Positions 1 through 64,000 of a stretch of DNA of 64,000 nt are shown here, in pieces (the first letter of the stretch is position 1; every line of letters begins with the position of its first letter). This stretch comes from Betaproteobacteria bacterium (lineage in GTDB: Bacteria; Pseudomonadota; Gammaproteobacteria; Burkholderiales; JACQAP01), in assembly GCA_016194905.1 (NCBI GenBank), contig JACQAP010000021.1, positions 140,942 to 204,941 of the forward strand, in the 5' to 3' direction. The notes under the pieces are model-generated. The model did not search any database and had not been told where the DNA came from. It was given only the letters and a program-made list of their open reading frames with translations. A program made the position numbers and the translations under genes.

Positions 1-1
1 G

Positions 2-1165
2 GAGCAAAAGAACCGTAAGCTCGAAATCTTCGCAAACGAAGCCTGGCGCGCCGAAGAGAAGTTTCGCGCGTTGGCGGAAGCGGCGAGCGACGCGATCCTG
101 TCTGCCGATCAGGAGGGGATGATCGTCTACGCCAACCCCGCCGCGGAGCGCCTGTTTGACTACACGCGCGCGGAACTTCTCGGGCAGCCGCTGACGGGTC
201 TCATGCCCGAGCGCTTCAGGGCAGCCCATGCGGAGGGGTTTCGACGTTATCTCTCGGGCGCTGCGGCGCGCATTGTCGGGAAGGGGGTCGTGGAACTCAC
301 CGGTCGACGCAAGGATGGCGGTGAATTTCCTATCGAGCTATCCCTTGGCGAATGGCGCGAGGAAACGCAGCATCAATTCACGGCAATTATTCGTGACATC
401 ACCGTTCGCCTGGAAATGGAGCAGCGCATTCGGGCGCTCAACGAGGGCCTCGAACGGCGGGCGGCGGCGCTGGCGGCCGCCAATAAGGAGCTCGAGGCTT
501 TTTCGTACTCGGTATCGCATGACCTGCGCGCGCCGCTGCGCAGCATTGACGGTTTCAGCCTGGCATTGCTCGAAGACTGCGGCGACCAGTTGGACGAACA
601 CGGAAAGCATTACCTGCACAGTGTTAGGGAGTCGGCGCAACACATGGCGCAGCTCATCGACGGTCTACTGACGCTGTCGCGCGTTACCCGGCAGGATCTG
701 CGGCGGGCCGGCGTGGACCTCACGGCATTGGCGCGCAAAATCACCGAGCGGCTGCGTGGCGCGCAGCCTGACCGGCCGATGGAGTGCGTCATTGCGGAGG
801 GGTTGAGGGGCGAGGGCGATGCGCAACTCCTTGAAGTGGCGCTGGGGAACTTGCTCAGCAACGCCTGGAAGTTCACCGGCAAGCGCGAACGCGGCCGCAT
901 CGAGTTCGGAAGGCAGGAAGATGGCAACCGCAACGTCTTCTTCGTGCGTGACAACGGGGCGGGTTTCGATATGAATTATGCAACCAAGCTCTTCGGCGTG
1001 TTCCAACGCCTGCACACGGCGGCGGAATTCGAGGGAACGGGTGTCGGACTGGCCACCGTGCAGCGCGTTATCGATCGCCACGGCGGGCACGTATGGGCGG
1101 AAGGCGCGGTAGGGTCGGGCGCCACCTTTTACTTTACACTGGGCAACAAGGAGATCGCGTCATGA
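2..1165 (+). CDS. PAS-domain sensor histidine kinase (5' end probably outside the window)
   Basis: The frame is open from nt 2, so the listed TTG at 71 is probably internal. H-box FSYSVSHDLRAPLR. HATPase motifs DNGAGFD and GTGVGLA. PAS-like N-terminal part. Confidence 0.85.
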   Translation, partial: EQKNRKLEIFANEAWRAEEKFRALAEAASDAILSADQEGMIVYANPAAERLFDYTRAELLGQPLTGLMPERFRAAHAEGFRRYLSGAAARIVGKGVVELTGRRKDGGEFPIELSLGEWREETQHQFTAIIRDITVRLEMEQRIRALNEGLERRAAALAAANKELEAFSYSVSHDLRAPLRSIDGFSLALLEDCGDQLDEHGKHYLHSVRESAQHMAQLIDGLLTLSRVTRQDLRRAGVDLTALARKITERLRGAQPDRPMECVIAEGLRGEGDAQLLEVALGNLLSNAWKFTGKRERGRIEFGRQEDGNRNVFFVRDNGAGFDMNYATKLFGVFQRLHTAAEFEGTGVGLATVQRVIDRHGGHVWAEGAVGSGATFYFTLGNKEIAS

Positions 1166-1614
1166 TCGAGGATCGATCGATTCTGCTCGTGGAGGACAAT
1201 CCGAAGGACGAGGAATTGACGCTGCGGGCGCTGCGTAAAAATGGGATCTCCAACGAGATTATCGTGGCGCGCGATGGTGTCGAGGCACTGGACTTCCTGT
1301 TCGCGCGCGGTTCACACGCGAAACGCGATCCCAATGCGCTACCGCGGCTTGTACTGCTCGATCTCAAGCTGCCCAAAGTCGACGGGTTCGAGGTTATGCG
1401 GCAATTGCGCACTCACGAGCGCACCAAGCTGCTGCCAGTCGTGATCCTGACAACCTCCAATGAAGAGCAGGATCGCCTTGCCGGCTACCGTAACGGAGCC
1501 AACAGCTACGTGCGCAAGCCGGTTGATTTCAACGAGTTCATGGAGGCAGTACGCCAGCTCGGGCTCTACTGGCTGATTCTGAACGAAGCCCCGCCGGCGC
1601 CCCGGGAGTCTTAG
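1162..1614 (+). CDS. single-domain CheY-like response regulator
   Basis: ATG 1162 overlaps the upstream stop (ATGA). Receiver motifs LLVEDN, LVLLDLKLP, VVILTTS, YVRKP. Confidence 0.85.
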   Translation: MIEDRSILLVEDNPKDEELTLRALRKNGISNEIIVARDGVEALDFLFARGSHAKRDPNALPRLVLLDLKLPKVDGFEVMRQLRTHERTKLLPVVILTTSNEEQDRLAGYRNGANSYVRKPVDFNEFMEAVRQLGLYWLILNEAPPAPRES

Positions 1615-1724
1615 AGGTGTGATTCCGGCTCGCGCGCTCAATGAATCTCATCTTCTTCCGATAGAGCAATCATCGGGTCTGGCTTGGTCGCGCCGTTAAT
1701 GCTGCGCAACTACAGCATGCTTTT

Positions 1725-3515
1725 TTGCCTTTTTTCTCTAAAGGTCCGGTGGATGTTGCCGTTATGGCGCATAGGCCGTTCAACTATCCAGCAGAAAAAA
1801 TGCCCCGGCAATCCATGCGCCTTCTAATCGTCGACGATTCTCCCGCCGACGTCGAACTCCTGCGTTTTGAATTCGAAAGAGAGGGCTATAACCCCGTCTC
1901 TTGTCGTGTGGAGACCGAGAGCGACCTGCGCGACGCATTGCATACTGCGGAGTGGGATATGGTCATCGCGGACGATTCCATGCCGCGCCTCAACTCGATG
2001 CAGGCGCTGAATGCAGTCAAAAAATCCGGACGCGATATTCCATTCATCATCTATTCCGGGACGATGAACCATCGCAACGCTTCGGTTGCGATGCGAGAGG
2101 GTGTGCAGGATTACGTGGTGAAGGGCGATTTTGCCAGACTGATTCCGTCGGTCGAGCGCGAGCTCAAAAACGCAGCCGTACGCAAAGCAATGAAGCGGGC
2201 GGAATCGCACGTCTATCGCCTGGCCTACTACGACCAACTAACCGGTCTGCCGAACCGCAATTATTTTTGTGAGCGCGTCGGCGAGCAACTCAACGCGCAG
2301 CCGGACATGAAAGCGGCAGTGGTATTCGTCGATATCGACAACTTCATGCGGCTCAACAACAGTTTCGGCTACACCATCGGCGATGTGTTGATGCGCCAAG
2401 TCGCCTCCCGTATGGAAGAATGTACCGGCGGAAAAGCACTCCTTGCCCGCCTGCGCGGAGATGAATTCGTGATGTTTGTCGCCGGAACATCGGATAGGTC
2501 TGACATCGAAGTCTTGATGGCCGCCATCACCCGCAGCTTCAGCCGGCCATTCGCTCACGATTCGCTGGAATTCGATCTTGCGGTGAGCATGGGCATCTGC
2601 ATGTACCCTGAAGACGGTCAGGATGCCACGACGCTGATCGCCAACGCCGAGGGCGTAATGTCCGAGGCCAAGGCGGAGACGGGCACTTCTTACAAATATT
2701 ACGACCGCAAAACGGTCGAATTGGCCTCCTGCCGCGTGGCACTGGAAGGGTCGCTGCGCCGCGCAGTGGAGCGCAACGAGTTATTCCTGCAGTACCAGCC
2801 CATCGCTGACGTGCGCACCGGGGCAATTCTGGCGACCGAAGCGCTGGTGCGCTGGAGGCATCCGGAGTTCGGCTTCATGTCCCCGGACAAATTTATCCCG
2901 ATCGCGGACGAAACGGGACTCATCATTTCAATCGGTGAATGGGTATTGAGAGAAGCGTGTCGCCAGACTCGCGCCTGGCACGACCTGGGTTTCCGCGGCT
3001 TGGGCATCTCGGTAAACGTTTCAGCGGTCCAGTTCGCCCAAACCCAATTGCTCACCCAAATCAAGAACGCGCTCAACTATAGCGGCCTTGCGCCGCAGTT
3101 CCTCGAAGTCGAAATTACTGAAAGCGTCCTCATGCGCGATGCAGAAGCGACAGCCTCCACTTTAAAGGCGCTCAAAGACATGGGGGTGTGCATAGCCATG
3201 GACGATTTCGGGACCGGCTACTCCTCGCTTTCCTATCTGAAGCGTTTTCCGATCGACACCTTGAAGATAGATAAATCGTTTACCCAGGATATCTGCGGCA
3301 ACCACGATGGCTCAAGCATCGTGTCCGCGATTGCAGCTCTTGGCCGGAGCCTGGACCTGAATCTGGTGGCGGAGGGCGTGGAGACGTCCGAACAGAGGGA
3401 GTTCCTGGAAACGCAGCAATGCGACCGCATGCAGGGCTATCTGTTGAGTAAGCCACTGCAGTCAGACCACGTTGCACGATTCCTTACCGACATGACGTTG
3501 GGAAGGGAGGCCTGA
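1725..3515 (+). CDS. REC-GGDEF(degenerate)-EAL protein, likely c-di-GMP phosphodiesterase
   Basis: Receiver (LLIVDD, MVIADDSMP). GGDEF domain with RGDEF in place of GGDEF (2454-2468). Intact EAL motifs EALVRW, DDFGTGYSSL, KIDKSF. Start uncertain (TTG 1725, ATG 1764 or ATG 1800). Confidence 0.85.
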   Translation: MPFFSKGPVDVAVMAHRPFNYPAEKMPRQSMRLLIVDDSPADVELLRFEFEREGYNPVSCRVETESDLRDALHTAEWDMVIADDSMPRLNSMQALNAVKKSGRDIPFIIYSGTMNHRNASVAMREGVQDYVVKGDFARLIPSVERELKNAAVRKAMKRAESHVYRLAYYDQLTGLPNRNYFCERVGEQLNAQPDMKAAVVFVDIDNFMRLNNSFGYTIGDVLMRQVASRMEECTGGKALLARLRGDEFVMFVAGTSDRSDIEVLMAAITRSFSRPFAHDSLEFDLAVSMGICMYPEDGQDATTLIANAEGVMSEAKAETGTSYKYYDRKTVELASCRVALEGSLRRAVERNELFLQYQPIADVRTGAILATEALVRWRHPEFGFMSPDKFIPIADETGLIISIGEWVLREACRQTRAWHDLGFRGLGISVNVSAVQFAQTQLLTQIKNALNYSGLAPQFLEVEITESVLMRDAEATASTLKALKDMGVCIAMDDFGTGYSSLSYLKRFPIDTLKIDKSFTQDICGNHDGSSIVSAIAALGRSLDLNLVAEGVETSEQREFLETQQCDRMQGYLLSKPLQSDHVARFLTDMTLGREA

Positions 3516-3732
3516 ATAGCAGTCTGTCCTGCGAAAGAGAGATGCTTTGTAAGAAAAGCCCTACAACGCTTGTAGATTGGTCCGTACAGCAGATTTGGCT
3601 GGCGGCTACTTCTACTCACCCGGATCTTCGCGTCCAATGTCGTCAACGAGAGACACCGTCGTCGGGTACAGACAAGACCGCGCACAACTCTCACTTCAAG
3701 CAAATCCGAGGGTTGCCTTAAGGGGATGCAAA

Positions 3733-4050
3733 ATGAACAAAGACAAACTGTTCGATGAAATCCGCGACGCGAACCTCAACTATCTGCTGCTTGCGCAGAG
3801 TCTGATCCGGGAAGACCGCGACGCGGCGATCTACCGCCTGGGCGTCAGCGATGAACTGGCGGAACTGCTGGAGACGCTCAGTCCCGCGCAACTCATGAAA
3901 ATCGCTTCGTCTACTACATTGCTCTGCCGCCTGCGTTATGACGACCGGCTTATCCTCGACATGCTGGTCAGCCATACCAAGGACAAGCCCATGGCGCGTA
4001 CCCATGCGGCGATTCTGAGCGCCAGTCGCCCGGTAGAAGGCCTGGCCTGA
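3733..4050 (+). CDS. flhD: flagellar master regulator subunit FlhD
   Basis: ATG 3733 preceded by AAGGGGA. MNKDKLFDEIRDANLNYLLLAQSLI... is an FlhD-type sequence. flhC follows directly. Confidence 0.9.
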   Translation: MNKDKLFDEIRDANLNYLLLAQSLIREDRDAAIYRLGVSDELAELLETLSPAQLMKIASSTTLLCRLRYDDRLILDMLVSHTKDKPMARTHAAILSASRPVEGLA

Positions 4051-4086
4051 TCCAATCCAGCCGACTGCAGCGATCGAGCCGCGGCC

Positions 4087-4638
4087 ATGGCCGGCAAGAG
4101 CATCATCAACGAGGCGCATCAGATCGAGCTCGCCATCGAGCTGATCGAGCTTGGAGCAAGACTTCAGGTGCTGGAAGTCGAGACCTCGCTAAGTCGTGAG
4201 CGGCTGCTGCGCCTGTACAAGGAAGTCAAAGGCGTATCACCTCCCAAGGGCATGCTGCCTTTTTCGACGGACTGGTTCGTCACCTGGCAGCCGAACATCC
4301 ATGCCTCCCTCTTCATGGAAATCCAGCGTTTCCTGCTCGCAAATACCCGAACACGCGGCATCGCGGCGACCATCAAGGCCTTCAAGCTTTACCTGGAACA
4401 TGCGTCCATCGATGGAATGGACCCCATTCTTACGTTTACCCGCGCGTGGACGCTGCAGCGTTATTTCGATTCCAGGCTGCTCGCGCTGAAATCGTGCAAA
4501 AAATGCGCGGGCCGTTTCGTCGTCAACTCACTGGATCTGCATAGCCACTACATCTGCGGCCTTTGCGCGCCGCCTTCACGCGCCGGCAAGACACGTAAGG
4601 CCGCCGTTACCGCTGAACTCGTTGGTTCGCAATCCTAA
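4087..4638 (+). CDS. flhC: flagellar master regulator subunit FlhC
   Basis: FlhC-type N-terminus (SIINEAHQIELAIELIELGARL). Zinc-site cysteines CKKC...CGLC. Confidence 0.9.
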   Translation: MAGKSIINEAHQIELAIELIELGARLQVLEVETSLSRERLLRLYKEVKGVSPPKGMLPFSTDWFVTWQPNIHASLFMEIQRFLLANTRTRGIAATIKAFKLYLEHASIDGMDPILTFTRAWTLQRYFDSRLLALKSCKKCAGRFVVNSLDLHSHYICGLCAPPSRAGKTRKAAVTAELVGSQS

Positions 4639-4760
4639 TTTTCCCCAGCCTTGCGGCGGATTAGCCGGGGGTTTTCCTCGCTTTTCCGGGTATTGACCGG
4701 AGTGGACGGCTGCTAGTCTGCCCATCAGTTTCAATAATCCGCATCCTGGAATCGCAATCA

Positions 4761-5621
4761 ATGCTGGTCGTCATCGGCTACATTCTCGTCTGCCTGTCGG
4801 TCTTCGGCGGATTTGCTCTGGGAGGCGGCCATCTTGCCGCGCTCCTGCAGCCCATCGAGCTGCTGATGATCGGTGGCGCAGCTTTGGGGGCGTTCTTCGT
4901 CGGCAATTCGATGAAGGGCATCAAGGCCACATTCCGCAGCATACCGTCCCTGTTCAAGGGCTCGCGCTACGGCAAGGTGCTGTACATGCAGCTCATGGGA
5001 TTGCTCTATGAGGTGCTGGCCAAGGTTCGCAAGGAAGGGCTGATGTCGATCGAATCGGATGTCGAAAATCCCAAGGAAAGCCCGATATTCTCCAAATATT
5101 CGAAGATTCTCGACGATCACCACGCCGTTGAGTTTCTGACCGATTATCTGAGGCTGATGGTCAGCGGCAATCTGAATGCCTTCGAAATCGAGAACCTGAT
5201 GGACAATGAAATCGAGACCCATCATCGCGAAGGCGAGATGCCGGTGCACATAATCCAGAAATTGGGCGATGGGCTGCCGGCGTTCGGTATCGTCGCCGCC
5301 GTCATGGGCGTGGTGCACACCATGGCCTCGGTCGGCCTGCCCCCCTCGGAGTTGGGCATGCTGATCGCGCACGCGCTGGTCGGAACATTTCTGGGCATCC
5401 TGCTCGCTTATGGTTTCGTCGGCCCGCTTTCGACGTTGCTCGAGCAGAAGCTCCACGAATCGAGTAAACCGCTGGAATGCATCAAGGTCACGCTGCTGGC
5501 GAGCTTGAACGGCTATGCGCCCGCGCTGGCGGTCGAGTTCGGGCGCAAGGTGCTCTTCTCCACCGAGCGGCCTTCGTTTTCCGAGCTTGAGGATCACGTC
5601 AAGCAGGCCAAGAAAAAATAG
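4761..5621 (+). CDS. motA: flagellar stator protein MotA
   Basis: 286 aa with four hydrophobic helices. MotA-type sequence (MLVVIGYILV..., PPSELGMLIAHALVGTFLGILLAYGFV). Confidence 0.9.
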   Translation: MLVVIGYILVCLSVFGGFALGGGHLAALLQPIELLMIGGAALGAFFVGNSMKGIKATFRSIPSLFKGSRYGKVLYMQLMGLLYEVLAKVRKEGLMSIESDVENPKESPIFSKYSKILDDHHAVEFLTDYLRLMVSGNLNAFEIENLMDNEIETHHREGEMPVHIIQKLGDGLPAFGIVAAVMGVVHTMASVGLPPSELGMLIAHALVGTFLGILLAYGFVGPLSTLLEQKLHESSKPLECIKVTLLASLNGYAPALAVEFGRKVLFSTERPSFSELEDHVKQAKKK

Positions 5622-5661
5622 CGCAGCACCGGCACGCGCGCCAAACCCGGGAAATACAATC

Positions 5662-6630
5662 GTGTCAGACGAAAGCCAGCGACCGATCATCATCAAGCGC
5701 CGCAAGGTTACCCAGGGCGGCGCGCACGGCGGTGCCTGGAAGATCGCCTATGCCGACTTCGTCACGGCGATGATGGCGTTCTTTCTGCTCATGTGGTTGC
5801 TGGGATCGACCACCAGAGGCGAACTCGAAGGCATCGCGGATTATTTCAAGAATCCACTGCGACTGACCACACAGGGAGGCAGCGGCGCCGGGGACGCTTC
5901 AAGTGTGATCAAGGGCGGCGGCAAGGATCTCACCCGACGTGCGGGCGAGATGGCCCGCGGGGAGATTCGCGACCGCAAGCGCCCGATCGATCTCAAGGCG
6001 GCGCGGGCCGAGCTGGAGAAGATCGAAATGGCGCGGCTGGAAGATCTGAAAGGCAAGCTCGACGCCGTAATCGACGCCAATCCCGCGCTGCAGATTTATC
6101 GCCGGCAATTGCTGATAGACATCACGACCGAAGGTCTGCGCATCCAGATCGTCGATGAAAAGAACCGGCCGATGTTCGAACTCGGCCGGGCTCAACTGCT
6201 GCCGCATACCAAGGATATCCTGCACGAAATCGGCAAGGTATTGAATGACGTGCCGAATCGCATCAGCCTCTCCGGGCACACCGACGCAACCCCGTATTAC
6301 GGCGGCGAGCGCGGGTACAGCAACTGGGAACTCTCGACGGATCGGGCCAATGCGTCCCGGCGCGAACTCATCGCGGGAGGGATGCGAGAGGACAAGGTCA
6401 TGCGGGTGGTCGGCCTTTCATCCGCCGTGCTGTTCGACAAAGCCGATCCGCTCAATCCGATCAATCGCCGCATCAGTGTCATCGTCATGAAGAAACGCAC
6501 CGAAGATACCGTGAGCAACGATGGCCAGCAGGTCGACGTCGGGCAGGGCGAACCGCCTGATCCGGCCGCGCTGATTCCTCAGGCACCGATGCCGCAGACG
6601 GCCGCACCGGACGCTCAACCGAAACAATAG
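5662..6630 (+). CDS. motB: flagellar stator protein MotB (OmpA-like C-terminus)
   Basis: GTG 5662 inside the longer ORF. N-terminal AWKIAYADFVTAMMAFFLLMWLL plug/TM. C-terminal OmpA-like SGHTDATPY...NWELSTDRA. Confidence 0.88.
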   Translation: MSDESQRPIIIKRRKVTQGGAHGGAWKIAYADFVTAMMAFFLLMWLLGSTTRGELEGIADYFKNPLRLTTQGGSGAGDASSVIKGGGKDLTRRAGEMARGEIRDRKRPIDLKAARAELEKIEMARLEDLKGKLDAVIDANPALQIYRRQLLIDITTEGLRIQIVDEKNRPMFELGRAQLLPHTKDILHEIGKVLNDVPNRISLSGHTDATPYYGGERGYSNWELSTDRANASRRELIAGGMREDKVMRVVGLSSAVLFDKADPLNPINRRISVIVMKKRTEDTVSNDGQQVDVGQGEPPDPAALIPQAPMPQTAAPDAQPKQ

Positions 6631-6638
6631 GGACGATC

Positions 6639-7427
6639 ATGTCCGCCGCGACCAAACCTTCCCGGCCTGCGCCCACGGCTTACCCGTCGCCATTGTGGCG
6701 CGCACTCGCATCACAAGTGGCTGGCTTGATTTCAGTCATCCTTGTCGGCGCGCTCTGGTCCCTGGCAGTCGGCACCGGAATCCCGACTCCGCTATGGACA
6801 CTGCTGCTGTCGCTATGCGCCGGGGCAATGGCCGCCGTTCTTGGTCTGGCATGGTGGTGGATCGTGCTGAATCTGGTCTTCGCGCCTGCGGTGGCGATTG
6901 GCGTTGCCGCTTCGCTGCCGCCGCACTGGTCGGCCGCGGCACTGATTGCGCTGGTATTGGTATATGGCGGCACGCAAGGCACGCGCGTGCCGCTCTATCT
7001 CTCGAACTCCGCGGCGGTGCGCGCGCTCCGCGACCTGGTGCCGACGGACCGGCCGCTATGGTTTCTGGATGTTGGCGCCGGTACCGGAACAGTGCTCGCC
7101 GCCATCGCATCCAGCCATTCCAATGTTGCAGTCCGGGGCGTCGAGCGTGCCCCGATTCCTTTTTTACTGGCATTTCTGCGCGCCATGTTCTGTCGACGGC
7201 GCTATCGGGTCCGTTGGGGAAATTTGTGGTCGACCGATCTGTCGGGCCATGACGTCGTGTATGCCTACCTGTCCCCGGCGCCGATGTCGTCGCTATGGGA
7301 AAAGGCGCGCCGTGAAATGCGCCCCGGCTCGCTGCTGGTGAGTTTTCGTTTCATCATTCCCGGCGTTGTGCCTGCGAGGACGATCGGCGCCGGCAGCAAC
7401 TGCCTTTACGTGTGGCGCTTGCCATGA
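6639..7427 (+). CDS. membrane-anchored class I SAM-methyltransferase-like protein
   Basis: About 100 aa of hydrophobic helices, then SAM motif I-like FLDVGAGTGTVLAAI. Stop overlaps the next start (ATGA). The family call rests on this motif only. Confidence 0.55.
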   Translation: MSAATKPSRPAPTAYPSPLWRALASQVAGLISVILVGALWSLAVGTGIPTPLWTLLLSLCAGAMAAVLGLAWWWIVLNLVFAPAVAIGVAASLPPHWSAAALIALVLVYGGTQGTRVPLYLSNSAAVRALRDLVPTDRPLWFLDVGAGTGTVLAAIASSHSNVAVRGVERAPIPFLLAFLRAMFCRRRYRVRWGNLWSTDLSGHDVVYAYLSPAPMSSLWEKARREMRPGSLLVSFRFIIPGVVPARTIGAGSNCLYVWRLP

Positions 7428-8932
7428 TTCTGGATGCGAACGGACGCCATCCGATCGAGCGCTGGATAGAGGTCATGAGCGCTGCGCAACTGCCGGTGCT
7501 CGGGCAGACCTTGCGCCAGATTTCGAAGCTGCGCGCGGACGAAGAGAACGTGCGCCCGCGCGATCTTTCCCAGGTCGTGCTGCACGATCCGTTGATGGCG
7601 CTGCGGGTATTGCGTTTCCTGAAGGATCGGCAGAGTGAGCGCGCAATGGTCGAAATCACCACCATCGAGCATGCAATCATGATGCTCGGCGTGTCTCCAT
7701 TCTTCCGTACGTTTACCAACTTGCGCTCACTGGATGCCGATCTCGCGTCCAAGAAAGTGGCGATGCAGGGTTTGATCGCCGTAGTAGGTCGGGCCCGCCA
7801 TGCGGCGCTGCATGCGCGGGAGTGGGCGCGCCTGCGCCACGACATCGAATCCGACGAAGTGGTCATCGCCACGCTGTTGCACGACATGGCGGAGATGTTG
7901 CTCTGGTATTTTGCTCCGTCGCAGGCGGAAGATATCGAGGCGCGCCTCGCAGCCGATGCGACCCAGCGCAGCGTCGATGTCCAGAACGCGGTCCTCGGCT
8001 TCGGTCTCAATGAATTGCAGCTCGCACTGGCGACGGCCTGGAGGCTGCCGCCGCTGATCACGTCGCTGATGGACGATTATCGCGCCGAGCGGCCGCGCGC
8101 CCGCAACGTGTTGTTGGCAGTGAATCTGACACGCCATTCCAACAACGGCTGGGAAGATGCGGCCCTGCCCGACGACATCGACGCGATTCGCCGGCTGATC
8201 GGACGCCCTCTGCTGGAGGTGAAGCAGCGCATATTTCATACCGCGCTGGAAGCCGGGCGGGATCATGAATGGTATGGCGACCGCGCGCCAGCGATGTGGC
8301 TGCCGCCGTTCCCGCTGGATATCGATAGCGCAGAGACGATACCCAGGCCGCGTTTTTCCAGTTCGATATATAACCGCGTCAGACGCATGCTGGTCGCCGA
8401 TGCCGATGAAGACCTGGTCAATTGGGCCGCCTCCGGCACACCGAACCCGGCCGGTCCTTCGCCCAGTCTCGCAGCGCTGGTGGCGTTGACGTTTCATGGC
8501 CTTTACAAGGGCGTCGGTCTTACGCGACAGATTTTCTACAGCCTTGACGAATCGGGAACGCTGGCGCGTGCGCGTTACCTCGGCGGGATACGCGACAGCA
8601 GCAAACTGGCGCGTCACGCGCTCCCGATCGGGTTGGCGAATCCGCTTACGCGCAGGCTGGCGGAAAGCGGCGCGGTATGGTGGCGGGGTTTGGCGGACGA
8701 GGTGCCGTTGACCGACCTGACGCGCGAATGGCGCGTCGTGGGCGGCGGCGAAGGATTCTTTGCCGGCATGATCCGCACAGCGGACGGCCGCGGCGCACTG
8801 CTGTATTGCGACGCCAACAAAGGTTCCATGCTCCTCAATGAGGAGAGATTCAACCAGTTCTGCGAAATCTGCGGGTTGTTGAGCGTCAAGATGGCGGGCC
8901 CGATTCCCGAACCGGCTGATCCCGCCGCCTAA
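7424..8932 (+). CDS. HDOD-domain signalling protein with uncharacterised C-terminal half
   Basis: HDOD-like motifs ([42 protein letters not shown]). ATG 7424 is coupled to the upstream stop. GTG 7412 is an alternative start. Confidence 0.7.
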
Positions 8933-8956
8933 ATTTCCGTTATTGCATGCCGTTAT
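8930..8956 (+). promoter_or_regulatory. sigma-28 (FliA)-type promoter upstream of cheY
   Basis: TAAATTTC-N11-GCCGTTAT versus consensus TAAAGTTT-N11-GCCGATAA. About 40 nt upstream of the cheY ATG. Confidence 0.5.
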
Positions 8957-8994
8957 GCAGGGTAACCGAACATCTGCTCAATCCGGAGAGACAA

Positions 8995-9396
8995 ATGACT
9001 GACAAGAATATGAAATTCCTGGTCGTGGACGATTTTTCCACGATGCGGAGGATTGTCCGGAACCTGCTCAAGGAACTTGGTTTCGGCAACGTCGACGAGG
9101 CTGAAGACGGCGCCATTGCGTTGCAGAAGCTGAAGGCCGGCGAATTCGATTTCGTGATCTCCGACTGGAACATGCCGAATATGGATGGACTGACGCTGTT
9201 GCAGTCGATTCGTGCCGATGAGAGTCTGAAAAAACTTCCGGTACTGATGGTGACCGCTGAAGCGAAGAAGGAAAACATCGTTGCGGCCGCGCAGGCCGGC
9301 GCCAACGGCTACGTGGTCAAGCCGTTCACGGCTGCGACGCTGGACGAGAAGCTCAACAAGATTTTCCAGAATATGGAAACGCAGGCCGCCGCCTGA
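8995..9396 (+). CDS. cheY: chemotaxis response regulator CheY
   Basis: [24 protein letters not shown]...[12 protein letters not shown]...ANGYVVKPF is a classical CheY sequence. GGAGAG RBS. Confidence 0.92.
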
Positions 9397-9431
9397 ATCC
9401 GGCTCGCGCCGCATGCTGAGAAAAAACCAAA

Positions 9432-10118
9432 ATGACCCAGCCCTCCGCCATGGTTGACACCGTCGAGCAGTACTTCCAGTCCGCGCAGACTCCGTTGGAA
9501 GAAGCCTATCCCGGCGAGCGTCTGCTGTCCAAGGTCGGCCAGATGACCCGGTCGCTGCACGACAGTCTGCGCGAATTGGGCTACGACAAGGTCCTCGAGA
9601 AAGCAGCCGCGCAGATCCCCGATGCGCGCGATCGCATGTCGTACATCGCCAGCATGACCGAGAAAGCCGCCGAGCGCGCGCTGACCGCCACCGAAATCGC
9701 ACGACCGATCCAGGACGGACTTTCCAACGATGCGGCCAGTCTGGATGAACGTTGGCAGGAGTTGTTCGACGGGAAACTTTCGCTGGAACAGTTCAGGCAA
9801 CTGGTTGCCGATACCCGCCGATTCCTGACGCAAGTGCCGTCCCGGGCCGAGGCGACCAATGCCCAGCTGATGGAGATCATGATGGCCCAGGATTTCCAGG
9901 ACCTTACCGGTCAGGTGATCAAGCGGGTGACAGCCGTGACTCATGATCTCGAAAGCCAGCTCGTGCAGTTGCTGGTGGACAACGTTCCCTCCGGGCATCG
10001 CGCCGACGCGAATTCCCCCGGCCTCCTCAATGGCCCGGTCATCAAGGCCGATGGCCGTTCGGATGTCGTCACCGATCAGAAACAGGTCGACGATTTGCTG
10101 GAAAGCCTCGGATTCTAG
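9432..10118 (+). CDS. cheZ: CheY-P phosphatase CheZ
   Basis: 228 aa located after cheY. CheZ-type helical core ([12 protein letters not shown]) and C-terminal CheY-binding peptide [11 protein letters not shown]. Confidence 0.88.
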
Positions 10119-10147
10119 AATCCGGGAGGGCCGCACGGACCGACAAC

Positions 10148-11473
10148 GTGAGCGCCGTTCTTCCAGAAAGTCCCGACGAATTCGAACAGCAACCGGACTA
10201 TCAGGGCTTCGTTCACGAACTTGCGACGCGCGTTTCAGGGCTCGGCAGGGAAGCGGCCGACATCGCGGGTTCGCTCGACGATGCAGTCCAGCTCGGCACC
10301 AATCAGGCCAAGGCATTCACCGGATTACGCGAAGAGGTCGGCCGCATGGTCGATTCAAATCTCGGCATCGAATCCGCGGTGGAGCACGCGGGGAAGATTT
10401 CCGCCGCAGCGCGCGGCACGGTCGAGCAGGTGGCGCAGGACGTAACGGTCATGAGCAGTGTGCTGGAGCAGGTATTGACGGCGGCAGAAGGCATTTCCCA
10501 AATCGCCTTTCAGACCCGTCTTGTTGCTTTCAACGCGGCGGTGGAGGCCAACCGCGTGGGCGAGGCCGGTCGCGGATTCGCGGTCGTGGCAGGTGCAGTG
10601 AAGGACCTTGCGCATCAGGTGGAGGAGGCCAGCAAGCGCATCATGAATACCGTTGGGGAACTGGGCAAGAAAGTCGAAGCGCTGGCCCGCGATATCTGCG
10701 ACGACGGCAGTTCGGGAGAGCGGGACTCCATTCAGGGCGCTTTTCGTGAGTTGCACGGCTGTATCGGCGCGGTGGCGCAAAGCGCACGGGACAACACCTC
10801 GATCTGCAATGCCGTTAACGAGTCCGTGGGGTCCTTTTCGCGCGAACTCGACCACACCGGCCGCTCGCTCGGGCGCGCCAGGGGGAGGGTCGATGAATTG
10901 CTGGGACTGAGCGAGAAACTGATCGAACTCACTGTCGACAGCGGGCTGGAAACCGAGGATACGCCCTACATTGAATTGGCCATCGAGACCGCGGCGAGGG
11001 TCGGACAGCTGTTCGAGCAGGCAGTGGATCGCGGCGAGATCACGCTCGACGATTTGTTCGACGAGGACTATAAGCCGATCCCCGGAACCGATCCTCAGCA
11101 GTACACCACGCACTTTCTCGCGCTTACCGATCGCGTCCTGCCACCGATCCAGGAACCGATGCTCGGCTTCAGTCCCAAGGTGGTTTACTGCGCCGCAGTG
11201 GATCGCAATACCTTCCTGCCGACGCATAACCGCAAGTTTGCCAAGCCGCAGGGCAAGGATCCGGTATGGAACGCGGCAAACTCCCGCAACCGGCGCATTT
11301 TCACCGATCGCACGGGCAAGGCGGCCGGCCGCAACCGCAAACGCTTTCTGCTGCAAAGCTATCGGCGCGACATGGGAGGCGGCCAGCATGCATTGATGAA
11401 GGACTTGTCAGCTCCGATCTGGGTAAAGGGGCGACATTGGGGAAATTTTCGAATCGCCTACCGGGTTGACTAG
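10148..11473 (+). CDS. soluble methyl-accepting chemotaxis protein with uncharacterised C-terminal domain
   Basis: No TM helices. MCP hairpin-tip motif [34 protein letters not shown]. About 170-aa conserved-looking C-terminal domain ([10 protein letters not shown]...RRDMGGG...GRHWG). GTG start. Confidence 0.75.
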
Positions 11474-11599
11474 CGCGAAGCGGAAAAGGGGGACTCCTGG
11501 GTCCTGCCCTTCCGAATTGGGCCGCAAACGCCCTCCTGTTTGTCGGATTGATCTGACGGCCCGCCCCTAATAATCGTAGCCATAGGAAATGGATATGCC

Positions 11600-12742
11600 A
11601 TGGCTGACGAAAACGATTTCGAACGAACAGAACCCGCATCCCCCCGACGGCTCGAACAAGCCCGCGAGGAAGGGCAGGTTGCGCGGTCGCAGGAACTCAA
11701 TACGTTTGCCCTGCTGGCCACGGTCGGGGCATCGATCTGGGTGTTGGGGGGCCAGCTTCTTTCCGGCCTGACCGGCCTGATGCGCAGCGGGCTCACGCTG
11801 TCCGCCGAGGACGGTTTCCGCGCGGAACAAATGGCGCGCATGCTGGGCCGGCACGGAAGCGCCGGCTTCATGACCATTGCACCGGTGCTCGCAGCGGCAT
11901 TTCTGGCCGCCCTGGTCGCGCCGCTGCTGTTGAACGGCTGGCTGTTCACGCTCAAGCCGTTGCAGCCGAATTTTTCCCGTCTCAACCCGTTCAGCGGCTT
12001 CGGTCGCATCTTCTCGGCCCACGGACTCGTGGAACTGGCCAAGGCAATCTCGAAAGTGCTCGTGGTGGGCGGAGTCGCGACCATGGTCATCTGGAACAGT
12101 CTCGATGCCGTCCTGTCGCTTTCGCAGGAAACTACCGCCAGCGCCACCAGGCATGCGGCGCGCCTGGTGGGCTGGACGCTGATTCTTATGGTCGGTGGCA
12201 TGGTGCTTATCGTCGCCATCGACGTGCCTTACCAGCTCTGGAACCACTACCGCAAGCTGCGTATGTCGCGCGCCGAGCTCAAGCGTGAAGCGAAAGAATC
12301 CGAAGGCGATCCGCAGATCAAGGCGCGCATCCGCAGCCTGCAACGCGAGGCAGCACGCAAACGCATGATGGCTGAAGTGCCGAAGGCCGATGTCGTCATC
12401 ACGAACCCGACGCACTACTCGGTGGCGTTGTCGTACAAGGAAAACTCCATGCGGGCGCCGCGCATCGTCGCCAAGGGCCAGGATCTCACCGCCATGCGCA
12501 TCCGCGAACTGGCGCAGGAACATCGCATACCGATCGTGGAGGCGCCGCCGCTCGCCCGCGCGCTCTATCGCCACACGGATCTCGGGGACGAAATTCCGGA
12601 AACACTCTATACGGCAGTGGCCGAGGTGCTGGCCTACGTATTCCAGTTGCGACGCTTCAACCTCGAAGGCGGTCGTGCGCCGCAGTTGCCGGGCGAAATC
12701 GTCGTTCCGGCCGACCTCGATCCTCAGCAAGGTAAATCGTGA
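11600..12742 (+). CDS. flhB: flagellar export gate/switch protein FlhB
   Basis: N-terminus MADENDFERTEPASPRRLEQAREEGQVARSQEL. Autocleavage site NPTHY. 380 aa. Confidence 0.92.
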   Translation: MADENDFERTEPASPRRLEQAREEGQVARSQELNTFALLATVGASIWVLGGQLLSGLTGLMRSGLTLSAEDGFRAEQMARMLGRHGSAGFMTIAPVLAAAFLAALVAPLLLNGWLFTLKPLQPNFSRLNPFSGFGRIFSAHGLVELAKAISKVLVVGGVATMVIWNSLDAVLSLSQETTASATRHAARLVGWTLILMVGGMVLIVAIDVPYQLWNHYRKLRMSRAELKREAKESEGDPQIKARIRSLQREAARKRMMAEVPKADVVITNPTHYSVALSYKENSMRAPRIVAKGQDLTAMRIRELAQEHRIPIVEAPPLARALYRHTDLGDEIPETLYTAVAEVLAYVFQLRRFNLEGGRAPQLPGEIVVPADLDPQQGKS

Positions 12743-14832
12743 TGGCTGCCGCCGCGGCTTCCGCGCAACGCCTGGCGATCCCGGCAAAGCATCTGAACGT
12801 GATGGCCGGGCCCGTGCTGATCATCCTGATCATGGGGATGATGGTGCTGCCGTTGCCGCCGTTCGCGCTCGACGTGCTGTTCACCTTCAACGTCGCGCTC
12901 TCGATCATGGTCATGCTGGTCGCACTCTATACCGTGCGGCCCCTCGATTTTTCTGTTTTCCCGACGGTGCTGCTGGTCACCACGCTGCTGCGCCTGTCGC
13001 TGAACGTCGCATCCACCCGGGTCGTGTTGCTGCAGGGCCATAGCGGTGGCGACGCCGCCGGCAAAGTCATCGAAGCCTTCGGCCATTTCATGATCGGCGG
13101 CAACTACACGGTCGGCCTCGTCGTGTTCATCATCCTGGTGGTGATCAATTTCGTCGTCGTTACCAAAGGTGCCGGCCGAATCGCGGAAGTCGGAGCACGC
13201 TTCACGTTGGATGCGATGCCCGGCAAGCAGATGGCGATCGATGCCGATCTGAATGCAGGGTTGATCGGCGAAGAGGCGGCACGCAAGCGTCGTGCGGAAA
13301 TATCACAGGAAGCGGACTTCTACGGCGCCATGGACGGCGCCAGCAAATTCGTTCGGGGCGACGCGATCGCCGGCATCCTGGTGATGTTGATCAACGTCGT
13401 CGGCGGCCTGGTGGTCGGCGTCATCCAGCATGACATGTCGATCGGAGATGCGGCGCACAACTACATTCTGCTGGCCATCGGTGACGGCCTGGTTGCGCAA
13501 ATTCCCGCGCTGGTGATCTCGGTGGCCGCGGGTATCGTCGTGAGCCGGGTGGGCTCGGATGAACCGATCGGCGAACAATTCGTGGGACAGCTGTTGCGCC
13601 GGCCCGAAGCCCTGTCGATCACGGCCGGCATCGTCGGCGCACTTGGCATCGTCCCCGGCATGCCACACATCGCTTTCCTGCTGCTGGCAGCCCTGATGGG
13701 CGGCATCGCCTATGCGATGCGCAAGATCCAGGCTGAAGAACCGGAGGCTCCTCAGGCTCCGCAGCCGACGGAGGCCAAAGCCCTCGAGGCGCAGGACGCG
13801 TCCTGGAGCGATGTCACCCATGTGGATACGCTCGGACTCGAAGTCGGCTATCGCCTGATCCCGCTGGTCGATCAGGCCCAGGACGGTGAGCTGCTGCGTC
13901 GGATCAAGGGCATTCGCCGCAAGTTCGCGCAGGAGATCGGCTTCCTGCCGCCGGCGGTGCATATCCGGGACAATCTGGAGCTCAAGCCAGGCGCCTATCG
14001 AATTGCACTGAAGGGCGTGGAGGTCGGCCGCGGCGACGCGTTGCCCGGGCAATTCCTGGCCATCAATCCCGGCCGCGTCAGCGGCACGCTGCAGGGCACG
14101 GTGACCGCCGATCCGGCGTTCGGACTGCCGGCGGTCTGGATCGAATCCGCCCAGCGCGAACACGCGCAAGTGTTGGGCTACACCGTCGTGGACGCGAGCA
14201 CGGTGGTCGCAACGCATCTGAATCATATCGTCCAGCAGCACGCCTCCGAACTCCTCGGCCGTCAGGAGGTACAGCAACTACTCGATCATCTCGCCAAGGA
14301 CGCGCCGAAGCTCGTCGAAGATCTGGTGCCCAAGATTGTTACGCTGGCCGTGCTGCAGAAGACCTTGCAATCGCTGTTGGAAGAGGGTGTGCACATCCGC
14401 GATATGCGCACCATCCTGGAGACCGCCGCCGAGCACGGCACGCGCACGCAGGATCCGCATGAACTTGCGGCGCAGGTTCGTATCGCGCTCGGCCGTGCCA
14501 TCGCACAGCAGATCGCGCCCGCCGGCAACGAAGTCCAGGTCGTGGCTTTGTCGCCCGATCTCGAACGCCTGCTCATCCAGGCCATGCAGACCGGCGGTTC
14601 GCCCGGCATCGAACCCGGCCTGGCCGACGCGCTGGCCGCCGAGGCCGCGACGGCGTCTGCCAAACTCGAGCAGCTCGGGCATTCGCCGGTATTGCTGGTC
14701 GCACCGCAACTGCGCGCGCCGCTGTCGCGCTTTCTGCGGCGCACGATTCCGCATCTGCGCGTCATCGCGCACACCGAAATTCCCGACAACCGCAAGATCC
14801 GCGTGGCTGCCATTCTCGGAGGTAGGTCATGA
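12739..14832 (+). CDS. flhA: flagellar export gate protein FlhA
   Basis: 697 aa. TM N-terminal half with FHFxxGG-type region (AFGHFMIGGNYTVGLVVF). FlhA cytoplasmic domain. Start overlaps the flhB stop. Confidence 0.95.
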   Translation: MMAAAAASAQRLAIPAKHLNVMAGPVLIILIMGMMVLPLPPFALDVLFTFNVALSIMVMLVALYTVRPLDFSVFPTVLLVTTLLRLSLNVASTRVVLLQGHSGGDAAGKVIEAFGHFMIGGNYTVGLVVFIILVVINFVVVTKGAGRIAEVGARFTLDAMPGKQMAIDADLNAGLIGEEAARKRRAEISQEADFYGAMDGASKFVRGDAIAGILVMLINVVGGLVVGVIQHDMSIGDAAHNYILLAIGDGLVAQIPALVISVAAGIVVSRVGSDEPIGEQFVGQLLRRPEALSITAGIVGALGIVPGMPHIAFLLLAALMGGIAYAMRKIQAEEPEAPQAPQPTEAKALEAQDASWSDVTHVDTLGLEVGYRLIPLVDQAQDGELLRRIKGIRRKFAQEIGFLPPAVHIRDNLELKPGAYRIALKGVEVGRGDALPGQFLAINPGRVSGTLQGTVTADPAFGLPAVWIESAQREHAQVLGYTVVDASTVVATHLNHIVQQHASELLGRQEVQQLLDHLAKDAPKLVEDLVPKIVTLAVLQKTLQSLLEEGVHIRDMRTILETAAEHGTRTQDPHELAAQVRIALGRAIAQQIAPAGNEVQVVALSPDLERLLIQAMQTGGSPGIEPGLADALAAEAATASAKLEQLGHSPVLLVAPQLRAPLSRFLRRTIPHLRVIAHTEIPDNRKIRVAAILGGRS

Positions 14833-16127
14833 ACGTAAAGCAATTCTTCGCCACCAATGCGCGCGAGGCGCTGCACCAGGTCAAGCGCGAAATCGGCGCC
14901 GACGCCGTCATCCTGTCAAATCGTCGCGTCGAGGGTGGCGTCGAGATTCTCGCAATACCGCATGCCGACGCACGCGCCTTCGATAGTGCGGCCCGCGAAC
15001 CGGTGGTGGCCAAGAAGCCTGCCGTCGTGCGCACGGCGATGAACAACCCCCCGGTACAGAATTCCCAGACGGTCAAGGTAGAGATGCCCATGCCCGCACA
15101 CGCGCAGCGGGCGCGAGCCGCTGCTCAATCGAAGCCGGCGCAGCCGGTACCACCGGTTGCCGCGGCTCCGATCCTGGCGCCGGCCACCGAGCAGATCGCG
15201 CGCACCGTAATCCGTGAAATCCAATCGATGCGCGGATTGATCAACGAACGGCTCTCCGGTCTGATGTTCGGGGACATGCAGCGCCGCGAACCGGACAAGC
15301 TGCGCATGATGTCGACGCTGCTCGCCGGCGGCTTCAGTCCGGCGTTGTCGCGCCGCTTGCTGGAAAAGTCGCCGGCCGATCGCGGCATGACGGCTCTGCG
15401 TGGCTGGATCAAGAAAGCGCTCGACAAGAATCTCATCACCAGTACCGCGGACGACATCGTGACCAAGGGCGGTGTTTACGCGCTGCTCGGTCCCACCGGC
15501 GTGGGCAAGACCACGACCACCGCCAAGCTGGCTGCGCGTTGCGTAGTGCGCCACGGCGCGGGAAAGCTGGCGCTGCTCACCACGGACAACTACCGGGTCG
15601 GTGCACACGAACATCTGCGCATCTATGGGCGCATTCTCGGCGTGTCGGTGCATGCGGTGCGCGATGCCGCCGATCTGGAGATCGCACTGTCCGAACTGCG
15701 CAACAAGCACATGGTGCTGATCGATACGGTCGGCATGAGCCAGAAGGATCAGCATGTGGCCGAACAGGTTGCCATGTTCAGTGGCCAGGGTGAAGGTGTC
15801 AAACGCCTGTTGCTGTTGAACGCAACCTGCCAGGGCGACACGCTCGAGGACGTCGTGAATTCCTACAAGGGCAAAGGGCTGGCGGGATGCGTCATCACCA
15901 AGACCGACGAGGCGGCCAGCCTTGGCGCGGTGATCGACGCGGTGATCCGTCACAGGCTGCCGGTGCACTACGTTGCCAACGGACAGCGGGTGCCGGAAGA
16001 CATTCATCCGGTAAACCGCGAATACCTGCTGCACCGCGCCCTGTCCGCGGCGAAAGACAACCCGATCCGTGCTCTGTCGGAGCAGGACATTCCCGCCGCC
16101 ATGATGGGCGCGGAATTCGCCATCTGA
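14829..16127 (+). CDS. flhF: flagellar SRP-type GTPase FlhF
   Basis: FlhF N-terminus MNVKQFFATNAREALHQVKREIGADAVILSNRRV. G1 motif GPTGVGKTTT, plus DTVGMSQ. Start overlaps the flhA stop. Confidence 0.9.
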   Translation: MNVKQFFATNAREALHQVKREIGADAVILSNRRVEGGVEILAIPHADARAFDSAAREPVVAKKPAVVRTAMNNPPVQNSQTVKVEMPMPAHAQRARAAAQSKPAQPVPPVAAAPILAPATEQIARTVIREIQSMRGLINERLSGLMFGDMQRREPDKLRMMSTLLAGGFSPALSRRLLEKSPADRGMTALRGWIKKALDKNLITSTADDIVTKGGVYALLGPTGVGKTTTTAKLAARCVVRHGAGKLALLTTDNYRVGAHEHLRIYGRILGVSVHAVRDAADLEIALSELRNKHMVLIDTVGMSQKDQHVAEQVAMFSGQGEGVKRLLLLNATCQGDTLEDVVNSYKGKGLAGCVITKTDEAASLGAVIDAVIRHRLPVHYVANGQRVPEDIHPVNREYLLHRALSAAKDNPIRALSEQDIPAAMMGAEFAI

Positions 16128-16137
16128 GGCGGTGTTG

Positions 16138-17031
16138 ATGAGCCTACAGCCATCCGACCAGGCCGAAGGACTGCGGCGCCTGCTCGGCAAGCAGATCCCG
16201 AAAGTGATCACATTGGTCTCCGGCGGCGCGCGCATCGGCAAAACCTGCGCCGCCATCAATCTCGCGGTGGCGATCGCGCAGGCGGGACGCAGCGTGATGC
16301 TACTCGACGAGAACCGCGGTCCGCGCAACGTGACCGCTACTCTCGGCATCGATACCGTGGCCGACATGGCCGATACCGTGCGCGGCGGCCGCGCGCTCGA
16401 GCAGACACTTGTGCCCGGACCGGAGGGGTTGGTCATTCTCCCGGCCGGACGTGGCGTTCAGGCGCTGGCCGGCATTGACGAGGGTGGCCGCGACAGGCTG
16501 GTCGAAGGATTTGCGCGAGTCGGCGGCGCTCTCGATTTCATTCTGGTCGATACCGCAGCGGGCACATCGAGCCGCCTGCTGCCGCTAGCCCATCCCGAGC
16601 AGGAAACCATTCTGATTTCCACCAGCAGCGGAACGGGCCAGGCCAATGCGCTGGGCATGATCAAGCTCATGCATCGCGAGCTTGGCGCGTGCAATTTGCA
16701 TCTGCTGGTTTCGATGACACGCTCGGAAGCCGAAGGCGAGGCGACCTACTACAACCTGGCCAACGTAGCCGATCGGCATCTGGGTGCCGGCCTGGAGTTT
16801 TTCGGCGTCGTTCCTTTAGACGAGCGCATTGCCCAGTCGGGCCATGTCGGACGCGCTGCGGTCGAGATGTTCCCGCACGCGCCCAGTTCCGTGCAATGGC
16901 GGCGGCAGGCGCAGGAAATCATGCAGTGGCCGCTGCCGCGGGAAGCGGCGGAGGGGATGGATCGTTTCGTTCAGCGTCTGATCCTGGGCAGTCGCGTCCA
17001 GGTGGGCACAGTTGCGCTCTCGGCGGCATGA
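16138..17031 (+). CDS. flhG: MinD/ParA-family flagellar number regulator FlhG (FleN) with atypical Walker A
   Basis: Position after flhF. P-loop SGGARIGKT (16219-16245) instead of the deviant Walker A SGKGGVGKT. ATG 16138 has GAGG 8 nt upstream. GTG 16132 is an alternative start. Confidence 0.8.
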   Translation: MSLQPSDQAEGLRRLLGKQIPKVITLVSGGARIGKTCAAINLAVAIAQAGRSVMLLDENRGPRNVTATLGIDTVADMADTVRGGRALEQTLVPGPEGLVILPAGRGVQALAGIDEGGRDRLVEGFARVGGALDFILVDTAAGTSSRLLPLAHPEQETILISTSSGTGQANALGMIKLMHRELGACNLHLLVSMTRSEAEGEATYYNLANVADRHLGAGLEFFGVVPLDERIAQSGHVGRAAVEMFPHAPSSVQWRRQAQEIMQWPLPREAAEGMDRFVQRLILGSRVQVGTVALSAA

Positions 17032-17083
17032 GAGACAAATTGCCCGCGAACATCGCGGGCACAGGCAAGCAGGGGGTTCAGGC

Positions 17084-17797
17084 ATGTACACAGCAACCGG
17101 AGCGCAAGACAGGCAGGAGTGGATCCAGCAGTACGCCCCGCTGGTGAAGCGTATTGCCCATCACATTATGGCGAAGCTGCCAGCCAGCGTCGAAGTGGAC
17201 GATATCATCCAGGCCGGCATGATGGGCTTGATGGACGCGGTCGGCCGCTACGAAGAGACGCAGGGCGCGCAGTTCGAGACTTACGCCGCACAGCGCATTC
17301 GCGGCGCGATGTTGGACGAGTTGCGCAACTGCGACTGGTTGCCGCGCGGCATCCGCAAGAACATGCGCACGATCGAGAAGGCGATGCATGCGCTCGAGCA
17401 GCGCCTGGGCCGTCAGCCCAGCGAGCACGAAATCGCCAACCAGATGGAGTTGTCGCTACCCGATTACCAGCAGATGCTGCAGGAAGCGCGCGGTCATCAA
17501 CTGGTCTACTACGAGGACTACAGCGAAGGCGACGATGAACACTTTCTCGACCGTCACGCCGGCCACGCACACCAGAGTCCGTTGGAAAATCTGGTCGAGG
17601 AGAGCATGCGCGCGCGCCTGATCGAGGCGATCAAAGACCTGCCCGAACGCGAAAAGATGATGATGGGCCTGTACTACGAGCAGGATCTGAACCTGCGCGA
17701 AATCGGCGAAGTGATGGGCGTCAGCGAATCGCGCGTATGCCAGATCCACACCCAGGCCATTGCGCGGCTGCGATCGATGCTAAGGGAAGAACCATGA
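17084..17797 (+). CDS. fliA: flagellar sigma factor FliA (sigma-28)
   Basis: Sigma-70 family regions 2-4 (DDIIQAGMMGLMDAVGRYE, LNLREIGEVMGVSESRVCQIHTQA). Position after flhFG. ATG 17084 inside the longer ORF. Confidence 0.92.
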   Translation: MYTATGAQDRQEWIQQYAPLVKRIAHHIMAKLPASVEVDDIIQAGMMGLMDAVGRYEETQGAQFETYAAQRIRGAMLDELRNCDWLPRGIRKNMRTIEKAMHALEQRLGRQPSEHEIANQMELSLPDYQQMLQEARGHQLVYYEDYSEGDDEHFLDRHAGHAHQSPLENLVEESMRARLIEAIKDLPEREKMMMGLYYEQDLNLREIGEVMGVSESRVCQIHTQAIARLRSMLREEP

Positions 17798-17885
17798 ACC
17801 ATCGAAAGGCGTAACGCGCTCAATCAGGCGCGATGGATGAAAATTGAATGCCGGTCACGCCGGCATTTTGTTTTCCGGTCACCAG
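17786..17885. repeat. direct repeat copy 1 (last fliA codons + fliA terminator), partner at 28457-28552
   Basis: gaagaaccatgaacc...caatcaggcgcgatggatgaaaat.gaatgccgg...ccggc.ttttgtttt recurs at 28457-28552. By eye the match is about 85-90% identical. Confidence 0.75.
17847..17874 (+). terminator. rho-independent terminator of fliA
   Basis: Stem AATGCCGG / CCGGCATT, loop TCACG, then TTTGTTTT. Confidence 0.7.
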
Positions 17886-18018
17886 CCGACTTGGCTCCGC
17901 GCAGGTCTTTTCTCTCCGAGCAGACAAGAGCCGGTTAATAGGCCCTAATCACCCTTAAGGCGCACGGTCACGGTGCGACGATGTGCGCGGCGCTACGTCG
18001 GTTCGAACGCCGGAAGGC

Positions 18019-18061
18019 AAAGTGCTGCCGCGCATTTAAAAAGTGCTGCTGCGCACTTAAA
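18019..18061. repeat. tandem 21-22 bp repeat, each unit containing a palindrome
   Basis: AAGTGCTGCCGCGCATTTAAA / AAGTGCTGCTGCGCACTTAAAG. The second unit has a perfect AAGTGC-N6-GCACTT. Confidence 0.4.
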
Positions 18062-18317
18062 GAGCGCGCGGGAAGCAAATGCACCAGTAGGGCGTTACCG
18101 CGAATTGCGCGGCGTGCTTCGGCTCGCCAATCTGGTCGAGCGGTTTCGCTGAGTGGGAAAAGGGTGGCAATGTCAGGTAAAAATAGTTTATAAACGATAT
18201 TATTCGATCCGCCAAGTCTCTTCATCGGGAAAACAGTTTGGCACGATGGCAGAGTGGTTATTCAGAGGATTGCTTGTGGGTATTGTCAACTTGCCGCACT
18301 CATGATGTGATGCGGCG

Positions 18318-18500
18318 ATGAATACTTCGCGTAGTGTCCTGCCTGCCGGCCTCTACAAGAGACACGGGTTCCTCGCCGGGATCTGCGGCTATCGCGCTTA
18401 CCTCTATTTCCGGTTCTCCCTCAGCTTCCGTCACATCGGGAAGATGATGGCCAAGCACGGGGCAGTGCTCAGCTATGATACCGTCCGCAATCTGATTTGA
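18318..18500 (+). pseudogene. N-terminal fragment of an IS6-family transposase (relic)
   Basis: The 60-aa ORF YKRHGF...YLYFRFSLSFRHIGKMMAKHGAVLSYDTVRN resembles IS6/IS26-family transposase N-termini, and the DDE domain is missing. A possible IR-like GGCACGATGGCAGA lies at 18239-18252. Confidence 0.5.
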
Positions 18501-18618
18501 ATTGCCTTCGCGCAGTTTTATTCGCTGGGCGGATAAGACGGCGCGAAGCAGCGTTTTTCCTCGCTCATACGAAAACTTCGCGACAGAACCTGCGGGAGAA
18601 CTCGCCGTAATTGAGTGT

Positions 18619-21600
18619 ATGTCACCAGCTTCTCATAATAATAATTCGCGCAATAGCGCTGCAGTACCCCGTCCTCATCCACGCACCGTCGGCTGGTTTG
18701 GTACCACCGCCGTCGCCATGGGCGGCATCAATCAAAGCCTGTTCTTGTTCGGCGCGCTCTTTATCGGCCAGGGGGACACTACCGGTCAGGGTAGCGCGGC
18801 CGTGCCGTTACTGATCGTTGGCCTGCTTCTGAGCTGGGCGGCGATGCCGGCTTGGACGGAACTGATCATGATGTTTCCGAATCGCGTCGGTGGCATCGCG
18901 GCGACCTGCGCAGAAGCGTTTCGGCCCTACAGCCCCGTGCTTGCGAACCTCACGGGCGTCTGCTACTGGTGGGGATGGGTGCCAACCTGCGGCCTGACGG
19001 CGCTGCTGTCGGCATCGGCGATCCATCAGTGGTATCTGCCCGGGTTTCCGGTGTCACTCCTCGCGTCTTGCATCGTGCTGTTATTTACGGCGGTGAATCT
19101 TTGTGGCGTGAAATGGGTCATGCGTTTCGCCATGCCGATTGCCACGGCTTCGGCGAGTCTTGCGTTTCTCTCCGCGGTGGTTCCGATGTTCAGCGGCCAA
19201 GTCGATTGGCAAAGAGCGTTTACATTTCAGCTTACGGTGCCGTTCGAAGGATGGTTCGGCCAGGTCACCAGCGTGATGGCCGGACTGTATCTTATCGGCT
19301 TCGCCGCACCGGCTTTTGAACAGTCCGCCTGTCACGTCGGCGAGACCATCAATCCGAACAGGAACGTGCCGCGGGCGATGTTCGCGAGCGCGAGGCTCGC
19401 GTCCCTCTACTTCATTGTGTTGCCGGTAGTCTGGCTCGGCGCGCTGGGACCGGAACCGCTGGGCAGGGACCTCGCGCTCGAACTCGGACCGACATTTGCG
19501 CCGCTGCTCGGCGGCGCGGCCAAGGCGGCGGCGATCTGGTTCATGATGCTGAACATGTTTCACGGCACGATCGCGCCTCTGGCGGGCGCGGCCCGTACGT
19601 TGTCGCAGCTGGCTGAAGATGGCCTGCTGCCAGAATTCATGGCTAAGCGCTCGCGCACGGATGCGCCATGGGTCACGACGATCATCACCGCGGCCATGGC
19701 GATCGCGTTTCTTCTGATCGGCGACCCGGTGTGGCTGATCGCGGCGGCGAACCTTACTTATCTCATCGGCATCGCCATGCCAAACGTCGCCGTCTGGCTC
19801 CTGCGCCGGAACCATCCGGAGATGGTGCGCCCGTATCGCGCGCCCCGCGGCATGATCACGGTCGGACTGTTCGCGGCCTGCACATGGGCGCTCACTACGG
19901 TGCTCGGATTCCAGCAATTTGGTCTTCCGACGGTGCTGACGGGAGTCGCCTTCGCCTATTCGGGTGCGGTACTCTACGCGTGGCGCAAAATATCCGATCG
20001 CCGAAAGCTGGGTCTGCCACGAATTGCCCGCACGCTTCATTTGAAGCTCACTGGCGCAATGCTGCTAGTGCTGATGCTGGACGCCGTCGGCTATCTGATT
20101 GCGGTGAGCCACGTTCCTGTGCACGACACGGCGCTCATCGCGATGCTGGAAGACGTTTTCGTCGCCGTCGCGCTGCTGACCATCAGCGTCGGCCTGATTC
20201 TGCCAGGAATGATCGCACACTCCGCGGTCGAAGTTTCCAAAGCCGCCGAGCGACTGGTAACGGGCACGCTCGCGGATTTCACGCGGTCGATGCGCGCGCT
20301 GGCTGCGGGGGACCTCGATGCCGCCAAGGCCCGGTTCGAGTTCGTGCCGGTGGTGGCCCATTCGCGGGACGAAGTCGGGGATATGGCGCTGAGTTTTAAC
20401 AAGCTCCAAGAGGAGATCGGGCGTGCCGTTATCGGACTGGAAGGCGCGCGCGAGGGTCTTTCGCGCGCGCGCGAGACCACCGAAGCGAACGAGCGCCTGC
20501 GTTTCGAGCTCGCCGAGCGCCACCGTGCGGAGGAGCAGTCCCGCGAACAGGCCGCGTTGCTCGACAAAGCCACGGACGCGATCCTGGTAGGGGATTTCAA
20601 TGACAAGATTGTCTATTTGAACCCGAGTGCGGAGAACCTTTACGGCTGGAAACTCGCGGAGCTCGCCGGCCTGACGGGCGGCGCACCCATTTACCAGGAT
20701 TCGACAAAATTCGCCGAAGCGAAGAAAGTCGTGCTTGAAAGAGGTGACTGGAGCGGCGATCTGGCGCAGGTCACGCGCGACGGGCGGGATCTGATCGTCG
20801 AGAGTCGCTGGACGTTGCTGCGCGACAACGAGGGTAAACCCAAGGCGATTCTCTTCATCAACACCGATATCGCGGCGCGCAAACAAGCCGAGGAGGCGCT
20901 GGCCGAGATGAACAACCGCTTGCGCGGGCTGTCGCATCGCGCGGGAATGGCCGAGGTTGCAACGAGCGTCTTGCACAACGTCGGCAACGTCCTCAACAGC
21001 GTCAATGTCAGCTCCTCCTGCGTGGCCGATGCTCTAAGAAAGTCCAAGAGCGCCAACTTGTCCAAAGTCGTCGCGTTGTTGCGTCGGCACGAGACCGACT
21101 TGGGCGCCTTCCTGACTACCGACGCTAAAGGCATGCAGGTCTTAGGCTATCTCGGGCAACTATCCGAGCATCTGGCCGACGAACAGGCCGCCGTGCTCGA
21201 AGAGCTTGCCCAATTGCAAAAACACATCGAGCACATCAAGGAGGTTGTGGCGATGCAGCAAAGTGATGCGCAGATTTCCGGCGTCAAGGAAATCGTCAAC
21301 ATCAACGGCTTGGTGGAAGACAGCCTACACATGAATGTCGGCGTTTTAAGTCGCAACGGGGTCGAGGTCATCCGTGAATTTGAAAACGTACCGCCGATAA
21401 ACGTCGACAAGCACAAGGTCGTGCAAATCCTGGTGAACCTGGTGCGTAACGCCAATTATGCTTGCGACGAATCCGGGCGCGCAAACAAACGGCTGACCAT
21501 TCGAGTGGGCAACGGTGATGGCCGAATCAAGATATCCGTGATCGACAATGGCGTGGGAATTCCACGGGAAAATCTGAGCCGCATTTTCAGTCACGGTTTT

Positions 21601-21759
21601 ACCACCCGGAAAGGCGGTCACGGTTTCGGCCTTCACAGCGGCGCGCTGGCCGCGAAGGAAATAGGTGGTTCGTTGACCGTTCACAGCGACGGCCTTGGCC
21701 AAGGCGCCACGTTCACACTTGAGTTGCCATACGAGAGGAAGGAAATCTCACATGAATAA
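18619..21759 (+). CDS. APC-family amino-acid permease fused to HAMP-PAS-histidine kinase (transporter-sensor fusion)
   Basis: About 480 aa of permease-like TM helices, then two TM helices, a HAMP-like linker (DEVGDMALSFNKLQEEI) and PAS. H-box-like SVLHNVGNVLNS. HATPase motifs DNGVGIP and GHGFGLH. ATG 18619 preferred over TTG 18502. Confidence 0.8.
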   Translation: MSPASHNNNSRNSAAVPRPHPRTVGWFGTTAVAMGGINQSLFLFGALFIGQGDTTGQGSAAVPLLIVGLLLSWAAMPAWTELIMMFPNRVGGIAATCAEAFRPYSPVLANLTGVCYWWGWVPTCGLTALLSASAIHQWYLPGFPVSLLASCIVLLFTAVNLCGVKWVMRFAMPIATASASLAFLSAVVPMFSGQVDWQRAFTFQLTVPFEGWFGQVTSVMAGLYLIGFAAPAFEQSACHVGETINPNRNVPRAMFASARLASLYFIVLPVVWLGALGPEPLGRDLALELGPTFAPLLGGAAKAAAIWFMMLNMFHGTIAPLAGAARTLSQLAEDGLLPEFMAKRSRTDAPWVTTIITAAMAIAFLLIGDPVWLIAAANLTYLIGIAMPNVAVWLLRRNHPEMVRPYRAPRGMITVGLFAACTWALTTVLGFQQFGLPTVLTGVAFAYSGAVLYAWRKISDRRKLGLPRIARTLHLKLTGAMLLVLMLDAVGYLIAVSHVPVHDTALIAMLEDVFVAVALLTISVGLILPGMIAHSAVEVSKAAERLVTGTLADFTRSMRALAAGDLDAAKARFEFVPVVAHSRDEVGDMALSFNKLQEEIGRAVIGLEGAREGLSRARETTEANERLRFELAERHRAEEQSREQAALLDKATDAILVGDFNDKIVYLNPSAENLYGWKLAELAGLTGGAPIYQDSTKFAEAKKVVLERGDWSGDLAQVTRDGRDLIVESRWTLLRDNEGKPKAILFINTDIAARKQAEEALAEMNNRLRGLSHRAGMAEVATSVLHNVGNVLNSVNVSSSCVADALRKSKSANLSKVVALLRRHETDLGAFLTTDAKGMQVLGYLGQLSEHLADEQAAVLEELAQLQKHIEHIKEVVAMQQSDAQISGVKEIVNINGLVEDSLHMNVGVLSRNGVEVIREFENVPPINVDKHKVVQILVNLVRNANYACDESGRANKRLTIRVGNGDGRIKISVIDNGVGIPRENLSRIFSHGFTTRKGGHGFGLHSGALAAKEIGGSLTVHSDGLGQGATFTLELPYERKEISHE

Positions 21760-23485
21760 TTTGAATGCGGACCAACACCGGCGCGTTCTGGTCATCGACG
21801 ATAGTCGTTCCATCCACGATGATTTTCGCAAGATTCTTTCCCCCGGTAAAACCACACGCCCTGCATTGGACGCCGTCGAGACGGCGCTTTTTGAGATTCC
21901 AACGAACACGGATAGGCAAATCCAATGCGAGGTCGACTCGGCCTTCCAGGGACGGGAGGGAGTGACGCTGGTGAAAAATGCCCTTCAGCAGGGGCGTCCT
22001 TACGCGATGGCTTTTGTTGACGTGCGCATGCCACCCGGCTGGGATGGCGTAGAAACGACACATGAAATCTGGAACATCGATCCCAACATCCAGATCGTGA
22101 TATGCACCGCCTATTCCGATTATTCGTGGAACGAGATGGTGGCGAAGCTCGGCCACTCGGACCGGATGATCATTCTGAAGAAGCCGTTTGATATCATCGA
22201 AGTGCTGCAACTGGCCACGGCGCTGACCGAAAAGTGGCGGCTGCTCTGGCAGGCCCGGTCAACGATGCAAGATTTGGAGAGAAGGATCGCCCGGCGCACA
22301 AGCGAATTGAGCCTGACCAACCACAAGCTTGAGACGGAGGTGGTCGAACACAAACTGGCGGAGACCAAGGTGCTCGAGTCCCGGCGTTGGTTCCACACCG
22401 TTTTTCAGGAAAGTCCGATACCCATATTCGTGATACGTGTTGTGGACGGCCGCATCCGCGATGTGAACAAATCGGCACTGGCGCTCTACGGTTACCGGGA
22501 CGAAGAGATGGTCGGATATCAGATGGCCGAGCTCGACCTCTGGGAGGATCGGGAGAAATTCACGGAGATCCTCACAATCCTGAAAGAGGACCGCCGTATA
22601 CTGAATCACGAGTGTCAACAACGGAACCGGGCGGGCCAGTCGCTCGACGTGCTGATTTCCTGTGAGACCGAGGTCATGGGGGGCGAGAAAGTGTACATCG
22701 CGCAAGTAGTCAATATCACCGACCGCAAGCGGGCCGAAACCCGGGTGCGCCAGCTCAACAGGGAGCTGGAGCGGCGCGTCGAGCGGCGTACCGCGGAATT
22801 GCGGGAAACGGTGGCCGAACTCGATTCATTCACCTACAGCGTCGCCCACGACCTGCGCGCGCCGCTGCGCCGGTTGCAGGGTTACTTGCACATGATAACT
22901 GCTGAATATGGCGACGGCCTCAGTGCCAAGGGCCGCCACTTTCTGCAGCGGATCGCCATGAACGCGGTGGACATGGGGGCATTGATGGATGGACTGCTCA
23001 AGTTAGCCCACTTGGGCCGGCGCGAGGTCGATCGCCAGCCTGTCAACATGACCGAGTTGATGCGGGAAAGCGTTGCGGCGGCGCAGGGCGAGGCGTCGAC
23101 TAACCTGCGCTTCGTGGTCGGCGAACTGCCGACCGTGACCGGCGATCCGGTCTTACTGAAACAGGTCTGGAACAATCTGATCGATAACGCCGTCAAATTT
23201 AGCCAGCATGCCGTGCAACCAACGATCACTATCGACTGGAAGCGGGAGAACGGCTGGGTTTGGTTCTCCGTGGCCGATAACGGAGTGGGTTTCGATAGCG
23301 CTTACGCGGACAAGCTGTTCGGGGTATTCCAACGCTTGCATAATCGGTCGCAGTTCGACGGAACGGGGGTCGGACTTTCCATCGTGCGGCGTATTGCATA
23401 CAAGCATGGCGGAACGGTTTGGGCGGAAAGCCGGCTCAGCGAAGGCGCCTGTATCTATTTTTTCCTCCCGGATGCGGGGATCTGA
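21752..23485 (+). CDS. REC-PAS-histidine kinase hybrid
   Basis: ATG 21752 overlaps the upstream gene by 8 nt. Receiver (VLVIDD, AFVDVRMPPGWDG), PAS, H-box FTYSVAHDLRAPLR. HATPase motifs DNGVGFD and GTGVGLS. Confidence 0.85.
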   Translation: MNNLNADQHRRVLVIDDSRSIHDDFRKILSPGKTTRPALDAVETALFEIPTNTDRQIQCEVDSAFQGREGVTLVKNALQQGRPYAMAFVDVRMPPGWDGVETTHEIWNIDPNIQIVICTAYSDYSWNEMVAKLGHSDRMIILKKPFDIIEVLQLATALTEKWRLLWQARSTMQDLERRIARRTSELSLTNHKLETEVVEHKLAETKVLESRRWFHTVFQESPIPIFVIRVVDGRIRDVNKSALALYGYRDEEMVGYQMAELDLWEDREKFTEILTILKEDRRILNHECQQRNRAGQSLDVLISCETEVMGGEKVYIAQVVNITDRKRAETRVRQLNRELERRVERRTAELRETVAELDSFTYSVAHDLRAPLRRLQGYLHMITAEYGDGLSAKGRHFLQRIAMNAVDMGALMDGLLKLAHLGRREVDRQPVNMTELMRESVAAAQGEASTNLRFVVGELPTVTGDPVLLKQVWNNLIDNAVKFSQHAVQPTITIDWKRENGWVWFSVADNGVGFDSAYADKLFGVFQRLHNRSQFDGTGVGLSIVRRIAYKHGGTVWAESRLSEGACIYFFLPDAGI

Positions 23486-23703
23486 CACCGGTTATCGCGA
23501 TCCGCACAGCGGTTTCAATGGTATTGGCAAGGTCCCTGCCCGCCTGATTACGAATTCGCCATGAACAGGCCCAGCGGCTACTGAACGATATAGCATTGAC
23601 GCGGTCATATGAGTCATGGTCCGGAGTTTTGGATCAGGAGCTCGTCGGTCCCTCCCTTCCGATGGGCTCCTTTTTCTACCATTCACCGCGGCCAGTACTT
23701 CTC

Positions 23704-25641
23704 TTAACCCAGTTCCAACTGAGATAACGCTTCTTCGTCGCCGTCATCGCCGGCCGGCGCAATTCCCTTCTTGCGGACCCATTGAGCAAACGCTTCCACG
23801 GGCAGTGGCGGGCTAAAAACGTACCCCTGAATGATGTCGCAGCCGTATTGACGGAGGAAGTTCTTCTGCTCGATGGTTTCGGCTCCTTCCGCCACGACTG
23901 CCAGTCCCAGCGCGTGAGCCAGCACGATGATAGCCTGGGTGATGGCGGCGTCTTCTTTGTCCTGTGGAAGACCGCGTATGAACGTGCGATCGATTTTGAG
24001 CGTGTCAATTGGAAAGCGCTTCAGGTAGCCCATGAATGAGTAACCCGTCCCGAAGTCGTCGATCGACAGTTTCACTCCGATTGAGAAGAGCTCGTTCAGA
24101 ACGCGGATGTGCGATTCGACATTCTCCATCAGTATGCTTTCCGTCAGTTCGAGCTCGAGCCGATCGGGTGGCAAGCCGCTCTCGCGCAAACTGGAGAGCA
24201 CCCGTTTCAGCAGGTGATTGTCCTCGAACTGGCGCGCCGAGAGGTTGACCGATACAGTCAGAGCGCCCAATCCCTGCTGTTCCCAGACCATCGCCTGGTG
24301 GCACGCCTCGCGCAGCACCCACTCGCCGATGGAGATGATGAGATTGCTTTCTTCCGCAATCGGTATGAATTCCGCAGGGCTCACCTTACCCAACTCTGGA
24401 TTCTCCCAGCGCAGCAGCGCTTCGGCGCCGACAACGCGGTTTTGCTGGACGTTCACCTTGGGCTGAAAGCTAAGCCGGAACTCCCCATTCTGCAACGCTT
24501 TGCGCAAGCTATTCTCGATGTTAAGACGCCGCATCGTGCTCTGGTTCATCTCCTCTTTGAAGACCTGAAAACAGTTCCGGCCCGCGTCCTTGGCGTGGTA
24601 CATCGCCGTGTCGGCATTGCGGACAAGGCTGGGCGCATCGCTGGCGTGATCCGGATAAAAGGCGATTCCACAGCTGACCGTGGAATAGACCTCACGCGAT
24701 TCGATGACGTACGGCTTGCCGAGCTTGTCGACCAGCGCTTTTGCCACCAAGTTGGCTGCCTGCTTGTCCGCGGGATTCTCCAGGATCACGGCAAACTCGT
24801 CACCGCCCAATCGGCAGACCGCGTCGGCGCGCCGCAGGACCTTGGTCAGTCGCTCGCCTACCGAGTGCAGCAGCGCGTCTCCGGCTTGGTGGCCCTGGCT
24901 GTCGTTGACCGACTTGAAGTTGTCCAAATCGAGTAACAGTAAGCCGACGCTGCTATGAAAACGTTTTGCGCGCGCGAGGGCGAAGTCCAGGCGCTCGTTG
25001 AAGGTGTGCCGGTTGAGCAGATTGGTGACTGGATCGTAATGGGCCAAGTAGGTGAGCTGTTCCTCTGCCCGCCGGACGGCGGTGCGCAGGCCCGATATCA
25101 GCAAGTAGGCGACGCCCATCGCCAGCAAGCCGGTCACTGCCGTTGTGCCAATGAATCCCGCGAGACGAGAGTAGACCAGCCGCAAGCTGCCGCGGACCTG
25201 CACTGACCCAAGCTCCCCTTCGCTGTATTGGACGGGATGCACTACATCGATGTGGTCCAGCGAGAAGTGCTCTTGACCCGTGAGCGGATGCGTGGAAGCG
25301 TGGCCAGCAGAGGGCTGGCGCTGGTACACCGCGAACGGCTGCTCCCGGTTGTCGTAGATAATCGCGTCGATGACCGTCGGCGATGCACGCAGGGCGGATA
25401 GGATCTCGGTTGCGTTCTTACGGTCTCCAAAGGCAAGCGCTGCCTGAGCGTTGTCTCCGACGATTTGGGCTTGTGCTTGAAGATCGTCGTGCAGCGATAT
25501 CCTGAGCGACCGCATCTCGAAAAACGTGAGGACCGCACCCGCGATCACCAGAGCAATTGCCACCGCGATGAGATTGATCGCATCGGAACGCTGACTTACC
25601 CCCAGCCTGGCTAGGACCAGATCGAGTTTTTGGATCATCAT
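23704..25641 (-). CDS. membrane sensor GGDEF-EAL protein (YfiN-like periplasmic sensor module)
   Basis: TM, ~150-aa extracytoplasmic region, TM. Intact I-site RRAD and GGDEF (RLGGDEF). Intact EAL (EALLRW, DDFGTGYSF, KIDRTF). Confidence 0.85.
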   Translation of the reverse strand: MMIQKLDLVLARLGVSQRSDAINLIAVAIALVIAGAVLTFFEMRSLRISLHDDLQAQAQIVGDNAQAALAFGDRKNATEILSALRASPTVIDAIIYDNREQPFAVYQRQPSAGHASTHPLTGQEHFSLDHIDVVHPVQYSEGELGSVQVRGSLRLVYSRLAGFIGTTAVTGLLAMGVAYLLISGLRTAVRRAEEQLTYLAHYDPVTNLLNRHTFNERLDFALARAKRFHSSVGLLLLDLDNFKSVNDSQGHQAGDALLHSVGERLTKVLRRADAVCRLGGDEFAVILENPADKQAANLVAKALVDKLGKPYVIESREVYSTVSCGIAFYPDHASDAPSLVRNADTAMYHAKDAGRNCFQVFKEEMNQSTMRRLNIENSLRKALQNGEFRLSFQPKVNVQQNRVVGAEALLRWENPELGKVSPAEFIPIAEESNLIISIGEWVLREACHQAMVWEQQGLGALTVSVNLSARQFEDNHLLKRVLSSLRESGLPPDRLELELTESILMENVESHIRVLNELFSIGVKLSIDDFGTGYSFMGYLKRFPIDTLKIDRTFIRGLPQDKEDAAITQAIIVLAHALGLAVVAEGAETIEQKNFLRQYGCDIIQGYVFSPPLPVEAFAQWVRKKGIAPAGDDGDEEALSQLELG

Positions 25642-26183
25642 TTTCCGAGGACCGATCGTGACAGCCTCAGGAGCTTGGAGCTGATGGATAGACTCTGCCG
25701 GCTTGCCGCGTGTGGGTTGATATCGAACACCATTTTCTGATTGGCCACGTCCAGCCCGATAATCATGCCATCGCGCGCCGCCCCTTCCGCATCGGAGATG
25801 GTGAGGACGGATTTTCCCTGGAGGGTGACCGCAATCCCGGCCAGACGACGCTTCTCCGAACTGGACACGAACAACAGGTCGCAGGTATCGGGGAGACCCG
25901 GTCCCTTGAGCCGCCGTATTCCGATCTTCCTGCCACGTATGGTCTTGTGCTCGAGCGCAGCGATGCTGGCGCCCAATGCGTCCTCTCCCGTCAAGCAGAT
26001 ATAGAAGAGCGGATCACTTCTGTGTTCGCTCTCTTGAGGCCATTCCACGAACAGGGCGAAGTTGTAGATGAGCGCCACCTTAAGAGCGTCTTCGGGGGCC
26101 ACTTGCGAGCGAGCAGGGCCGGACGCCGAAATCATCAGCGCAATCACGATCCCCAGCAGCAGCGGTTCCCAAGCGCGCGTCAT
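25638..26183 (-). CDS. YfiR-family (DUF4154-like) periplasmic protein
   Basis: Signal peptide. Motifs VALIYNFALFVEWP and SISSKLLRLS are typical of YfiR-like proteins. Stop overlaps the downstream start (ATGA). Confidence 0.65.
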   Translation of the reverse strand: MTRAWEPLLLGIVIALMISASGPARSQVAPEDALKVALIYNFALFVEWPQESEHRSDPLFYICLTGEDALGASIAALEHKTIRGRKIGIRRLKGPGLPDTCDLLFVSSSEKRRLAGIAVTLQGKSVLTISDAEGAARDGMIIGLDVANQKMVFDINPHAASRQSLSISSKLLRLSRSVLGK

Positions 26184-26188
26184 GGCGG

Positions 26189-28279
26189 CTAAAACCGATA
26201 GCTAGCCGACAGTCGATAGATGCGACCATCCTGCACGATGACGTTCTGCACGTGCTCCTCGGACGCCGGGTCGGCGTACGCCTTGTCGAAGAGGTTGTAC
26301 ACGCTGGCCGAGACTACTAACCCCGGAGCGAGCTTTCGAGTCAGGAGCGTGGCGTTGAATATCGCATACGCGCCGGTGTTTTCGCCGCGCAGCGTGCGCC
26401 GATTGCTGACGTACTGCGATTCCAATCCGAGCTGGAAGAAATCCCGCCACAGCGGGGTCATGAAGTTCAGTTTGGCCAGAAGACTGGGAGAGTTTGTCAT
26501 ACGCTCCGCCGTTTCGCTTCCCTCGGAATCGACTGCGCGTTGCCACGTCAAGCTGGCCCTTAGCTTGGCCTCGCTGGCCCAGATCTTCTCCGCTTCGAAC
26601 TCGATGCCATTGACCCTGACGTGCTCGAGGTTGATGAATACGAGGAGGCCATCGACGGGATCAGTCGTCAGGCTGATGAGGTTTCTGATGTCGTAGTGGA
26701 AAGCCGACCCGGTCAGCCGGAAACCTCCGGGCAGCCGTTCCTCGGCGACGAACTCATAGGTCGCGATGGTTTCCGGCTCCAGATTGGGATTGGTCTTGAA
26801 GCCCGAAGTGGTCGTTGTCCCGTAGTAGAGTTCGTAGGCGTTGGGAGCACGGAAGGCCGTGCCATAGAGCAATTTGAGCGAGGTCGTGTCCCGTGGCTTG
26901 AAAATGGCGGCCAGGCGCGGATTGACGGAGTCCAGGCCGGTCGAGTAGTAGTCGTAGCGCAGTCCGGCATTGAAGAGCAGCTTCTGCGCAACGCTGATCT
27001 CGTCCTGAGCATAGACCCCATAGCGATAGTCGTGGTGATGATTGTCCAGATAAACCACACGGGGGCTGTCGTCGAAGTTCATTTGTGTCTGCTCGAGATC
27101 CTGCTGGTATTCGACGCCGGTTACCAGGCGGTGTCCGTTGAGCGGACTGCTCGTGAGTTTGATCTCGCCATCCCACCAGCGGCCCCTGACGCGATCCTGG
27201 TTTACAGTGACCGGCGGATAGTCGAGTACGTAGTCGCCACGATAGTGCCAGTCCGTATAGCTCGCGCGCGCGGAGAGCTCAGTACTTGACCAGGCGGTGT
27301 CGTAGGCCAGGCTAAGGGAGTTGCGCCCGTCCACCGTCTGGCTGCGCGGGTCGTTGAAGAGTTGTCCGAAGGAACCGGTGGGGATACCCTTCGTGCGCTC
27401 GTGATGGAGGACCCCGAAGCTCAAGCCCGAAGCGCTGAACTTGCCCAGGAAGAACTGCGCCCGCTCGTAATCGAGACCCTGGGCTACGCCATTGTTGGTG
27501 GCGGGTGAGTTGAACTCCGGGAAGAACAGGTCGCGGCCTTCGCTGTTCAGACCGGAGGCGGACAGCAGCAGTTCGTGGTCGCCGCCCCACTGGCGGCCGT
27601 AGGTCGCTCGTCCGCTCACGGTCTCGGCGCTGGCGACTTCGCCCTTGATCTCGGTCGCGGCGTAGTCATGGCCGTGCTTGGTGACGACGTTGATGACGCC
27701 GAGAAAGGCGTTGCTGCCATACATCGAGGAGCCCGGCCCGGGGATGAACTCGACGCGGTCAATGAGATCCACGTCGATGGGAAACTCGTAGCCGATGACC
27801 GCCTGGTCGAAGACGTTGTCGTTGATACGGTAGCCGTCCAGGAGCAGCAGAACTCGCGTGTTGTAGTCGCCGGGTCGGGAGAAGCCGCGCACGCCTAGAT
27901 AGCTGTAATTGCGATCATTGGACACATACAGGCCACGGATGCTCTTCAGGACGTCCGCGAGCGAGCGGTAGCCGTAGGCTTCGATCTCGCTGGCCGTGAT
28001 CACGGTCACGGCCGAGGGCGCATCCGAGGCCTTTTGCAGGAACTTGGACGCTGCATAGACCTGCACATCCAGGAGCTGTTCCAGAGGCAGTTCAACGAGC
28101 TTATCGGCGGACTGCGCCTCTGAAACTGGACCGGCCGCCAGGGTAACGCCGTTCCACAGTGCGAATGCCACGAGAGCGCTGACAAACTTCGACAGGTGCC
28201 GTGCGCACGCAGCCCCTGCCTGGCGCAGGGATTGAGGGCGGGACGCTAGGAAATCGGGCTGTTTCCGACGCTGAGTCAT
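26189..28279 (-). CDS. TonB-dependent outer-membrane receptor
   Basis: 696 aa. Plug-domain motifs (APSAVTVITASEIE, IRGLYVS...YLGVRGF). Beta-barrel-like repeats. C-terminal aromatic ...YRLSASYRF. Confidence 0.85.
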   Translation of the reverse strand: MTQRRKQPDFLASRPQSLRQAGAACARHLSKFVSALVAFALWNGVTLAAGPVSEAQSADKLVELPLEQLLDVQVYAASKFLQKASDAPSAVTVITASEIEAYGYRSLADVLKSIRGLYVSNDRNYSYLGVRGFSRPGDYNTRVLLLLDGYRINDNVFDQAVIGYEFPIDVDLIDRVEFIPGPGSSMYGSNAFLGVINVVTKHGHDYAATEIKGEVASAETVSGRATYGRQWGGDHELLLSASGLNSEGRDLFFPEFNSPATNNGVAQGLDYERAQFFLGKFSASGLSFGVLHHERTKGIPTGSFGQLFNDPRSQTVDGRNSLSLAYDTAWSSTELSARASYTDWHYRGDYVLDYPPVTVNQDRVRGRWWDGEIKLTSSPLNGHRLVTGVEYQQDLEQTQMNFDDSPRVVYLDNHHHDYRYGVYAQDEISVAQKLLFNAGLRYDYYSTGLDSVNPRLAAIFKPRDTTSLKLLYGTAFRAPNAYELYYGTTTTSGFKTNPNLEPETIATYEFVAEERLPGGFRLTGSAFHYDIRNLISLTTDPVDGLLVFINLEHVRVNGIEFEAEKIWASEAKLRASLTWQRAVDSEGSETAERMTNSPSLLAKLNFMTPLWRDFFQLGLESQYVSNRRTLRGENTGAYAIFNATLLTRKLAPGLVVSASVYNLFDKAYADPASEEHVQNVIVQDGRIYRLSASYRF

Positions 28280-28456
28280 TTGCCAGGGGTACGTGTTCGT
28301 GTTCGGGATATCGGAAACACTACGGATTTATCGGCAGACAGCCGGTCGTTCTTGAGAGGTTAAGCAGGGGAGCGGCTACCCGGTTCCGGTGTATCCGCGG
28401 ACAGGCATAGACTGGGTGGCTGGTGATGGAGAGCCAGAGCCAAGTCGCTGCTGCGC

Positions 28457-28552
28457 GAAGAACCATGAACTATGGAAAGGCGTGATGCCTCAATCAGGCG
28501 CGATGGATGAAAATCGAATGCCGGCCATGCCGGCTTTTGTTTTGCGACCAGG
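28457..28552. repeat. direct repeat copy 2: relic of a fliA 3' end plus orphan terminator
   Basis: Matches 17786-17885. The upstream frame reads ...ARAKSLLREEP* (stop 28466-28468) versus fliA ...ARLRSMLREEP*. Hairpin GCCGG-CCATG-CCGGC plus TTTTGTTTT with no plus-strand gene ending upstream of it. Confidence 0.75.
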
Positions 28553-28778
28553 AATTGAAAAGCGCTAGTGCGGAGGATTCCTTTCAATATTCAGTGAGCG
28601 TCCTCGACGGGTAATCGAGGGGGGTGGCAGGGTACTACTGAGGTGATGGTTTGCAATGTGGTCCAAGACGGTCTAGATTGAATCGCCATGCAGATTGCAT
28701 TGACCCGAAAATATCAGGCGTCCGAAGTGACGCAAAATAAAGTGTCTTTTAGGAGTTCTGCTTTACGTTAGGCCGACC

Positions 28779-29228
28779 ATGACTGAGAAAACGGAAGAAG
28801 AGAAGTTCTTGGAGGCCCACCAAAAGGAACGGGATGTTCTATTCTCAAACGAATCCTTCGTTATCGGCGTTCTTCAAGCAGTTTCTGGCGGCTCACTGTT
28901 TGCTGCCTTAGCGCAGTCAGAAACTCTCCTCAAGCTTGCGGGAAAGCTACCATTTCTTACCTTTCTCACATTGATGGGTATCAGTCTGATATCGGCCGTA
29001 TTCGCCGCGTACTGGAAACATCAATACAAGATGTGGGACGTCAAAGCACGTGTGAGTGGGGCAGGCGGCAATTCAGCAGAGATGAAAATACGCTCGGAAT
29101 CTTCCAGTACACATTTGGTCGCAATGCGCCAAGCTATGTTTGTTGCCGTGATTGTGTTCGTGTTTGGCCTAGGTAACCTTTTGTTTTTTGCGTGGGCTCG
29201 GGCCTTGTGTCCTGCTGTCTCAGCCTAA
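28779..29228 (+). CDS. small membrane protein (3 predicted TM helices), unknown family
   Basis: 149 aa. Hydrophobic stretches FVIGVLQAVSGGSLFAALA, LPFLTFLTLMGISLISAVFAAYW and AMFVAVIVFVFGLGNLLFFAWA. Charged N-terminus. Weak RBS. Confidence 0.5.
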   Translation: MTEKTEEEKFLEAHQKERDVLFSNESFVIGVLQAVSGGSLFAALAQSETLLKLAGKLPFLTFLTLMGISLISAVFAAYWKHQYKMWDVKARVSGAGGNSAEMKIRSESSSTHLVAMRQAMFVAVIVFVFGLGNLLFFAWARALCPAVSA

Positions 29229-29304
29229 CTTTGGGTCGAGCGGACCGTCCGCACGGTCCGCCCCTCACCAAGGTGTTATCCGTTCCATTACCGGTGCAAT
29301 CACC

Positions 29305-30936
29305 ATGCCGCTAAGCGATCCATCGATCAAGAAGCTGACGAATCTGATCAAGGACAGCTTTCGCGTTCGCCGGAACCAGCGCCCTCTATATGTTGACCTT
29401 GGTGGAAGCCTTGAGCGCATTGCTGCGGCCCAACACCAGGTAATTTTCGGCCGCCGTGGATCGGGGAAGTCCTGCCTCCTCGTGCACTACCTAAATACTA
29501 CGGCGGACAGCCGTATCCTCCCGATCTACGTTCTCGCTGACGAGTTCAAGAAGCTCACCTATCCGGACATCCTGATCCGGCTACTCGTTGAAATACTTGA
29601 ATCAATGCCAGTGCGCTGGGCTGTATTCAAAAAACTCCTTCGGAGACCAGCGCCGACTCGCGTCGCGGCCGAAGAACTTCGTAAGCTGTTGGACGTTGCC
29701 GACGAGTCAGAGGTAATAGAAGATCGGCAGCACCGCACAGCAGACACAGCCGGTGTCAACGTAAGCGCCCAAGGTGTGGGGCAGGCTGCGATTGGGTCCA
29801 CAACAGATCAAGCTCAAACGCGCTCCTCCAGGTTCAAGGAGCGGAAAATCGACACCTTGGAAAGACATTTGAGAGACTACAAGAACGCCATCATCAGCGC
29901 CGTGAAGACATCAAGGGCAGAGAGAGGCTGTGTCCTGATTGACGATTTCTATCTCATTTCTAGAGAATGGCAGGCCGACGTTTTCGACTATATCCATCGG
30001 TTGTTGCGTGACAGCGACGTCTACCTCAAGGTTGCGACGATCCGCCACCGCACGACGCTGCTCCGGAACCGACCGCAGACAGTCGGCGTTGAGTTGGGCC
30101 AGGATGTAGAGGAGATCAATCTTGACCGAACCCTGGAGGACCTGGAGGCGACAGAACAGTACCTCCTTCAGATGCTCAGAACGATGGGCGAGCGCGTCGG
30201 AGTGACAGACCTCATGGCCTACTTTAACCCGGACGCGCTTCAGGCTCTAACGCTCGCCTCGGGTGGTGTTCCACGCGACTTCCTGAATATCTTCGTCAAC
30301 GCCGTAGAAGTTGGAGTGCCAGAGGAGCGAGCAAAGTGGCTGACTCCCAGAAACATATACAAGGGAGCCGGCCGCTTGGCGTACCAGACCAAGCTCAAGA
30401 ATCTGCGTGATGACGCAGGTTTAGACGCCGCGGGTCTTGACCGTGTTCTGGTTGATCTATTGACGTTTTGCCTCAAGGAGAAGCGCAAGACGGCATTCTT
30501 GATCTCGCAGGACGAGGCCCAGCAGCATCCTGGAGAACACCGTCTTATTCAGCAGTTGATGGACTTCAAGCTAATCCATGTCGTCGAACCCGACACCTCT
30601 GCGGCATCGGGTCGTAGCGGCCGCTATGAAGCGTACACGTTGGACTTTTCTTTGTTCATGGAACCACGACGGAGAAGCATCGAGATAATAGAGTTCTGGC
30701 GGAGAGGAGAAGATAGTCATCGCGTTGGCATCCGAGAAGCACCCGTCTATGGGCTGGATCGTGTTGCGCGCGTGTTTGAGGAGGCATCAACTGGTACGAG
30801 CCCCGAAGCCTTCTTGGACGAGCCCGACGTAGAGACAGGCGCCAAGGAGCAGCCCCAAGCTCGTAGTGCACGCGAACTGGAGCGAGGTGTTCAGGGGAAC
30901 CTCTTTGATAGAGTGAACGGTCGGGGAGATCGGTAA
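29305..30936 (+). CDS. orphan P-loop NTPase (AAA+/Orc1-Cdc6-like features) with winged-helix-like C-terminal region
   Basis: Walker A GRRGSGKS (29449-29472). Walker B CVLIDDF (29929-29946). Lid-like GGVPRDFLNIF. C-terminal HTH-like segment (HRLIQQLMDFKLIHVVE...RYEAYTLDF). I could name no family. Confidence 0.7.
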   Translation: MPLSDPSIKKLTNLIKDSFRVRRNQRPLYVDLGGSLERIAAAQHQVIFGRRGSGKSCLLVHYLNTTADSRILPIYVLADEFKKLTYPDILIRLLVEILESMPVRWAVFKKLLRRPAPTRVAAEELRKLLDVADESEVIEDRQHRTADTAGVNVSAQGVGQAAIGSTTDQAQTRSSRFKERKIDTLERHLRDYKNAIISAVKTSRAERGCVLIDDFYLISREWQADVFDYIHRLLRDSDVYLKVATIRHRTTLLRNRPQTVGVELGQDVEEINLDRTLEDLEATEQYLLQMLRTMGERVGVTDLMAYFNPDALQALTLASGGVPRDFLNIFVNAVEVGVPEERAKWLTPRNIYKGAGRLAYQTKLKNLRDDAGLDAAGLDRVLVDLLTFCLKEKRKTAFLISQDEAQQHPGEHRLIQQLMDFKLIHVVEPDTSAASGRSGRYEAYTLDFSLFMEPRRRSIEIIEFWRRGEDSHRVGIREAPVYGLDRVARVFEEASTGTSPEAFLDEPDVETGAKEQPQARSARELERGVQGNLFDRVNGRGDR

Positions 30937-31003
30937 CAAAATAGTCTGAGGACATGGGTTACACTTTCGGGGTCGCAACCCGGCTGCCGCAGGATCGATC
31001 CGA

Positions 31004-31642
31004 ATGTATCTGCCTTCCCACTTCGAAGAAACCCGCGCCGAAGTTTTGCACGAACTGATCCGCAGCCATCCGCTGGGTGCGCTGGTTACGTTCGGCTCCG
31101 ATGGGCTGAACGCAAACCATGTTCCCTTTGAGATCGACCCCGCGCCCGCGCCGTTCGGTACATTGCGCGCTCACGTAGCGCGGGCGAATCCGGTGTGGCG
31201 CGAGTTCTCGAAGGAAGTCGAATCGCTGGTGATTTTTCAGGGGCCGCAAATCTACATCACGCCGTCCTGGTACCAGACCAAAAGGGAAACCGGGAAAGTG
31301 GTGCCGACTTTCAACTACATCGTGGTGCATGCCTACGGCGCCATGCGTGTCATCGAGGACGCCGACTGGTTGCGCAAGTTTGTCGGTGGATTGACCGCTC
31401 GTTTCGAGGCGGCCCGTGCACAGCCGTGGGCTATCAGCGATGCGCCGGAGGAATTCGTCGCCATGCAGTTGCGTGCAATCGTCGGGATCGAAATTGCCGT
31501 TACCCGGCTGGTCGGAAAATGGAAGACCAGCCAGAATCGGCCGGCGGCGGATCAACAAGGCGTCGTGGCGGGATTGCGCGAATCGGACGATGCGGTTGCG
31601 CAGGCGATGGCTGACGCGGTCGAACGCAACTGGAAGGCCTAG
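31004..31642 (+). CDS. PaiB-family FMN-binding putative transcriptional regulator
   Basis: MYLPSHFEETR...HVPFEID...GTLRAHVARANPVWR...ITPSWYQTK...VPTFNYIVVHAYG matches the PaiB family pattern. Confidence 0.75.
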   Translation: MYLPSHFEETRAEVLHELIRSHPLGALVTFGSDGLNANHVPFEIDPAPAPFGTLRAHVARANPVWREFSKEVESLVIFQGPQIYITPSWYQTKRETGKVVPTFNYIVVHAYGAMRVIEDADWLRKFVGGLTARFEAARAQPWAISDAPEEFVAMQLRAIVGIEIAVTRLVGKWKTSQNRPAADQQGVVAGLRESDDAVAQAMADAVERNWKA

Positions 31643-31747
31643 GGCGCGGGGTGGATTGGTTCACGGGGGGTGTTCGTGCTCGCCGTGTTCGGTTTCTGGA
31701 TCTCGCACACGGGTTTCCGCTGACCGGATTCAACCACCTGCCTATGC

Positions 31748-31783
31748 AAATGAAAACGCCGGCGTCTGCCGGCGTTTTCATTT
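31748..31783. terminator. bidirectional hairpin terminator between paiB-like gene and flgN
   Basis: Perfect 16-bp stem AAATGAAAACGCCGGC / GCCGGCGTTTTCATTT, loop GTCT, with A/T runs on both sides. Confidence 0.7.
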
Positions 31784-31798
31784 GAACGGGAAGGGGGA

Positions 31799-32284
31799 TC
31801 AGCCTTGAGCCAGGCGGCGCGAAGCACCGGAGCCATAATTGGTGATGCCGCTCGTGCTGTAAAGCGAGGTGCGGGGGCCGCTGATCGCGTCGATCGCGCG
31901 ATCGACATGCGCAAGGCGCTGGTTGACCAGAAATCCGTTTCCGGCGTTCAGTTCGGCAGCGCGCCGCGCCACGTCGAGCAGGTTGCTCCAGATTTCCTGT
32001 GCGTCGGGATCGGAGCCGAGAAGTTGCCGTATGCCCGCCGCGGTCCCCGATACACCGGCGACGCCGAGCAGGCGCGCACGCTGTTCGGCACAACGCGAAA
32101 GAATTTCCATGAGGGTGGTTTTTTCCGCGGCCAGCCCGGGGAGCGTGTCGGCCTTGCCTTCACCGAGCGCGCCGCGTTCCTGCTCGAGCAGCGTCACGAA
32201 CGATTGCATCGTAACGAGTTCTTCCGCAACGGCCTTGGCGAAACTGCCAGCATTGGAGCCTGATCGCGCCGGGGTCTGCATCAT
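31799..32284 (-). CDS. flgN: flagellar chaperone FlgN
   Basis: Position downstream of flgM. FlgN-like helical sequence (MQSFVTLLEQERGAL...LEILSRCAEQRARLL). Confidence 0.75.
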   Translation of the reverse strand: MMQTPARSGSNAGSFAKAVAEELVTMQSFVTLLEQERGALGEGKADTLPGLAAEKTTLMEILSRCAEQRARLLGVAGVSGTAAGIRQLLGSDPDAQEIWSNLLDVARRAAELNAGNGFLVNQRLAHVDRAIDAISGPRTSLYSTSGITNYGSGASRRLAQG

Positions 32285-32289
32285 GTCGG

Positions 32290-32589
32290 TTATCGCTTGT
32301 AAGCGACGATCAGGTCCCGGACGGTCTGCAGCAGACGGTCCGCCACGACGTCCGGATTGACCTTGAAACGGCCCTCCGAGATGGCCTGCTTGATCTCCGC
32401 TACGCGGGCCGCATCGACGACTTCGCCGCTGGATACTTGCGCGTCCAGTGCCTGCAACTGGGAGGACAGGCCGCTGAGTTCGACGCTGACGCCAGGCTCG
32501 GGCCTGGCCGAATCCGTCTTGCCGCTCTTGCCGGTGACACCTTCACCGGCGATGCTCCCCACGGACTTGAATGAATTATCGATCTTCAT
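32290..32589 (-). CDS. flgM: anti-sigma-28 factor FlgM
   Basis: 99 aa. C-terminal FlgM signature (VAEIKQAISEGRFKVNPDVVADRLL). AAGGAAG RBS. Confidence 0.85.
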   Translation of the reverse strand: MKIDNSFKSVGSIAGEGVTGKSGKTDSARPEPGVSVELSGLSSQLQALDAQVSSGEVVDAARVAEIKQAISEGRFKVNPDVVADRLLQTVRDLIVAYKR

Positions 32590-32625
32590 GGCAAATCTTC
32601 CTTGGTCTGAAGCTGGTTCGATAGT

Positions 32626-32652
32626 TTATCGGCATTTCCCCTGGGGACTTTA
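32626..32652 (-). promoter_or_regulatory. sigma-28 promoter of flgMN
   Basis: Minus strand reads TAAAGTCC-N11-GCCGATAA, a near-consensus match. The -10 lies about 37 nt upstream of the flgM ATG. Confidence 0.65.
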
Positions 32653-32720
32653 GGCCGCGAACCGCTATTTTATCCACCTGTCGGTCCTGTTATCGGCACC
32701 CGCCCACGAGTCCTTGAGCC

Positions 32721-33413
32721 CTATTTGACCACTTCGACGATCGGCCCGGGACGCACGATGCCGCTGACGACGGCGCCGGTGAGGGTTTTTACCTGAACGC
32801 GCTCACCTTCGGGGGCCTTGCCCAGAGAATGGCCTTCCGAACTGATCCTGAATCCGCGCCCATTCACGATCAGGGCGACCAATTGGCCCTGAACGATGGC
32901 CGGCGGTTCGTGCACCGCATCGCGGCGCAATGGCTGACCCGCCCGCACGCTGTTGGCGAGACGGCGGCCCATGGCTTGCGAGGCGTCGGTCAGTACACCG
33001 GCGGGTAGCTGCGTGAGGTCTCCCTGTTGCACCGAAAAATCGCCGGCGGCGATTTCCTGGCCGAGCGCGAGCGGCCGGGCGGCTATCAAATAACTGGCGG
33101 AGACTTTGACGCTGGCCGGCACGTAGATCGTCCAGGCGGAAGGAATTGCACAACGCACGCCGACGGTGGTTTGTCCCCACGCCCGGCTGCCCGCCGGGAA
33201 AAAAGTCTGCAACCGCGTGCATGCCGACAACGAAACTCGCGTGTCGATCTTTCCGACTTCGATGGTGACCTGGCCGGGCAGACCTTCGGTTTCCCGCTTC
33301 AGGAAACTTTCCGCTGCATTGTTGATCTGCGCGGGATCCTGACGCAACTCGGCTGCGTGCAGCGAGACCACCACTAGCATCGTCGTCAGCAATCCGGTTC
33401 GCTTCAACTCCAT
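32721..33413 (-). CDS. flgA: flagellar P-ring assembly chaperone FlgA
   Basis: Signal peptide from MELKRTGLLTTMLVVVSLHA. SAF-like C-terminus (AGQPLRRDAV..., VQVKTLTGAVVSGIV). Divergent from flgB. The ORF extends to 33446. Confidence 0.8.
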   Translation of the reverse strand: MELKRTGLLTTMLVVVSLHAAELRQDPAQINNAAESFLKRETEGLPGQVTIEVGKIDTRVSLSACTRLQTFFPAGSRAWGQTTVGVRCAIPSAWTIYVPASVKVSASYLIAARPLALGQEIAAGDFSVQQGDLTQLPAGVLTDASQAMGRRLANSVRAGQPLRRDAVHEPPAIVQGQLVALIVNGRGFRISSEGHSLGKAPEGERVQVKTLTGAVVSGIVRPGPIVEVVK

Positions 33414-33602
33414 CTCCTTCGCGTGGCCCGCGTGACTCACCGGCAATTCTTGCCGTCGGATGCAATGATCCCCTGAAAGCGGTGTGCACCGTGTCCCGAA
33501 TTGAGGGGCCTTTCCGCCTCTTTTCGCAAATTTGCCGTTGCAATGGACAGCCTAGCATGGGCTCCGTGAAAAAGCGGGTCAAGGCCCGCAGGAGCCGCAC
33601 GG

Positions 33603-33974
33603 ATGAACAAGCTCGACGAGTTGTTGAATTTCAATCACCAGGCGCTGAACCTGCGCTCGCAGCGCCAGCAGGTGCTGGCATCGAACATTGCGAATGCCGA
33701 TACGCCGGGATACAAGGCGCGCGATTTCGATTTCAAGTCTGCGCTGGCCACGGCCGTGGCGCAGCCGGCGACGACGGAGGCTTCCGGCGGCGCGACACCA
33801 GCGCCCCAGCCCGAATTGTTGTATCGAAGCGTGATCCAGCCGTCCATCGACGGAAACACGGTGGACATGGACGTCGAGCGCGCCCAGTTCGCCGAGAACA
33901 CGGTGCACTACGAAGCCAACATCACGATGTTGACGCATCAGATCCGCATGATGCTCGCGGCCATCCAGGGGTAG
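33603..33974 (+). CDS. flgB: flagellar proximal rod protein FlgB
   Basis: SQRQQVLASNIANADTPGYKARD rod N-terminal motif. 123 aa. First gene of the flgB operon. Confidence 0.92.
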   Translation: MNKLDELLNFNHQALNLRSQRQQVLASNIANADTPGYKARDFDFKSALATAVAQPATTEASGGATPAPQPELLYRSVIQPSIDGNTVDMDVERAQFAENTVHYEANITMLTHQIRMMLAAIQG

Positions 33975-33980
33975 TCGATC

Positions 33981-34388
33981 ATGACTTCATTGTTGAAGAT
34001 ATTCGACGTCGCCGCTTCGGCGATGACGGCGCAGTCACAGCGGCTGAACGTAGTGGCCAGCAACCTGGCCAACGCGGACAGCGCCTCCGGTCCCGACGGC
34101 AAGGCTTACAAGGCCAGGCAGGTCGTGTTCTCCACGCAGAACATGGGCAGCCCGGAAAACGCCGGGGTACGCGTCACCGGCGTGATCGAGGACCCCTCGC
34201 CGATGAAACGACTCTTCGAACCGAATCATCCAATGGCCGACGCCAGCGGATACGTGACCATGCCCAACGTCAATGTCGTCGAGGAAATGGTGAACATGAT
34301 CTCGGCTTCGCGCGCGTACCAGAACAACGTCGAAGCCATGAACACCGCCAAGACACTGCTGGCGAAAACGCTGACCATCGGCCAGTAA
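33981..34388 (+). CDS. flgC: flagellar proximal rod protein FlgC
   Basis: [22 protein letters not shown]... and C-terminal [22 protein letters not shown]. Confidence 0.92.
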
Positions 34389-34402
34389 TCGCGGAGAAAA
34401 AC

Positions 34403-35062
34403 ATGACGACGATTGCAGAGCTGCAAAGCACACTGGGTGCATCGACGGCAAAGGCCTCGACGAGTTCCGCTGCCGATGCACAGGACCGCTTTCTCAAGCT
34501 GCTGGTGACGCAGATGCAGAACCAGGACCCGCTCAATCCGATGGACAATGCCCAGGTCACGACACAACTGGCGCAACTGAACACGGTGACCGGAATCGAG
34601 CAACTCAACAAGACGCTCGGGCAGATGGCCGCGTCCAGTGCTGCGCAGCAGTCGCTGCAGGCGGCGATGCTGGTCGGCCGTGAAGTGCTGGTGGCCGGCA
34701 ATCAAATCAGTTTCAGCGGGCAGCCCGTGCGCTTCGGCGTAGACCTGCCGCAAGCCGTCGATGGCATGACGATCGATATCGCCGACAGCAAAGGCAATGT
34801 CGTGGAGAGTTTTCAGACCGGCGCACAACCGCAGGGCGCGACGACGTTGGAGTGGGATGGCCTGGATGCGTCCGGGACGGCGTTGCCCGCGGGCAAGTAT
34901 GTCGTCTCGGCCAAGGCCAGTTCAGGCAGCGCGGCAGTGACCGCGACAACGCTTATCAGCGGAAAAGTGCAGTCGGTAGGCAGTGCCGCAGACGGCAGCA
35001 TCCAGTTGCAGCTATCCGGCGCGGGCAATGTCGGCATCGCCGATATCAAACGATTCTTATAA
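34403..35062 (+). CDS. flgD: hook capping/assembly protein FlgD
   Basis: ATG 34403 inside the long ORF. FLKLLVTQMQNQDPLNPMDN motif. Confidence 0.9.
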   Translation: MTTIAELQSTLGASTAKASTSSAADAQDRFLKLLVTQMQNQDPLNPMDNAQVTTQLAQLNTVTGIEQLNKTLGQMAASSAAQQSLQAAMLVGREVLVAGNQISFSGQPVRFGVDLPQAVDGMTIDIADSKGNVVESFQTGAQPQGATTLEWDGLDASGTALPAGKYVVSAKASSGSAAVTATTLISGKVQSVGSAADGSIQLQLSGAGNVGIADIKRFL

Positions 35063-35080
35063 TTCGGCAAGGAGACAGTC

Positions 35081-36343
35081 ATGGCATTTCAGCAGGGTCT
35101 GAGCGGTCTGAACGCGGCGTCCAAGGGATTGGACGTCATCGGCAACAACATCGCCAACTCGAACACGGTCGGCTTCAAGTCCTCGCAGGCGCAGTTCGCG
35201 GATGTGTACGCCAATTCGCTGCTGGGCGGGGGCAATGCGGTCGGCATCGGCACCCAGGTTGCCACGATTGCGCAGCAGTTTTCGCAGGGCAATGTCTCCT
35301 CAACGAGCAATCCGCTGGATGTCGCCATCAACGGCAACGGTTTTTTCCGCATGAGCGACAACGGCGCAATCACCTTCAGCCGCAACGGCCAGTTCCAGCT
35401 CGACAAGGCGGGCTTCATCGTCAACGCCCAGGGCCTGTCGCTGACCGGATATCCGGTGGATGCGAATGGCCTGATCGTGCCGTCTTCGCCGACTCCACTG
35501 CAAATCCCGACCGGAGACATTGCACCGCAGGTTACTACCACCATGGACGCCACGCTGAACCTGGACGCGCGTCTGGCGCAACCAGTCACCGCGACCTTCG
35601 ATCCGGCGGATCCGACCAGCTACAACAATTCGACGTCCCTGACGCTGTACGACACTTTGGGCAATCCGCATCTGCTGTCGATGTTCTTCGTCAAGACTGC
35701 AACGCCCAATCAATGGAATACGTTTGCCACAGTGGACGGGACGCCGGCTGCGAACGTGGATCTCGGCGGTGGAGCCGGCGTGGCGACGCCGCTCGATTTC
35801 AGCACCGGCGGCGTCCTGACAACCGCGATGCCGATTACGGCGACCATCGATCTGGCTGCCGTCGCGACCGACCTCGGGCTGGTCAATGGCGCGACCACGC
35901 CGCTGACGTTCACGATGGATTTCCGCGGCACCTCGCAATTCGGCTCCAGCTTCGGCGTCAGCTCGCTGGCACAGAACGGCTATACCTCCGGTCGGTTGGC
36001 CGGACTCGCGGTCGGCCAGGACGGCATCATCCAGGGCCGTTACAGCAACGGCCAGTCGCGCAACATCGGCCAGATCGTACTGGCGAACTTCAACAATCCT
36101 CAAGGGCTGAAGCCGCTGGGTAACAACCAGTGGGCGGAAGCATCGGATTCGGGTCCGGCGGCGGTCGGCGCGCCGAGCACCGGTTCGCTGGGACTGTTGC
36201 AGGCCTCCTCGGTCGAAGAATCCAATGTCGACCTGACCGCCGAACTCGTCAACATGATCACGATGCAGCGCGCCTACCAGGCCAATGCGCAGACGATCAA
36301 GACGCAGGATTCAATATTGCAGACGCTCGTCAATCTCCGCTAA
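35081..36343 (+). CDS. flgE: flagellar hook protein FlgE
   Basis: MAFQQGLSGLNAASKGLDVIGNNIANSNTVGFK. C-terminal MITMQRAYQANAQTIKTQD. Confidence 0.92.
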   Translation: MAFQQGLSGLNAASKGLDVIGNNIANSNTVGFKSSQAQFADVYANSLLGGGNAVGIGTQVATIAQQFSQGNVSSTSNPLDVAINGNGFFRMSDNGAITFSRNGQFQLDKAGFIVNAQGLSLTGYPVDANGLIVPSSPTPLQIPTGDIAPQVTTTMDATLNLDARLAQPVTATFDPADPTSYNNSTSLTLYDTLGNPHLLSMFFVKTATPNQWNTFATVDGTPAANVDLGGGAGVATPLDFSTGGVLTTAMPITATIDLAAVATDLGLVNGATTPLTFTMDFRGTSQFGSSFGVSSLAQNGYTSGRLAGLAVGQDGIIQGRYSNGQSRNIGQIVLANFNNPQGLKPLGNNQWAEASDSGPAAVGAPSTGSLGLLQASSVEESNVDLTAELVNMITMQRAYQANAQTIKTQDSILQTLVNLR

Positions 36344-36353
36344 CGCGGAGATT

Positions 36354-36463
36354 GAGGGACGAGGGACTGGAGAACAGGGACTAGGGGCTAGGGACTAGAG
36401 GGACCTACACCCTTCACTTATTCATTCCTTCACTGTTCACCGTTCACTCTTCACTGATTTCAC
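36354..36463. repeat. intergenic double heptamer array (GGGAC-type units, then TTCAC-type units)
   Basis: GAGGGAC GAGGGAC TGGAGAAC AGGGAC TAGGGGC TAGGGAC TAGAGGGAC, then CTTCACT TATTCAT TCCTTCAC TGTTCAC CGTTCAC TCTTCAC TGATTTCAC. The array ends at the flgF ATG. Confidence 0.8.
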
Positions 36464-37204
36464 ATGGATCGACTCATCTACACGGCAATGACCGGCGCCA
36501 AGCACCTGCTCGATCAGCAGGCGGTGGTGGCGCACAACCTGGCCAATGCCAACACCACGGGGTTCCGCGCCGAGTTGAGCGCGTTTCGTGTCGTCCCCGT
36601 GATTGGAGACGGGTTGAACACGCGTGCCTTCGTAGTGGACTCGACAGTTGGTGCGGATCTGGCGCCGGGCGTGCTACAGCAGACTGGTCGCCCGCTCGAC
36701 ATCGCGGTTCAGGGTGGGGGATTCATTGCGGTGCAGACCGCGGATGGCGGCGAGGCCTATACGCGAGCCGGTGATCTCCAGGTCAGCGTAAATGGACAAC
36801 TGCAGACCCGCAATGGCAATGCGGTGCTCGGGGATGGGGGGCCGATCGCGATCCCGCCTGACTCGACGCTGACGATCGCATCCGATGGCACGATCTCCAT
36901 GGTGCCGACGATCGGCGTACCCAATGCGGTGGCCACCGTCGGCCGGATCAAACTGGTCAATCCCTCCGAAAGCGAAATCGTGCGTGGCGGCGACGGCTTG
37001 TTCCGCATGAAGAGCGGGAACCCCGCCGAACCCGATGCCAGCGTTGCGCTGGCGCCCGGCGTCCTGGAAGGAAGCAACGTCAACGTGGTCGAGGCCATGG
37101 TCAGCCTGATCGAGAACGCCCGCCAGTTCGACATGCAGATGAAGATGCTGCAGAACGCGGAGAGCAATGCCTCGCAGGCCATGACGGTTCTGACGGCAAG
37201 ATGA
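36464..37204 (+). CDS. flgF: flagellar proximal rod protein FlgF
   Basis: [36 protein letters not shown]. 246 aa. Confidence 0.9.
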
Positions 37205-37298
37205 CATCCGGTTCGAGATTCAAGGTACGAGGGTCGAGTTGGATGAATGGCTCGGTCCGCAGTCCTCGCAATCCGGCCCTTTCACTAGGATCAACACC

Positions 37299-38081
37299 AT
37301 GATTCGCTCGTTGTGGATTTCGAAGACCGGACTGGAAGCGCAGCAGACCCAGATGGATGTGATCGCCCATAACCTGGCGAACGTCAGCACCAACGGGTTC
37401 AAGCGCCAGCGTGCGGTGTTCGAGGATCTGCTGTACCAGACGCTGCGCCAGCCCGGCGCGCAGTCCTCGCAGCAGACCGAGGTGCCATCGGGGATGCAGA
37501 TCGGTACCGGCGTGCAGCCCATCGCAACCGAGCGCGTCTTCACGCAGGGCAATATTCAGCAGACCGGCAATGCCCTCGATGTGGCGATCCAGGGTGACGG
37601 CTTCTTCCAGGTATTGCTGCCGGACGGCACGACGGCGTATACGCGCGATGGCGCATTCCAGTTGAACAGTCAGGGCCAACTGGTTACATCCAGCGGGTAC
37701 CAGGTCCAGCCTGCGATCACCATGCCGGCGAACGTCATCTCTGTAACCATCGCCAAGGACGGCATCGTTTCCGTTACGCAGGCCGGGTCCAGCACGCCGA
37801 CGCAAATCGGACAGATGCAGCTTGCGACCTTCATCAATACCGGGGGATTGCAGTCGCGCGGTGAGAACCTTTACCTGGAAACGGCGGCGTCCGGCGCCCC
37901 GCAGCCGAACGCGCCGGGCTCGAATGGCGCCGGCCTTCTGAACCAGTCCTACGTCGAGACTTCGAACGTCAACGTCGTCGAGGAACTGGTGAACATGATC
38001 CAGACCCAGCGCGCTTACGAAATCAACTCGAAATCGATCCAGACCTCCGACCAGATGCTGGCGAGACTGACGCAATTGTAA
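37299..38081 (+). CDS. flgG: flagellar distal rod protein FlgG
   Basis: [39 protein letters not shown]-terminal [16 protein letters not shown]. Confidence 0.93.
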
Positions 38082-38085
38082 AGGC

Positions 38086-38157
38086 GGGACTCAGGACTCG
38101 GGACTCAGGACTGAGTGATTTGTGCCGTGGTCGGCTTTTACTGAGTCCTCAGTCCTT
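38086..38157. repeat. intergenic inverted heptamer-array element (GGACTCA/GGACTCG units)
   Basis: GGGACTCAGGACTCGGGACTCAGGACTGAGT ... 24 nt ... CTGAGTCCTCAGTCCTT. The arms are complementary. Confidence 0.75.
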
Positions 38158-38176
38158 GTCACAAGGGATACGAACC

Positions 38177-38845
38177 ATGCGCTTGTACCGAATTATCTTG
38201 ATTGCATCGGCGACATTAATGCCCGCCTGTGCCGTCAATCAGCCGCCCATCGTGCACCAGCCGATGACGGCGCGGCCGCTGCCGGACGCGGGGGCGCGCG
38301 CGCAGCCGGCGGGTTCGATCTATCAACAGGCCAACTTCCGCCCGCTGTTCGAAGACAGGCGCGCGCGCTTCGTCGGCGACACGCTGACCATCTTCATCAC
38401 GGAAAAGACCGCCGCGAACAAGAAGTCCGGTGCCGGCGCGGAGCGCACGAGCGCAGTCTCCGCGTCGGTGCCCACCGTACAGGGATTGCCCGGCAAAACG
38501 TTCCAGGGACTGGGGCTCGATGCCAGTTCTTCGAACAAGTTCGACGGCAAAGGCCAGGCCGCGGCAAGCAACGATTTCACCGGCACGGTGACCGTGACCG
38601 TCATCGAGGTGCTGCCGAACGGCAATTTGCTGGTCAGCGGCGAAAAGCAGATCGCAATGAGCCAGGGCTCCGAATTCATCCGCTTCTCCGGGGTGGTCAA
38701 TCCGGTGACAGTCAGTGCCAGCAACAGCGTCATTTCCACCCAGGTGGCCGATGCGCGCATCGAATACCGCGCCAACGGCTACATCGACGAGGCGCAAACG
38801 ATGGGATGGCTTGCGAGATTCTTCAACAACGTACTGCCATTTTGA
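38177..38845 (+). CDS. flgH: flagellar L-ring lipoprotein FlgH
   Basis: Lipobox LMPAC in MRLYRIILIASATLMPACAV. FlgH core (GDTLTIFITEKTAA..., TVTVIEVLPNGNLLVSGEK). Confidence 0.9.
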   Translation: MRLYRIILIASATLMPACAVNQPPIVHQPMTARPLPDAGARAQPAGSIYQQANFRPLFEDRRARFVGDTLTIFITEKTAANKKSGAGAERTSAVSASVPTVQGLPGKTFQGLGLDASSSNKFDGKGQAAASNDFTGTVTVTVIEVLPNGNLLVSGEKQIAMSQGSEFIRFSGVVNPVTVSASNSVISTQVADARIEYRANGYIDEAQTMGWLARFFNNVLPF

Positions 38846-38847
38846 AA

Positions 38848-39987
38848 ATGCAAATGAAAGATCCCGAAAAACTAAAAGCCGCCGCGTGGTTTCTTGTGCT
38901 GATTAGCGCCTTGTGTTTCGGGCCGCTGGCGCGATCCGCGCACGCGGATCGCCTCAAGGAAATGGCGAGAGTGCAGGGCGTGCGCGATAACCAGTTGATC
39001 GGTTACGGGCTCGTGGTCGGCCTTGACGGCAGCGGCGACCAGACCACCCAGACCCCGTTCACCACGCAGAGCCTGCAGGCGATGTTGTCGCAACTCGGCG
39101 TGCAGTTGCCGCCCGGCACCAGCCTGCAACTCAAGAATGTGGCCGCGGTGATGGTAACGGCAACGTTGCCGGCATTCACCCGGTCCGGACAGACCATCGA
39201 TCTGACCGTGTCATCGCTCGGTAATGCGAAGAGTCTGCGCGGCGGCACATTGCTGATGACGCCCCTGAAAGGCGCCGATGGCCAGGTGTACGCCATCGCG
39301 CAAGGCAACGTTCTGGTTGGCGGGGTGGGCGCAGCGGCCAACGGCAGCAAGGTGCAGGTCAACCATCTGGCCGTAGGCCGTGTTCCGAGTGGCGCGACGG
39401 TCGAGCGCGAGGTTGCCACGACCATCGGCCGCGGTGAATACATTTATCTCGAGTCGAATACCACGGATTTCAATACGTCCCGCCAGATTGCGGAAGTGAT
39501 CAACGCCTTTGTCGGACCGGAGCTGGCCTCCGCCGTCGATGGCAGGGTGGTGCGCGTGCGTGCACCGGTCGAGCAGGACAAGCGCGTGGAATTCCTGGCC
39601 CGCCTGGAAAACCTGGAGATCGTACCGGCCAAGAGCGCGGCGAAGGTCATCGTCAATGCCCGCACCGGTTCGGTCGTGATGAACCAGACGGTGACCATCG
39701 AGCCCTGCGCCGTCGCGCACGGCAACCTGTCGGTGATCATCAGCACGGAACCGGTCATCAGCCAGCCGAACGTTCTTTCGCTGCGCGGCGACACCGTGCA
39801 GGCGCAACGCTCCAACATCGAGATCCGCGAAGACAAGGGCGGCCTCGTCACCATGCCGGCCGGCGTATCGCTTGCCGAAGTGGTTAAGGCGCTCAATTCG
39901 ATCGGCGCCACACCGCAGGATCTGCTCGCCATTCTGCAGGCCATGAAGTCCGCGGGCGTGCTGCGCGCCGATCTCGAGATCATCTGA
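38848..39987 (+). CDS. flgI: flagellar P-ring protein FlgI
   Basis: ATG 38848 inside the long ORF. Signal peptide, then RVQGVRDNQLIGYGLVVGLDGSGD. Confidence 0.92.
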   Translation: MQMKDPEKLKAAAWFLVLISALCFGPLARSAHADRLKEMARVQGVRDNQLIGYGLVVGLDGSGDQTTQTPFTTQSLQAMLSQLGVQLPPGTSLQLKNVAAVMVTATLPAFTRSGQTIDLTVSSLGNAKSLRGGTLLMTPLKGADGQVYAIAQGNVLVGGVGAAANGSKVQVNHLAVGRVPSGATVEREVATTIGRGEYIYLESNTTDFNTSRQIAEVINAFVGPELASAVDGRVVRVRAPVEQDKRVEFLARLENLEIVPAKSAAKVIVNARTGSVVMNQTVTIEPCAVAHGNLSVIISTEPVISQPNVLSLRGDTVQAQRSNIEIREDKGGLVTMPAGVSLAEVVKALNSIGATPQDLLAILQAMKSAGVLRADLEII

Positions 39988-39997
39988 TCGGGTCCAG

Positions 39998-40894
39998 ATG
40001 GCAATCGGCAATGATCCCGCTGCAATCGCGCTGGCTGGCGGCACCCAGGGCGTAGATGCCCTGCGCCTGAAGGCCAGGACCGACCCGAAGGGCGCGGTAA
40101 AGGAAACGGCGCGCCAGTTCGAGGCGCTGTTGATGAACGTCATGCTCAAGAGCATGCGCGAGACGGTTGCCCAGGACGGCCTGTTCGACAGCGAGCAGAC
40201 CCGGCTCTACACTTCGATGCTCGACCAGCAACTGTCGCAGTCCATGGCCAAGCGCGGAATCGGCATCACCGAGGTTCTGGCGCGCCAGTTGACGCCTGCC
40301 GCGCAGGCGGCGGCGACGGATGCGGCGGCGCCGACGGCGAAACCCGGCGTCTCACCGTCGAGTCTGCAAGGCACGCCGCCGTCCTTAGCGCCCGCGCAAA
40401 ATCCTGCGAGCACGTCACAGGATGCGAAAAGCCAGGCGCGGATGTTCATCGAACGCCTTGCACCCGACGCAGAGGCGGTGAGCCGCGACACGGGCATTCC
40501 CGTGCGCTTCCTGCTCGGACATGCCGCGCTGGAATCCGGCTGGGGTCGCGCCGAAATTCGGGCGGCCGACGGCACGCCGAGCCACAACCTGTTCGGCATC
40601 AAGGCCGGCGCCGGCTGGCCGGGCCGTACCGTCGAGGTGCAGACCACGGAATACGCAGGTGGCGTGGCACAAAAGAAGGTCGAAACTTTCCGCGCTTACG
40701 ACTCTTACCGGGACTCATTGCGCGATTACGCGAATCTACTGGCGACCAGTCCGCGCTATGCCGAGGTGCTGAAGAACACGAACGACGCCCGTGCCTATGC
40801 GCGCGAGTTGCAGGACGCCGGATATGCCACCGATCCGCGTTATGCGGACAAGCTCGCCGGCGTCATCGACGGCAAATTTCTGCGCCTTGTCTAA
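39998..40894 (+). CDS. flgJ: rod-cap/peptidoglycan hydrolase FlgJ
   Basis: N-terminal rod-binding motif (ARQFEALLMNVMLKSMRE). C-terminal glucosaminidase-like (HNLFGIKAG..., GYATDPRYADKL). Confidence 0.88.
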   Translation: MAIGNDPAAIALAGGTQGVDALRLKARTDPKGAVKETARQFEALLMNVMLKSMRETVAQDGLFDSEQTRLYTSMLDQQLSQSMAKRGIGITEVLARQLTPAAQAAATDAAAPTAKPGVSPSSLQGTPPSLAPAQNPASTSQDAKSQARMFIERLAPDAEAVSRDTGIPVRFLLGHAALESGWGRAEIRAADGTPSHNLFGIKAGAGWPGRTVEVQTTEYAGGVAQKKVETFRAYDSYRDSLRDYANLLATSPRYAEVLKNTNDARAYARELQDAGYATDPRYADKLAGVIDGKFLRLV

Positions 40895-40906
40895 GCTGGC
40901 ATGACG

Positions 40907-40933
40907 TCAAGTTCGCTCGCGGCCTGCCGTTAA
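40907..40933 (+). promoter_or_regulatory. sigma-28-type promoter upstream of flgKL
   Basis: TCAAGTTC-N11-GCCGTTAA, 28 nt upstream of the flgK start. Confidence 0.5.
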
Positions 40934-40960
40934 CAACGCAGGATCAGGGAAGGAAAGCCT

Positions 40961-42865
40961 TTGGCAACCAATATCTTCGGCATCGGCGTTACCGGCCTGC
41001 AGGCGGCCCAGGCCGGTCTGATCACGGCCGGCCACAATATTTCCAATGCCAACACGCCTGGCTATACACGCCAACAGGTCGATTTTTCCAATGCGACCCC
41101 GTTGGCAACCGGCAGCGGTTTTTTCGGCAACGGTGTCGATGTCGTCACTGTGAAGCGGTTGTACAGCCAGTTCCTTTCCAACGAAGTTCTGACCGCATCC
41201 ACGCAATCGAACTCGCTCGACAGCTATTATTCGCAGATTCAGCAGCTCGACAACCTGCTCGCAGACCCGTCAGCCGGATTGTCACCCGCCTTGCAAGATT
41301 TCTTCACCGCGGTGCAAGGCGTGGCAACGACGCCGAATGTGGCTTCTTCCCGTCAGGCACTGCTCTCGTCGGCGGAAGCGTTGAGATCGAGATTCCAGGT
41401 CATCGACCAGCGGTTGACCGACTTGCGCGACGGCGTTAATTCGGACGTTGGTGCAATGGCACAGGAAATCAGCAATTTCGCCACGCAGATCGCCGACCTG
41501 AACCAGCGCATCATCGTGGCTCGCAGCGCCACCGGCGGGCAGCCACCCAACGATTTGCTCGACCAGCGGGATCGGCTGGTGGCGGATCTCAACCAGGACA
41601 TTCGCGCCACCGTCGTGGTCCAGGACGACGGCGCCTACGATGTTTTCGTCGGCAGCGGACAGCCGCTGGTTGCCGGCACGCTGGCCTACTCGCTGGCCAC
41701 GTTGCGCGATCCGCTCGATCCCACCAAGCTCACGGTCGGCTACCGAACGGCCTCTGGAGTCGTGCAACTGCCGGAAGCGACGCTCAACGGCGGCAAGCTC
41801 GGTGGGCTGCTGGCTTTCCGCAGCGAAGCGCTCGATCCCGCACAGAATGCGCTGGGCCGTGTGGCGATAACGCTGGCCCAGACTTTCAATGCCCAGCATG
41901 AGCTGGGACAGGACTTGAACGGACAACTCGGCACGGCCCTGTTCTCGATCGGCACGCCGCAGGTCAATTCCAACCTCAACAACACCGGCAACGCCGTGAT
42001 CGCGGCCGCGTTCGATTCGACCAACGTCGGCGGACTGACGGCCAGCGATTACCGGCTGAACTACGACGGGGCCAATTTCACCCTGACGCGGCTGGCCGAC
42101 AACACAACCCAGACCTTCGCCACGTTCCCGCAGAACGTGGACGGCTTCACGCTGACGCTCGCTTCAGGGGCGGCCGCGGCCGGCGACTCTTTCCTGATTC
42201 GCCCGACGGTGGCGGGCGCATCGACGCTGGGCGTTGCCATCACCGATCCGTCGAAGATCGCGGCGGCAGCGCCGGTGCGCACCGCGCAAGGCGCGGCGAA
42301 TACCGGCACGGGAAAAATCAACGCCGGGACGGTCAATTCGGTCGGTGCGAACCTGCAGCAGCCGGTGACCATCACGTTCACCAGTGCAACCACGTTCGAC
42401 GTGAGCGGCACTGGTACGGGTAATCCCACCGGTCTGACCTATACCGCGGGACAGAACATCGCTTTCAACGGCTGGACCGTACAGATCAGCGGCGCACCGG
42501 CGACGGGCGATACGTTCAGCGTTGGCCCGAACACCGGCGGCAGCGGCGACAATCGCAACGCGCTTGCGCTCGCGAGCCTGCAGACCACGAAGATCCTGGA
42601 CGGCGGCACCGCGTCGTATCAGGGAGCCTATGCGTCTCTGGTCAGCCAGGTCGGTACGCAGACGCGGCAACTGCAGGTCACCAGTGCGGCGCAAGCCGCC
42701 GTACTCGAACAGGCGCAGACCGCGCAGCAGTCTTATTCCGGCGTGAACCTCGACGAAGAAGCCGCCAACCTGATTCGCTTCCAACAGGCCTATCAGGCCT
42801 CCGGCAAGGTATTGCAGATCGCGTCGACGCTGTTCGACACGCTGCTCCAGCTCGGCAGCCACTGA
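40961..42865 (+). CDS. flgK: hook-filament junction protein FlgK
   Basis: TTG start after GGAAGGAAAG. N-terminal GVTGLQAAQAGLITAGHNISNANTPGYTRQ. C-terminal IRFQQAYQASGKV. Confidence 0.88.
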   Translation: MATNIFGIGVTGLQAAQAGLITAGHNISNANTPGYTRQQVDFSNATPLATGSGFFGNGVDVVTVKRLYSQFLSNEVLTASTQSNSLDSYYSQIQQLDNLLADPSAGLSPALQDFFTAVQGVATTPNVASSRQALLSSAEALRSRFQVIDQRLTDLRDGVNSDVGAMAQEISNFATQIADLNQRIIVARSATGGQPPNDLLDQRDRLVADLNQDIRATVVVQDDGAYDVFVGSGQPLVAGTLAYSLATLRDPLDPTKLTVGYRTASGVVQLPEATLNGGKLGGLLAFRSEALDPAQNALGRVAITLAQTFNAQHELGQDLNGQLGTALFSIGTPQVNSNLNNTGNAVIAAAFDSTNVGGLTASDYRLNYDGANFTLTRLADNTTQTFATFPQNVDGFTLTLASGAAAAGDSFLIRPTVAGASTLGVAITDPSKIAAAAPVRTAQGAANTGTGKINAGTVNSVGANLQQPVTITFTSATTFDVSGTGTGNPTGLTYTAGQNIAFNGWTVQISGAPATGDTFSVGPNTGGSGDNRNALALASLQTTKILDGGTASYQGAYASLVSQVGTQTRQLQVTSAAQAAVLEQAQTAQQSYSGVNLDEEAANLIRFQQAYQASGKVLQIASTLFDTLLQLGSH

Positions 42866-42876
42866 GAGAGATCGTC

Positions 42877-44085
42877 ATGCGCATCAGCTCCAACACCATC
42901 TACGATCTCGGCGTCAGCGCAATGAACCGGCAGCAGACGCAATTGCTGAAGACCCAGCAGCAGATCTCGGCCAATCGACGCGTTCTCACGCCGTCGGACG
43001 ATCCGATCGCTTCCTCGCGTGCGCTCGAAATTACACAGGCCGACTCGATAAACACGCAATACGGCGCGAATGCGCAAACGGCGTCAGGCCGCCTTTCGCT
43101 GACCGAGCAGGCGCTCGGTCGCGTGACGGATTTGCTGCAATCGATCAGGCAGAACGCAATCACGGCCGGCAATGGCAGTTTCACCGCGTCGGACCGCGAA
43201 TCCGTGGCGCAGGACGTCCAGGCGATGTACGACGAACTCCTGACGGTCGCCAATACCACGGACGGTGAAAGCAATTATCTGTTTTCCGGATTCCAGACGG
43301 ACCTGCAGCCATTTTCGCCGACTGCCGCCGGTGTGCAGTATCTGGGCGACGACGGGCAACGGCTGGTGCAGGTTGCGAGCGGCCGGCAGGTGGCCGTCAG
43401 CGAATCCGGTGCCGATGTATTCACGCGCATACGCCGTGGAAACGGGACATTCGCGGTGTCAGCCCCGGCGGCCAATACCGGCAACGCAACCTACAGCAAG
43501 GGTACGGTCACCGACGCCGCCGCGCTCACCGGGGACCAGTATCAGATCGTGTTCAGCGTGACCGGCACGACCACGACCTACGACGTTCTCGACGTAACCG
43601 CCGGCACCACGGTGGCCGCCGCACAGCCCTATACCAGCGGCGCATCGATCGCCTTCGACGGCATGAGCCTGGAGGTCAGCGGCACGCCGGCCGCGGGCGA
43701 TTTGGTGCAGATCGATCCCAGTACCAATCAGGATATTTTCAAGACGGTATCGGATCTTGTCGCTGCACTGAGGGCGCCCGCCGGAGACCCGGCCGCGCAG
43801 GCTCGGCTGCAGAACTCGCTTACCGATGCGGTGACCAACCTCGACCAGGACCTCAACAACGTCAGTTCGGTGCGTGCGGGCGTCGGCACGCGCATGCGCG
43901 AAACCGACGATCATCAGAACAGCAGCGAAGATCTGTCATTGCAATACAAGCAGGTCCTGTCGAAACTGCAGGATCTGGATTATGCAAAAGCGGTCAGCGA
44001 TCTGGTCCAGCAGCAGACCAACCTCCAGGCGGCACAGAAGACTTTCCTGCAGACGGCGCAACTGTCGATATTCAACTACCTCTGA
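42877..44085 (+). CDS. flgL: hook-filament junction protein FlgL
   Basis: MRISSNTIYDLGVSAMNRQQTQL...SDDPIASSRAL. Flagellin-like termini. Follows flgK. Confidence 0.85.
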   Translation: MRISSNTIYDLGVSAMNRQQTQLLKTQQQISANRRVLTPSDDPIASSRALEITQADSINTQYGANAQTASGRLSLTEQALGRVTDLLQSIRQNAITAGNGSFTASDRESVAQDVQAMYDELLTVANTTDGESNYLFSGFQTDLQPFSPTAAGVQYLGDDGQRLVQVASGRQVAVSESGADVFTRIRRGNGTFAVSAPAANTGNATYSKGTVTDAAALTGDQYQIVFSVTGTTTTYDVLDVTAGTTVAAAQPYTSGASIAFDGMSLEVSGTPAAGDLVQIDPSTNQDIFKTVSDLVAALRAPAGDPAAQARLQNSLTDAVTNLDQDLNNVSSVRAGVGTRMRETDDHQNSSEDLSLQYKQVLSKLQDLDYAKAVSDLVQQQTNLQAAQKTFLQTAQLSIFNYL

Positions 44086-44116
44086 GGAGCGGGTCTGGGG
44101 AAACCCTTTCGGCTCA

Positions 44117-44893
44117 TCACTTCTGAAGTATTTCCAGTGCCGCAGATGCGCCGGAGGTCAGCAGTTTCTCCATCGGCACCGTCAGGTAGGGCAGCACCAG
44201 CGCCAGCATGAAAAATCCCAGCAGCAACGTGATCGGAAACCCGACTGCGAAAATATTGAGTTGAGGTGCGGTGCGCGTCAGCACGCCTAATGCGAGGTTG
44301 GTAATGAGCAGCGCCGCGACGACCGGCAATGCCAGTGTCAGCCCGGCTGCGAACATTTGACCGCCCCAGGACACCAGACTGAACGCAGCATGTGCGCCGA
44401 ACAGATCGGTGCCGATCGGCAGCATGGCAAAACTTTGTGCGAGCGTGGAGATCATCAGCAGGTGCCCATTCAGCGCCAGGAAGAACAGCACCGCCAGCAG
44501 GCTCATGAGCTCTGCAATTACGGGCGCGTTGTTTCCGTGCTGCGGATCGAAGAATGTCGCGAATCCCAGGCCCATCTGCAATCCGATCAGTTCGCCCGCC
44601 GTATCGACTGCCGCGAACGCGATACGCATCGCCAGACCCATCGCCGTGCCAATGACGATCTGCTGGATCAACACCAGCAGGCCTTCGTATGAGGATGGCG
44701 ATACGTCGGGAATGGGGCCGGCGAGCGGCGCGATCACGAGCGTCAGAGCCAATCCGAGACCGAGCCGAATGCGCCGCGGTACACCGCGATTGCCAAACAC
44801 CGGCGCCGTCGAGACCAGCGCGAGGATCCGCGCCATCGGGAATGCGAAGGAGGCGAGAAAGGCGGCTAGTTGGGTGGAAGTGAGGGAGAGCAT
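44117..44893 (-). CDS. fliR: flagellar export gate protein FliR
   Basis: 258-aa polytopic membrane protein of FliR type (FLASFAFPMARILALVSTAPVFG). Confidence 0.9.
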   Translation of the reverse strand: MLSLTSTQLAAFLASFAFPMARILALVSTAPVFGNRGVPRRIRLGLGLALTLVIAPLAGPIPDVSPSSYEGLLVLIQQIVIGTAMGLAMRIAFAAVDTAGELIGLQMGLGFATFFDPQHGNNAPVIAELMSLLAVLFFLALNGHLLMISTLAQSFAMLPIGTDLFGAHAAFSLVSWGGQMFAAGLTLALPVVAALLITNLALGVLTRTAPQLNIFAVGFPITLLLGFFMLALVLPYLTVPMEKLLTSGASAALEILQK

Positions 44894-44896
44894 GAT

Positions 44897-45024
44897 GGGA
44901 TAGGGGCTAGGGATCAGGGGCTAGGGGCTGGAAGAAAAGCGCTGACAAATTATGTTAAGGCAGTAAAGGCCTGAAGACGTGTTCCCCTAGCACCTAGTCC
45001 CTCACCCCTAGCCCCTAGCCCCTG
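44897..45024. repeat. intergenic inverted heptamer-array element (GGGGCTA units) inside the fliQ-fliR junction
   Basis: Left arm TAGGGGC TAGGGAT CAGGGGC TAGGGGC. 53-nt core. Right arm CCCCTAG CACCTAG TCCCTCA CCCCTAG CCCCTAG CCCCTG. Confidence 0.85.
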
Positions 45025-45028
45025 TCTT

Positions 45029-45298
45029 TCAGCCAATCATGAACGGCAGGTTCTCCAGCAGCCGCCGCATGTAGTCCACCATCATCGTGATCATCCACGG
45101 GCCGGCAAGGACCAGCATGACAAGGATCGCGATGAGCTTGGGAATGAACGACAAGGTCATTTCATTGATCTGTGTGGCCGCCTGAAACACGCTGACCAGA
45201 AGGCCGACGGCGAGCGCGGAAAGGAGCAGCGGCGCCGATACCAGCAGCGTCAATTCGAGCGCGTGGCGGCCGATGGTCATTACGGATTCCGGTGTCAC
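45029..45298 (-). CDS. fliQ: flagellar export gate protein FliQ
   Basis: 89 aa with two TM helices. [25 protein letters not shown] is FliQ type. Confidence 0.92.
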
Positions 45299-46041
45299 GG
45301 CGAGAAGCTCCTGACCAGGGAGCCGATCAGCAGATTCCAGCCGTCCGCCAGCACGAATAGCATGATCTTGAAGGGCAGCGAAATCATGACCGGAGAGAGC
45401 ATCATCATGCCCATCGACATCAGCACGCTCGAGACCACCATGTCGATGATCAGGAAGGGGATGAAAATCAGGAAGCCGATCTGGAAGGCCGTCTTCAGCT
45501 CCGAGGTCACGAAGGCCGGGATCAGTGCTTTCATCGGCACCTGATCGGGCGTAGCGGCTTCGCTATCGGCCAGCTTCATGAACAAGCCGAGGTCGGCCTC
45601 GCGGGTCTGCTTCAGCATGAACTGCCGCAGCGGCACGCCAGCACGATCCATGGCCTGCGTCGCGTTGATCTTGTTCTGCGAGAACGGCTGGTAGGCGTCC
45701 CTGTAGATCGAGTCGAGCGTCGGTGCCATCACGAAGAAATTCAGGAACAGCGCCAGACCGACCAGTACCTGGTTGGGTGGCGCGGTCGGCGTGCCGATGG
45801 CCTGGCGCAGCAACGACAGCACGATGATGATGCGGGTGAAGCCAGTCATCATCAGCAATAGCGCCGGCAGGAAAGTCAGCGCGGTCAGGAACAACAACGA
45901 CTGGATCGGCAGGGAGTAGGTCTGGCTTCCGCCGGGTCCCGGCGCGCTGGTGAACGCCGGCAGGCCGGCCTGTTGCGCGAGCCCCGGCAGCGCCGGCACA
46001 AGCAGCATCAAGGCGACAAGCCAGCGCACACTCTTAGCCAT
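45295..46041 (-). CDS. fliP: flagellar export gate protein FliP
   Basis: Signal peptide. FliP motifs ([56 protein letters not shown]). Confidence 0.93.
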
Positions 46042-46468
46042 GGTTGCGGCGCTCGAGAGTCTGTTTCAGCCAGACGGCGAAACCGTTCGGCGCGCCAGGC
46101 GCCCGTGCCACTTGATAATTGTCCGGCCGCGGCATGCTGTGAATCTGGGAAACCCGGCCCGGTGCGACGCCGACGACCAGCCAGGTGTCATTGACTTCGA
46201 GCAGCAGCACACGCTCGCGATTGCCGACCGCAGTGCCGGCCACGATGCGCAGCGCGCTGCTGCCAGGGGCAACGTTCGGATTGAATCGGCGTATGGCCCA
46301 CGCGGCAACGAACACCATGCCAAGCACCACAGCCAGGCCGAGCAGCACCTGCAGCACGCTGCCCGCGCCGACCGGCGCGGCCATCGCGTCAGCCGCGAAC
46401 GCTGCACATGGCATCAATAGCGTCCAGGCCACGGCCCGGACGGCATGGAAGGGCAGAGCACGCATCAT
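46034..46468 (-). CDS. fliO: flagellar protein FliO
   Basis: ATG 46468 is coupled to the fliN stop (ATGA). Single TM ([21 protein letters not shown]), then [19 protein letters not shown]. The longer listed ORF overlaps fliN and is rejected. Confidence 0.7.
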
Positions 46469-46923
46469 CGGTTCAACTGGCGCATGCGCTCGGAAGGCGT
46501 GACGATGTCGGTCAGGCGGATGCCGAACTTGTCGTTGACCACCACGACTTCGCCTTGTGCGATCAGGCAGCCGTTGACCAGAACGTCCATCGGTTCTCCA
46601 GCCAGTCCGTCGAGCTCGACCACCGAACCTTGAGCGAGCTGCAGGAGGTTTTTGATGGTGATCTTGGTGCGCCCGAGTTCCACGGTGAGCTGCACCGGAA
46701 TGTTGAGAATCAGATCGATGTCGTTCTTGGCGTCGACCGTTCCGCTCGGTGCGAGTTTCTGGAACACGGGCGCGGCGGAAGATTCGACCGCACTCTGTTC
46801 CGCAAGGGCAGCGGCCCAATCGTCGTTCTTCGGTTCTGCAGTAGTGGTTTCGGGCATTGCTGCCTCCGTTGGTTTGGATTGAAAAGGCCTGCGGTCTTTG
46901 TCGCGACGTTCCTGGTCAGGCAT
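46465..46923 (-). CDS. fliN: flagellar C-ring/switch protein FliN
   Basis: SpoA-type C-terminus IPVQLTVELGRTKITIKNLLQLAQGSVVELDGLAGEPMDVLVNG. Confidence 0.9.
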   Translation of the reverse strand: MPDQERRDKDRRPFQSKPTEAAMPETTTAEPKNDDWAAALAEQSAVESSAAPVFQKLAPSGTVDAKNDIDLILNIPVQLTVELGRTKITIKNLLQLAQGSVVELDGLAGEPMDVLVNGCLIAQGEVVVVNDKFGIRLTDIVTPSERMRQLNR

Positions 46924-47920
46924 CGTCCGGACCCGAGAAGCTGTCGTTCATGCTGTGGTTGATCATTCGCAGCACGCGCAGCGCGTACTGCCCGTTGAAC
47001 ACGCCGTAATTGCATTCCATGACCGGGACACCATCGACCTCCGCGGTCAGCTCGGCCGGAATGTCCAGCGGAATCACGTCGCCGACCTTGAGGCCGCTGA
47101 CCTGGTTCAGCGTGAGCCTCGCGCTGCCGAGATTGGCGACCAGCTCCACTTCGGCTGATTGGACCTGGCGCGACAACAGGCGCACCCAGCGCTTGTCGGC
47201 CTCCATGTGGTCGCCTTGCAGGCTCGAATAGAGAATGTCGCGAATCGGTTCGATCATCGCGTAGGGCATGCACAGGTGGAAATCGCCGCTTACCGCTCCG
47301 AGCTCGATGGTAAATGTTGTGGTGATCACGACTTCGTTCGGCGTGGCGATGTTCGCGAATTGCGTATGCATCTCCGAGCGCATGTGCTCGAATTTCACCT
47401 GGTAAATCGGACTCCAGGATTTTTCGTAAGTCTCGAACACCACTTTCAGCAGTTTCTGGATGATGCGGTGCTCGGTCTGCGTGAATTCGCGGCCTTCGAC
47501 CCGCGTGTGGAAGCGGCCGTCGCCGCCGAACAGATTGTCGACCACCAGAAACACGAGGTTGGGATCGAAGATGAACAGGGCGGTGCCGCGCAGCGGCTTG
47601 GCCTGGACCATGTTCAGGTTCGTCGGCACGACCAGGTTGCGGATGAATTCGCTGTATTTCTGCACCCGCACCGGACCGACGGAAATCTCCGCGCTGCGGC
47701 GGATGAAGTTGAACAGGCCGACTCGCATCAACCGCGCGAAACGTTCGTTGATGATCTCGAGCGTGGGCATGCGCCCGCGCACGATGCGTTCCTGAGTGGC
47801 GAGGTTGTAAGGCCGGATTCCCTGGCCGTCGTCCGGCTTGTCGGCCCCGGCGTCCTGCTCGCCGGTCACGCCCTTCAGCAGCGCGTCGACTTCATTCTGG
47901 GTCAGGAATTCCTTGGTCAT
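46916..47920 (-). CDS. fliM: flagellar switch protein FliM
   Basis: N-terminal CheY-P binding motif LTQNEVDALL. FliM middle and C-terminal domains. 334 aa. Confidence 0.92.
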   Translation of the reverse strand: MTKEFLTQNEVDALLKGVTGEQDAGADKPDDGQGIRPYNLATQERIVRGRMPTLEIINERFARLMRVGLFNFIRRSAEISVGPVRVQKYSEFIRNLVVPTNLNMVQAKPLRGTALFIFDPNLVFLVVDNLFGGDGRFHTRVEGREFTQTEHRIIQKLLKVVFETYEKSWSPIYQVKFEHMRSEMHTQFANIATPNEVVITTTFTIELGAVSGDFHLCMPYAMIEPIRDILYSSLQGDHMEADKRWVRLLSRQVQSAEVELVANLGSARLTLNQVSGLKVGDVIPLDIPAELTAEVDGVPVMECNYGVFNGQYALRVLRMINHSMNDSFSGPDDA

Positions 47921-47936
47921 GCGCGCGTGTCTTGCC

Positions 47937-48605
47937 TTACTGGATGACGAAGGATGTGAAGAGCACGCTCTTCACCTTGTAGTCTTCGGGCGACTGCGGT
48001 TCTTCGGCTGCAGCCTCGGTTTCTTCGGCGGGCGCTTCCTTTGCCGCTTCGCCGGCTTTATCGCCCTCGGCCGCTTCCTTCTTGATCCTGGGTTGTTCCA
48101 CAGGTTTGACGGCATCGGGGTCGACAACCGCGGTAATTTCCACGCGCACGGACTCTGCAAGTCTGGCCTTGCCTTCCGGAGTCAACAGCTCCTGCGATGT
48201 CTTGGTCGAGAGAAGCATGAGCACACAGTTGCGCACTTCCGGCATGTGCTGCTTGACCTGGTCGACCACTTCCGGCCCGGCAAGGCGTAGCGTCATGTCG
48301 GTCTGCAGGAATTGATCGTTGCTCTGCGGCGCCTGCGCGCGCAGGTTGACGACGAAGGGCTCGAGCGGAAGGAACACCGGTGGGGCATCCTTCTTCGCGT
48401 GCTTGACTTCCTTGATCGGCGTGGCCTGCGCTTCGCCCTCCGCGGAATGCTTGCCCTTGAGCATGTACCAGGCGCCGCCACCGCCGCCGCCCATAAGCAG
48501 GACACTCGCCAGGACGATGATCAGTTTTTTCTTGCCGCCCGGTTTCCTGGCCGTGGGTTCGGCGACTTCCTCTTTGGCGGCTTCGATTTTTGGGCTTTTT
48601 GCCAT
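47937..48605 (-). CDS. fliL: flagellar basal-body-associated protein FliL (with low-complexity insertion)
   Basis: N-terminal TM (LIIVLASVLLMGGGG). FliL core (FLPLEPFVVNL..., FLQTDMTLRL). C-terminal VLFTSFVIQ preceded by an ~45-aa E/A/K/P-rich stretch. Confidence 0.8.
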   Translation of the reverse strand: MAKSPKIEAAKEEVAEPTARKPGGKKKLIIVLASVLLMGGGGGGAWYMLKGKHSAEGEAQATPIKEVKHAKKDAPPVFLPLEPFVVNLRAQAPQSNDQFLQTDMTLRLAGPEVVDQVKQHMPEVRNCVLMLLSTKTSQELLTPEGKARLAESVRVEITAVVDPDAVKPVEQPRIKKEAAEGDKAGEAAKEAPAEETEAAAEEPQSPEDYKVKSVLFTSFVIQ

Positions 48606-48693
48606 GACACGCCCTCAGTGTGGGATGCAGCCATTATTCAGGCCGGGGGTCTCGATCCATCGCTGGAATAGAGCGGCAAAAAATACCTAATTC

Positions 48694-48823
48694 GAGGGGC
48701 AGGGGCTAGGGGTGAGGGACTAGGGGCTAGGGAAGTGCGAAAGGAATCTCGAGCAACGCCGGAGAAGATTGACAGAAGACAAATCCGAATCGAAATTCTT
48801 GCCCTAGCCCCTAGCCCCTAGCC
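48694..48823. repeat. intergenic inverted heptamer-array element (GGGGCTA units) between fliK and fliL
   Basis: Left arm GAGGGGC AGGGGC TAGGGGT GAGGGAC TAGGGGC TAGGGAA. 67-nt core. Right arm CCCTAG CCCCTAG CCCCTAG CC. Confidence 0.85.
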
Positions 48824-48842
48824 TGTCGCGTCGCCCGCAGCG

Positions 48843-49988
48843 CTACGCGAACGTATCCACCAGACCGCTGCCTCGACGCAGAGGACTGCCGAGGCGTGGC
48901 TGGATCGGAGGTTCCGGTGTCTGGCCGGCGCGTGCGTCCGATCGCGTGCTGCCGTGGGACGGCCGGCCGGAATCGCCCGATCCATCGGTGTTGCCCGCAG
49001 TTCGGGCATCGACCGTGGTGTTGCCCAGCGCGATGCCGTTCTCCAGCAGCATTTCCCGCAATCGCGGCAGCGCGGATTCGATCGCCTCGCGGGTGGCGGC
49101 GTGTGCGGCGCTGAATTGCACCGACGCGGACGCTTGCGCACCCTGGTCGCCGGTCAGCACGAGTGTGACCTCGATCGGCCCGAGATCCGGGGGATTCAGG
49201 CGGATTTCGGCAGATTGCACATTGTTCTTGGCCATCCATACAACGCGGCTGGAAAAGCCATCATCCCAGGTGGGCGAGCCAAACGGCTGGGCCAGTTGTT
49301 CCACGTGCGCCACAACGCTCGCAGTGTTCGCCGATTGCGATGGCGCCACCGCGTGACCCGGCGTGCTGCCCACCGTCGGCAGCTGGAAGGCGGGTTCCTG
49401 CCGGCGCTCCGAGAGTTCGGCCTTGAGAACTGGAACGGCTACGGGTTCGTGCGCGGCAGTTTTTGCGACCGTCACAGCGGACCCGGCGTCCGCGTCATGT
49501 CGGGCATCGGTTGCGCGCAGCGAGTTGGCCGTGTTTTGCATGTCGGCCTGCGGCATGCTCTTGCCGCCATCGCTGCGCACGCGGGCGGAAATTGCGCTGT
49601 CGCGAGCGATGACCGGCAATGTGGTGGAGTCGGTCGCCTTGGCCGGCGCGGTCGAGTCGACCGGTGCGAGTGAAGCGGGCATCGGTTGGAGGGCGATCTG
49701 TGCAGCGGTCAGTTGTTGCGGATGGAGATCGGCCTTACCGGCGGCGATGGCGTCGAGCAGCGCGGTGGGATCGCACGCGGGCGTGTCGCCACTGGCATTT
49801 TTTGTGATTTCGACCGGTTCGCATGCTTGTTCCGGACTCGTTGTGCGTCCGATCCCGGCGCCGAGAAGTCCGGCGAAATCGAGGTCGCCGGCGTCGGCAT
49901 CCCCGGGATCTGCTGTCGCTGCGGGACCACCCGCAGAGTGGGTCGGGGAAGCCGTCCGTGCCGGATTCGCGATCATGAGTGTGTTCAT
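48843..49988 (-). CDS. fliK: flagellar hook-length control protein FliK
   Basis: Pro/Ala-rich N-terminal part. C-terminal Flg_hook-like AEIRLNPPDLGPIEVTLVL...ESALPRLREMLLENG. Located between fliJ and fliL. Confidence 0.75.
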   Translation of the reverse strand: MNTLMIANPARTASPTHSAGGPAATADPGDADAGDLDFAGLLGAGIGRTTSPEQACEPVEITKNASGDTPACDPTALLDAIAAGKADLHPQQLTAAQIALQPMPASLAPVDSTAPAKATDSTTLPVIARDSAISARVRSDGGKSMPQADMQNTANSLRATDARHDADAGSAVTVAKTAAHEPVAVPVLKAELSERRQEPAFQLPTVGSTPGHAVAPSQSANTASVVAHVEQLAQPFGSPTWDDGFSSRVVWMAKNNVQSAEIRLNPPDLGPIEVTLVLTGDQGAQASASVQFSAAHAATREAIESALPRLREMLLENGIALGNTTVDARTAGNTDGSGDSGRPSHGSTRSDARAGQTPEPPIQPRLGSPLRRGSGLVDTFA

Positions 49989-50010
49989 GAAGTTTTTGCC
50001 TGTCGTTTTA

Positions 50011-50478
50011 TCAGGAGGGTGTCTGGCGGCGTTGATGGCTGGCCGCGCTGCGTTCGTCCTGGTCGCGCTGTTCGCTCCTGGATTCGCGCTGCGCTTCGTC
50101 GCGCTGGTGACGTTCGTAGAGCACGTCGAAAGACTTCAGCTTGATGCGCGCCAGTTGCCATTCGTGCAGACCCGCCTGGCACTGGATACTGCATTTCGCC
50201 AGCATTTCCTTCTGCTGCGCGATGGCCTGGTCGAGCTTGCTTAAGAATTCGTGATAGTTGCGCCATTGTTCGTTACCGATGCCCGACTGGCTGGACCGCT
50301 CGAATCGAGACTGGTAGTCCTGTCGGCAGGTCTCCAGCATCTGCAGGGTTTCCGCGGCGGCGCGCTCCTTGGCGCGCAGTTCCGCAAGCGCGGCGGCGGC
50401 GGTATCCGCCTGCTTGCGCGTGAGATCCATCACGACTTCGAGTGGAAAACGCTTGGACATGTCGGCTCCTTTTTTCAT
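50011..50478 (-). CDS. fliJ: flagellar export chaperone/stalk protein FliJ
   Basis: Coiled-coil 155 aa ([12 protein letters not shown]...[10 protein letters not shown]). Start coupled to the fliI stop. Confidence 0.75.
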
Positions 50479-51920
50479 TGACTCTTGCCGTCTGCGGCGG
50501 CGTTGTTGAACAGGCCATGGAGCTGCGTGATCGCGGTCGCAAGCGGCTCGCGGCTGCTCATGTCCTGGCGCAGGAATGCCTCCATGCGCGGCATCATCTC
50601 GATGGCCTGATCGAGCTGCGGGTCGCTGCCGGCCAGGTAAGCACCGACGTTGATCAGGTCCCGGCTGCGCTGATGGCGCGAGTAAAGCGATTTCAAGCGG
50701 CGACCATTTTCGAGTTGAGATTCGTCGACCAGCGAAGTCATCGCGCGGCTGATCGATGCTTCGACGTCGATGGCGGGGTAGTGTCCGGACTCGGCAAGTT
50801 GCCGTGAAAGCACGATGTGTCCGTCGAGAATGGCGCGCGCCGCCTCTCCGATCGGATCCGCCGGGTCGTCGCCTTCGGTCAGCACGGTATAGAACGCAGT
50901 GATCGATCCGCCGCCCGTGGTGCCGTTGCCGGCTCTTTCCACCAGCGCCGGCAGCTTGGCGAACACCGATGGCGGATAGCCTTTGGTCGCGGGAGGCTCG
51001 CCGATTGCCAGTGCGATCTCACGCTGGGCCATGGCGACACGCGTCAGCGAATCCATGATCAGCAGCACGTTCTTGCCCTGGTCGCGGAAGTATTCGGCCA
51101 CCGCAGTGGCGTAAGCCGCGCCCTGCAATCTCATCAGCGGCGAAGTGTCTGCCGGCGTTGCGACGACCACCGAGCGCGCCATGCCCTCCGGGCCGAGAAT
51201 CTTTTCGATGAATTCCTTTACTTCGCGGCCGCGCTCGCCGATCAGACCGACCACCGTCACGTCGGCGGTGGTGTAGCGGGCCATCATGCCGAGCAGGACG
51301 CTTTTGCCCACCCCGGAGCCTGCGAACAATCCCATGCGCTGTCCGCGGCCGACTGTCAGCAGGGCATTGATCGCGCGCACGCCGACGTCGAGCGGCGTTT
51401 CGATCGGCGCTCGCTCCAGCGGATTGAACGGCCGGCTGTACAGCGGCTGCATCTGGCTGGTGTTCGGTGCTGGCAGGCGGTCGAGCGGTTTGCCGGCGCC
51501 ATCGAGCACGCGCCCGAGAAGTTCCACACCGACCGGAACATGCTTGCCGCGATCGGCAGCGCGCCGGCGTGGCATTTCCTTGTCGCCTATGCGCAGTGTC
51601 GCGACCGGGGCTTCCTGGGGCACGACGCGCGCACCCGGCGTCAGCCCATAAACATCCTGCGACGGCATCAGGAAGAGGCGGTCGCCGGAAAAACCCACGA
51701 CTTCGGCTTCGACCGAATTGCCGTTCGGCAGCAGCAGTGTGCAAGTGCTCCCCACAGCGAGTTTGAGACCGACCGCTTCCATGACCAGTCCGGCGGCGCG
51801 CGTGAGATAGCCGCTCGGGGCCAGCGGCTGGCTCGAGTCGATGCGCGTACGGCAATCGGCGAGGAAACCGGTGAGGCGCTGGGTGCGTCCAGCGGGTGCG
51901 GGTTTGGCCTGGGCGTTCAT
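50475..51920 (-). CDS. fliI: flagellum-specific ATPase FliI
   Basis: Walker A GSGVGKS, Walker [11 protein letters not shown]1/T3SS ATPase-like throughout. Confidence 0.95.
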
Positions 51921-52555
51921 GCCTCGCCTTTATCCTCGCCATTTCCCAGCCAGCCGCCTTCGCGGCCGAGCGTGCCGACAATGCGGCGCCAGCGCGCGTC
52001 CAGCGTCGCATCGACCTCACCGTGCGAAGTGCACACCACGCAACCGCCGCGTGTGATTGCGGCATCCTCGACGATGGTCCAGCCGGAAACTACTGTGAGT
52101 GACTCTCCCGCGAGTTCGCGCGCGAGCGCGACGTCCTGGGGATGCAGGCGCAGGCACCGCTCTTCACCGAGAACCGGCAAGCTGCGTATTGCTTCCTGGA
52201 TGACGGGCAGTATCAGTTCCGGTCTGACTTCGAGTGCGCCTCGCAGCATCTGGCGCGCGACGTCGAGGGCGACATCGAGCACTTGTTGCGCGAGCCGCTG
52301 ATCGAGTTCGGCGGTCTCCGAAGAAAAAGCCCTGGCCAGGGCGGCGAGGCGCTCTGCTTCCGAGCCGGCCCGTTGCCTGCCTTCGTTCAACCCGGTCTGA
52401 TAGCCATCGAGACGCGCTTGCTGATGGATCTTCTCGACCTGCGCCGCGGTCGTCAGCGCTACCGGACCACGCTTGCCCGGGACATCGAAGCTGTTAAGTT
52501 CCCAGCGTTCGTAAGCGGAGAGCTGCTCTTTCGGAATGAGGTTCGGTGCGGCCAT
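51917..52555 (-). CDS. fliH: flagellar export regulator FliH
   Basis: Position between fliG and fliI. FliH-like repeats and C-terminus ([20 protein letters not shown]). Stop coupled to the fliI start. Confidence 0.8.
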
Positions 52556-52557
52556 GA

Positions 52558-52686
52558 AGTCAGTGACTGGTGACTAGTTGTTGATGACTGGAAAAGGCAG
52601 AGCGTCGCGATCTGTTGATAGTCGTATTGCTGTGTGAATTCAGGTCGTCATTTCTTGGTTTTGCCAGTCACCTGTCACCGGTTACC
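52558..52686. repeat. intergenic inverted heptamer-array element (GTGACTG units) between fliG and fliH
   Basis: Left arm AGTCAGTGACTGGTGACTAGTTGTTGATGACTGG. 71-nt core. Right arm GCCAGTCACCTGTCACCGGTTACC. Confidence 0.75.
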
Positions 52687-52697
52687 CGGCGCTGTCG

Positions 52698-53693
52698 TCA
52701 GACAAAGGCATCATCGCCCTTGCCGCCAAGCGCGAGCTGGCCTTCGTCGGCGAGGCGGCGCACCAGTTTGAGGATTTCTTTCTGCTCGCCCTCGACTTCG
52801 GACAGACGAACGGGGCCTTTCGATTCGAGGTCCTCGCGCAGCATTTCCGCAGCGCGACTCGACATGTTCCTGAAGATCTTCTCGCGCAATTCTTCGCCGG
52901 CCCCTTTCAGTGCGACGATAAGGGACTCGGATTGCACTTCACGCAGGACGAGCTGTATGCCGCGATCGTCGATGTCGATGAGATTGTCGAACACGAACAT
53001 CTCGTCGAGGATCTTCTGCGCCAGGTCGCCGTCGTACTCTCGAATATTCTCCATTACCGTGCCTTCCACGGTTCCCGGCATGAAGTTCATGATTTCCGCT
53101 GCGGCGCGCACGCCGCCCATGGGACTTTTCTTGAGGTTGTTGTTTCCGGAAAGCAGCTTCGTCAAAACGTCGTTGAGTTCCTTGAGGGCCGAAGGCTGGA
53201 TGCCGTCCAGGGTGGCGATGCGCAGGATCACGTCGTTGCGGGTTCTCTCCGCGAAATGGCCGAGGATTTCGCTTGCTTGGTCGCGATCGAGGTGCACCAG
53301 GATGGTGGCGATGATCTGCGGGTGTTCGTTCTTGATCAGGTCGGCGACCGCGGGGGAATCCATCCACTTCAGACCCTCGATGCCGCTAGTATCGCCTCCC
53401 TGCAGGATGCGGTCGATCAGCGAGGCGGCCTTGTCATCGCCCAGGGCTTTCTTCAGTACCGTGCGAATGTACTCGTCGGAGTCCATGCCGAGCGCGGTTT
53501 TTTCGCCGGCGAGTTTGTGGAAATCGCCGAGGACGCCGTCAATGTTTTCCCTGGTGACGTTTCTCATCGCGGCCATCGCCTGGCCGAGTTTCTGTACTTC
53601 GCGCGGTCCGAGATATTTGAACACCGAGGCGGCGGCTTCCTCGCCGAGCGACATCAGCAGAATCGCGCTTTTTTCGATGCCGTCAGCGCTCAT
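52698..53693 (-). CDS. fliG: flagellar rotor/switch protein FliG
   Basis: 331 aa. FliG motifs (GIEKSAILLMSLGEE, EHPQIIATILVHL, MFVFDNL, charged-ridge C-terminus). Confidence 0.95.
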   Translation of the reverse strand: MSADGIEKSAILLMSLGEEAAASVFKYLGPREVQKLGQAMAAMRNVTRENIDGVLGDFHKLAGEKTALGMDSDEYIRTVLKKALGDDKAASLIDRILQGGDTSGIEGLKWMDSPAVADLIKNEHPQIIATILVHLDRDQASEILGHFAERTRNDVILRIATLDGIQPSALKELNDVLTKLLSGNNNLKKSPMGGVRAAAEIMNFMPGTVEGTVMENIREYDGDLAQKILDEMFVFDNLIDIDDRGIQLVLREVQSESLIVALKGAGEELREKIFRNMSSRAAEMLREDLESKGPVRLSEVEGEQKEILKLVRRLADEGQLALGGKGDDAFV

Positions 53694-55305
53694 CGCCGGC
53701 TACCCAGGTGCGAACGATATTGGCGACGAGCTTGGGTTCCTGCCGGGCAAGCTGTTTCGCCGAGTCGAGGTTGCTCTGATAGGACGCTCCGCCCATGACA
53801 CCAGGCGCCGCACCCGGGGCACCGGCGGGCAATGCCTGTGTTTCGACCGGAGACGGCGTCATTGCGCTGCGAAACATCGGACGCAGCACTTTGAAGAAAA
53901 GGAACAGCACCAGACCTGCGATCAGCAGATTCTTGCCGATTTCCTGCGCCAGCGCCCACGTGCCCGGCTGTTTCCAGAACGGCACGGTTTCCAGTGCTTC
54001 CGCTTCTGCTACGGTGAAAGCCGTGTTGGCCACGGTCACCGTGTCGCCGCGCGCTTCGGTGTAGCCCATGGCTTCGCGGACCAGCTTGTTGATTTGCGCC
54101 ATGTCGTCTTCGCTGCGCGGCTTGTAGGAAACCCTGCCGTCCTTCGCGGTGACCTTGCGATAATTCACCACTACGGCGACCGACAGCCGTTTGATATTGC
54201 CGATGCTGTGGCGGATGTGCTTCAGGGATTTGTCGACTTCGTAGTTCACCGCGGAATTCTTGTTTGTGCTGCTGCTCGCAGGCGGCGCGGATGGTGTCGT
54301 GGCGCCCGTCGCGGCGGGCTGGCCGTTGATCGGCGCCGACGCGGGTGACGGTGGTTGGTTCGACAGGGCGCCGGGAACGCCGCCGCTCTGAGCGCCGCCG
54401 GCGCCGCTGCTTGATTCGCTCGAGGTCTGGCTGCGTATCGCCGCTGGCGCCGCGCCCTGGTTCGGACGATAGACTTCCTCCGCCTGTTCGGTCTGCGAGA
54501 AGTCGATGTCCGCGGTGACCTGGGCGTGCATGTTGTCGTTGCCGACCACGGGCAGCACGATGGATTCGATGCGCTGGGCGTAATCCTGCTCCATCGTCTT
54601 TACGTATTTGAGCTGCCCGGGATCGAGGCCGGTCTGTAGCTGCGAGTCGTTCTGCGCCGAAAGCAGATTGCCGTTCTGGTCGACGACCGTGACATTCTTC
54701 ACCAGCAGATCCGGGACGCTGCTGGCGACCAGGTGCACGATCGCGCTGACCTGCCCGGGATCGAGTGTGCGACCGGCATTCAGATTGACCAGTACGGAGG
54801 CGCTTGATTTCTGTTGTTCGCGCATGAACACGCTGGGTTTCGGTATTGCCAGATGCACCCGCGCGCCACCGACGGCGGAGACCGACTGGATCGAGCGGGC
54901 GAGTTCGCCCTCGAGCGCGCGCTGATAGTTGACCTGCTCGAGAAACTGGCTGGTGCCGAGCTTCGGTGTTTCCATGAGTTCGAAGCCGACCAGGCTGCCT
55001 TTCGGCAGACCCTGGCTCGCGAGCCTCAGCCTGGCTTCGTGCACATGCGTGGCCGGCACCAGAATGGCGCCTCCGCCATCCGCAAACTTGTAAGGCACGT
55101 TCATCTGCGTCAGCGACGCTATGATCGCGCCGCCGTCGCGGTCGCTCACGTTCGAGAACAGCACGCGATAGTCCGGGGCTTGGCTCCACATCCACGCGCC
55201 GACGGCAAGCGCCACGGCCGTAGCGGCTGCCAGCATCAGGGCGACAACCTGCCTCCCACCCGGGCCGCTGAGCTGCTGCATGGTCCGTACCGCGGTTCCA
55301 GCCAT
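53683..55305 (-). CDS. fliF: flagellar MS-ring protein FliF
   Basis: 540 aa. N-terminal TM, RBM-like domains (VPYKFADGGGAILVP), C-terminal TM and FliG-binding tail. Confidence 0.92.
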   Translation of the reverse strand: MAGTAVRTMQQLSGPGGRQVVALMLAAATAVALAVGAWMWSQAPDYRVLFSNVSDRDGGAIIASLTQMNVPYKFADGGGAILVPATHVHEARLRLASQGLPKGSLVGFELMETPKLGTSQFLEQVNYQRALEGELARSIQSVSAVGGARVHLAIPKPSVFMREQQKSSASVLVNLNAGRTLDPGQVSAIVHLVASSVPDLLVKNVTVVDQNGNLLSAQNDSQLQTGLDPGQLKYVKTMEQDYAQRIESIVLPVVGNDNMHAQVTADIDFSQTEQAEEVYRPNQGAAPAAIRSQTSSESSSGAGGAQSGGVPGALSNQPPSPASAPINGQPAATGATTPSAPPASSSTNKNSAVNYEVDKSLKHIRHSIGNIKRLSVAVVVNYRKVTAKDGRVSYKPRSEDDMAQINKLVREAMGYTEARGDTVTVANTAFTVAEAEALETVPFWKQPGTWALAQEIGKNLLIAGLVLFLFFKVLRPMFRSAMTPSPVETQALPAGAPGAAPGVMGGASYQSNLDSAKQLARQEPKLVANIVRTWVAGDER

Positions 55306-55496
55306 CGAATCACCTCGCTATGCGACTGCCTCATGCGGCCGCCGTGCTTTTGGCAGGCGGATTCCGATGACGGCGATTATGGTCGGCGGGTAGCAATTCA
55401 ATCGGGTGAAAAGAGGGGCTTTTAGGCGCTTTATCCGGGCAGGGTCTGCAAGCGGGGCGAGGTATTGTGCCGCCATCGCGTAACGGGGTTGGGGAC

Positions 55497-55745
55497 ATGG
55501 ACCACAACAATCACCAGATGCCGGCGACAAGCGTGGAAGCAGGCTCGCCGACGGACGACGAATTGGCCAGGGCAGTCAGGGTCCTGGCGGGCAAGCTCGA
55601 TCTCAGGTCGCTGGAGCGCCTGGTTATCCTGCAAACGCTGGCTACCGTAAACGGCTCGCGCCGCGCCGCGGTGGCGCGCCTCGGGATCAGCGAACGCACG
55701 CTACGCAACAAGCTCCAGCAATACCGGCTGGATACCGTGATTTGA
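55497..55745 (+). CDS. small stand-alone Fis/NtrC-C-terminal-type HTH protein
   Basis: Only a C-terminal HTH_8-like segment is recognisable: LERLVILQTLATVNGSRRAAVARLGISERTLRNKLQQY. ATG 55497, with GTG 55467 as an alternative start. Confidence 0.55.
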   Translation: MDHNNHQMPATSVEAGSPTDDELARAVRVLAGKLDLRSLERLVILQTLATVNGSRRAAVARLGISERTLRNKLQQYRLDTVI

Positions 55746-55773
55746 GGCGCCGGCGCGCCCGAGGAGCTGCACA

Positions 55774-56097
55774 ATGGACCGCATATCAGTGGAAAGCGTA
55801 TTGAGCCAGATCCGCGCGATGCAGGAAATCGCCGCCGGAGGCCAGAAATCCCCCGTGACCGGGGCGCCCGGCAAGGTGGACTTCGCGCAAATGCTGCGAA
55901 CGTCGCTGGATCAGGTCAGCGGCGCCGAACAGCAGGCAAACAATCTGTCGCAGGCTTTCGAGAAAGGGGATCCGAGCGTGAACCTGCAGGACGTCATGAT
56001 CTCGATGCAGAAGGCCAATATCTCCTTTCAGACTGTGGTCCAGGTGCGCAATCGTGTGGTGGCGGCCTATCAGGACATGATGAACATGCAGATGTAG
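55774..56097 (+). CDS. fliE: flagellar hook-basal body protein FliE
   Basis: 107 aa. C-terminal MISMQKANISFQTVVQVRNRVVAAYQDMMNMQM is typical FliE. Confidence 0.88.
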   Translation: MDRISVESVLSQIRAMQEIAAGGQKSPVTGAPGKVDFAQMLRTSLDQVSGAEQQANNLSQAFEKGDPSVNLQDVMISMQKANISFQTVVQVRNRVVAAYQDMMNMQM

Positions 56098-56098
56098 T

Positions 56099-56216
56099 AC
56101 TAGGGGCTAGGGATGAGGGACTAGGGGGGTAGGGAACTACGTCTTCATACCTTAACTGCCTTGCTCGCTTGTCAGAGCTTTTTTTCTAGCCCCTAGCCCC
56201 TAGCCCCTCTTCCCTG
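56099..56216. repeat. intergenic inverted heptamer-array element (GGGGCTA units) between fliE and ycgR
   Basis: Left arm TAGGGGC TAGGGAT GAGGGAC TAGGGGGG TAGGGAA. The core is the reverse complement of the 44931-44983 core. Right arm CTAGCCC CTAGCCC CTAGCCCCT. Confidence 0.85.
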
Positions 56217-56221
56217 ATCTT

Positions 56222-57001
56222 CTATTTCTTCATCCTGAAATTGCGTGAGCGCTCCAGAAACATGATGTAGCGTTGCACCAGGTTTTCGTTCGAGGGTGCC
56301 AGATTCAAAAACTGGCAGCCGCAGCGGCGAAAGCTCAGTCCGTTTTTCAGCGGCGTGTCGAACGAGTTGCGCACTTCCAGCGAGACCACCAGCGTACCGA
56401 CTTCCGGCAGCCCGATGCGGCAGTTCTTGAATACATCACCGATCTGGAAGCCGGTTGCGTCATGATTGTCCATCAGCGCAACCCCGCCGATACTGATGTC
56501 CAGCACGATGGTTTCAGCCTGCACGCCGGCACCGCGGTCCGGCAGCGGCAACGTGCAGATCAGTGGTTTCGTGATCGGCGTGGCAATACGGTAGTGCTCG
56601 CGGCGCTGGATGCGTACCAGAGTACCGGGCAGCGGAATGCGCAGCGCGGGGCGGCCCTGGTAACGCACTTCGCGAATGTCGCTGGTCGTGAATTTCACCT
56701 TGACCTGGTCGTGCGAGGTCACCAGCAACACTTTCTTTGCAGCGAGCAGCCGTTTGTTTGCTGCTGCGTCAGGGGAGACGTCGAGCACGACTTCCGCCGT
56801 GTCAGACATCACGGCCAGCAACGATGTCAGCGCGAAATCGGCACCGCCATCCAGATAAGCAGTGACCAGTTGCGTGTTCTGCATGATCTTCTTCAGCACG
56901 AAAACGATCTCGGCCGGCTGACTCACGGCGAAGCGGGCATCGTCGTCAAGCTGATTATCCCGGCCCTGCGGCTGGGCGCGGTTTGCGTCCTCTTGTTTCA
57001 T
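56222..57001 (-). CDS. ycgR: c-di-GMP-binding flagellar brake protein YcgR (PilZN + PilZ)
   Basis: PilZ motifs RREHYR and DISIGGVAL. YcgR-type N-terminal domain. ATG 57001 preferred, because the listed 57070 start would overlap the upstream gene. Confidence 0.8.
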   Translation of the reverse strand: MKQEDANRAQPQGRDNQLDDDARFAVSQPAEIVFVLKKIMQNTQLVTAYLDGGADFALTSLLAVMSDTAEVVLDVSPDAAANKRLLAAKKVLLVTSHDQVKVKFTTSDIREVRYQGRPALRIPLPGTLVRIQRREHYRIATPITKPLICTLPLPDRGAGVQAETIVLDISIGGVALMDNHDATGFQIGDVFKNCRIGLPEVGTLVVSLEVRNSFDTPLKNGLSFRRCGCQFLNLAPSNENLVQRYIMFLERSRNFRMKK

Positions 57002-57026
57002 GTTCCCGGAAACGATCACGGTTGCG

Positions 57027-57317
57027 TTATCTGTTCGGTGCGGGCGGGGCTGCGAGCCCTTGTTCGACACGATATAGCCAGGCGAGCAATTCCGCCACTG
57101 CCACGTAAAGTTGGGGAGGTATGTGCTGGTCGAGGTCTACGTGCATGAGAAGATTGACGAGTTCCGGCGATTCGTGCACGTATACGCCGGCTTCCCGCGC
57201 GCGAGCGATGATCGCTTCGGCGATGAGGCCATTACCCTTGGCGACGACCTGTGGTGCCGACTGGCCCTCGCGATAGGCAAGCGCCACCGCCGCGTGGTCA
57301 GGTCGTTTCGGGACCAT
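57027..57317 (-). CDS. FlhB C-terminal-domain-like protein (EscU/YscU/HrcU family fragment-type)
   Basis: 96 aa aligning to the post-cleavage FlhB domain: AVALAY...APQVVAKGNGLIAEAII..A.EAGVYV.E.PELV..L...IPPQLYVAVAELL. Has PDH where FlhB has NPTH. Confidence 0.8.
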   Translation of the reverse strand: MVPKRPDHAAVALAYREGQSAPQVVAKGNGLIAEAIIARAREAGVYVHESPELVNLLMHVDLDQHIPPQLYVAVAELLAWLYRVEQGLAAPPAPNR

Positions 57318-58374
57318 GACTTACCTCGAGTGCATGAATCGGTATGCCGGACGTATTGAAGCGATTTGCCAGCGCCGGCGCCTGTTCGCGCAGACGTCGG
57401 GCGTGTTGTTCGGAATCCGCGATGAGCCGCAGTTTTGCGCCGTTCGCGTCCAGTTCGATCCTCGCAAGCAGTTCCCCGATATTGGGCAGCGTCAGTTTCA
57501 ATTCGGTACGCCATGCTCTCGGTACTTCGCGGTCTTCTTCTGCGTGGGACGCACTGTCACCCACCTGCCATTCCATGAATTGGCCGGGCCATACCTGCCC
57601 GCGCCACGCGACGTGGCCGGATTCGAGCGCGCCGAGTTGCTGACGGATGATCGGGAAGGTGTCGGGATGCGCCGGTGAGCGCGCAACCTGCTCGGTTTGC
57701 GAAGGCGGATCCGCCTCGGCGCCATGCGCTGACTCCGTCGGCATTGCATCGGCGCGACGGATGGCTTCTTCGGAAACGGGAAAGGCCTGCAGTTCCATCA
57801 TTGCAGCGGCGGCTGCGGGCTGCATCGGCGCAAGCTTGCCTTGCGGTTCGCGTTGCAATTGCGCGGTCGAGCGTGTGCCCAGAACCCATTGCGCCTGGTG
57901 AGACTCGTAAAAAAGACCACTGAGTGCGAGCGCTTCGCGAAGAAGCGTTGCGGCCTGCGGTGCTTCCGGAACGCGCGACTGAAAGACTGGAATCGCGGCA
58001 CGCGCGGCGGGTTCATCGGGCGCTTCGATCTGGAACTCCCGGAGCATTGCCAGCAACTTACCGGCATCGCTGAGCTTCGATTCGGCCTGGTCGTTCGCGC
58101 GCTCGATTCCCAGCAAGGCAAAAGTCGGCCGCGGATTGTCGTTCACATAAACCATGCGCAGCAAATCGCCGGGGCGGGTGCCGTCGGGAAGCTTGAAGTC
58201 GTAGCTGCGACCGCGCACCGACACGATATAGCCGGCGCGGGATTGTTGTTCGACGCGTCCGTCGATCGGTTGTCCGGGCCGCAACGGAGGCAGTTCGCGG
58301 TCGCCCGCCACAAGCGAAGTGCGCACGGCGCCGACCAGCAGGCGCAATCGGGTAAGTGCCTCCGGACGAATCAT
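57298..58374 (-). CDS. second FliK-like hook-length control protein
   Basis: C-terminal Flg_hook-like segment (ELKLTLPNIGELLARIELDANGAKLRLIADSEQHARRL). Overlaps the flhB-like gene by 20 nt. The N-terminal part is not recognisable. Confidence 0.55.
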   Translation of the reverse strand: MIRPEALTRLRLLVGAVRTSLVAGDRELPPLRPGQPIDGRVEQQSRAGYIVSVRGRSYDFKLPDGTRPGDLLRMVYVNDNPRPTFALLGIERANDQAESKLSDAGKLLAMLREFQIEAPDEPAARAAIPVFQSRVPEAPQAATLLREALALSGLFYESHQAQWVLGTRSTAQLQREPQGKLAPMQPAAAAAMMELQAFPVSEEAIRRADAMPTESAHGAEADPPSQTEQVARSPAHPDTFPIIRQQLGALESGHVAWRGQVWPGQFMEWQVGDSASHAEEDREVPRAWRTELKLTLPNIGELLARIELDANGAKLRLIADSEQHARRLREQAPALANRFNTSGIPIHALEVSHGPETT

Positions 58375-58408
58375 GCTTGGGATTGCGCCGCCTCAGCGGC
58401 GCTCTGTT

Positions 58409-58756
58409 TCAGTCCGTTGCGCCAGCGTTATACGCGGCATGCAGCCTGCGCTCGTGCCCTACGCTGGTCAGCAGATGCTGCAATCTCTGCATCCAGGGTT
58501 CGGTCAGGTTGCGGATCTCGGCATCGTCCGCGAGCACCTTGCGGATGATTTCGACCTTGCGCCCGAGCACCTGGGGTTCGAGGACAATATCATTTTCGTT
58601 CCGGGTGTTCATGAGGCTTTCCACCAGCTTTCGGCATTCTTGTTCGCGATTGACCAGCAGGTCCCAGTCGGCGGCGCGTGCTGCATCCAGCATCTGTGCC
58701 GTGACGGCAAGAATATTCTCGTAGGTCCCGATCACTTCTTTGCTGGTCATATTCAC
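58409..58756 (-). CDS. fliT: flagellar chaperone FliT
   Basis: 115-aa helical protein directly after fliS (start overlaps the fliS stop). FliT-like AADWDLLVNREQECRKLVESL...VLADDAEIRNLTEPW. Confidence 0.7.
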   Translation of the reverse strand: MNMTSKEVIGTYENILAVTAQMLDAARAADWDLLVNREQECRKLVESLMNTRNENDIVLEPQVLGRKVEIIRKVLADDAEIRNLTEPWMQRLQHLLTSVGHERRLHAAYNAGATD

Positions 58757-59181
58757 TCCCCGCCGACGATGACCGCAGGTTGAGTCTGGTTATTTTTGCC
58801 GATCGCTTGCCATGCGTCATTGAGTTCCGCCAGCAACCGACCTACCTCTTCCAGGGGTTCGGCGCGATTGCCGATATTGGCTTCGGTGAGCCTGACCACC
58901 ATGTACTCGTAGAGGGTGAACAATTTCTCGGCAATCTCGCCACCGCCCTCGCGATCCAGACTCGCCATCAGTCCATCCTGGATTATGGCCACCGCCTTGG
59001 ATATGGCCTGGGCCTTTTCCGCCGTCCGGCCGATCTGCATGTGCATGCGGGACGCGGAGACGGCGAGCATCGCCCCTTCGAACAACATCAGCACAAGTCC
59101 GTGCGGACTCGCGGACATGACGCCGCTCGTTACTCCTACGGTCGTGTAGTTTTTTGCGGAATTCAGGTTGTTCGAGAACAT
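58753..59181 (-). CDS. fliS: flagellin chaperone FliS
   Basis: ASPHGLVLMLFEGAMLAV...AISKAVAIIQDGL...LFTLYEYMVVRLTEAN is a FliS four-helix sequence. Confidence 0.9.
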   Translation of the reverse strand: MFSNNLNSAKNYTTVGVTSGVMSASPHGLVLMLFEGAMLAVSASRMHMQIGRTAEKAQAISKAVAIIQDGLMASLDREGGGEIAEKLFTLYEYMVVRLTEANIGNRAEPLEEVGRLLAELNDAWQAIGKNNQTQPAVIVGGE

Positions 59182-59204
59182 GATTGTGATTGTTGTAGCT
59201 ATTA

Positions 59205-60623
59205 TTATGATGAGGTCTTGGGAAGATTCGCGAGCTGCTGTGTCAGGAAATTGCTGGTCTGCTGCATGTTGCTCATCAACACGTCTAGCGCGGTAAACTG
59301 CGCGCGGTAACGCTTTTCCACGCCATCCAGACGCTGCGACATCGCATCGCTGCGGCGCGTTAGATCGGCGATGGAACGGTTGATCCCGTCCGTGCGCGCC
59401 TGCAAAACGCCGCCTGACCCGGCCAGACGATCGGCGAGAGTCGAGAGCGAACTGCCAAAGAAGGTGGCTGCCGCCAGTACCGAGGCAGGATCGGCATCGA
59501 TCGCTCCTTGCGCCTTGGTGCTGTCGAACGTAAGGGAGCCATCTTTCTGGAAACTTACGCCAAGCTGTGACAACGAGTTGATGGAGCCGCCGCTGTTATT
59601 CAGGATCACGCCCAGCGCCGAGCGCAGCCGGCTCAGGATGCTCACCGTGGCGGTATCGCCCTGCAGAAGAGCCTTCAGGGCAGTGGCGCTCTTGATCGCC
59701 CTGTTGGTGTCGTTGTACGAGTCGACAATACTCTTGAGTGCGGAACTGATGTTTGTGCTGTCGCGCGCCACGCTGACAGTGACATCGGTGGTGAGCTTCG
59801 ACAGCTTCAGTGTGACGCCCTGGATAGCGTCGGCAATATTGTTCGTTGGCCGACTGATGGCGATGCCGCTGATGGACAATTGAGCGTCGAGTGCTGTCTG
59901 CGTCTGCCGCAGGTTCTGCGTGCCGCCGGGATCGCTGGCAAGGAGCGTGGTGATATCTGCGCTGCCGGTGACGCCGATTTTGAGGCTGTTCCCGGCGCCC
60001 GTTGCGTTCGAAGTGATCGTGAGACGATACGGTGCGGCACTTCCGTCATTGACGATGGCCGCGGTTACGCCGGCATTGGCGGCGTTGATCGCATCGCGAA
60101 TGCCCTCGAGCGTATTGTTCGAACTGCCGATCTGGACTTGTACCGCGGTCCTCGCGGGATCGGCGGTAAAGGTCGCGCCGCTGTAGGTGCCTGAGTTGAC
60201 GTCGAGCGTTCCGCCGGTAATGCTGCCGAAGCTGAAGGCCAGGGTAGTCGGAGTGCCGTCGCCGATCTTGGCACCGAGCGAGGTCTGCCCGGCGGCAACC
60301 AGGCGCTGCGCCTGGGCGAGTTGGGTCACCGTTACGTTGTAGGTGCCGGCAACCGAGGTGGAGCCGGCTGAGCCGCTGACGGAAGTCGAATCGGAAGAAC
60401 TGAGTTTGTATGCCGTGCTGCTGCCTGCGGTTTTCAATGCGCTGGCGGCAGTCTGGAAACTTGAGAGCGCTCCCTTGATGGTACCGAGAGTTGATAGTTG
60501 CGACGTAAATTGGGCTTCGCGTTGCGCCAATGCGACCAGCGGTTGCTGCTCAACTTGCATGAGCCTGGTTACTATGCTGTCGACGTCCAGTCCGGAACCG
60601 ATTCCGCTCGACGAGATGGCCAT
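59205..60623 (-). CDS. fliD: flagellar filament cap protein FliD
   Basis: MAISSSGIGSGLDVDSIVTRLMQVEQQPL N-terminus with GGGAG RBS. C-terminal FTALDVLMSNMQQTSNFLTQQL. The listed ORF extends to 60680. Confidence 0.88.
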   Translation of the reverse strand: MAISSSGIGSGLDVDSIVTRLMQVEQQPLVALAQREAQFTSQLSTLGTIKGALSSFQTAASALKTAGSSTAYKLSSSDSTSVSGSAGSTSVAGTYNVTVTQLAQAQRLVAAGQTSLGAKIGDGTPTTLAFSFGSITGGTLDVNSGTYSGATFTADPARTAVQVQIGSSNNTLEGIRDAINAANAGVTAAIVNDGSAAPYRLTITSNATGAGNSLKIGVTGSADITTLLASDPGGTQNLRQTQTALDAQLSISGIAISRPTNNIADAIQGVTLKLSKLTTDVTVSVARDSTNISSALKSIVDSYNDTNRAIKSATALKALLQGDTATVSILSRLRSALGVILNNSGGSINSLSQLGVSFQKDGSLTFDSTKAQGAIDADPASVLAAATFFGSSLSTLADRLAGSGGVLQARTDGINRSIADLTRRSDAMSQRLDGVEKRYRAQFTALDVLMSNMQQTSNFLTQQLANLPKTSS

Positions 60624-60698
60624 GAGATTCGCTCCCGCGGCGGCAATCTTTGCCGCGCCCAAATCACCGGCGGCATGCACGCCCGCCCAATACAGGAA

Positions 60699-60725
60699 TT
60701 ATCGGGACCGGCGCCGAAAACTTTA
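60699..60725 (-). promoter_or_regulatory. sigma-28 promoter of fliDST
   Basis: Minus strand reads TAAAGTTT-N11-CCCGATAA, a near-consensus match. Lies between flaG and fliD. Confidence 0.65.
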
Positions 60726-60756
60726 GGATGGAACTGATATGGAAAGCGCCGTCAAT

Positions 60757-61101
60757 TCAGGCTTTCTGTTTGATCAGCAAACCCTCAAACCTATCGAGTG
60801 CACGGGCGATTGCGAGCATCTCTTCGGATGGAAACTGGCGAATGACCTGCTGGGTACTGGCGTCGATAATACGCACGACAATCTTGCCGGTCGCTGCATC
60901 TCTGGCAAATTCGAGATCGGTCGTCACCTGCTTGAGCGCTGCGTTTGCTGCGTCGATTGCGTGCTTGATCTGCGATTCGCTTGGCTCAGTATGTTCGGAC
61001 CGCAGCAGAGTATCGGCCGGACGCGTGACCGCCGTCGCGGCGGGTTGTGAAACGCCCGGCATCTGAATCGGGACGTTGGACGTCGATGCGATAGGCTGCA
61101 T
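60757..61101 (-). CDS. flaG: flagellar protein FlaG
   Basis: 114 aa. FlaG signature LEFARDAATGKIVVRIIDASTQQVIRQFPSEEMLAIARAL. Confidence 0.8.
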   Translation of the reverse strand: MQPIASTSNVPIQMPGVSQPAATAVTRPADTLLRSEHTEPSESQIKHAIDAANAALKQVTTDLEFARDAATGKIVVRIIDASTQQVIRQFPSEEMLAIARALDRFEGLLIKQKA

Positions 61102-61131
61102 GATGCCTCCTGGTGTGCTCGTTAAGGGAGC

Positions 61132-61172
61132 GTCATCGGCCCGATGCCGGGATTGCCGACCGGGCCGATGAC
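61132..61172 (-). terminator. inverted repeat downstream of fliC (possible partial terminator/attenuator)
   Basis: Perfect 12-bp arms GTCATCGGCCCG / CGGGCCGATGAC with a 17-nt loop. No clear U-tract follows. Confidence 0.35.
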
Positions 61173-61187
61173 CCTACCGTTGCCGAC

Positions 61188-62666
61188 TTACTTCAGCAGA
61201 GACAGCACGCTGTTCGAAGACGCGTTGGCTTGGGCCAGAATCGCCACGCCTGCTTGCTGCAGGATCTGGCCGCGGGTGAGTGCAGCGGTTTCCTGCGCGA
61301 AGTCTGCATCGCGGATACGGCTACGTGCGGACGACAGGTTCTCCGACGTGGTTTGCAGGTTCGAAATGGTGTTCTCGAACCGTGCCTGCAACGCGCCGAA
61401 TTTCGCACGTTGGCCGTTGATGCTGGCAAGCGCCGAGTCGACGATCGACAGGGATCGGTTCGCGGCGGCGACGCTGCCCACATCGAGATCGCCGACTTTC
61501 TGCAACTGCCCTGCGGCGGTAACTGCCGTGAAGAAGTCAGTGGTATTGGCGGCGGCGACGTTGAACGTCTTGTCCGAATCGAGCACGATCTGGCCGGTGC
61601 CGACTGCGCTAGCAGCAGCAGCAGTTGCAGTGCCGCCAACCGTGACCGTAGTCGAACCGGCGTTGTTGGCGATCGTGATGTTTTCACCTGCCTGGTTGAG
61701 CAGCGTGATACCGGTGCCAGCGGTGTTTACTTTGGCGGTAACTCCGGTCTTCGAGGATACGTCGTTGATCGCACTGACTGCCGATGAGAGGCCGTCGGTG
61801 TTAACCGTTGCACCCACCGTGAAAGCGACCGTGACAGCGGTCGTGTTGTTCGACGTGACATTGAGGGAATAGCTCGAGCTCGCCGTGAAGGCGGTCAGGT
61901 CGAACTGGGTGATCGCGCTGGCGGTTACGCCGGTGTTCGCGGTCTGCGCATTGATCTGGCCGGCAACGGTCTTTGCGCTCGCAGCGGCGGCCGCGGTGAT
62001 GGTTGCACTGCCTACTGCGCCGTTGATCGTGATGGTGCCGCCGGCAACGCGGCTGGTGGCCGCGGCATTGGAGGCGATCGCGTTCGCTGTGCTGCCCGCA
62101 GTCAGATCTCCATCCGGGTTCGACGCGGTTGCGGCCAAGGAGCCGATGCGGTAATTGCCGTACTGGTTGGTGCGGAAGTTACCGGTCGTCGCGGTGATCG
62201 TCTGGTTGGCGTTGGCGCCGACCTGGAAGGTTGCGGACCCGAAGCTACCATCGAGCAGTTTCAGTCCGTTGAATTCGGACGTTTGCGCGACGCGGTCCAA
62301 TTCGGAAGCAAGCTGCGTCACTTCGGCGTTGAGTGCCTGGCGGTCGCCGGCTGAATTGGAAGCGTTGGCCGATTGAACAGCCAATTCGCGGATACGCTGC
62401 AGGATGTCCCCTGCGGTCTGCAATGCGCCTTCAGCAGTTTGCGCCAGGGATACGCCGTCATTCGCATTGCGTCGGGCCTGATCGAGACCGCGGATTTGCG
62501 CGGTGAACCGTTCCGAAATCGCCAGGCCGGCGGCATCGTCTTTGGCGCTGTTGATGCGCAGGCCGGACGACAAACGCTGCAACGACGTGGCAAGTGCGCT
62601 TTGCGAAACGTTGAGGTTTCGCTGGGCGTTCAGCGAGGCAACGTTTGTATTGATAATTTGCGGCAT
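61188..62666 (-). CDS. fliC: flagellin FliC
   Basis: [19 protein letters not shown]... N-terminus after AAGGAGAAAG RBS. C-terminal [25 protein letters not shown]. Ala/Thr-rich variable centre. Confidence 0.93.
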
Positions 62667-62779
62667 TACTTTCTCCTTTGCCAAGATTTGACTTCTGGCG
62701 GCGTTAGGGTCGTAAAGCTCATGACGCCGTCAACGTTGGCCCGCCTCCAAAAGAGGCAACAAAACCGCCGTTACTCCTG

Positions 62780-62806
62780 ATATCGGTTGGCGGAATTGGA
62801 ACTTTA
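62780..62806 (-). promoter_or_regulatory. sigma-28 promoter of fliC
   Basis: Minus strand reads TAAAGTTC-N11-ACCGATAT. The -10 lies about 114 nt upstream of the fliC ATG. Confidence 0.65.
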
Positions 62807-62808
62807 GG

Positions 62809-62854
62809 AAAAGAAAAAAGGGGGTCATGCGGAACACTCGGTTCCGCATGACCC
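62809..62854 (-). terminator. rho-independent terminator of the upstream GGDEF gene
   Basis: Perfect 14-bp stem GGGTCATGCGGAAC / GTTCCGCATGACCC, loop of 5 nt, followed on the minus strand by CTTTTTTCTTTTCC. Confidence 0.75.
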
Positions 62855-62894
62855 GTAAACACCCCGGGGAGGGGCGACTAACCAGCTGATTCAG

Positions 62895-63698
62895 TTAATC
62901 GGCAAGAGCGAACATGACGCGGTTCTTGCCGGAATGCTTTGCACGATAAAGTGCCGCATCGAGGCGCTTCTCCACCTCTTCTTGCGGTTCGCCGAACGCG
63001 CGCACGGCGACGCTGGCTGTGAACGTCACGGATATATGATGGTGTCCGCAAACGACGACGTTATTTGCTACGGCCTTCAGCAGGCGATTCAGTGCGGCGA
63101 AAGCCGCCTGCTCGTTGCTGTTCGGCAGCAGCGCCATGAACTCTTCGCCGCCGACCCGCGCAAGCACGTCGTTCGGTCGCAGCGTGGTGCGCATCACCTT
63201 GGCAAGATGGGTCAGCGCCGCGTCACCCGCGGGGTGGCCGTACGAATCGTTGATACGCTTGAAATCGTCGATATCGATGGATGCGATGCACAACGGCGTG
63301 CCATGGCGGTCACTGCGGGCCGCTTCCGCGACGAAGCCTGATTTCATCCCTCGGCGATTAAGAAGCTCGGTGAGCGGATCGACATTGGTCAGCTCGATGG
63401 CTTTGTTCAATTCGGCCTTCAGCGCCTCGATTTCGAGTTCGGCGCGCCGAACCTTGTCCTCGGCCAGCGCCAGAGCCCCATCGCCCCGCAGAGAGCGCGT
63501 CTCGCCGAGCGCCTCGTCGAGAATATCGACGATTTGCTCGACGCTGCGCGTTGCACGGATGCGCTTGGCAAAGGCTTCGATGCGCTGGTAGTACCCGGCC
63601 GGCGCCGCCGGCAGGTTGGACGGAACCTGAAACGGCGAGGCGTCCTCCGCCTTCGGAACCATCAATCGCAGCAAATCGTCGACTAACACAGCCATCAT
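62895..63698 (-). CDS. diguanylate cyclase (coiled-coil N-terminus + GGDEF domain)
   Basis: LTELLNRRG, DIDDFKRINDSYGH, I-site RPND, active site GGEEF. C-terminal LYRAKHSGKNRV. Confidence 0.85.
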   Translation of the reverse strand: MMAVLVDDLLRLMVPKAEDASPFQVPSNLPAAPAGYYQRIEAFAKRIRATRSVEQIVDILDEALGETRSLRGDGALALAEDKVRRAELEIEALKAELNKAIELTNVDPLTELLNRRGMKSGFVAEAARSDRHGTPLCIASIDIDDFKRINDSYGHPAGDAALTHLAKVMRTTLRPNDVLARVGGEEFMALLPNSNEQAAFAALNRLLKAVANNVVVCGHHHISVTFTASVAVRAFGEPQEEVEKRLDAALYRAKHSGKNRVMFALAD

Positions 63699-63875
63699 TT
63701 CTCCCTCTTATCGAGAACCCGATCGTTCCGGATATTCCGGACCGAGCAGACGATGGTTGCCAATCTAATGGCAATTCCGCAACGGCAAAGCCCGGAAAAG
63801 AAGGGGAAAAAGCGGGTAAATCAGCGAATCGTCCCGGCCGGCGGCAGGCGTTAGCCGGACTGCGCGCCGAAATGG

Positions 63876-64000
63876 CTAGTTTTCGGCGGCGCAGACCCGG
63901 TTCTTGCCGGAGCGCTTGGCCTGATAAAGCGCGCGGTCCGCGCGGGACACGGCTGGTTCGAGATCTTCGCTGGAACTGCGCTGAGAGACGCCGCAACTGA
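63876..64000 (-). CDS. 3' end of a second GGDEF-domain protein (partial, continues beyond window)
   Basis: Manual translation of the minus strand gives ...DRALYQAKRSGKNRVCAAEN*, a typical GGDEF-domain C-terminus. Stop at 63876-63878. Confidence 0.6.
   Translation of the reverse strand, partial: SCGVSQRSSSEDLEPAVSRADRALYQAKRSGKNRVCAAEN

Follow-up and report, generated by a model that had tools for sequence, protein, structure and literature searches.

The 3' end of the flagellar sigma factor gene fliA, together with its terminator, occurs twice in the DNA analysed here, once in place and once more beyond a block of accessory genes. This raises the questions of (i) whether the block was inserted and which of the two ends is the original one, (ii) by which route it came to lie there, and (iii) what its genes may contribute at a flagellar locus. 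The window, i.e., the whole stretch of DNA that was analysed, is 64 kb long, and its host is an uncultured soil Burkholderiales bacterium. The coordinates of all features are collected in Table 1.

Table 1. Features of the fliA-paiB region, in window coordinates.
Feature	Position	Strand	Basis or remark
fliA (sigma-28, 237 aa), intact	17084..17797	+	Pfam Sigma70 r2/r3/r4; final 24 nt within copy A
Repeat copy A	17774..17882	+	8 last fliA codons, stop, 48-nt spacer, hairpin 17846-17868, T-tract
Cargo left end, non-coding	17883..18353		No Pfam/NCBIfam match in its ORFs
IS6-family transposase relic	18354..18524	+	NCBIfam transpos_IS6, E = 1.2e-4, profile positions 2-46 of 202
Amino-acid-permease/HAMP/PAS/histidine-kinase fusion, 1013 aa	18718..21759	+	Pfam; gene call on L001
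Receiver/PAS/HisKA/HATPase hybrid kinase, 577 aa	21752..23485	+	Pfam; gene call on L001
CHASE8/GGDEF/EAL protein	23704..25641	-	Pfam CHASE8 1.6e-20, GGDEF 7.7e-50, EAL 1.1e-73
YfiR/HmsC-like periplasmic protein (DUF4154)	25638..26183	-	Pfam 3.2e-38
TonB-dependent receptor	26189..28279	-	Pfam Plug + beta-barrel; leads minus-strand operon
Sigma-28-type promoter candidate TCAAG-N15-GCCGATAA	28328..28355	-	Exact match, in cargo, 49 nt upstream of receptor ATG
Repeat copy B	28444..28551	+	fliA 3' end relic (8 codons + stop), spacer, terminator hairpin 28520-28534
Native fliA-paiB spacer on the right of copy B	28552..28640	+	Aligns downstream of fliA terminators in L004, L150, L006, L157
Second independent insertion, ~2.3 kb, low-GC	28641..30910	+	Limits from L004, L150, L157 alignments
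Rest of native intergenic DNA + paiB	30911..31642	+	Aligns L004 4310-4420, L150 13041-13144, L157 2344-2409
paiB	31004..31642	+	Pfam FMN_bind_2

The repeated fliA end and the DNA between its copies

By formal alignment (17774-17882 against 28445-28551) the two copies are 84-87% identical, the value varying with the columns that are counted; there are two 1-nt indels, and the start-to-start spacing is 10,670-10,671 bp. The local alignment score of 76, against a shuffle mean of 9.6 (standard deviation 1.6, maximum 18, 500 shuffles), bears out the claim of an earlier note that direct repeats duplicate the fliA 3' end and terminator; the limits given there (17786-17885 and 28457-28552) have the right place, but the left edge was set about 12 nt short. 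The longest exact run shared by the copies (26 nt, CTCAATCAGGCGCGATGGATGAAAAT) lies in the middle of the repeat, and the 5' boundary of the repeat has no exact core, although one may have been lost by later decay. The degenerate reading frame described for the second copy extends over eight codons and the stop (S[M/L]LREEP*) in both copies; the 'AR' residues to its left, also counted as a match, agree in only 3 of 12 bases and look coincidental. The 11-residue tblastn match had an E-value of 3.1. Both copies score as intrinsic terminators (stems of 10 pairs in A and 6 pairs in B), and copy B, which has no plus-strand gene ending ahead of it, was rightly called an orphan terminator. The repeat is orthologous to the fliA-terminator DNA downstream of fliA in five related lineages, and its core sequence had no match in IMG/VR. 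It occurs twice in the window, and among 155 fetched loci the hairpin pattern was found only in two contigs of the same organism (L001 and L082), at the same two sites; a REP-type dispersed repeat was rejected on these counts.

The bracketed block measures 10.67 kb, comprising copy A and 10.56 kb of cargo. As had been described, it holds five signalling and transport genes plus an IS relic, which proved to be of the IS6 family, and no integrase was found by Pfam/NCBIfam scans of the main ORFs. Searches for tRNA genes and Rfam elements were likewise negative, and the scanned ORFs contain no excisionase, other mobility gene or recognisable remnant besides the 57-residue IS6 relic. In protein alignment the relic retains residues 3-59 of ~232, the DDE domain being deleted, and its DNA matches Rhodococcus IS6 genes. 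An IS6/IS26-type (pseudo-)compound transposon was rejected, since the single truncated relic lies ~470 nt inside the left end, there is no second IS end (no matching sequence at the right end, alignment scores 12-17), and the flanking repeat is ~105 nt long and not an 8-bp target duplication. The non-coding left end of the cargo, which contains a 21-nt tandem pair at 18019-18061 (TRF), had no blastn match in relatives or plasmids.

The FliA protein is present unchanged on L001 and is 88-93% identical to that of relatives, and the gene is 90-91% identical in nucleotides to that of L149 and L157 over its full length. The nearest homologues of the cargo proteins are 53-77% identical and lie in other contexts: those of the permease-kinase fusion (74-77%) in unrelated housekeeping contexts, and the best metagenomic homologue of the TonB-dependent receptor at 53% identity. 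A comparable kinase pair is present in L152, and at least 13 loci have a receptor homologue and a GGDEF-EAL homologue no more than ~4 kb apart. Judged by its domains, the CHASE8/GGDEF/EAL protein is a predicted YfiN/DgcN-like sensor with an added EAL domain. The GC3 of the cargo (0.725-0.78) and that of the flanking core genes (0.72-0.80) are alike.

Empty sites, polarity of the copies and the variable fliA-paiB gap

Related genomes were found to contain the empty sites for which the earlier note had proposed a search. In eight related loci (six distinct, L006/L151 and L157/L158 each looking like repeat samplings of one lineage) fliA is followed by paiB and/or flgN-flgM-flgA, with paiB directly next in L002, L004, L157 and L158, flgN-flgM-flgA directly next in L006, L151 and L008, and a single dehydrogenase gene before the next genes in L007. 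The block was absent from all relatives examined. Because relatives have empty sites the block is regarded as an insertion, which supports the earlier proposal of a target 3'-end duplication by accessory DNA entering the end of fliA; the outcomes named there as speaking against it did not occur, the alignment lying far above chance, the repeat not being dispersed and no relative carrying the block.

Copy B and ~90 nt to its right (28444-28640) are collinear with L157 1966-2161 (199 columns, 82.9% identical), the alignment opening exactly 25 nt ahead of the L157 fliA end, and are also collinear with the fliA end and spacer of L004, L150 and L006. To the left of 28444 the homology to fliA and L157 ends abruptly, 28409-28443 having no similarity to fliA. 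Copy A is collinear with L157 up to 17874, and homology is lost just past the T-tract (~17875-17882). Because the native fliA end and spacer of the relatives align collinearly with copy B and its right flank, copy B is identified as the displaced original, copy A having arrived with the cargo; we hold insertion with this polarity to be highly probable.

The native spacer next to copy B is itself interrupted by the second insertion, which encodes a membrane protein of 149 aa (28779-29228) and, at 29305-30936, a P-loop ATPase, with only weak Sll1717-family and ORC/CDC6-like matches. Their GC3 values (0.51 and 0.63) indicate a foreign composition. The statement that the block splits fliA from the flg genes thus stands in part, since paiB is ancestrally located there in several relatives and the second insertion also lies to the right of copy B. 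Breakpoints differ among relatives, lying right at the end of the stop codon in L149 and ~125 nt downstream in L150/L156, and L005 and L007 have other cargo in the gap; no duplication was found at the fliA-paiB breakpoints of these five loci. With at least six states among the relatives examined, the fliA-paiB gap is a variable hot spot in this uncultured Burkholderiales clade. The differing breakpoints and the lack of duplications at them argue against a single integrase site.

Route of entry and its alternatives

In the ancestral state fliA and its terminator were followed by a spacer of ~240-410 nt and then by paiB and flgN-flgM-flgA. The 10.67-kb DNA came in at the very tip of the fliA 3' region, bringing a foreign version of the last eight codons, stop, spacer and terminator (copy A) along with the cargo. 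The incoming end now completes and terminates fliA, and the resident end (copy B) was displaced beyond the cargo, where 25 nt of the gene and an orphan terminator survive with the native spacer still attached. The donor would most likely be a related bacterium that already had fliA followed by the cargo; a homologous crossover would have taken place in or upstream of fliA, and the non-homologous far end would have been joined illegitimately 24-25 nt before the recipient stop codon. This would be homology-facilitated illegitimate recombination, for which there is an experimental demonstration (PMC3240628) and which duplicates the stretch from the join to the end of homology.

The pairwise identities are 84.4% for A and B, 82-83% for B and L157, and 80-81% for A and L157. 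Because the three sequences are roughly equidistant (80-84%) and the cargo GC3 is host-like, import from a related lineage is favoured. The copies differ about as much as sister-lineage orthologues do, and their derived changes are balanced, which fits a divergence that preceded their meeting. With its ~85 nt of non-coding spacer and terminator, orthologous across the clade, copy A has the make-up expected of an fliA end taken from the chromosome of a relative. The homologous side is seamless, the anchor gene fliA being intact and orthologous, and the other joint is abrupt at 28444. Against this route, homologous recombination is inefficient at ~10-15% divergence, and the truncated IS6 element shows that a deletion took place beside copy A, where the integrase of an island would be expected. 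Across flhA-fliA no clear mosaic breakpoint marks a left crossover, the only dip being one against L149 in fleN (16365-16965). Searches of GTDB genomes, JGI metagenomes and a collection of 5.8 billion proteins for a donor with fliA or copy A followed by the cargo returned only contigs of the same organism, an absence that is weak evidence. Taken by itself the recombination route has, in our estimate, about an even chance of being correct, and for the whole explanation (insertion, polarity and recombination route together) we estimate a probability of roughly 0.5.

The main rival, over which recombination is favoured, is a degraded integrase-type island. It would have integrated site-specifically through an attachment site resembling the fliA 3' end and terminator; its own copy would have restored the gene, and the deletion that truncated IS6 would later have removed its integrase. 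Such an island would be flanked by direct repeats of the target 3' end, the functional copy would show synonymous differences and empty sites would exist, all of which is seen here; the anatomy is the same as that of icd/icdC around e14 (PMC13626634), the 26-nt exact stretch could contain a crossover core, and the IS6 relic near copy A is a deletion scar. However, neither a mobility gene nor the core sequence in IMG/VR was found by the scans described above, the cargo consists of ordinary signalling genes of host-like composition, and relatives have different cargo and breakpoints and no repeats. An attachment site would also have no need of homology that flanks every plausible core on either side and continues for ~85 nt beyond the stop codon, as it does here. 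Overall we consider such an island unlikely.

Less probable still is a duplication in situ, in which a stretch of ~105 nt was doubled at insertion (by a long staggered break or replicative repair) and then drifted to ~85% identity. The identity between copies A and B is marginally above that of either copy with L157, and an old event is compatible with the sequence; yet the two copies have diverged as far as orthologues in lineages that are 9% apart in the fliA coding sequence, which would date the event almost to the lineage split and require a functionless relic to have lasted ever since. Moreover, derived changes are balanced (7 in A, 6 in B), i.e., the selected copy A has as many as the neutral relic. 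No bacterial insertion mechanism is known to yield target duplications of ~100 nt.

An artefact, i.e., an assembly chimera joined through shared sequence or a dispersed repeat unrelated to fliA, is very improbable. In its favour, the uncultured organism is known from a metagenome assembly only, and the Logan contigs L001 and L082 (run SRR12113410) may stem from the same sample and share reads with the window. Against it, these contigs contain both junctions at 100% identity (junction A in L001, junction B in L082), a chimera through shared k-mers would leave one hybrid repeat and not two copies flanking cargo, no exact stretch shared by the copies covers the junction 28443|28444, and the orthologues of the repeat lie next to fliA in five related lineages, no further occurrence being found in the window or the 155 loci.

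A predicted sigma-28 promoter and comparison with known systems

The pattern TAAAG/TCAAG-N14-15-GCCGATAA, matched by the promoter candidate in the cargo, was found elsewhere only in the flgM promoter region (32690-32717, with an N14 variant at 32626-32652), and 100 shuffles gave zero matches. A similar motif lies upstream in 2 of 34 homologue loci, all of which are distant (53% identity or less). On this motif evidence the TonB-receptor/YfiR/GGDEF-EAL operon carries a predicted consensus sigma-28 (FliA-type) promoter, and the description of the cargo as non-flagellar does not wholly hold. If transcribed by FliA, the receptor/YfiR/CHASE8-GGDEF-EAL module may link c-di-GMP turnover to the late flagellar regulon; pdeH (yhjH) of E. 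coli is under this kind of control.

A speculative and rather doubtful extension is that the gap behind the fliA terminator serves as a recombinase-free cassette-exchange site in this soil clade, at which related species would exchange accessory modules, the conserved flagellar genes serving as the anchor for one-sided homologous recombination. Some modules would come pre-wired to the flagellar regulon, such as the c-di-GMP module found here, driven by sigma-28 and with a TonB-dependent receptor standing in for YfiB. If so, the mechanism would be revealed by the footprint it left, the orphan fliA end.

Like the YfiBNR system (TpbB/DgcN/HmsCDE), the cargo pairs a YfiR-like periplasmic protein with an adjoining CHASE8-GGDEF membrane protein. 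Its outer-membrane partner, however, is a TonB-dependent receptor and not the OmpA-like lipoprotein YfiB, its cyclase has an EAL domain, and its operon has a sigma-28-type promoter candidate. Membership in this module was rejected because of the receptor as third gene and a YfiR-like score (NCBIfam YfiR_like_TOL0243, 107 bits) below the cut-off of 125.

The insertion itself is a real but familiar type of rearrangement, an ordinary event that leaves current understanding intact. It provides a clean, polarised example of accessory genes entering a conserved operon boundary with no visible mobility gene, in which the gene obtains a new end from the incoming DNA and its former end persists as a datable footprint. 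With islands that target tRNA or tmRNA genes it shares the direct repeats of the target 3' end around the insert and the empty sites in relatives, but the target here is a protein-coding gene with its terminator, and the window has no tRNA or integrase. At icd of E. coli K-12, according to PMC13626634, the e14/phage 21 insert brings its own 3' end and leaves the gene intact, the original 3' end is displaced as the pseudogene fragment icdC, and the icd versions differ mostly by conservative or synonymous changes (Hill et al., 1989, cited there). The fliA block, too, brings a substitute 3' end and displaces the original to the far side; of the marks of such an event it has the flanking 3'-end repeats and the empty site and lacks a recombinase gene, whereas e14 encodes an integrase and an excisionase and excises on SOS induction. 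The fliA repeat also reaches through the non-coding spacer and terminator, and its cargo consists of host-like signalling genes where e14 carries phage genes. [quoted passage not shown] Those loci are toxin/immunity arrays under diversifying selection, often with several stacked orphans, whereas the fliA locus records a single event at a sigma-factor gene, for which the searches described above returned no donor. In both, a conserved upstream gene is the homologous anchor, new DNA follows downstream, and the old 3' piece is kept as an orphan (PMC5361080).

The repeat pair and the native end of fliA

The repeat that the earlier note had described around the 10.6-kb block (the cargo) was confirmed by formal alignment of 17774-17882 (copy A, at the fliA 3' end) with 28445-28551 (copy B), which contained two 1-base indels and gave an identity of 84-87%, varying with the columns counted, at a start-to-start spacing of 10,670-10,671 bp. 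The local alignment score of 76 was far above the values obtained for shuffled sequences (9.6 ± 1.6, maximum 18; 500 shuffles of one partner), and the match of copy B was found to begin at 28444 once related loci served as a guide. The repeat unit comprises the last eight codons and the stop codon of fliA, then 48 nt of spacer leading to a GC-rich hairpin and its T-tract, and it is present in only two copies within the 64-kb window. Both hairpins were detected by the terminator scan (stems of 10 pairs in copy A and 6 pairs in copy B), and the Rfam and tRNA scans returned no Rfam family or tRNA in the region. From the frame ARAKSLLREEP that had been claimed for copy B the S-L-L-R-E-E-P-stop part was retained; the four codons before it share 3 of 12 bases with fliA (tblastn E = 3.1) and are probably not homologous to it. 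The start codon of fliA is ATG 17084 (product of 237 aa); TTG 17012, which opens the longest ORF, was rejected as a start after an exact FliA look-up gave no match. Dispersed GGGGCTAGGG-type repeats, both direct and inverted (families D3 and D11, pairs I1-I6), lie between flagellar genes at 36357-36401, 44887-45041, 48689-48732 and 56097-56227; they resemble a REP-like intergenic element and have no relation to the repeat at fliA.

Using the fetched loci (L-numbers) for comparison, window positions 28444-28640 aligned without a break to L157 1966-2161 (82.9% over 199 columns), a stretch spanning the final 25 nt of the L157 fliA gene into the downstream spacer. Copy B and its right flank were also collinear with L004, L150, and L006. 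Copy A was collinear with the relatives from within fliA up to the T-tract (~17874-17882), where similarity ended, and no fliA similarity was found upstream of 28444. From left to right the locus thus reads fliA, copy A, the cargo at 17883-28443, copy B and native spacer. These alignments show that the DNA right of copy B is the ancestral fliA-paiB spacer and not cargo, and that copy B is the native fliA 3' end, now displaced, while fliA is finished by the cargo-borne copy A.

Two contigs of the same organism from Logan assemblies of run SRR12113410, L001 (flhA-fliA-copy A-IS6 relic-kinases) and L082 (flgH...paiB-ATPase-copy B-TonB receptor-YfiR-GGDEF/EAL), matched the window at 100% identity, although they may come from the same sample as the window. 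The cargo/copy-B junction falls outside every exact shared run. The arrangement is not an assembly artefact, given these contigs and because a k-mer chimera would leave one hybrid repeat and not two around the cargo.

Coordinates of the repeat copies, the cargo features and the second insertion in the window
Feature	Position	Strand
Copy A (fliA 3' end and terminator)	17774-17882	
Unrelated non-coding DNA, ~470 nt, with a 21-nt tandem pair at 18019-18061	17883-18353	.
IS6-family transposase relic, residues 3-59 of ~232	18354-18524	+
Amino-acid-permease/HAMP/PAS/histidine-kinase fusion	18718-21759	+
Receiver/PAS/kinase hybrid	21752-23485	+
CHASE8-GGDEF-EAL protein	23704-25641	-
YfiR-like protein	25638-26183	-
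TonB-dependent receptor, leads minus-strand operon	26189-28279	-
Sigma-28-type promoter candidate	28328-28355	-
Copy B	28444-28551	
Second insertion, 2.3 kb	~28641-30910	

The gap after fliA in related loci

The source lineage belongs to the uncultured Burkholderiales. The closest FliA proteins were 93% identical, with none closer in the collection, and the closest loci at the nucleotide level were L149 and L157/L158 (~90-91% in fliA). The empty site that the earlier note had proposed as a check was found: fliA is followed directly by paiB in L002, L004, L157, and L158, and directly by flgN-flgM-flgA in L006, L151, and L008. L006/L151 and L157/L158 each look like one lineage sampled repeatedly, and the empty state was seen in six distinct lineages, so that the 10.6-kb block is an insertion, specific to the source lineage. 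In other loci the gap was occupied by a single short-chain dehydrogenase gene (L007), by 4.6 kb encoding two GSTs plus one receiver and one Excalibur protein (L005), by 2.2 kb with small ORFs and a hemerythrin (L150/L156), and, in L149, by a convergent HDOD gene. This gap is a variable hot spot. No duplicated fliA end was found in the relatives, including the carriers of other cargo (best internal scores of 14-30 vs. 76).

At L149 10705-11611 the homology to the window stops directly past the fliA stop codon, the HDOD-domain gene taking the place of the conserved spacer and terminator, and the contig ends 900 nt further; here the fliA 3' boundary was rearranged in a further, independent event. 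Within fleN (16365-16965) the identity to L149 drops from ~90% to 82-84%, no better than to L150 or L006, which may mark an old recombination tract. In L157 (3151-5757) and L158 (3223-5829) flgM was called at just 59 aa, and genes for a LuxR-type response regulator and a HisKA_3 kinase come after it in place of flgA; the flg side has thus also been rearranged in that lineage. Two clusters of apparently truncated FliA proteins were rejected as further insertions into fliA: P0040 (L150) reflects a frameshift, its near-identical twin L156 being intact, and P0041 (L151) probably arose from a start-site call or a frameshift.

The native spacer of the window is interrupted a second time by a 2.3-kb piece with two genes, one for a membrane protein (149 aa) and one for a P-loop ATPase (543 aa) that weakly matches the Sll1717 family and ORC/CDC6-like proteins. 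Its composition is foreign (GC 0.49-0.56, GC3 0.51 and 0.63), and the final codons of the ATPase gene, stop codon included, reach into native-like sequence. The piece is independent of the 10.6-kb block and may be a small defence-type islet; for its two genes PADLOC returned a single match, to the ATPase and below threshold (mad8, E = 9e-4). A different 2.2-kb cargo occupies essentially the same spacer point in L150 (10840-13040, compared with window 28593-30910) and L156, and its right boundary coincides with window position 30910, which suggests a cassette-exchange hot spot.

Cargo content and a candidate FliA target

The absence of an integrase from the block, as stated in the earlier note, was borne out: no integrase, excisionase or relaxase was found in the cargo, and its right end showed neither inverted repeats nor another IS6 end. 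The GC3 of the cargo genes (0.725-0.78) was indistinguishable from that of the flanking flagellar genes (0.72-0.80). Searches of JGI metagenomes, a 5.8-billion-protein collection, plasmids and IMG/VR identified neither a donor nor a close match to the cargo elsewhere. For the TonB-dependent receptor the best homologue was 53% identical (JGI metagenomes), and those of the permease-kinase fusion were 77% and 74% identical (5.8-billion-protein collection) and located in unrelated housekeeping neighbourhoods; plasmids matched the cargo at the IS6 and EAL domain level only, and the 26-nt core of the repeat had no match in IMG/VR. At least 13 metagenomic loci have homologues of the receptor and of the GGDEF-EAL protein within ~4 kb of each other. 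The HisKA/HATPase region of the hybrid kinase (22817-23391) has 70-74% nucleotide identity to a kinase gene at the window's left edge (488-1065; families D1 and D4), probably as a paralogue or through plain domain conservation.

An exact sigma-28-type pattern (TCAAG-N15-GCCGATAA) was found within the cargo, 49 nt upstream of the TonB-receptor start codon and ahead of the receptor/YfiR-like/CHASE8-GGDEF-EAL operon. Elsewhere in the window the pattern occurs only in the flgM promoter region (32690-32717, with an N14 variant at 32626-32652). It did not occur in 100 shuffles. Only 2 of 34 distant homologue loci carry a similar motif; nevertheless, control of the c-di-GMP operon by FliA is credible. 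The five genes previously described as non-flagellar do include signalling genes; with a candidate sigma-28 promoter inside the cargo, the plain label non-flagellar should be dropped.

Origin of the two copies

Copy A and copy B were 84.4% identical, about as far apart as each was from the orthologous L157/L158 stretch (80-83%). Outgroup polarisation of their differences, used to look for the older copy, was balanced (7 vs. 4, later 7 vs. 6, the latter with L157 as reference and seven derived changes in copy A and six in copy B) and uninformative alone. More probably, the copies were already different when they met.

We consider import from a related lineage by homology-facilitated illegitimate recombination, a described process (PMC3240628), the best reading, with a probability of about 0.5. 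The donor would have been a related lineage in which fliA was already followed by the same cargo; a crossover by homology within fliA or upstream of it would have been combined with illegitimate joining 24-25 nt short of the stop codon in the recipient. This route accounts for every feature without extra assumptions, although the databases yielded no donor and the left breakpoint was not seen, the search for a mosaic breakpoint in flhA-fliA having given no convincing signal. An integrase-type island with a fliA-like attachment site, of the e14/icd type (PMC13626634), is unlikely: the IS6-associated deletion adjoining copy A makes a later loss of the integrase conceivable, but the cargo holds no recombinase remnant and is host-like in composition, homology flanks any possible core on both sides and extends 85 nt past the stop codon, and the other insertions in the fliA gap have different breakpoints and left no repeats. 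The weakest model, a duplication made at the moment of insertion with the copies drifting afterwards, is highly improbable, as the event would have to date back almost to the split from lineages with a 9% fliA difference, a useless relic must have lasted that whole time, and the selected copy must have changed as fast as the neutral one.

The claimed duplication of the fliA 3' end by inserted DNA is supported, and four points sharpen it: which copy is native, where exactly the junctions lie, the second insertion, and the candidate sigma-28 promoter. It is a fresh instance of an already known event type and of modest value; previous work has called on homology-facilitated illegitimate recombination to explain orphaned 3' ends at other loci (PMC5361080). 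The locus offers a clear footprint of gene gain without a recombinase at an operon boundary and a testable link from FliA to an unusual YfiR/GGDEF-EAL/TonB-receptor module. Compared with the YfiR/CHASE8-GGDEF modules that include YfiB, the TonB-dependent receptor here sits in the place of the YfiB lipoprotein, and the CHASE8-GGDEF protein carries an EAL domain.

Follow-up and report, generated by a model that had tools for sequence, protein, structure and literature searches.

The flagellar regulon makes up most of the window, by which we mean the whole 64-kb stretch of DNA, from an uncultured Burkholderiales bacterium, analyzed here, and all of its sizeable ORFs are flagellar, chemotaxis, signaling or transport genes (Table 1). 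Its flagellar proteins are closest to those of Burkholderiales MAGs, Sulfuricella and Nitrosospira: FliR, for instance, shares 82-89% identity with metagenome contigs and with "Burkholderiales bacterium" MAGs, and 56-58% with Sulfuricella and Nitrosospira. Our sample of the host genome consists of the window and of 5.6 kb beyond it (~70 kb), and the relatives used for comparison are the orthologous clusters of eight MAGs (FliR 68-86% identical), with Sulfuricella denitrificans as an outgroup. Genomes that have to be told apart are called by their labels (L003, L004 and so forth).

Heptamer elements in the flagellar junctions

In the window, fliQ and fliR are separated by a gap of 135 nt that is occupied by a repeat element, E3 (44897-45024). 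The same gap measures 10 nt in S. denitrificans, in line with the statement of an earlier note on this DNA that the two genes are normally adjacent. The left arm of E3 is made of four heptamers (TAGGGGC TAGGGAT CAGGGGC TAGGGGC) and its right arm of five to six (CCCCTAG CACCTAG TCCCTCA CCCCTAG CCCCTAG CCCCTG), with a core of ~53-56 nt between them. As RNA, the element is predicted to fold into a ~126-nt hairpin of -67.2 kcal/mol (z -3.8), none of 200 shuffled sequences folding equally well, and the unpaired nucleotides at the base of the stem are the 6 nt past the fliQ stop codon and the 3 nt ahead of the fliR ATG. The anatomy that had been proposed, inverted heptamer arrays capable of forming a long stem, is therefore recovered both in the sequence as described and in the predicted fold. 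Just before the fliR coding region stands CCCTATCCCATCATG, and inspection of the junction sequence revealed no Shine-Dalgarno sequence between the E3 arm and the fliR ATG. A canonical G-quadruplex (G4) motif lies within the G-rich arm (44897-44920).

Five further elements of 7-nt periodic design had been announced at 36354, 38086, 48694, 52558 and 56099. All of them were found there, and the units differ among the six elements, as befits a family with locus-specific units. Each of the six is intergenic, lying between annotated genes. In the window, their G-rich or purine-rich arm comes first and their C-rich arm stands beside the start codon; for fliH and flgF, too, inspection showed that the stretch from the right arm to the start codon lacks a Shine-Dalgarno sequence. 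Hairpins are predicted for E2 (-37.3 kcal/mol, z -3.3), E4 (-56.3 kcal/mol, z -3.4), E6 on the minus strand (-51.9 kcal/mol, z -3.4) and E5 (z -2.1), and that of E1 is weak, its fold (z -1.4) being below significance. E4 is flanked by the fliK stop codon on one side and, on the other, by a block upstream of fliL. This block is kept in all relatives and is probably the fliL promoter. Since E4 is beside this putative promoter and E6 between convergent genes, both would be situated at the ends of transcription units, outside the transcripts.

The periodicity of these arrays is specific. TRF detected period-7 arrays at five of the six element sites and nowhere else in the window; E5 was missed because its arms are short and degenerate, and fall below the TRF threshold. 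Autocorrelation of the window at lags 4-12 gave 18 high-scoring scan windows at lag 7 and none at every other lag, so that the 7-nt period attributed to these elements is the sole enriched periodicity. This enrichment, together with two independent Logan assemblies that are 100% identical across E1-E4 and hence rule out an assembly artefact, led us to reject artefact or chance as the source of the arrays; the equivalent elements found at equivalent junctions in related species also speak against an artefact. Coding potential was rejected as well: a 7-nt period breaks every reading frame, so the arrays are non-coding.

Within the ~70 kb sampled, the elements are confined to the flg/fli structural operons. 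On a manual count from the gene map, spacers of 60 nt or more hold an element in 6/12 cases in the flg/fli structural operons and in 0/15 elsewhere (Fisher p 0.003), a comparison in which the structural set is mostly intra-operonic and the other set mostly promoter-holding. No arrays were found in the flhBAFG-fliA and mot/che operons of the window, where junctions are tight, or in the 5.6 kb of the host genome beyond the window.

Table 1. Gene clusters, cistrons and repeat elements of the window
Feature	Position	Strand	Basis
flhC, motB, cheY, cheZ, MCP, flhB, flhA, flhF, flhG, fliA	4-18 kb		
Signaling genes and TonB-receptor gene	18-31 kb		
flgNMA, flgB-L, fliR-L, fliK-F, fliE, fliTSD, fliC	31.8-62.7 kb		
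E1, flgE-flgF: (AGGGACT)n, then CTACACCC, then (TTCACNN)n adjoining the flgF ATG; type B	36354..36458	+	TRF
E2, flgG-flgH: (GGACTCA)n left arm (38085-38112), complementary right arm (38140-38155)	38082..38155	+	TRF
fliR, cistron downstream of E3	44117..44893	-	NCBIfam equivalog TIGR01400, 3.6e-70
E3 hairpin, filling the fliQ-fliR spacer	44897..45021	-	predicted fold, -67.2 kcal/mol, z -3.8
E3 arm, G-rich on the + strand, (TAGGGGC)n	44897..44929	.	TRF, period 7, 4.7 copies
E3 core, homologous to the E6 core in opposite orientation	44930..44983	.	global alignment
E3 arm, C-rich on the + strand, (CCCCTAG)n	44984..45024	.	TRF, period 7, 5.7 copies
fliQ, cistron upstream of E3	45029..45298	-	NCBIfam equivalog TIGR01402, 4.9e-34
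E4, fliK-fliL: (AGGGGCT)n / (CCCTAGC)n pair	48694..48823	-	TRF
E5, fliG-fliH: GTGACTG-type arms (52560-52591 and 52664-52680)	52558..52680	-	sequence
E6, copy of the E3-type element between convergent fliE and ycgR-like gene	56099..56210	.	TRF

Orthologous junctions in related genomes

In S. denitrificans, fliG and fliH overlap and the fliQ-fliR junction is tight, so the spacers at these two junctions are specific to the lineage of the window. Except for L003, each of the eight related MAGs of this lineage carries arrays at the same flg/fli junctions, mostly as inverted pairs, and the recurrently occupied junctions are fliQ-fliR, fliG-fliH, fliK-fliL, flgE-flgF, flgF-flgG and flgG-flgH. Comparison of orthologous junctions, which the earlier note had put forward as a way to judge these elements, shows that the same places are filled in the relatives by different units. 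The GGGGCTA unit is shared by the window and L008, the GAGGGNC unit (GAGGGGC, for example) by L004 and L008, and CGTGACNN, with 8-9-nt periods, by L006 and L009; CGTGAAT is found in L008 and GGACAGA/TCTGTCC in L010. GTGACTG occurs at fliG-fliH in the window and in L004, where the orthologue of E5 agrees with it in unit type and, in part, in core sequence. TTCACNN arrays adjoin start codons in the window (E1), L004, L006, L009 and L140. L003 has no arrays at these junctions, merely spacers of 33-109 nt.

At fliQ-fliR, hairpins of -40 to -101 kcal/mol are predicted in six species; they are built from unrelated units and span nearly the whole spacer, leaving unpaired tails of 0-9 nt, except for one of 47 nt. 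Folding gave no such hairpin in L003 and L010, which argues that it is dispensable. When arms were swapped between species, the matrix of duplex energies was block-diagonal by unit class, meaning that the two arms of one element always match and that the class changes between clades. GTGAC-type arms pair through 5-bp blocks only, and in three elements (E1, flgF-flgG of L004 and fliQ-fliR of L140) the unit of one side differs from that of the other. The number of units shows no polymorphism among strains with 99.7-99.99% identity (L004/L005/L132 and L008/L133). Phase-variable, hypervariable contingency loci are therefore rejected on that timescale, array lengths being constant among near-identical strains.

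Some elements have a common origin. The reverse complement of the E3 core and the E6 core give a global alignment score of 40, when shuffled sequences score 4.0 +/- 2.7 with a maximum of 20, and none of 2000 shuffles reached the observed value. Also, a 13-mer, CTACACCCTTCAC, bridges a G-rich array and a TTCAC array at three junctions in three species (flgE-flgF in the window, that is E1, flgF-flgG in L004 and fliQ-fliR in L140) and is found nowhere else in the 141 loci. The homology of the E3 and E6 cores and the recurrence of CTACACCCTTCAC imply that at least some elements are copies and not independent products of slippage. This shared core and this recurring 13-mer lend some support to the proposal of a MITE-like mobile family, and E3 and E6 have their arms in common as well, but the four other cores are unrelated: global alignment of all other pairs of cores, including E4 with E3 or E6, revealed no relationship. 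By eye, no target-site duplication is seen at the flanks of E3 or E6, whose boundaries are uncertain. The window contains no transposase or RAYT gene, and we know of no RAYT gene in this lineage. A scan of metagenomes (JGI) for the E3/E6 core pattern ACGTCTTCANNCCTTNACTGCCTT gave 0 matches, and blastn of E3 against PLSDB plasmids, in which the low-complexity filter may mask the arms, gave no match.

An already described class of intergenic repeats

Scanning 185,579 species-representative genomes with the pattern CTAGGGGCTAGGGGCTAGGG, we found (CTAGGGG)3 in at least 120 genome stretches from many phyla. The matches listed include Cyanobacteria, Acidobacteriota, Planctomycetes, Gemmatimonadetes, Chloroflexi and Gamma-, Beta- and Alphaproteobacteria, with exact (CTAGGGG)n arrays in Calothrix, Nostoc, Tolypothrix, Kamptonema and other cyanobacteria. 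None of the arrays among the at least 120 matches listed is inside an ORF. Flagellar genes are present in one stretch only of these matches, and the same architecture is found in a Betaproteobacteria MAG, where a PhyH dioxygenase gene and a gene of a hydantoinase operon flank it, and four times in Thiohalocapsa, near ispG and other housekeeping genes. Given the single flagellar stretch among the matches listed and the metabolic-gene settings elsewhere, we rejected the idea of a flagellum-specific class.

The elements belong to a widespread and already described class of bacterial intergenic repeats. Rehm (2015; PMC4692102) reported G-rich heptamer arrays that are kept out of ORFs, with the unit GGGAATC in Xanthomonas and the unit GGGGA(C/T)T in Nostoc; 70-75 convergent inverted GGGAATC pairs are found per Xanthomonas genome, and few paired arrays in Nostoc. 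The inverted-array form is therefore not new to proteobacteria; the earlier note was aware of none that punctuates their flagellar operons. The elements described here resemble those arrays in their 7-nt units with G3-4 tracts, in their intergenic location and in forming close convergent pairs able to fold into stem-loops. In both cases, too, species share pairs at orthologous sites, though the pairs vary in length and sequence (Rehm 2015; PMC4692102). What is new here are the units, the host lineage and the presence of several unit classes in one genome. Indeed, and unlike the arrays of Rehm, the betaproteobacterial MAG lineage has GGGGCTA/GGGACTA units and also GGACTCA, GTGACTG and TTCACNN classes of identical architecture that are not G-rich, and the relatives carry CGTGACNN arrays with 8-9-nt periods. 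In addition, some copies have a conserved core and elements are found within operons, flush with stop and start codons.

Other known systems share part of this design. Cyanobacterial STRR are also tandem heptamer arrays in non-coding DNA, but the host here is not a cyanobacterium and the unit differs from GGGGA(C/T)T; the classical cyanobacterial STRR units are other sequences. With REPIN and REP sequences the elements have in common an extragenic location, an inverted doublet with a spacer, a hairpin predicted in ssDNA or mRNA, and singlets that resemble decayed doublets. REPINs have been described precisely as REP doublets that form hairpins, with singlets read as decayed doublets (Bertels & Rainey 2011; PMC3116915). 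However, a single REP is by itself imperfectly palindromic, and the arms here consist of direct tandem arrays (those of E3 hold no internal palindrome besides the CTAG tetranucleotide), and the sequences of the copies are far more diverse here than in a REPIN population. The REP sequences of operons such as malE-malF are intercistronic stem-loops as well, and REP stem-loops are known to stabilize the upstream mRNA. Intrinsic terminators (a short GC-rich stem and then a U-tract) were considered and rejected: a scan for consensus promoters and terminators, with a loop limit of 8 nt that would miss large-loop hairpins, returned nothing at the elements, and inspection of the sequence showed no T-run after the stems of E1-E3 and E5. 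At gathering thresholds Rfam gave no match and at E-value thresholds no bacterial family, the sub-threshold hits being generic ones to eukaryotic miRNA-precursor hairpins, and a literature search on the unit strings retrieved primer sequences only. Heptamer arrays are abundant in many bacterial genomes, and as a class they are poorly understood.

One possible role is that of the G-rich arms as G-quadruplexes, in DNA or RNA, that would modulate transcription or translation, the hairpin being only a competing structure. All six canonical G4 motifs of the 64-kb window fall in the arms of E1, E3, E4 and E6, the elements whose 7-nt unit has a G3-4 tract. Related heptamers form G4 in vitro, with a preference for four units (Rehm 2015; PMC4692102), and a G4 role has been proposed for the GGGNATC arrays of Xanthomonas. 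However, E2 and E5 have 7-nt units without G-tracts and, like the CGTGAC/TTCAC arrays of the relatives, share architecture and polarity with the others. These classes that are not G-rich, and the CGTGACNN arrays of identical architecture, indicate that G4 formation is not the common denominator. A duplex with the fully complementary C-rich arm, located 50-70 nt away, should moreover outcompete the quadruplex, and no function or regulatory role was found for heptamer arrays by Rehm (2015; PMC4692102). We consider this explanation distinctly improbable.

A role in RNA has been suggested for another heptamer. TAACTGA repeats are found in sets in Beggiatoaceae, cyanobacteria and Bacteroidetes, 169 of them direct and 1 indirect, and those of Beggiatoaceae have been proposed to act through an RNA-binding protein (MacGregor 2015; PMC4679880). 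The resemblance to the elements described here lies in heptamer arrays within a few nt of start codons, in the scarcity of canonical ribosome-binding sites in spacers that contain repeats, and in a patchy spread across phyla; the TAACTGA repeats differ in being almost all direct, in forming no hairpins and in the AT-rich composition of the unit. By analogy, the present arrays could be multivalent sites for ribosomal protein S1, a cold-shock protein or CsrA, controlling adjacent translation. Such a role would suit the pyrimidine-rich arrays that adjoin start codons without a Shine-Dalgarno sequence, the similar lack of canonical ribosome-binding sites beside heptamer arrays (MacGregor 2015; PMC4679880) and the GGA/AGGGA motifs frequent in some left arms. 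Yet the occurrence of many unrelated units in one position is inexplicable by a sequence-specific binder, the arms are predicted to be base-paired and not single-stranded, and a polarity that is independent of gene orientation is unexpected for a purely mRNA-level site. An RNA-binding protein is, in our view, a very unlikely answer.

That polarity extends far beyond the window. Among the matches listed, opposite-type array pairs no more than 150 nt apart are G-first in 26/26 cases and C-first in 0 (binomial p 3e-8). In the lineage, 14/16 adjacent array pairs are G-skew-first, and the two exceptions correspond to one boundary artefact and to two arrays of one arm. Single arrays are nearer to the gene on the 5' side of the G-rich strand in 64/81 cases, with a median of 10 nt to that gene versus 96 nt, irrespective of gene orientation (again among the matches listed). 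In the arrays of Rehm (2015; PMC4692102), the G-rich strand follows a stop codon within 50 nt when it is the coding strand and precedes a start codon when it is the non-coding one, and the elements of the window agree with this. For 58 single arrays among the matches listed, taken together, far-side spacer and array are significantly complementary (mean z -2.4, Wilcoxon p 7.6e-8), which suggests that the doublet hairpin is the basic unit and that single arrays are decayed doublets.

Several processes may lie behind the G-first rule. It may come from the common descent of a terminal-inverted-repeat element, or from a constraint against leaving the C-rich, Rho-loading arm unpaired, whichever way transcription runs; a dedicated mobilizing enzyme that generates all elements may be another source, and so may the reiterative addition of repeats at 3' ends followed by joining. 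In the last of these, the elements would be scars of DNA-break repair in which repeats were added at both 3' ends, by telomere-like or slippage synthesis, before these were joined, a scheme that yields G-first inverted arrays around filler DNA automatically. It would account for the G-rich strand running 5' to 3' towards the center in the 26/26 and 14/16 pairs, a polarity characteristic of telomeres fused head to head, for the unlike units on the two sides of E1, flgF-flgG of L004 and fliQ-fliR of L140, and for cores that in most elements are mutually unrelated. Against it, the core shared by E3 and E6 and the recurring type-B junction motif argue for the copying of whole elements, which are inherited at orthologous sites instead of arising anew; the window holds no enzyme candidate, and the polarity can also be explained by terminal-inverted-repeat descent or by selection. 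We give break repair hardly any credence. A broader scenario, in which a single element type spans the phyla, owes its strict G-first rule to an undescribed mechanism and was recruited in this lineage as interchangeable hairpin spacers that tune the cistron ratios of flagellar operons, seems to us quite unlikely.

Predicted hairpins between cistrons and a proposed explanation

The explanation that we favor, and that we hold to be slightly likelier right than wrong, is that a REPIN/MITE-like repeat class has colonized these junctions and that, once transcribed, its stem-loops unite stop and start codons. The arms of such an element are reverse-complement tandem arrays of a 7-nt (sometimes 8-9-nt) unit, with the purine- or G-rich arm always first. 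A doublet would have been copied or seeded into the short spacer of the ancestor's non-overlapping flg/fli junctions. Its arms would then expand and homogenize by slipped-strand replication, and the units would turn over with time, the complementarity of the two arms being retained; at the few flg/fli junctions that do not overlap, elements would persist for long. Transcribed within the operon, the element would fold into a stem-loop that occupies nearly the whole spacer, and the stop and start codons, a few nt apart at the base of the helix, would imitate the ancestral ~10-nt junction. We propose that an insertion between coupled genes is tolerated because the fold reproduces this junction.

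Tolerated elements of this sort could still affect expression, and the candidate RNA roles named in the earlier note (mRNA processing, stability, differential expression) are plausible. As intercistronic hairpins of the REP type or RNase III type, they might shield the upstream cistron at its 3' end, and the stem-loop is a possible substrate of RNase III. The hairpin may also occlude those downstream starts that lack a Shine-Dalgarno sequence (fliR, fliH and flgF), in which case downstream expression, of fliR relative to fliQ for instance, would be lowered or would depend on coupling. A comparison aimed at RNA-only G-U pairing revealed no consistent difference in fold energy between sense and antisense strands, hence there is no RNA-strand-specific signal and nothing marks RNA over DNA as the relevant level. 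These equal energies, the two relatives without a fliQ-fliR hairpin, the weak hairpin of E1 and the orientation-independent polarity all count against a strictly RNA-level or essential role.

Any explanation is constrained by the G-first polarity, by single arrays being decayed doublets and by an occupancy that is conserved while units turn over. The fliQ-fliR series, in which the junction is tight in the outgroup and holds hairpins of unrelated units in the relatives, is a compact test case and, together with the polarity rule, it opens the long-standing puzzle of heptamer repeats to experiment. If the hairpins do not set the ratio between cistrons, then palindromic repeats can invade translationally coupled junctions harmlessly; if they do, they represent a general and evolvable device for the tuning of expression within operons.

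The latter outcome would be the case if the hairpins were positively selected flagellar regulators, governing stoichiometry by terminating part of the transcripts, by processing with RNase III/E or by differential mRNA decay, and kept at the junctions where the upstream product is needed in excess (FlgE>>FlgF, FliG>FliH, FliQ4:FliR1). In the Salmonella flagellum, FlgE is far above FlgF and FliG above FliH, and the ratio of FliQ to FliR is 4:1. Selection of this kind would be consistent with the occupation of the same junctions in all of the eight MAGs but L003 despite complete sequence replacement, with the maintained complementarity of arms, with the stability of arrays between 99.7-99.99% identical strains and with the excess of elements in flg/fli structural operons (6/12 versus 0/15 spacers of 60 nt or more, counted manually in ~70 kb, Fisher p 0.003). 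We nevertheless find it unlikely. The class is non-flagellar in other genomes, L003 and L010 do without the fliQ-fliR hairpin, and no element is found in the flh, mot and che operons of the window. Two of the occupied junctions, flgF-flgG (~5:24) and flgG-flgH (~24:26), are places where no upstream excess is needed. Finally, the occupied junctions coincide with those at which the element-free L003 has a spacer in the first place (33-109 nt), a distribution that permissive sites fit equally well.

E4 and the region upstream of fliL

A block upstream of fliL (GAATTAGGYATTTWTTGCCGCTCTATTC...GAATAATGGCTGCATCC, window approximately 48606-48690, minus strand) is kept in every relative, including those that lack E4, the element with complementary heptamer arms at the fliK-fliL junction. 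This conserved block is probably the fliL promoter/operator, in which case E4 closes the fliF-K unit and falls outside any fliL-R transcript. The Logan contig L001 terminates within the right arm of E4 (L001 1-35 against window 48799-48832), and it has there at least one CTAGGGG unit more than the window. Either the assembly broke at the repeat, or the number of units varies within the sample.

In the window, two genes encode a FliK/Flg_hook C-terminal domain (48843-49988 and 57298-58374), one being inside the fliF-K operon while the other adjoins fliT.

G-quadruplex motifs and other matches in the window

We defined a canonical G-quadruplex motif as four G3+ tracts separated by loops of 1-7 nt, counting both strands. 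All such motifs of the 64-kb window (6/6) fall within the arms of four of the heptamer elements, E1, E3, E4 and E6.

Canonical G-quadruplex motifs in the window
Feature	Position	Basis
Motif 1	36377-36402	motif scan, both strands
Motif 2	44897-44920	motif scan, both strands
Motif 3	44999-45022	motif scan, both strands
Motif 4	48696-48718	motif scan, both strands
Motif 5	56103-56129	motif scan, both strands
Motif 6	56190-56214	motif scan, both strands

Rfam gave sub-threshold matches to MIR408, a family of plant miRNA precursors, at 44881-45031 (35.6 bits) and 56088-56235 (26.6 bits). Both scores lie below the gathering score of 64, and the matches are due to the long-hairpin shape alone. Downstream of fliA, at 18019-18061, there are two copies of a 21-nt unit, AAAGTGCTGCCGCGCACTTAA, each of them palindromic; this repeat is unrelated to the heptamer family.

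Repeats in the spacers of relatives

In L004, an orthologous flagellar cluster from a related MAG, the 313-nt flgE-flgF spacer (18576-18890) holds paired arrays with a period of 8 nt (GTGATTGA... / ...TAATTACC) together with a palindrome that is almost perfect and some 100 nt long (GGGTACTCCGGGCTGCGCCAGGGTATCCCGGAGGGAG...). The palindrome is a second hairpin element, distinct from the paired arrays, nested at the same junction.

The related clusters L003 (9937-10001) and L140 (6276-6458) share GATCACCC directly before the fliR ATG; the L140 region contains 13 TTCACNN units, and L003 carries no arrays. The 63-nt L003 spacer may be a decayed TTCAC-type arm.

The L010 cluster carries (GGACAGA)n after fliG (2012-2067) and the complementary (TCTGTCC)n before fliR (9965-9996), so that the two arrays sit about 8 kb apart within a single operon and are not paired locally. 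A non-flagellar insertion of about 5.6 kb (10830-16471), from which arrays are absent, separates fliR from flgL in this cluster and encodes a PDZ protein and HTH regulators.

Follow-up and report, generated by a model that had tools for sequence, protein, structure and literature searches.

Intergenic hairpin and heptamer repeats in bacteria

Bacterial MITEs, e.g. Correia/NEMIS, ERIC and the cyanobacterial Nezha, are often co-transcribed. In enterobacterial operons, REP/BIME sequences serve as 3'-5' exonuclease barriers and are associated with differential expression within operons, and the function usually proposed for them is that of mRNA 3'-end stabilisers or attenuators. REP sequences near stop codons reportedly interfere with translation termination. 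The cyanobacterial STRR heptamers represent the same phenomenon as the G-rich heptamer repeats.

G-rich heptamer repeats were described by Rehm et al. 2015 (PMC4692102) for Xanthomonas (GGGAATC) and Nostoc (GGGGAYT), where they include convergent inverted pairs. In xanthomonads 89-93% of them are intergenic, the average distance to the upstream ORF is 28 nt, and Xanthomonas has about 180 loci and 70-75 convergent inverted pairs per genome (PMC4692102). The repeats are mostly transcribed and form G4 structures in vitro; long arrays are not found at the same genes in related species, and flgF is named among the repeat-associated genes (PMC4692102). REPINs are hairpin-forming REP doublets with a spacer that is less well conserved than the ends (Bertels & Rainey 2011, PMC3116915). 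A further heptamer, TAACTGA, occurs as intergenic direct repeats in Beggiatoaceae, Cyanobacteria and Bacteroidetes, and a post-transcriptional role was proposed for it (MacGregor 2015, PMC4679880).

Six repeat-armed elements in a flagellar gene region

The window, i.e. the whole 64-kb stretch of DNA analysed here, is a betaproteobacterial motility region with 61% G+C. It contains motAB, flhBAF, fliA, flgB-L, fliE-R and fliC/D/S/T, identified by the Pfam labels on the called genes of identical contigs. Arrays with a period of 7 nt are confined to 36-56 kb, where they occupy six gene junctions, and none is present in any other gap between genes of the 64 kb. The six elements, A to F, and the parts of A and B are listed below.

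36354-36455, + strand: element D, flgE/flgF; G-rich heptamer array followed by a (CCTTCAC/GTTCACN)n array; weak predicted hairpin (z = -1.8)
38085-38155, + strand: element E, flgG/flgH; predicted hairpin with (GGGACTC/AGGACTC) arms, i.e. GGACTCA units, without G3 tracts (z = -2.5)
44894-45028, + strand (family polarity): element A, occupying the entire 135-nt fliR/fliQ gap
44897-44931, + strand: G-rich arm of A, a heptamer array
about 44932-44981, + strand: core of A, 50 nt, homologous to the reverse-complemented B core
44982-45024, + strand: C-rich arm of A, with the variant unit TCCCTCA that is common to B(-) and C(-)
48694-48823, - strand: element C, fliL/fliK; arms of the A/B family including the asymmetric arm, unrelated 69-nt core; begins 19 nt past the fliK stop
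52563-52687, - strand: element F, fliG/fliH; predicted hairpin with (GTGACTN)n arms, orthologous in relatives
56098-56221, - strand (family polarity): element B, occupying the entire 124-nt fliE(+)/ycgR(-) gap
56100-56136, + strand: G-rich arm of B, CTAGGGG CTAGGGA TGAGGGA CTAGGGGGG TAGGGAA
about 56137-56185, - strand: core of B, 49 nt, the reverse complement of which is homologous to the A core
56186-56216, + strand: C-rich arm of B, (CTAGCCC)3 followed by CTCTTCCCTG

All six elements lie within flagellar operons or between them and begin 2-19 nt past the upstream stop codon (of fliE, fliQ, fliK, flgE, flgG and fliG). A, D and F end 3-13 nt ahead of the next start codon and fill their gaps completely, and no Shine-Dalgarno sequence is recognisable where these three end. 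Every element except E has stop codons in all three frames of both strands, and E has them in five of its six frames. Convergent inverted pairs on opposite strands were detected in the window, with hairpin z-scores of -3.4 to -4.8 (-3.8 / -4.0 for C); when the elements of relatives are included, significant predicted folds range from z = -3.1 to -10.7, and those of E, D and B(+) are weaker. Elements A, B, C and D carry 3-6 units of GGGGCTA/GGGACTA/GGGATCA/GGGGTGA, and all six canonical (G3+N1-7)3G3+ motifs that a motif scan detects in the 64 kb fall within these four. Since E and F contain no G3 tracts, the set is united by its tandem-unit inverted-arm architecture and not by G4 potential.

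The sequence of A, B and C is reliable. Proteins identical to those of the window were found only in the Logan assemblies of SRR12113409 and SRR12113410, and Logan contigs from these two runs match the window at 100% identity over A, B and C, which rules out an assembly artefact as the source of their sequence. Independent assemblies end within the arms, as expected of a multi-copy k-mer. The species is absent from the GTDB representative genomes, in which FliM is matched best, at 88% and 85%, by two short MAG contigs that carry the labels 'uncultured Bordetella sp.' and 'Betaproteobacteria bacterium'. Identity does not exceed 73% in the other GTDB FliM matches, most of which derive from MAGs of Gallionellaceae and other Nitrosomonadales and a few from Burkholderia/Caballeronia.

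Elements A and B share arms and core

Elements A and B each consist of three parts: a G-rich tandem heptamer array with units GGGGCTA, GGGATCA, GGGACTA and similar, a core of ~50 nt, and a complementary C-rich array. As the two arms are mutually reverse-complementary, every element reads G arm then C arm on either strand, and the direction of an A/B element is given only by its core and by small asymmetries of the arms. A is delimited by the complement of the fliR start codon (44891-44893) and the fliQ stop codon (45029-45031), both genes being on the - strand. B lies between the fliE stop codon TAG (56095-56097, + strand) and the stop codon of ycgR (56222-56224, - strand), a PilZN/PilZ (YcgR-type) gene. 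The predicted fold of A has -68.5 / -66.6 kcal/mol (z = -4.8 / -4.7), while that of B has -51.9 kcal/mol and z = -3.4 on the - strand, compared with z = -1.1 on the + strand, which is the fliE-sense strand. In B, a canonical G4 motif is located in the G-rich arm (56103-56129) and another on the - strand at 56190-56214, and a T7 run sits within the loop.

The initial annotation had described A and B as sharing their core, in opposite orientation, between the same G-rich/C-rich heptamer arms. It quoted the letters of both cores correctly, and the homology holds: local alignment of the reverse complement of 56138-56186 with 44931-44983 gives a score of 41, whereas shuffled sequences score 12.9 +/- 2.2 with a maximum of 25 (0 of 5000 reach 41), and the B core in forward orientation scores 9. 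By blastn the cores are 76% identical over 50 nt, with three identical blocks of 9-14 nt each. A 24-nt degenerate block, AAGGCAGTNAAGGNNTGAAGACGT, has exactly two occurrences in the 64-kb window with 3 mismatches allowed, against an expectation of 0.00. The common arms are equally clear, both cores being bordered by (CTAGGGG)n / (CCCCTAG)n arms, with 17 matches of a 13-mer arm pattern in the window compared with 0.47 expected.

The likeness, which had been placed in the core, extends over the whole ~125-nt elements. When A(+) is aligned with B(-), 101 of 117 columns are identical (86%, global score 100), while the wrong orientation, A(+) with B(+), scores 19. The alignment takes in the asymmetric 3' arm, TTCCC..CCTAGTCCCTCAYCCCTAGCCCCTAG, with the same variant unit at the same place, and arm polarity agrees with core polarity in both elements. 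An inversion of the core alone via recombination between the arms is rejected, because the arms are asymmetric and their polarity follows that of the core. A and B differ by one 7-nt unit indel in the 5' arm, which is matched by a 3' arm that is also one unit shorter in B, so that stem pairing is preserved. The arms are ~94% identical (a figure obtained by subtraction) and the core 76%.

The opposite orientation is correct with respect to the chromosome, on which A and B are inverted relative to each other. However, fliQ and fliE are encoded on opposite strands (- and +, respectively), and the two elements are therefore oriented alike relative to the gene that is transcribed into them.

Could slippage have produced such hairpins from simple stems, in place and independently of each other, with cores that resemble each other through coincidence or composition? 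In-place expansion does occur, as indicated by unit numbers that vary everywhere and by a relative (L110, see below) that has only a single stem, GGGGTGAGG...CCTCACCCC, at the B site. As an explanation of A and B, however, this has next to no probability and is effectively refuted already by the core score far beyond the shuffles, by the 24-nt block found twice and by the orientation-specific full-length alignment including the asymmetric arm variant; moreover, the cores of C, E and F are unrelated to the A/B core. At the level of sequence, the alignments thus support the view of a single discrete arms-plus-core unit present in two copies, A and B, and not of independent slippage products.

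The same junctions in related genomes

Metagenomic contigs of closer relatives were reached via FliQ, FliE and FlgF. At the nucleotide level, fliQ and fliP of L088 are 96% and 93% identical to the window, and the identity of fliE is 95% in L106, 90% in L093, 85% in L108 and L101, and 84% in L110.

At fliQ/fliR, the contigs L088, L089 and L091 encode a FliQ that is 100% identical, and their 143-nt gap contains a different hairpin (z = -4.8), the core of which is unrelated and the arms of which are (CGTGAAT)n/(ATTCACG)n. A wholly different hairpin beside an identical FliQ agrees with the earlier proposal that the element is a discrete unit. In the distant L114 and L115, 2 nt separate the fliR start codon from a G-rich array (GGGGCGA GGGACGA ...), within which the contigs end.

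At fliE/ycgR, the closest relative L106 has the arms GAGGGGA TGGGGGT GAGGGAC ... CTCACCC CTCACCC, and its arm is orthologous in place to that of B, the two agreeing at 23 out of 30 aligned positions (a manual count of arm columns). Its core is shortened: the ends ..CGTCTT.. and ..CTTTTCT.. are kept, and the central blocks CTGACAA and AAGGCAGTNAAGG are missing. L108 contains (AGGGAYG)5/(TTCCCTC)5 at this junction, and L110 only the single stem mentioned above. No such element is present in L101, nor in L093, which has lost the 3' end of ycgR.

The fliK/fliL junction is empty in L093 and L101, i.e. element C is absent. In L106 it holds a near-perfect hairpin of ~45 bp with GGGGTGA/GGAGTCA units (z = -10.7), and in L110 a short palindromic core is flanked by (GGGGCTA)5 at one end and (CCCCTCG)5 at the opposite end. 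Element F is orthologous in L093 and L106 (80% core identity by BLAST for L093-L098; judged by sequence comparison for L106), and is replaced by a (GAGGCGC)-type hairpin at fliG/fliH of L108. A D-type element, consisting of the G-rich array, a CTACACCCTTCAC junction and a TTCAC array, is found at flgF/flgG in L113 and not at flgE/flgF; it is 75% identical to D over 71 nt, with a score of 46 compared with 1 in the other orientation.

Among more distant relatives, a gap of 1-50 nt between fliQ and fliR is common, but many gaps exceed 100 nt and contain other hairpin repeats, some of which are heptameric, e.g. GTTAGNC units in L034 and L041; more than 12 tandem ACGACTT units occur elsewhere in L025. 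Tandem-array counts by period across these distant loci rest on thresholds that are incomparable between periods, and no enrichment is claimed. The 80 FliM-anchored GTDB loci (at most 73% identity apart from the two short contigs) contain no GGG-type arrays.

To judge from these sequences, what is conserved at the junctions is a predicted hairpin architecture after the stop codon, not the core sequence, and what appears to turn over fast is unit sequence, unit number and core. Such hairpin turnover would be unusually fast yet structure-preserving, while the adjacent coding sequence stays 84-96% identical at the nucleotide level.

Searches for further copies of the A/B core point to a narrow distribution. 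The core pattern AAGGCAGTNAAGGNNTGAAGACG has 0 matches in 185,579 species-representative genomes of GTDB, and blastn with a word size of 7 against ~1.9 Mb of loci detected the core only in same-species contigs. A plasmid search returned nothing but one spurious archaeal match. Four JGI metagenome matches to the core pattern were dismissed as chance, since they lack arms and lie in unrelated coding or start-site contexts.

Relation to known repeat classes

Compared with the known systems, A and B are best read from their sequence as betaproteobacterial heptamer inverted repeats with the unit GGGGCTA, a form of this class that behaves as a copied unit and has a REPIN/MITE-like architecture. As in Xanthomonas and Nostoc, the arms are tandem 7-nt units with a G3-4 tract, at least two and usually 3-6 units long, and lie in intergenic regions, mostly of co-directional genes, a few to tens of nt past the end of the ORF upstream. 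A complementary array often accompanies them to form a convergent pair and potential stem-loop; the arms contain canonical G4 motifs, use a species-specific unit and occupy positions that are not conserved between related species. Differences are the betaproteobacterial host, the GGGGCTA unit, and the sister elements E, F and the CGTGAAT type, which have the same architecture without a G3 tract. In addition, Rehm et al. treated the arrays as SSRs and did not report a copied pair, whereas A and B share spacer and arms. The G-rich heptamer inverted repeats of Xanthomonas and cyanobacteria would thus exist in uncultured Betaproteobacteria too, and the copying of an arm-spacer-arm unit as a whole would join the 'simple-sequence repeat' view with the REPIN/MITE view.

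With REPIN and REP/BIME sequences, A and B have in common inverted conserved ends and a less conserved spacer of ~50-110 nt, the potential to form a long hairpin in ssDNA or mRNA, an extragenic location in either orientation, and genome-specific sequence families. As in REPINs, conservation is higher at the ends than in the spacer, and a hairpin is predicted for the element as a whole. Unlike REPINs, the arms are tandem heptamers of variable length and not a fixed REP palindrome of ~20 nt, and there is no internal palindrome beyond CTAG. No RAYT was found among 20 ORFs scanned with Pfam or among the genes called on the contigs, the 64 kb being a small part of the genome.

Bacterial MITEs resemble A and B in being ~125 nt long, non-coding and intergenic, with inverted-repeat ends and presence/absence differences between relatives; here, C is absent from L093 and L101, B is absent from L101 and reduced in L110, and the A site differs in L088, L089 and L091. 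In contrast to MITEs, the sequences surveyed show neither a target-site duplication nor a related IS, and the terminal inverted repeats are not of a fixed kind. The arms are inverted repeats of each other, but their length and unit vary by slippage, and the two L110 arms carry different units. The TAACTGA repeats are likewise abundant intergenic tandem heptamers adjoining coding sequences. However, they are direct repeats of one fixed unit, located mostly just upstream of start codons, and almost never form inverted pairs.

Proposed copying of the unit between junctions

A and B are probably paralogous copies of one lineage-specific dispersed intergenic hairpin repeat of ~125 nt, of which two core copies are known from the 64 kb and the relatives surveyed. 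The unit would have been copied between junctions already occupied by hairpins, by non-reciprocal transfer, most likely through gene conversion or replacement templated by the similar heptamer arms. This route is favoured because relatives have G-rich heptamer hairpins at both sites and because neither a target-site duplication nor a transposase was seen. No direct repeat flanks A (..GCAT|GAT.. / ..CTAG|CCCCTGTC), B or C, and comparison of the filled C site with the empty sites of L093 and L101 likewise reveals no target-site duplication. The Pfam scan of 20 ORFs and the genes called on the contigs show no transposase and no Y1 domain. Conversion requires no duplication of the target and, since the arms are inverted repeats of each other, could place the unit in either orientation. 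Alternatively, an enzyme acting in trans would mobilise the unit, as proposed for REPINs and RAYTs.

Mobilisation in trans is central to the alternative that A and B are two insertions of a true non-autonomous transposon of the MITE/REPIN type, served by a transposase or RAYT located elsewhere. This is possible, if on the whole unlikely. The ~125-nt hairpin unit with inverted-repeat ends that are better conserved than the spacer, the clean presence/absence at fliL/fliK, the D-type element at different junctions in related genomes, the occurrence of copies in either chromosomal orientation and the analogous architecture of REPINs (PMC3116915) are all consistent with it. However, relatives already hold G-rich heptamer hairpins at both sites, A, B and C are devoid of target-site duplications, no mobilising enzyme appears among the scanned ORFs and called genes, and the arms are variable-number tandem heptamers instead of a fixed terminal sequence or REP palindrome. 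The arms of the fliK/fliL element of L110, which differ within one element (GGGGCTA versus CCCCTCG), are better explained by slippage and conversion than by enzyme recognition.

In the favoured reading of A and B as converted copies of a dispersed hairpin repeat, the arms would keep changing by slippage, and changes in both arms would maintain stem pairing. Slippage and homogenisation within arms are indicated by the differences in unit number, the single-unit stem of L110 and the differing units in the two arms of its fliK/fliL element; transfer of whole units between junctions is indicated by the arms and core common to A and B, the asymmetric arm of C and the D-type elements at different junctions. 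The initial annotation had argued for dispersal of a discrete, MITE-like or recombination-spread element rather than local slippage. Full-length, orientation-specific homology and the D-type element at two junctions bear out a discrete element, while a MITE in the strict sense finds no counterpart in a target-site duplication or transposase. The contrast with slippage falls away, as the arms also gain and lose units and become homogenised.

Possible roles of the junction hairpins

The conserved core had also been suggested to encode a small RNA or to contain a protein-binding site. In its general form, this proposal regards the common core as a functional module (a small RNA, a regulator-bound RNA motif or a DNA site for a protein) that is kept by selection, with the arms as a mere scaffold. 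The identical blocks in the A and B cores, the like orientation of both elements relative to the upstream flagellar gene and their location within one regulon would fit such a module. Yet L106, the closest relative, lacks the central core blocks in its orthologous fliE/ycgR element, the relatives with an identical FliQ have an unrelated core at fliQ/fliR, the core is less conserved than the arms, and the predicted core folds of A and B disagree. Rfam 15 at gathering thresholds gave 0 matches over the whole window, and scans at A and B revealed neither a sigma-70 promoter nor an intrinsic terminator; a Rho-independent terminator (GC-rich stem plus U tract) is absent from 55700-56500 and 44600-45300. 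A selected core module is therefore very improbable. The small RNA or binding-site idea is unsupported, and A and B would represent an ordinary kind of 'junk-like' bacterial intergenic repeat. In annotation, the core should not be called an sRNA.

Two weaker signals were also discarded. In E-value mode, Rfam returns only eukaryotic miRNA-precursor models, far below threshold, a sign of nothing more specific than a long hairpin. A sigma-54 or sigma-28 promoter at the purine-rich start of the core, CTGGAAGAAAAGCGC, was rejected by eye, the GG/GC spacing being unsuited.

By analogy, we infer that function, if there is any, would lie in shape and not in core sequence. The element would be transcribed as part of a polycistronic mRNA and fold as a long GC-rich hairpin 2-19 nt past the upstream stop codon, or alternatively as a G-quadruplex. 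By analogy with REP/BIME, the hairpin would act as a 3'-5' exonuclease barrier or attenuator and uncouple the expression of the flanking genes. The predicted stem places the fliQ stop and the fliR start within ~10 unpaired nt, and in this model the proximity of stop and start may be the reason why insertions of ~125 nt are tolerated between genes that normally, and in many of the relatives, overlap or abut.

A more far-reaching proposal is that flagellar operons of this clade, and perhaps other operons too, maintain hairpins armed with tandem units directly behind particular stop codons, while the hairpin sequence is repeatedly overwritten. We consider this improbable. The arms would co-evolve, units would be genome-specific and copies would be exchanged between junctions, and the hairpins would tune subunit stoichiometry, by analogy for instance FliQ4:FliR1 or hook versus rod, through partial mRNA protection or attenuation together with the juxtaposition of stop and start across the stem. 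If true, it would imply that shape is under strong selection or that a dedicated mechanism copies or homogenises the hairpins. The junction hairpins constitute a tidy natural system for asking whether such structures are selected or merely tolerated. At the level of genome assembly, the elements explain the fragmentation that occurs inside the flagellar operons of these organisms.

Heptamer-armed elements at other flagellar junctions

Besides the two copies of the heptamer-armed hairpin repeat, A (fliQ–fliR) and B (fliE–ycgR), the window carries elements built from tandem heptamers at other flagellar gene junctions.

Tandem-heptamer elements C to F of the window
48694-48823, fliK–fliL (element C): arms of the GGGGCTA family, 69-nt core
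36354-36455, flgE–flgF (element D): G-rich heptamer array and (CCTTCAC/GTTCACN)n array
38085-38155, flgG–flgH (element E): tandem-heptamer arms of GGACTCA units
52563-52687, fliG–fliH (element F): tandem-heptamer arms of GTGACTN units

Element C shares its arm family with A and B, including the asymmetric arm with TCCCTCA. Despite this common family, the core of C is unrelated to the A/B core, and the whole element is missing from the fliK–fliL junction of two relatives (L093 and L101). The (CCTTCAC/GTTCACN)n array of element D is not the complement of its G-rich array, and the D hairpin is therefore weak. A homologue of D (75% over 71 nt) is found in a relative at L113:8742-8841, one gene junction further along, between flgF and flgG instead of flgE and flgF; the array junction CTACACCCTTCAC is identical in both, and FlgF of L113 is 92% identical. 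G3 tracts are absent from the arms of both the E and F hairpins, and F has orthologues in L093 and L106.

Relatives also contain a hairpin family with CGTGAAT/ATTCACG arms and a unit of 7-9 nt (L088:2873-3015, L114:9877-10000 and L114:11568-11677). Since this family sits at three junctions, fliQ–fliR, flgE–flgF and flgG–flgH, several arm flavours exist side by side in the clade and are exchanged between junctions. Independent metagenome assemblies end within heptamer arms (L086:1-30 and the ends of L114 and L115), and L086 continues into GGGGCTA repeats for 8 nt more than the window sequence. This suggests either that these genomes hold several copies of the arm k-mers or that the unit number varies within the population.

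Gene context of the hairpins

Only 3-13 nt separate the 3' hairpin arm from the start codons of fliR (44891-44896), flgF (36456-36466) and fliH (52553-52562), and no recognisable Shine-Dalgarno sequence precedes these start codons in the window. Either the hairpin or the upstream ribosome may be required for translating fliR, flgF and fliH.

The PilZ gene ycgR adjoining fliE is intact in the window, L101, L106, L108 and L110; it is 3'-truncated and not gene-called in L093 (10325-10531), L094-L100 and L102-L105, relatives in which FliE is 92-93% identical.

Distant relatives and unrelated repeats

Heptamer arrays also occur in flagellar clusters of distant Gallionellaceae and Nitrosomonadales MAGs; tandem heptamers by flagellar genes are widespread in the order of these MAGs.

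Heptamer arrays in distant MAGs
L034 and L041, fliQ–fliR gap: GTTAGNC/CGACTAA heptamers
L025:11301-11398, flagellar cluster: long ACGACTT array
L057:17453-17491, flagellar cluster: GCTGAGT array
L019:11749-11816, flagellar cluster: CTTCTGT array

Two repeats of the window are unrelated to the heptamer elements: a duplicated 21-nt unit, AAAGTGCTGCCGCGCACTTAA (18019-18061), ~440 nt ahead of the sensor-kinase ORF at 18502, and an inverted repeat with 30-nt arms and a 4-nt loop (31734-31797), which lies 3' of an FMN-binding-protein gene and looks like a terminator. Tandem Repeats Finder additionally reported three copies of a degenerate 20-nt repeat (50039-50100), which apparently lie within the coding sequence of fliJ, an ORF on the - strand at 50011-50478.
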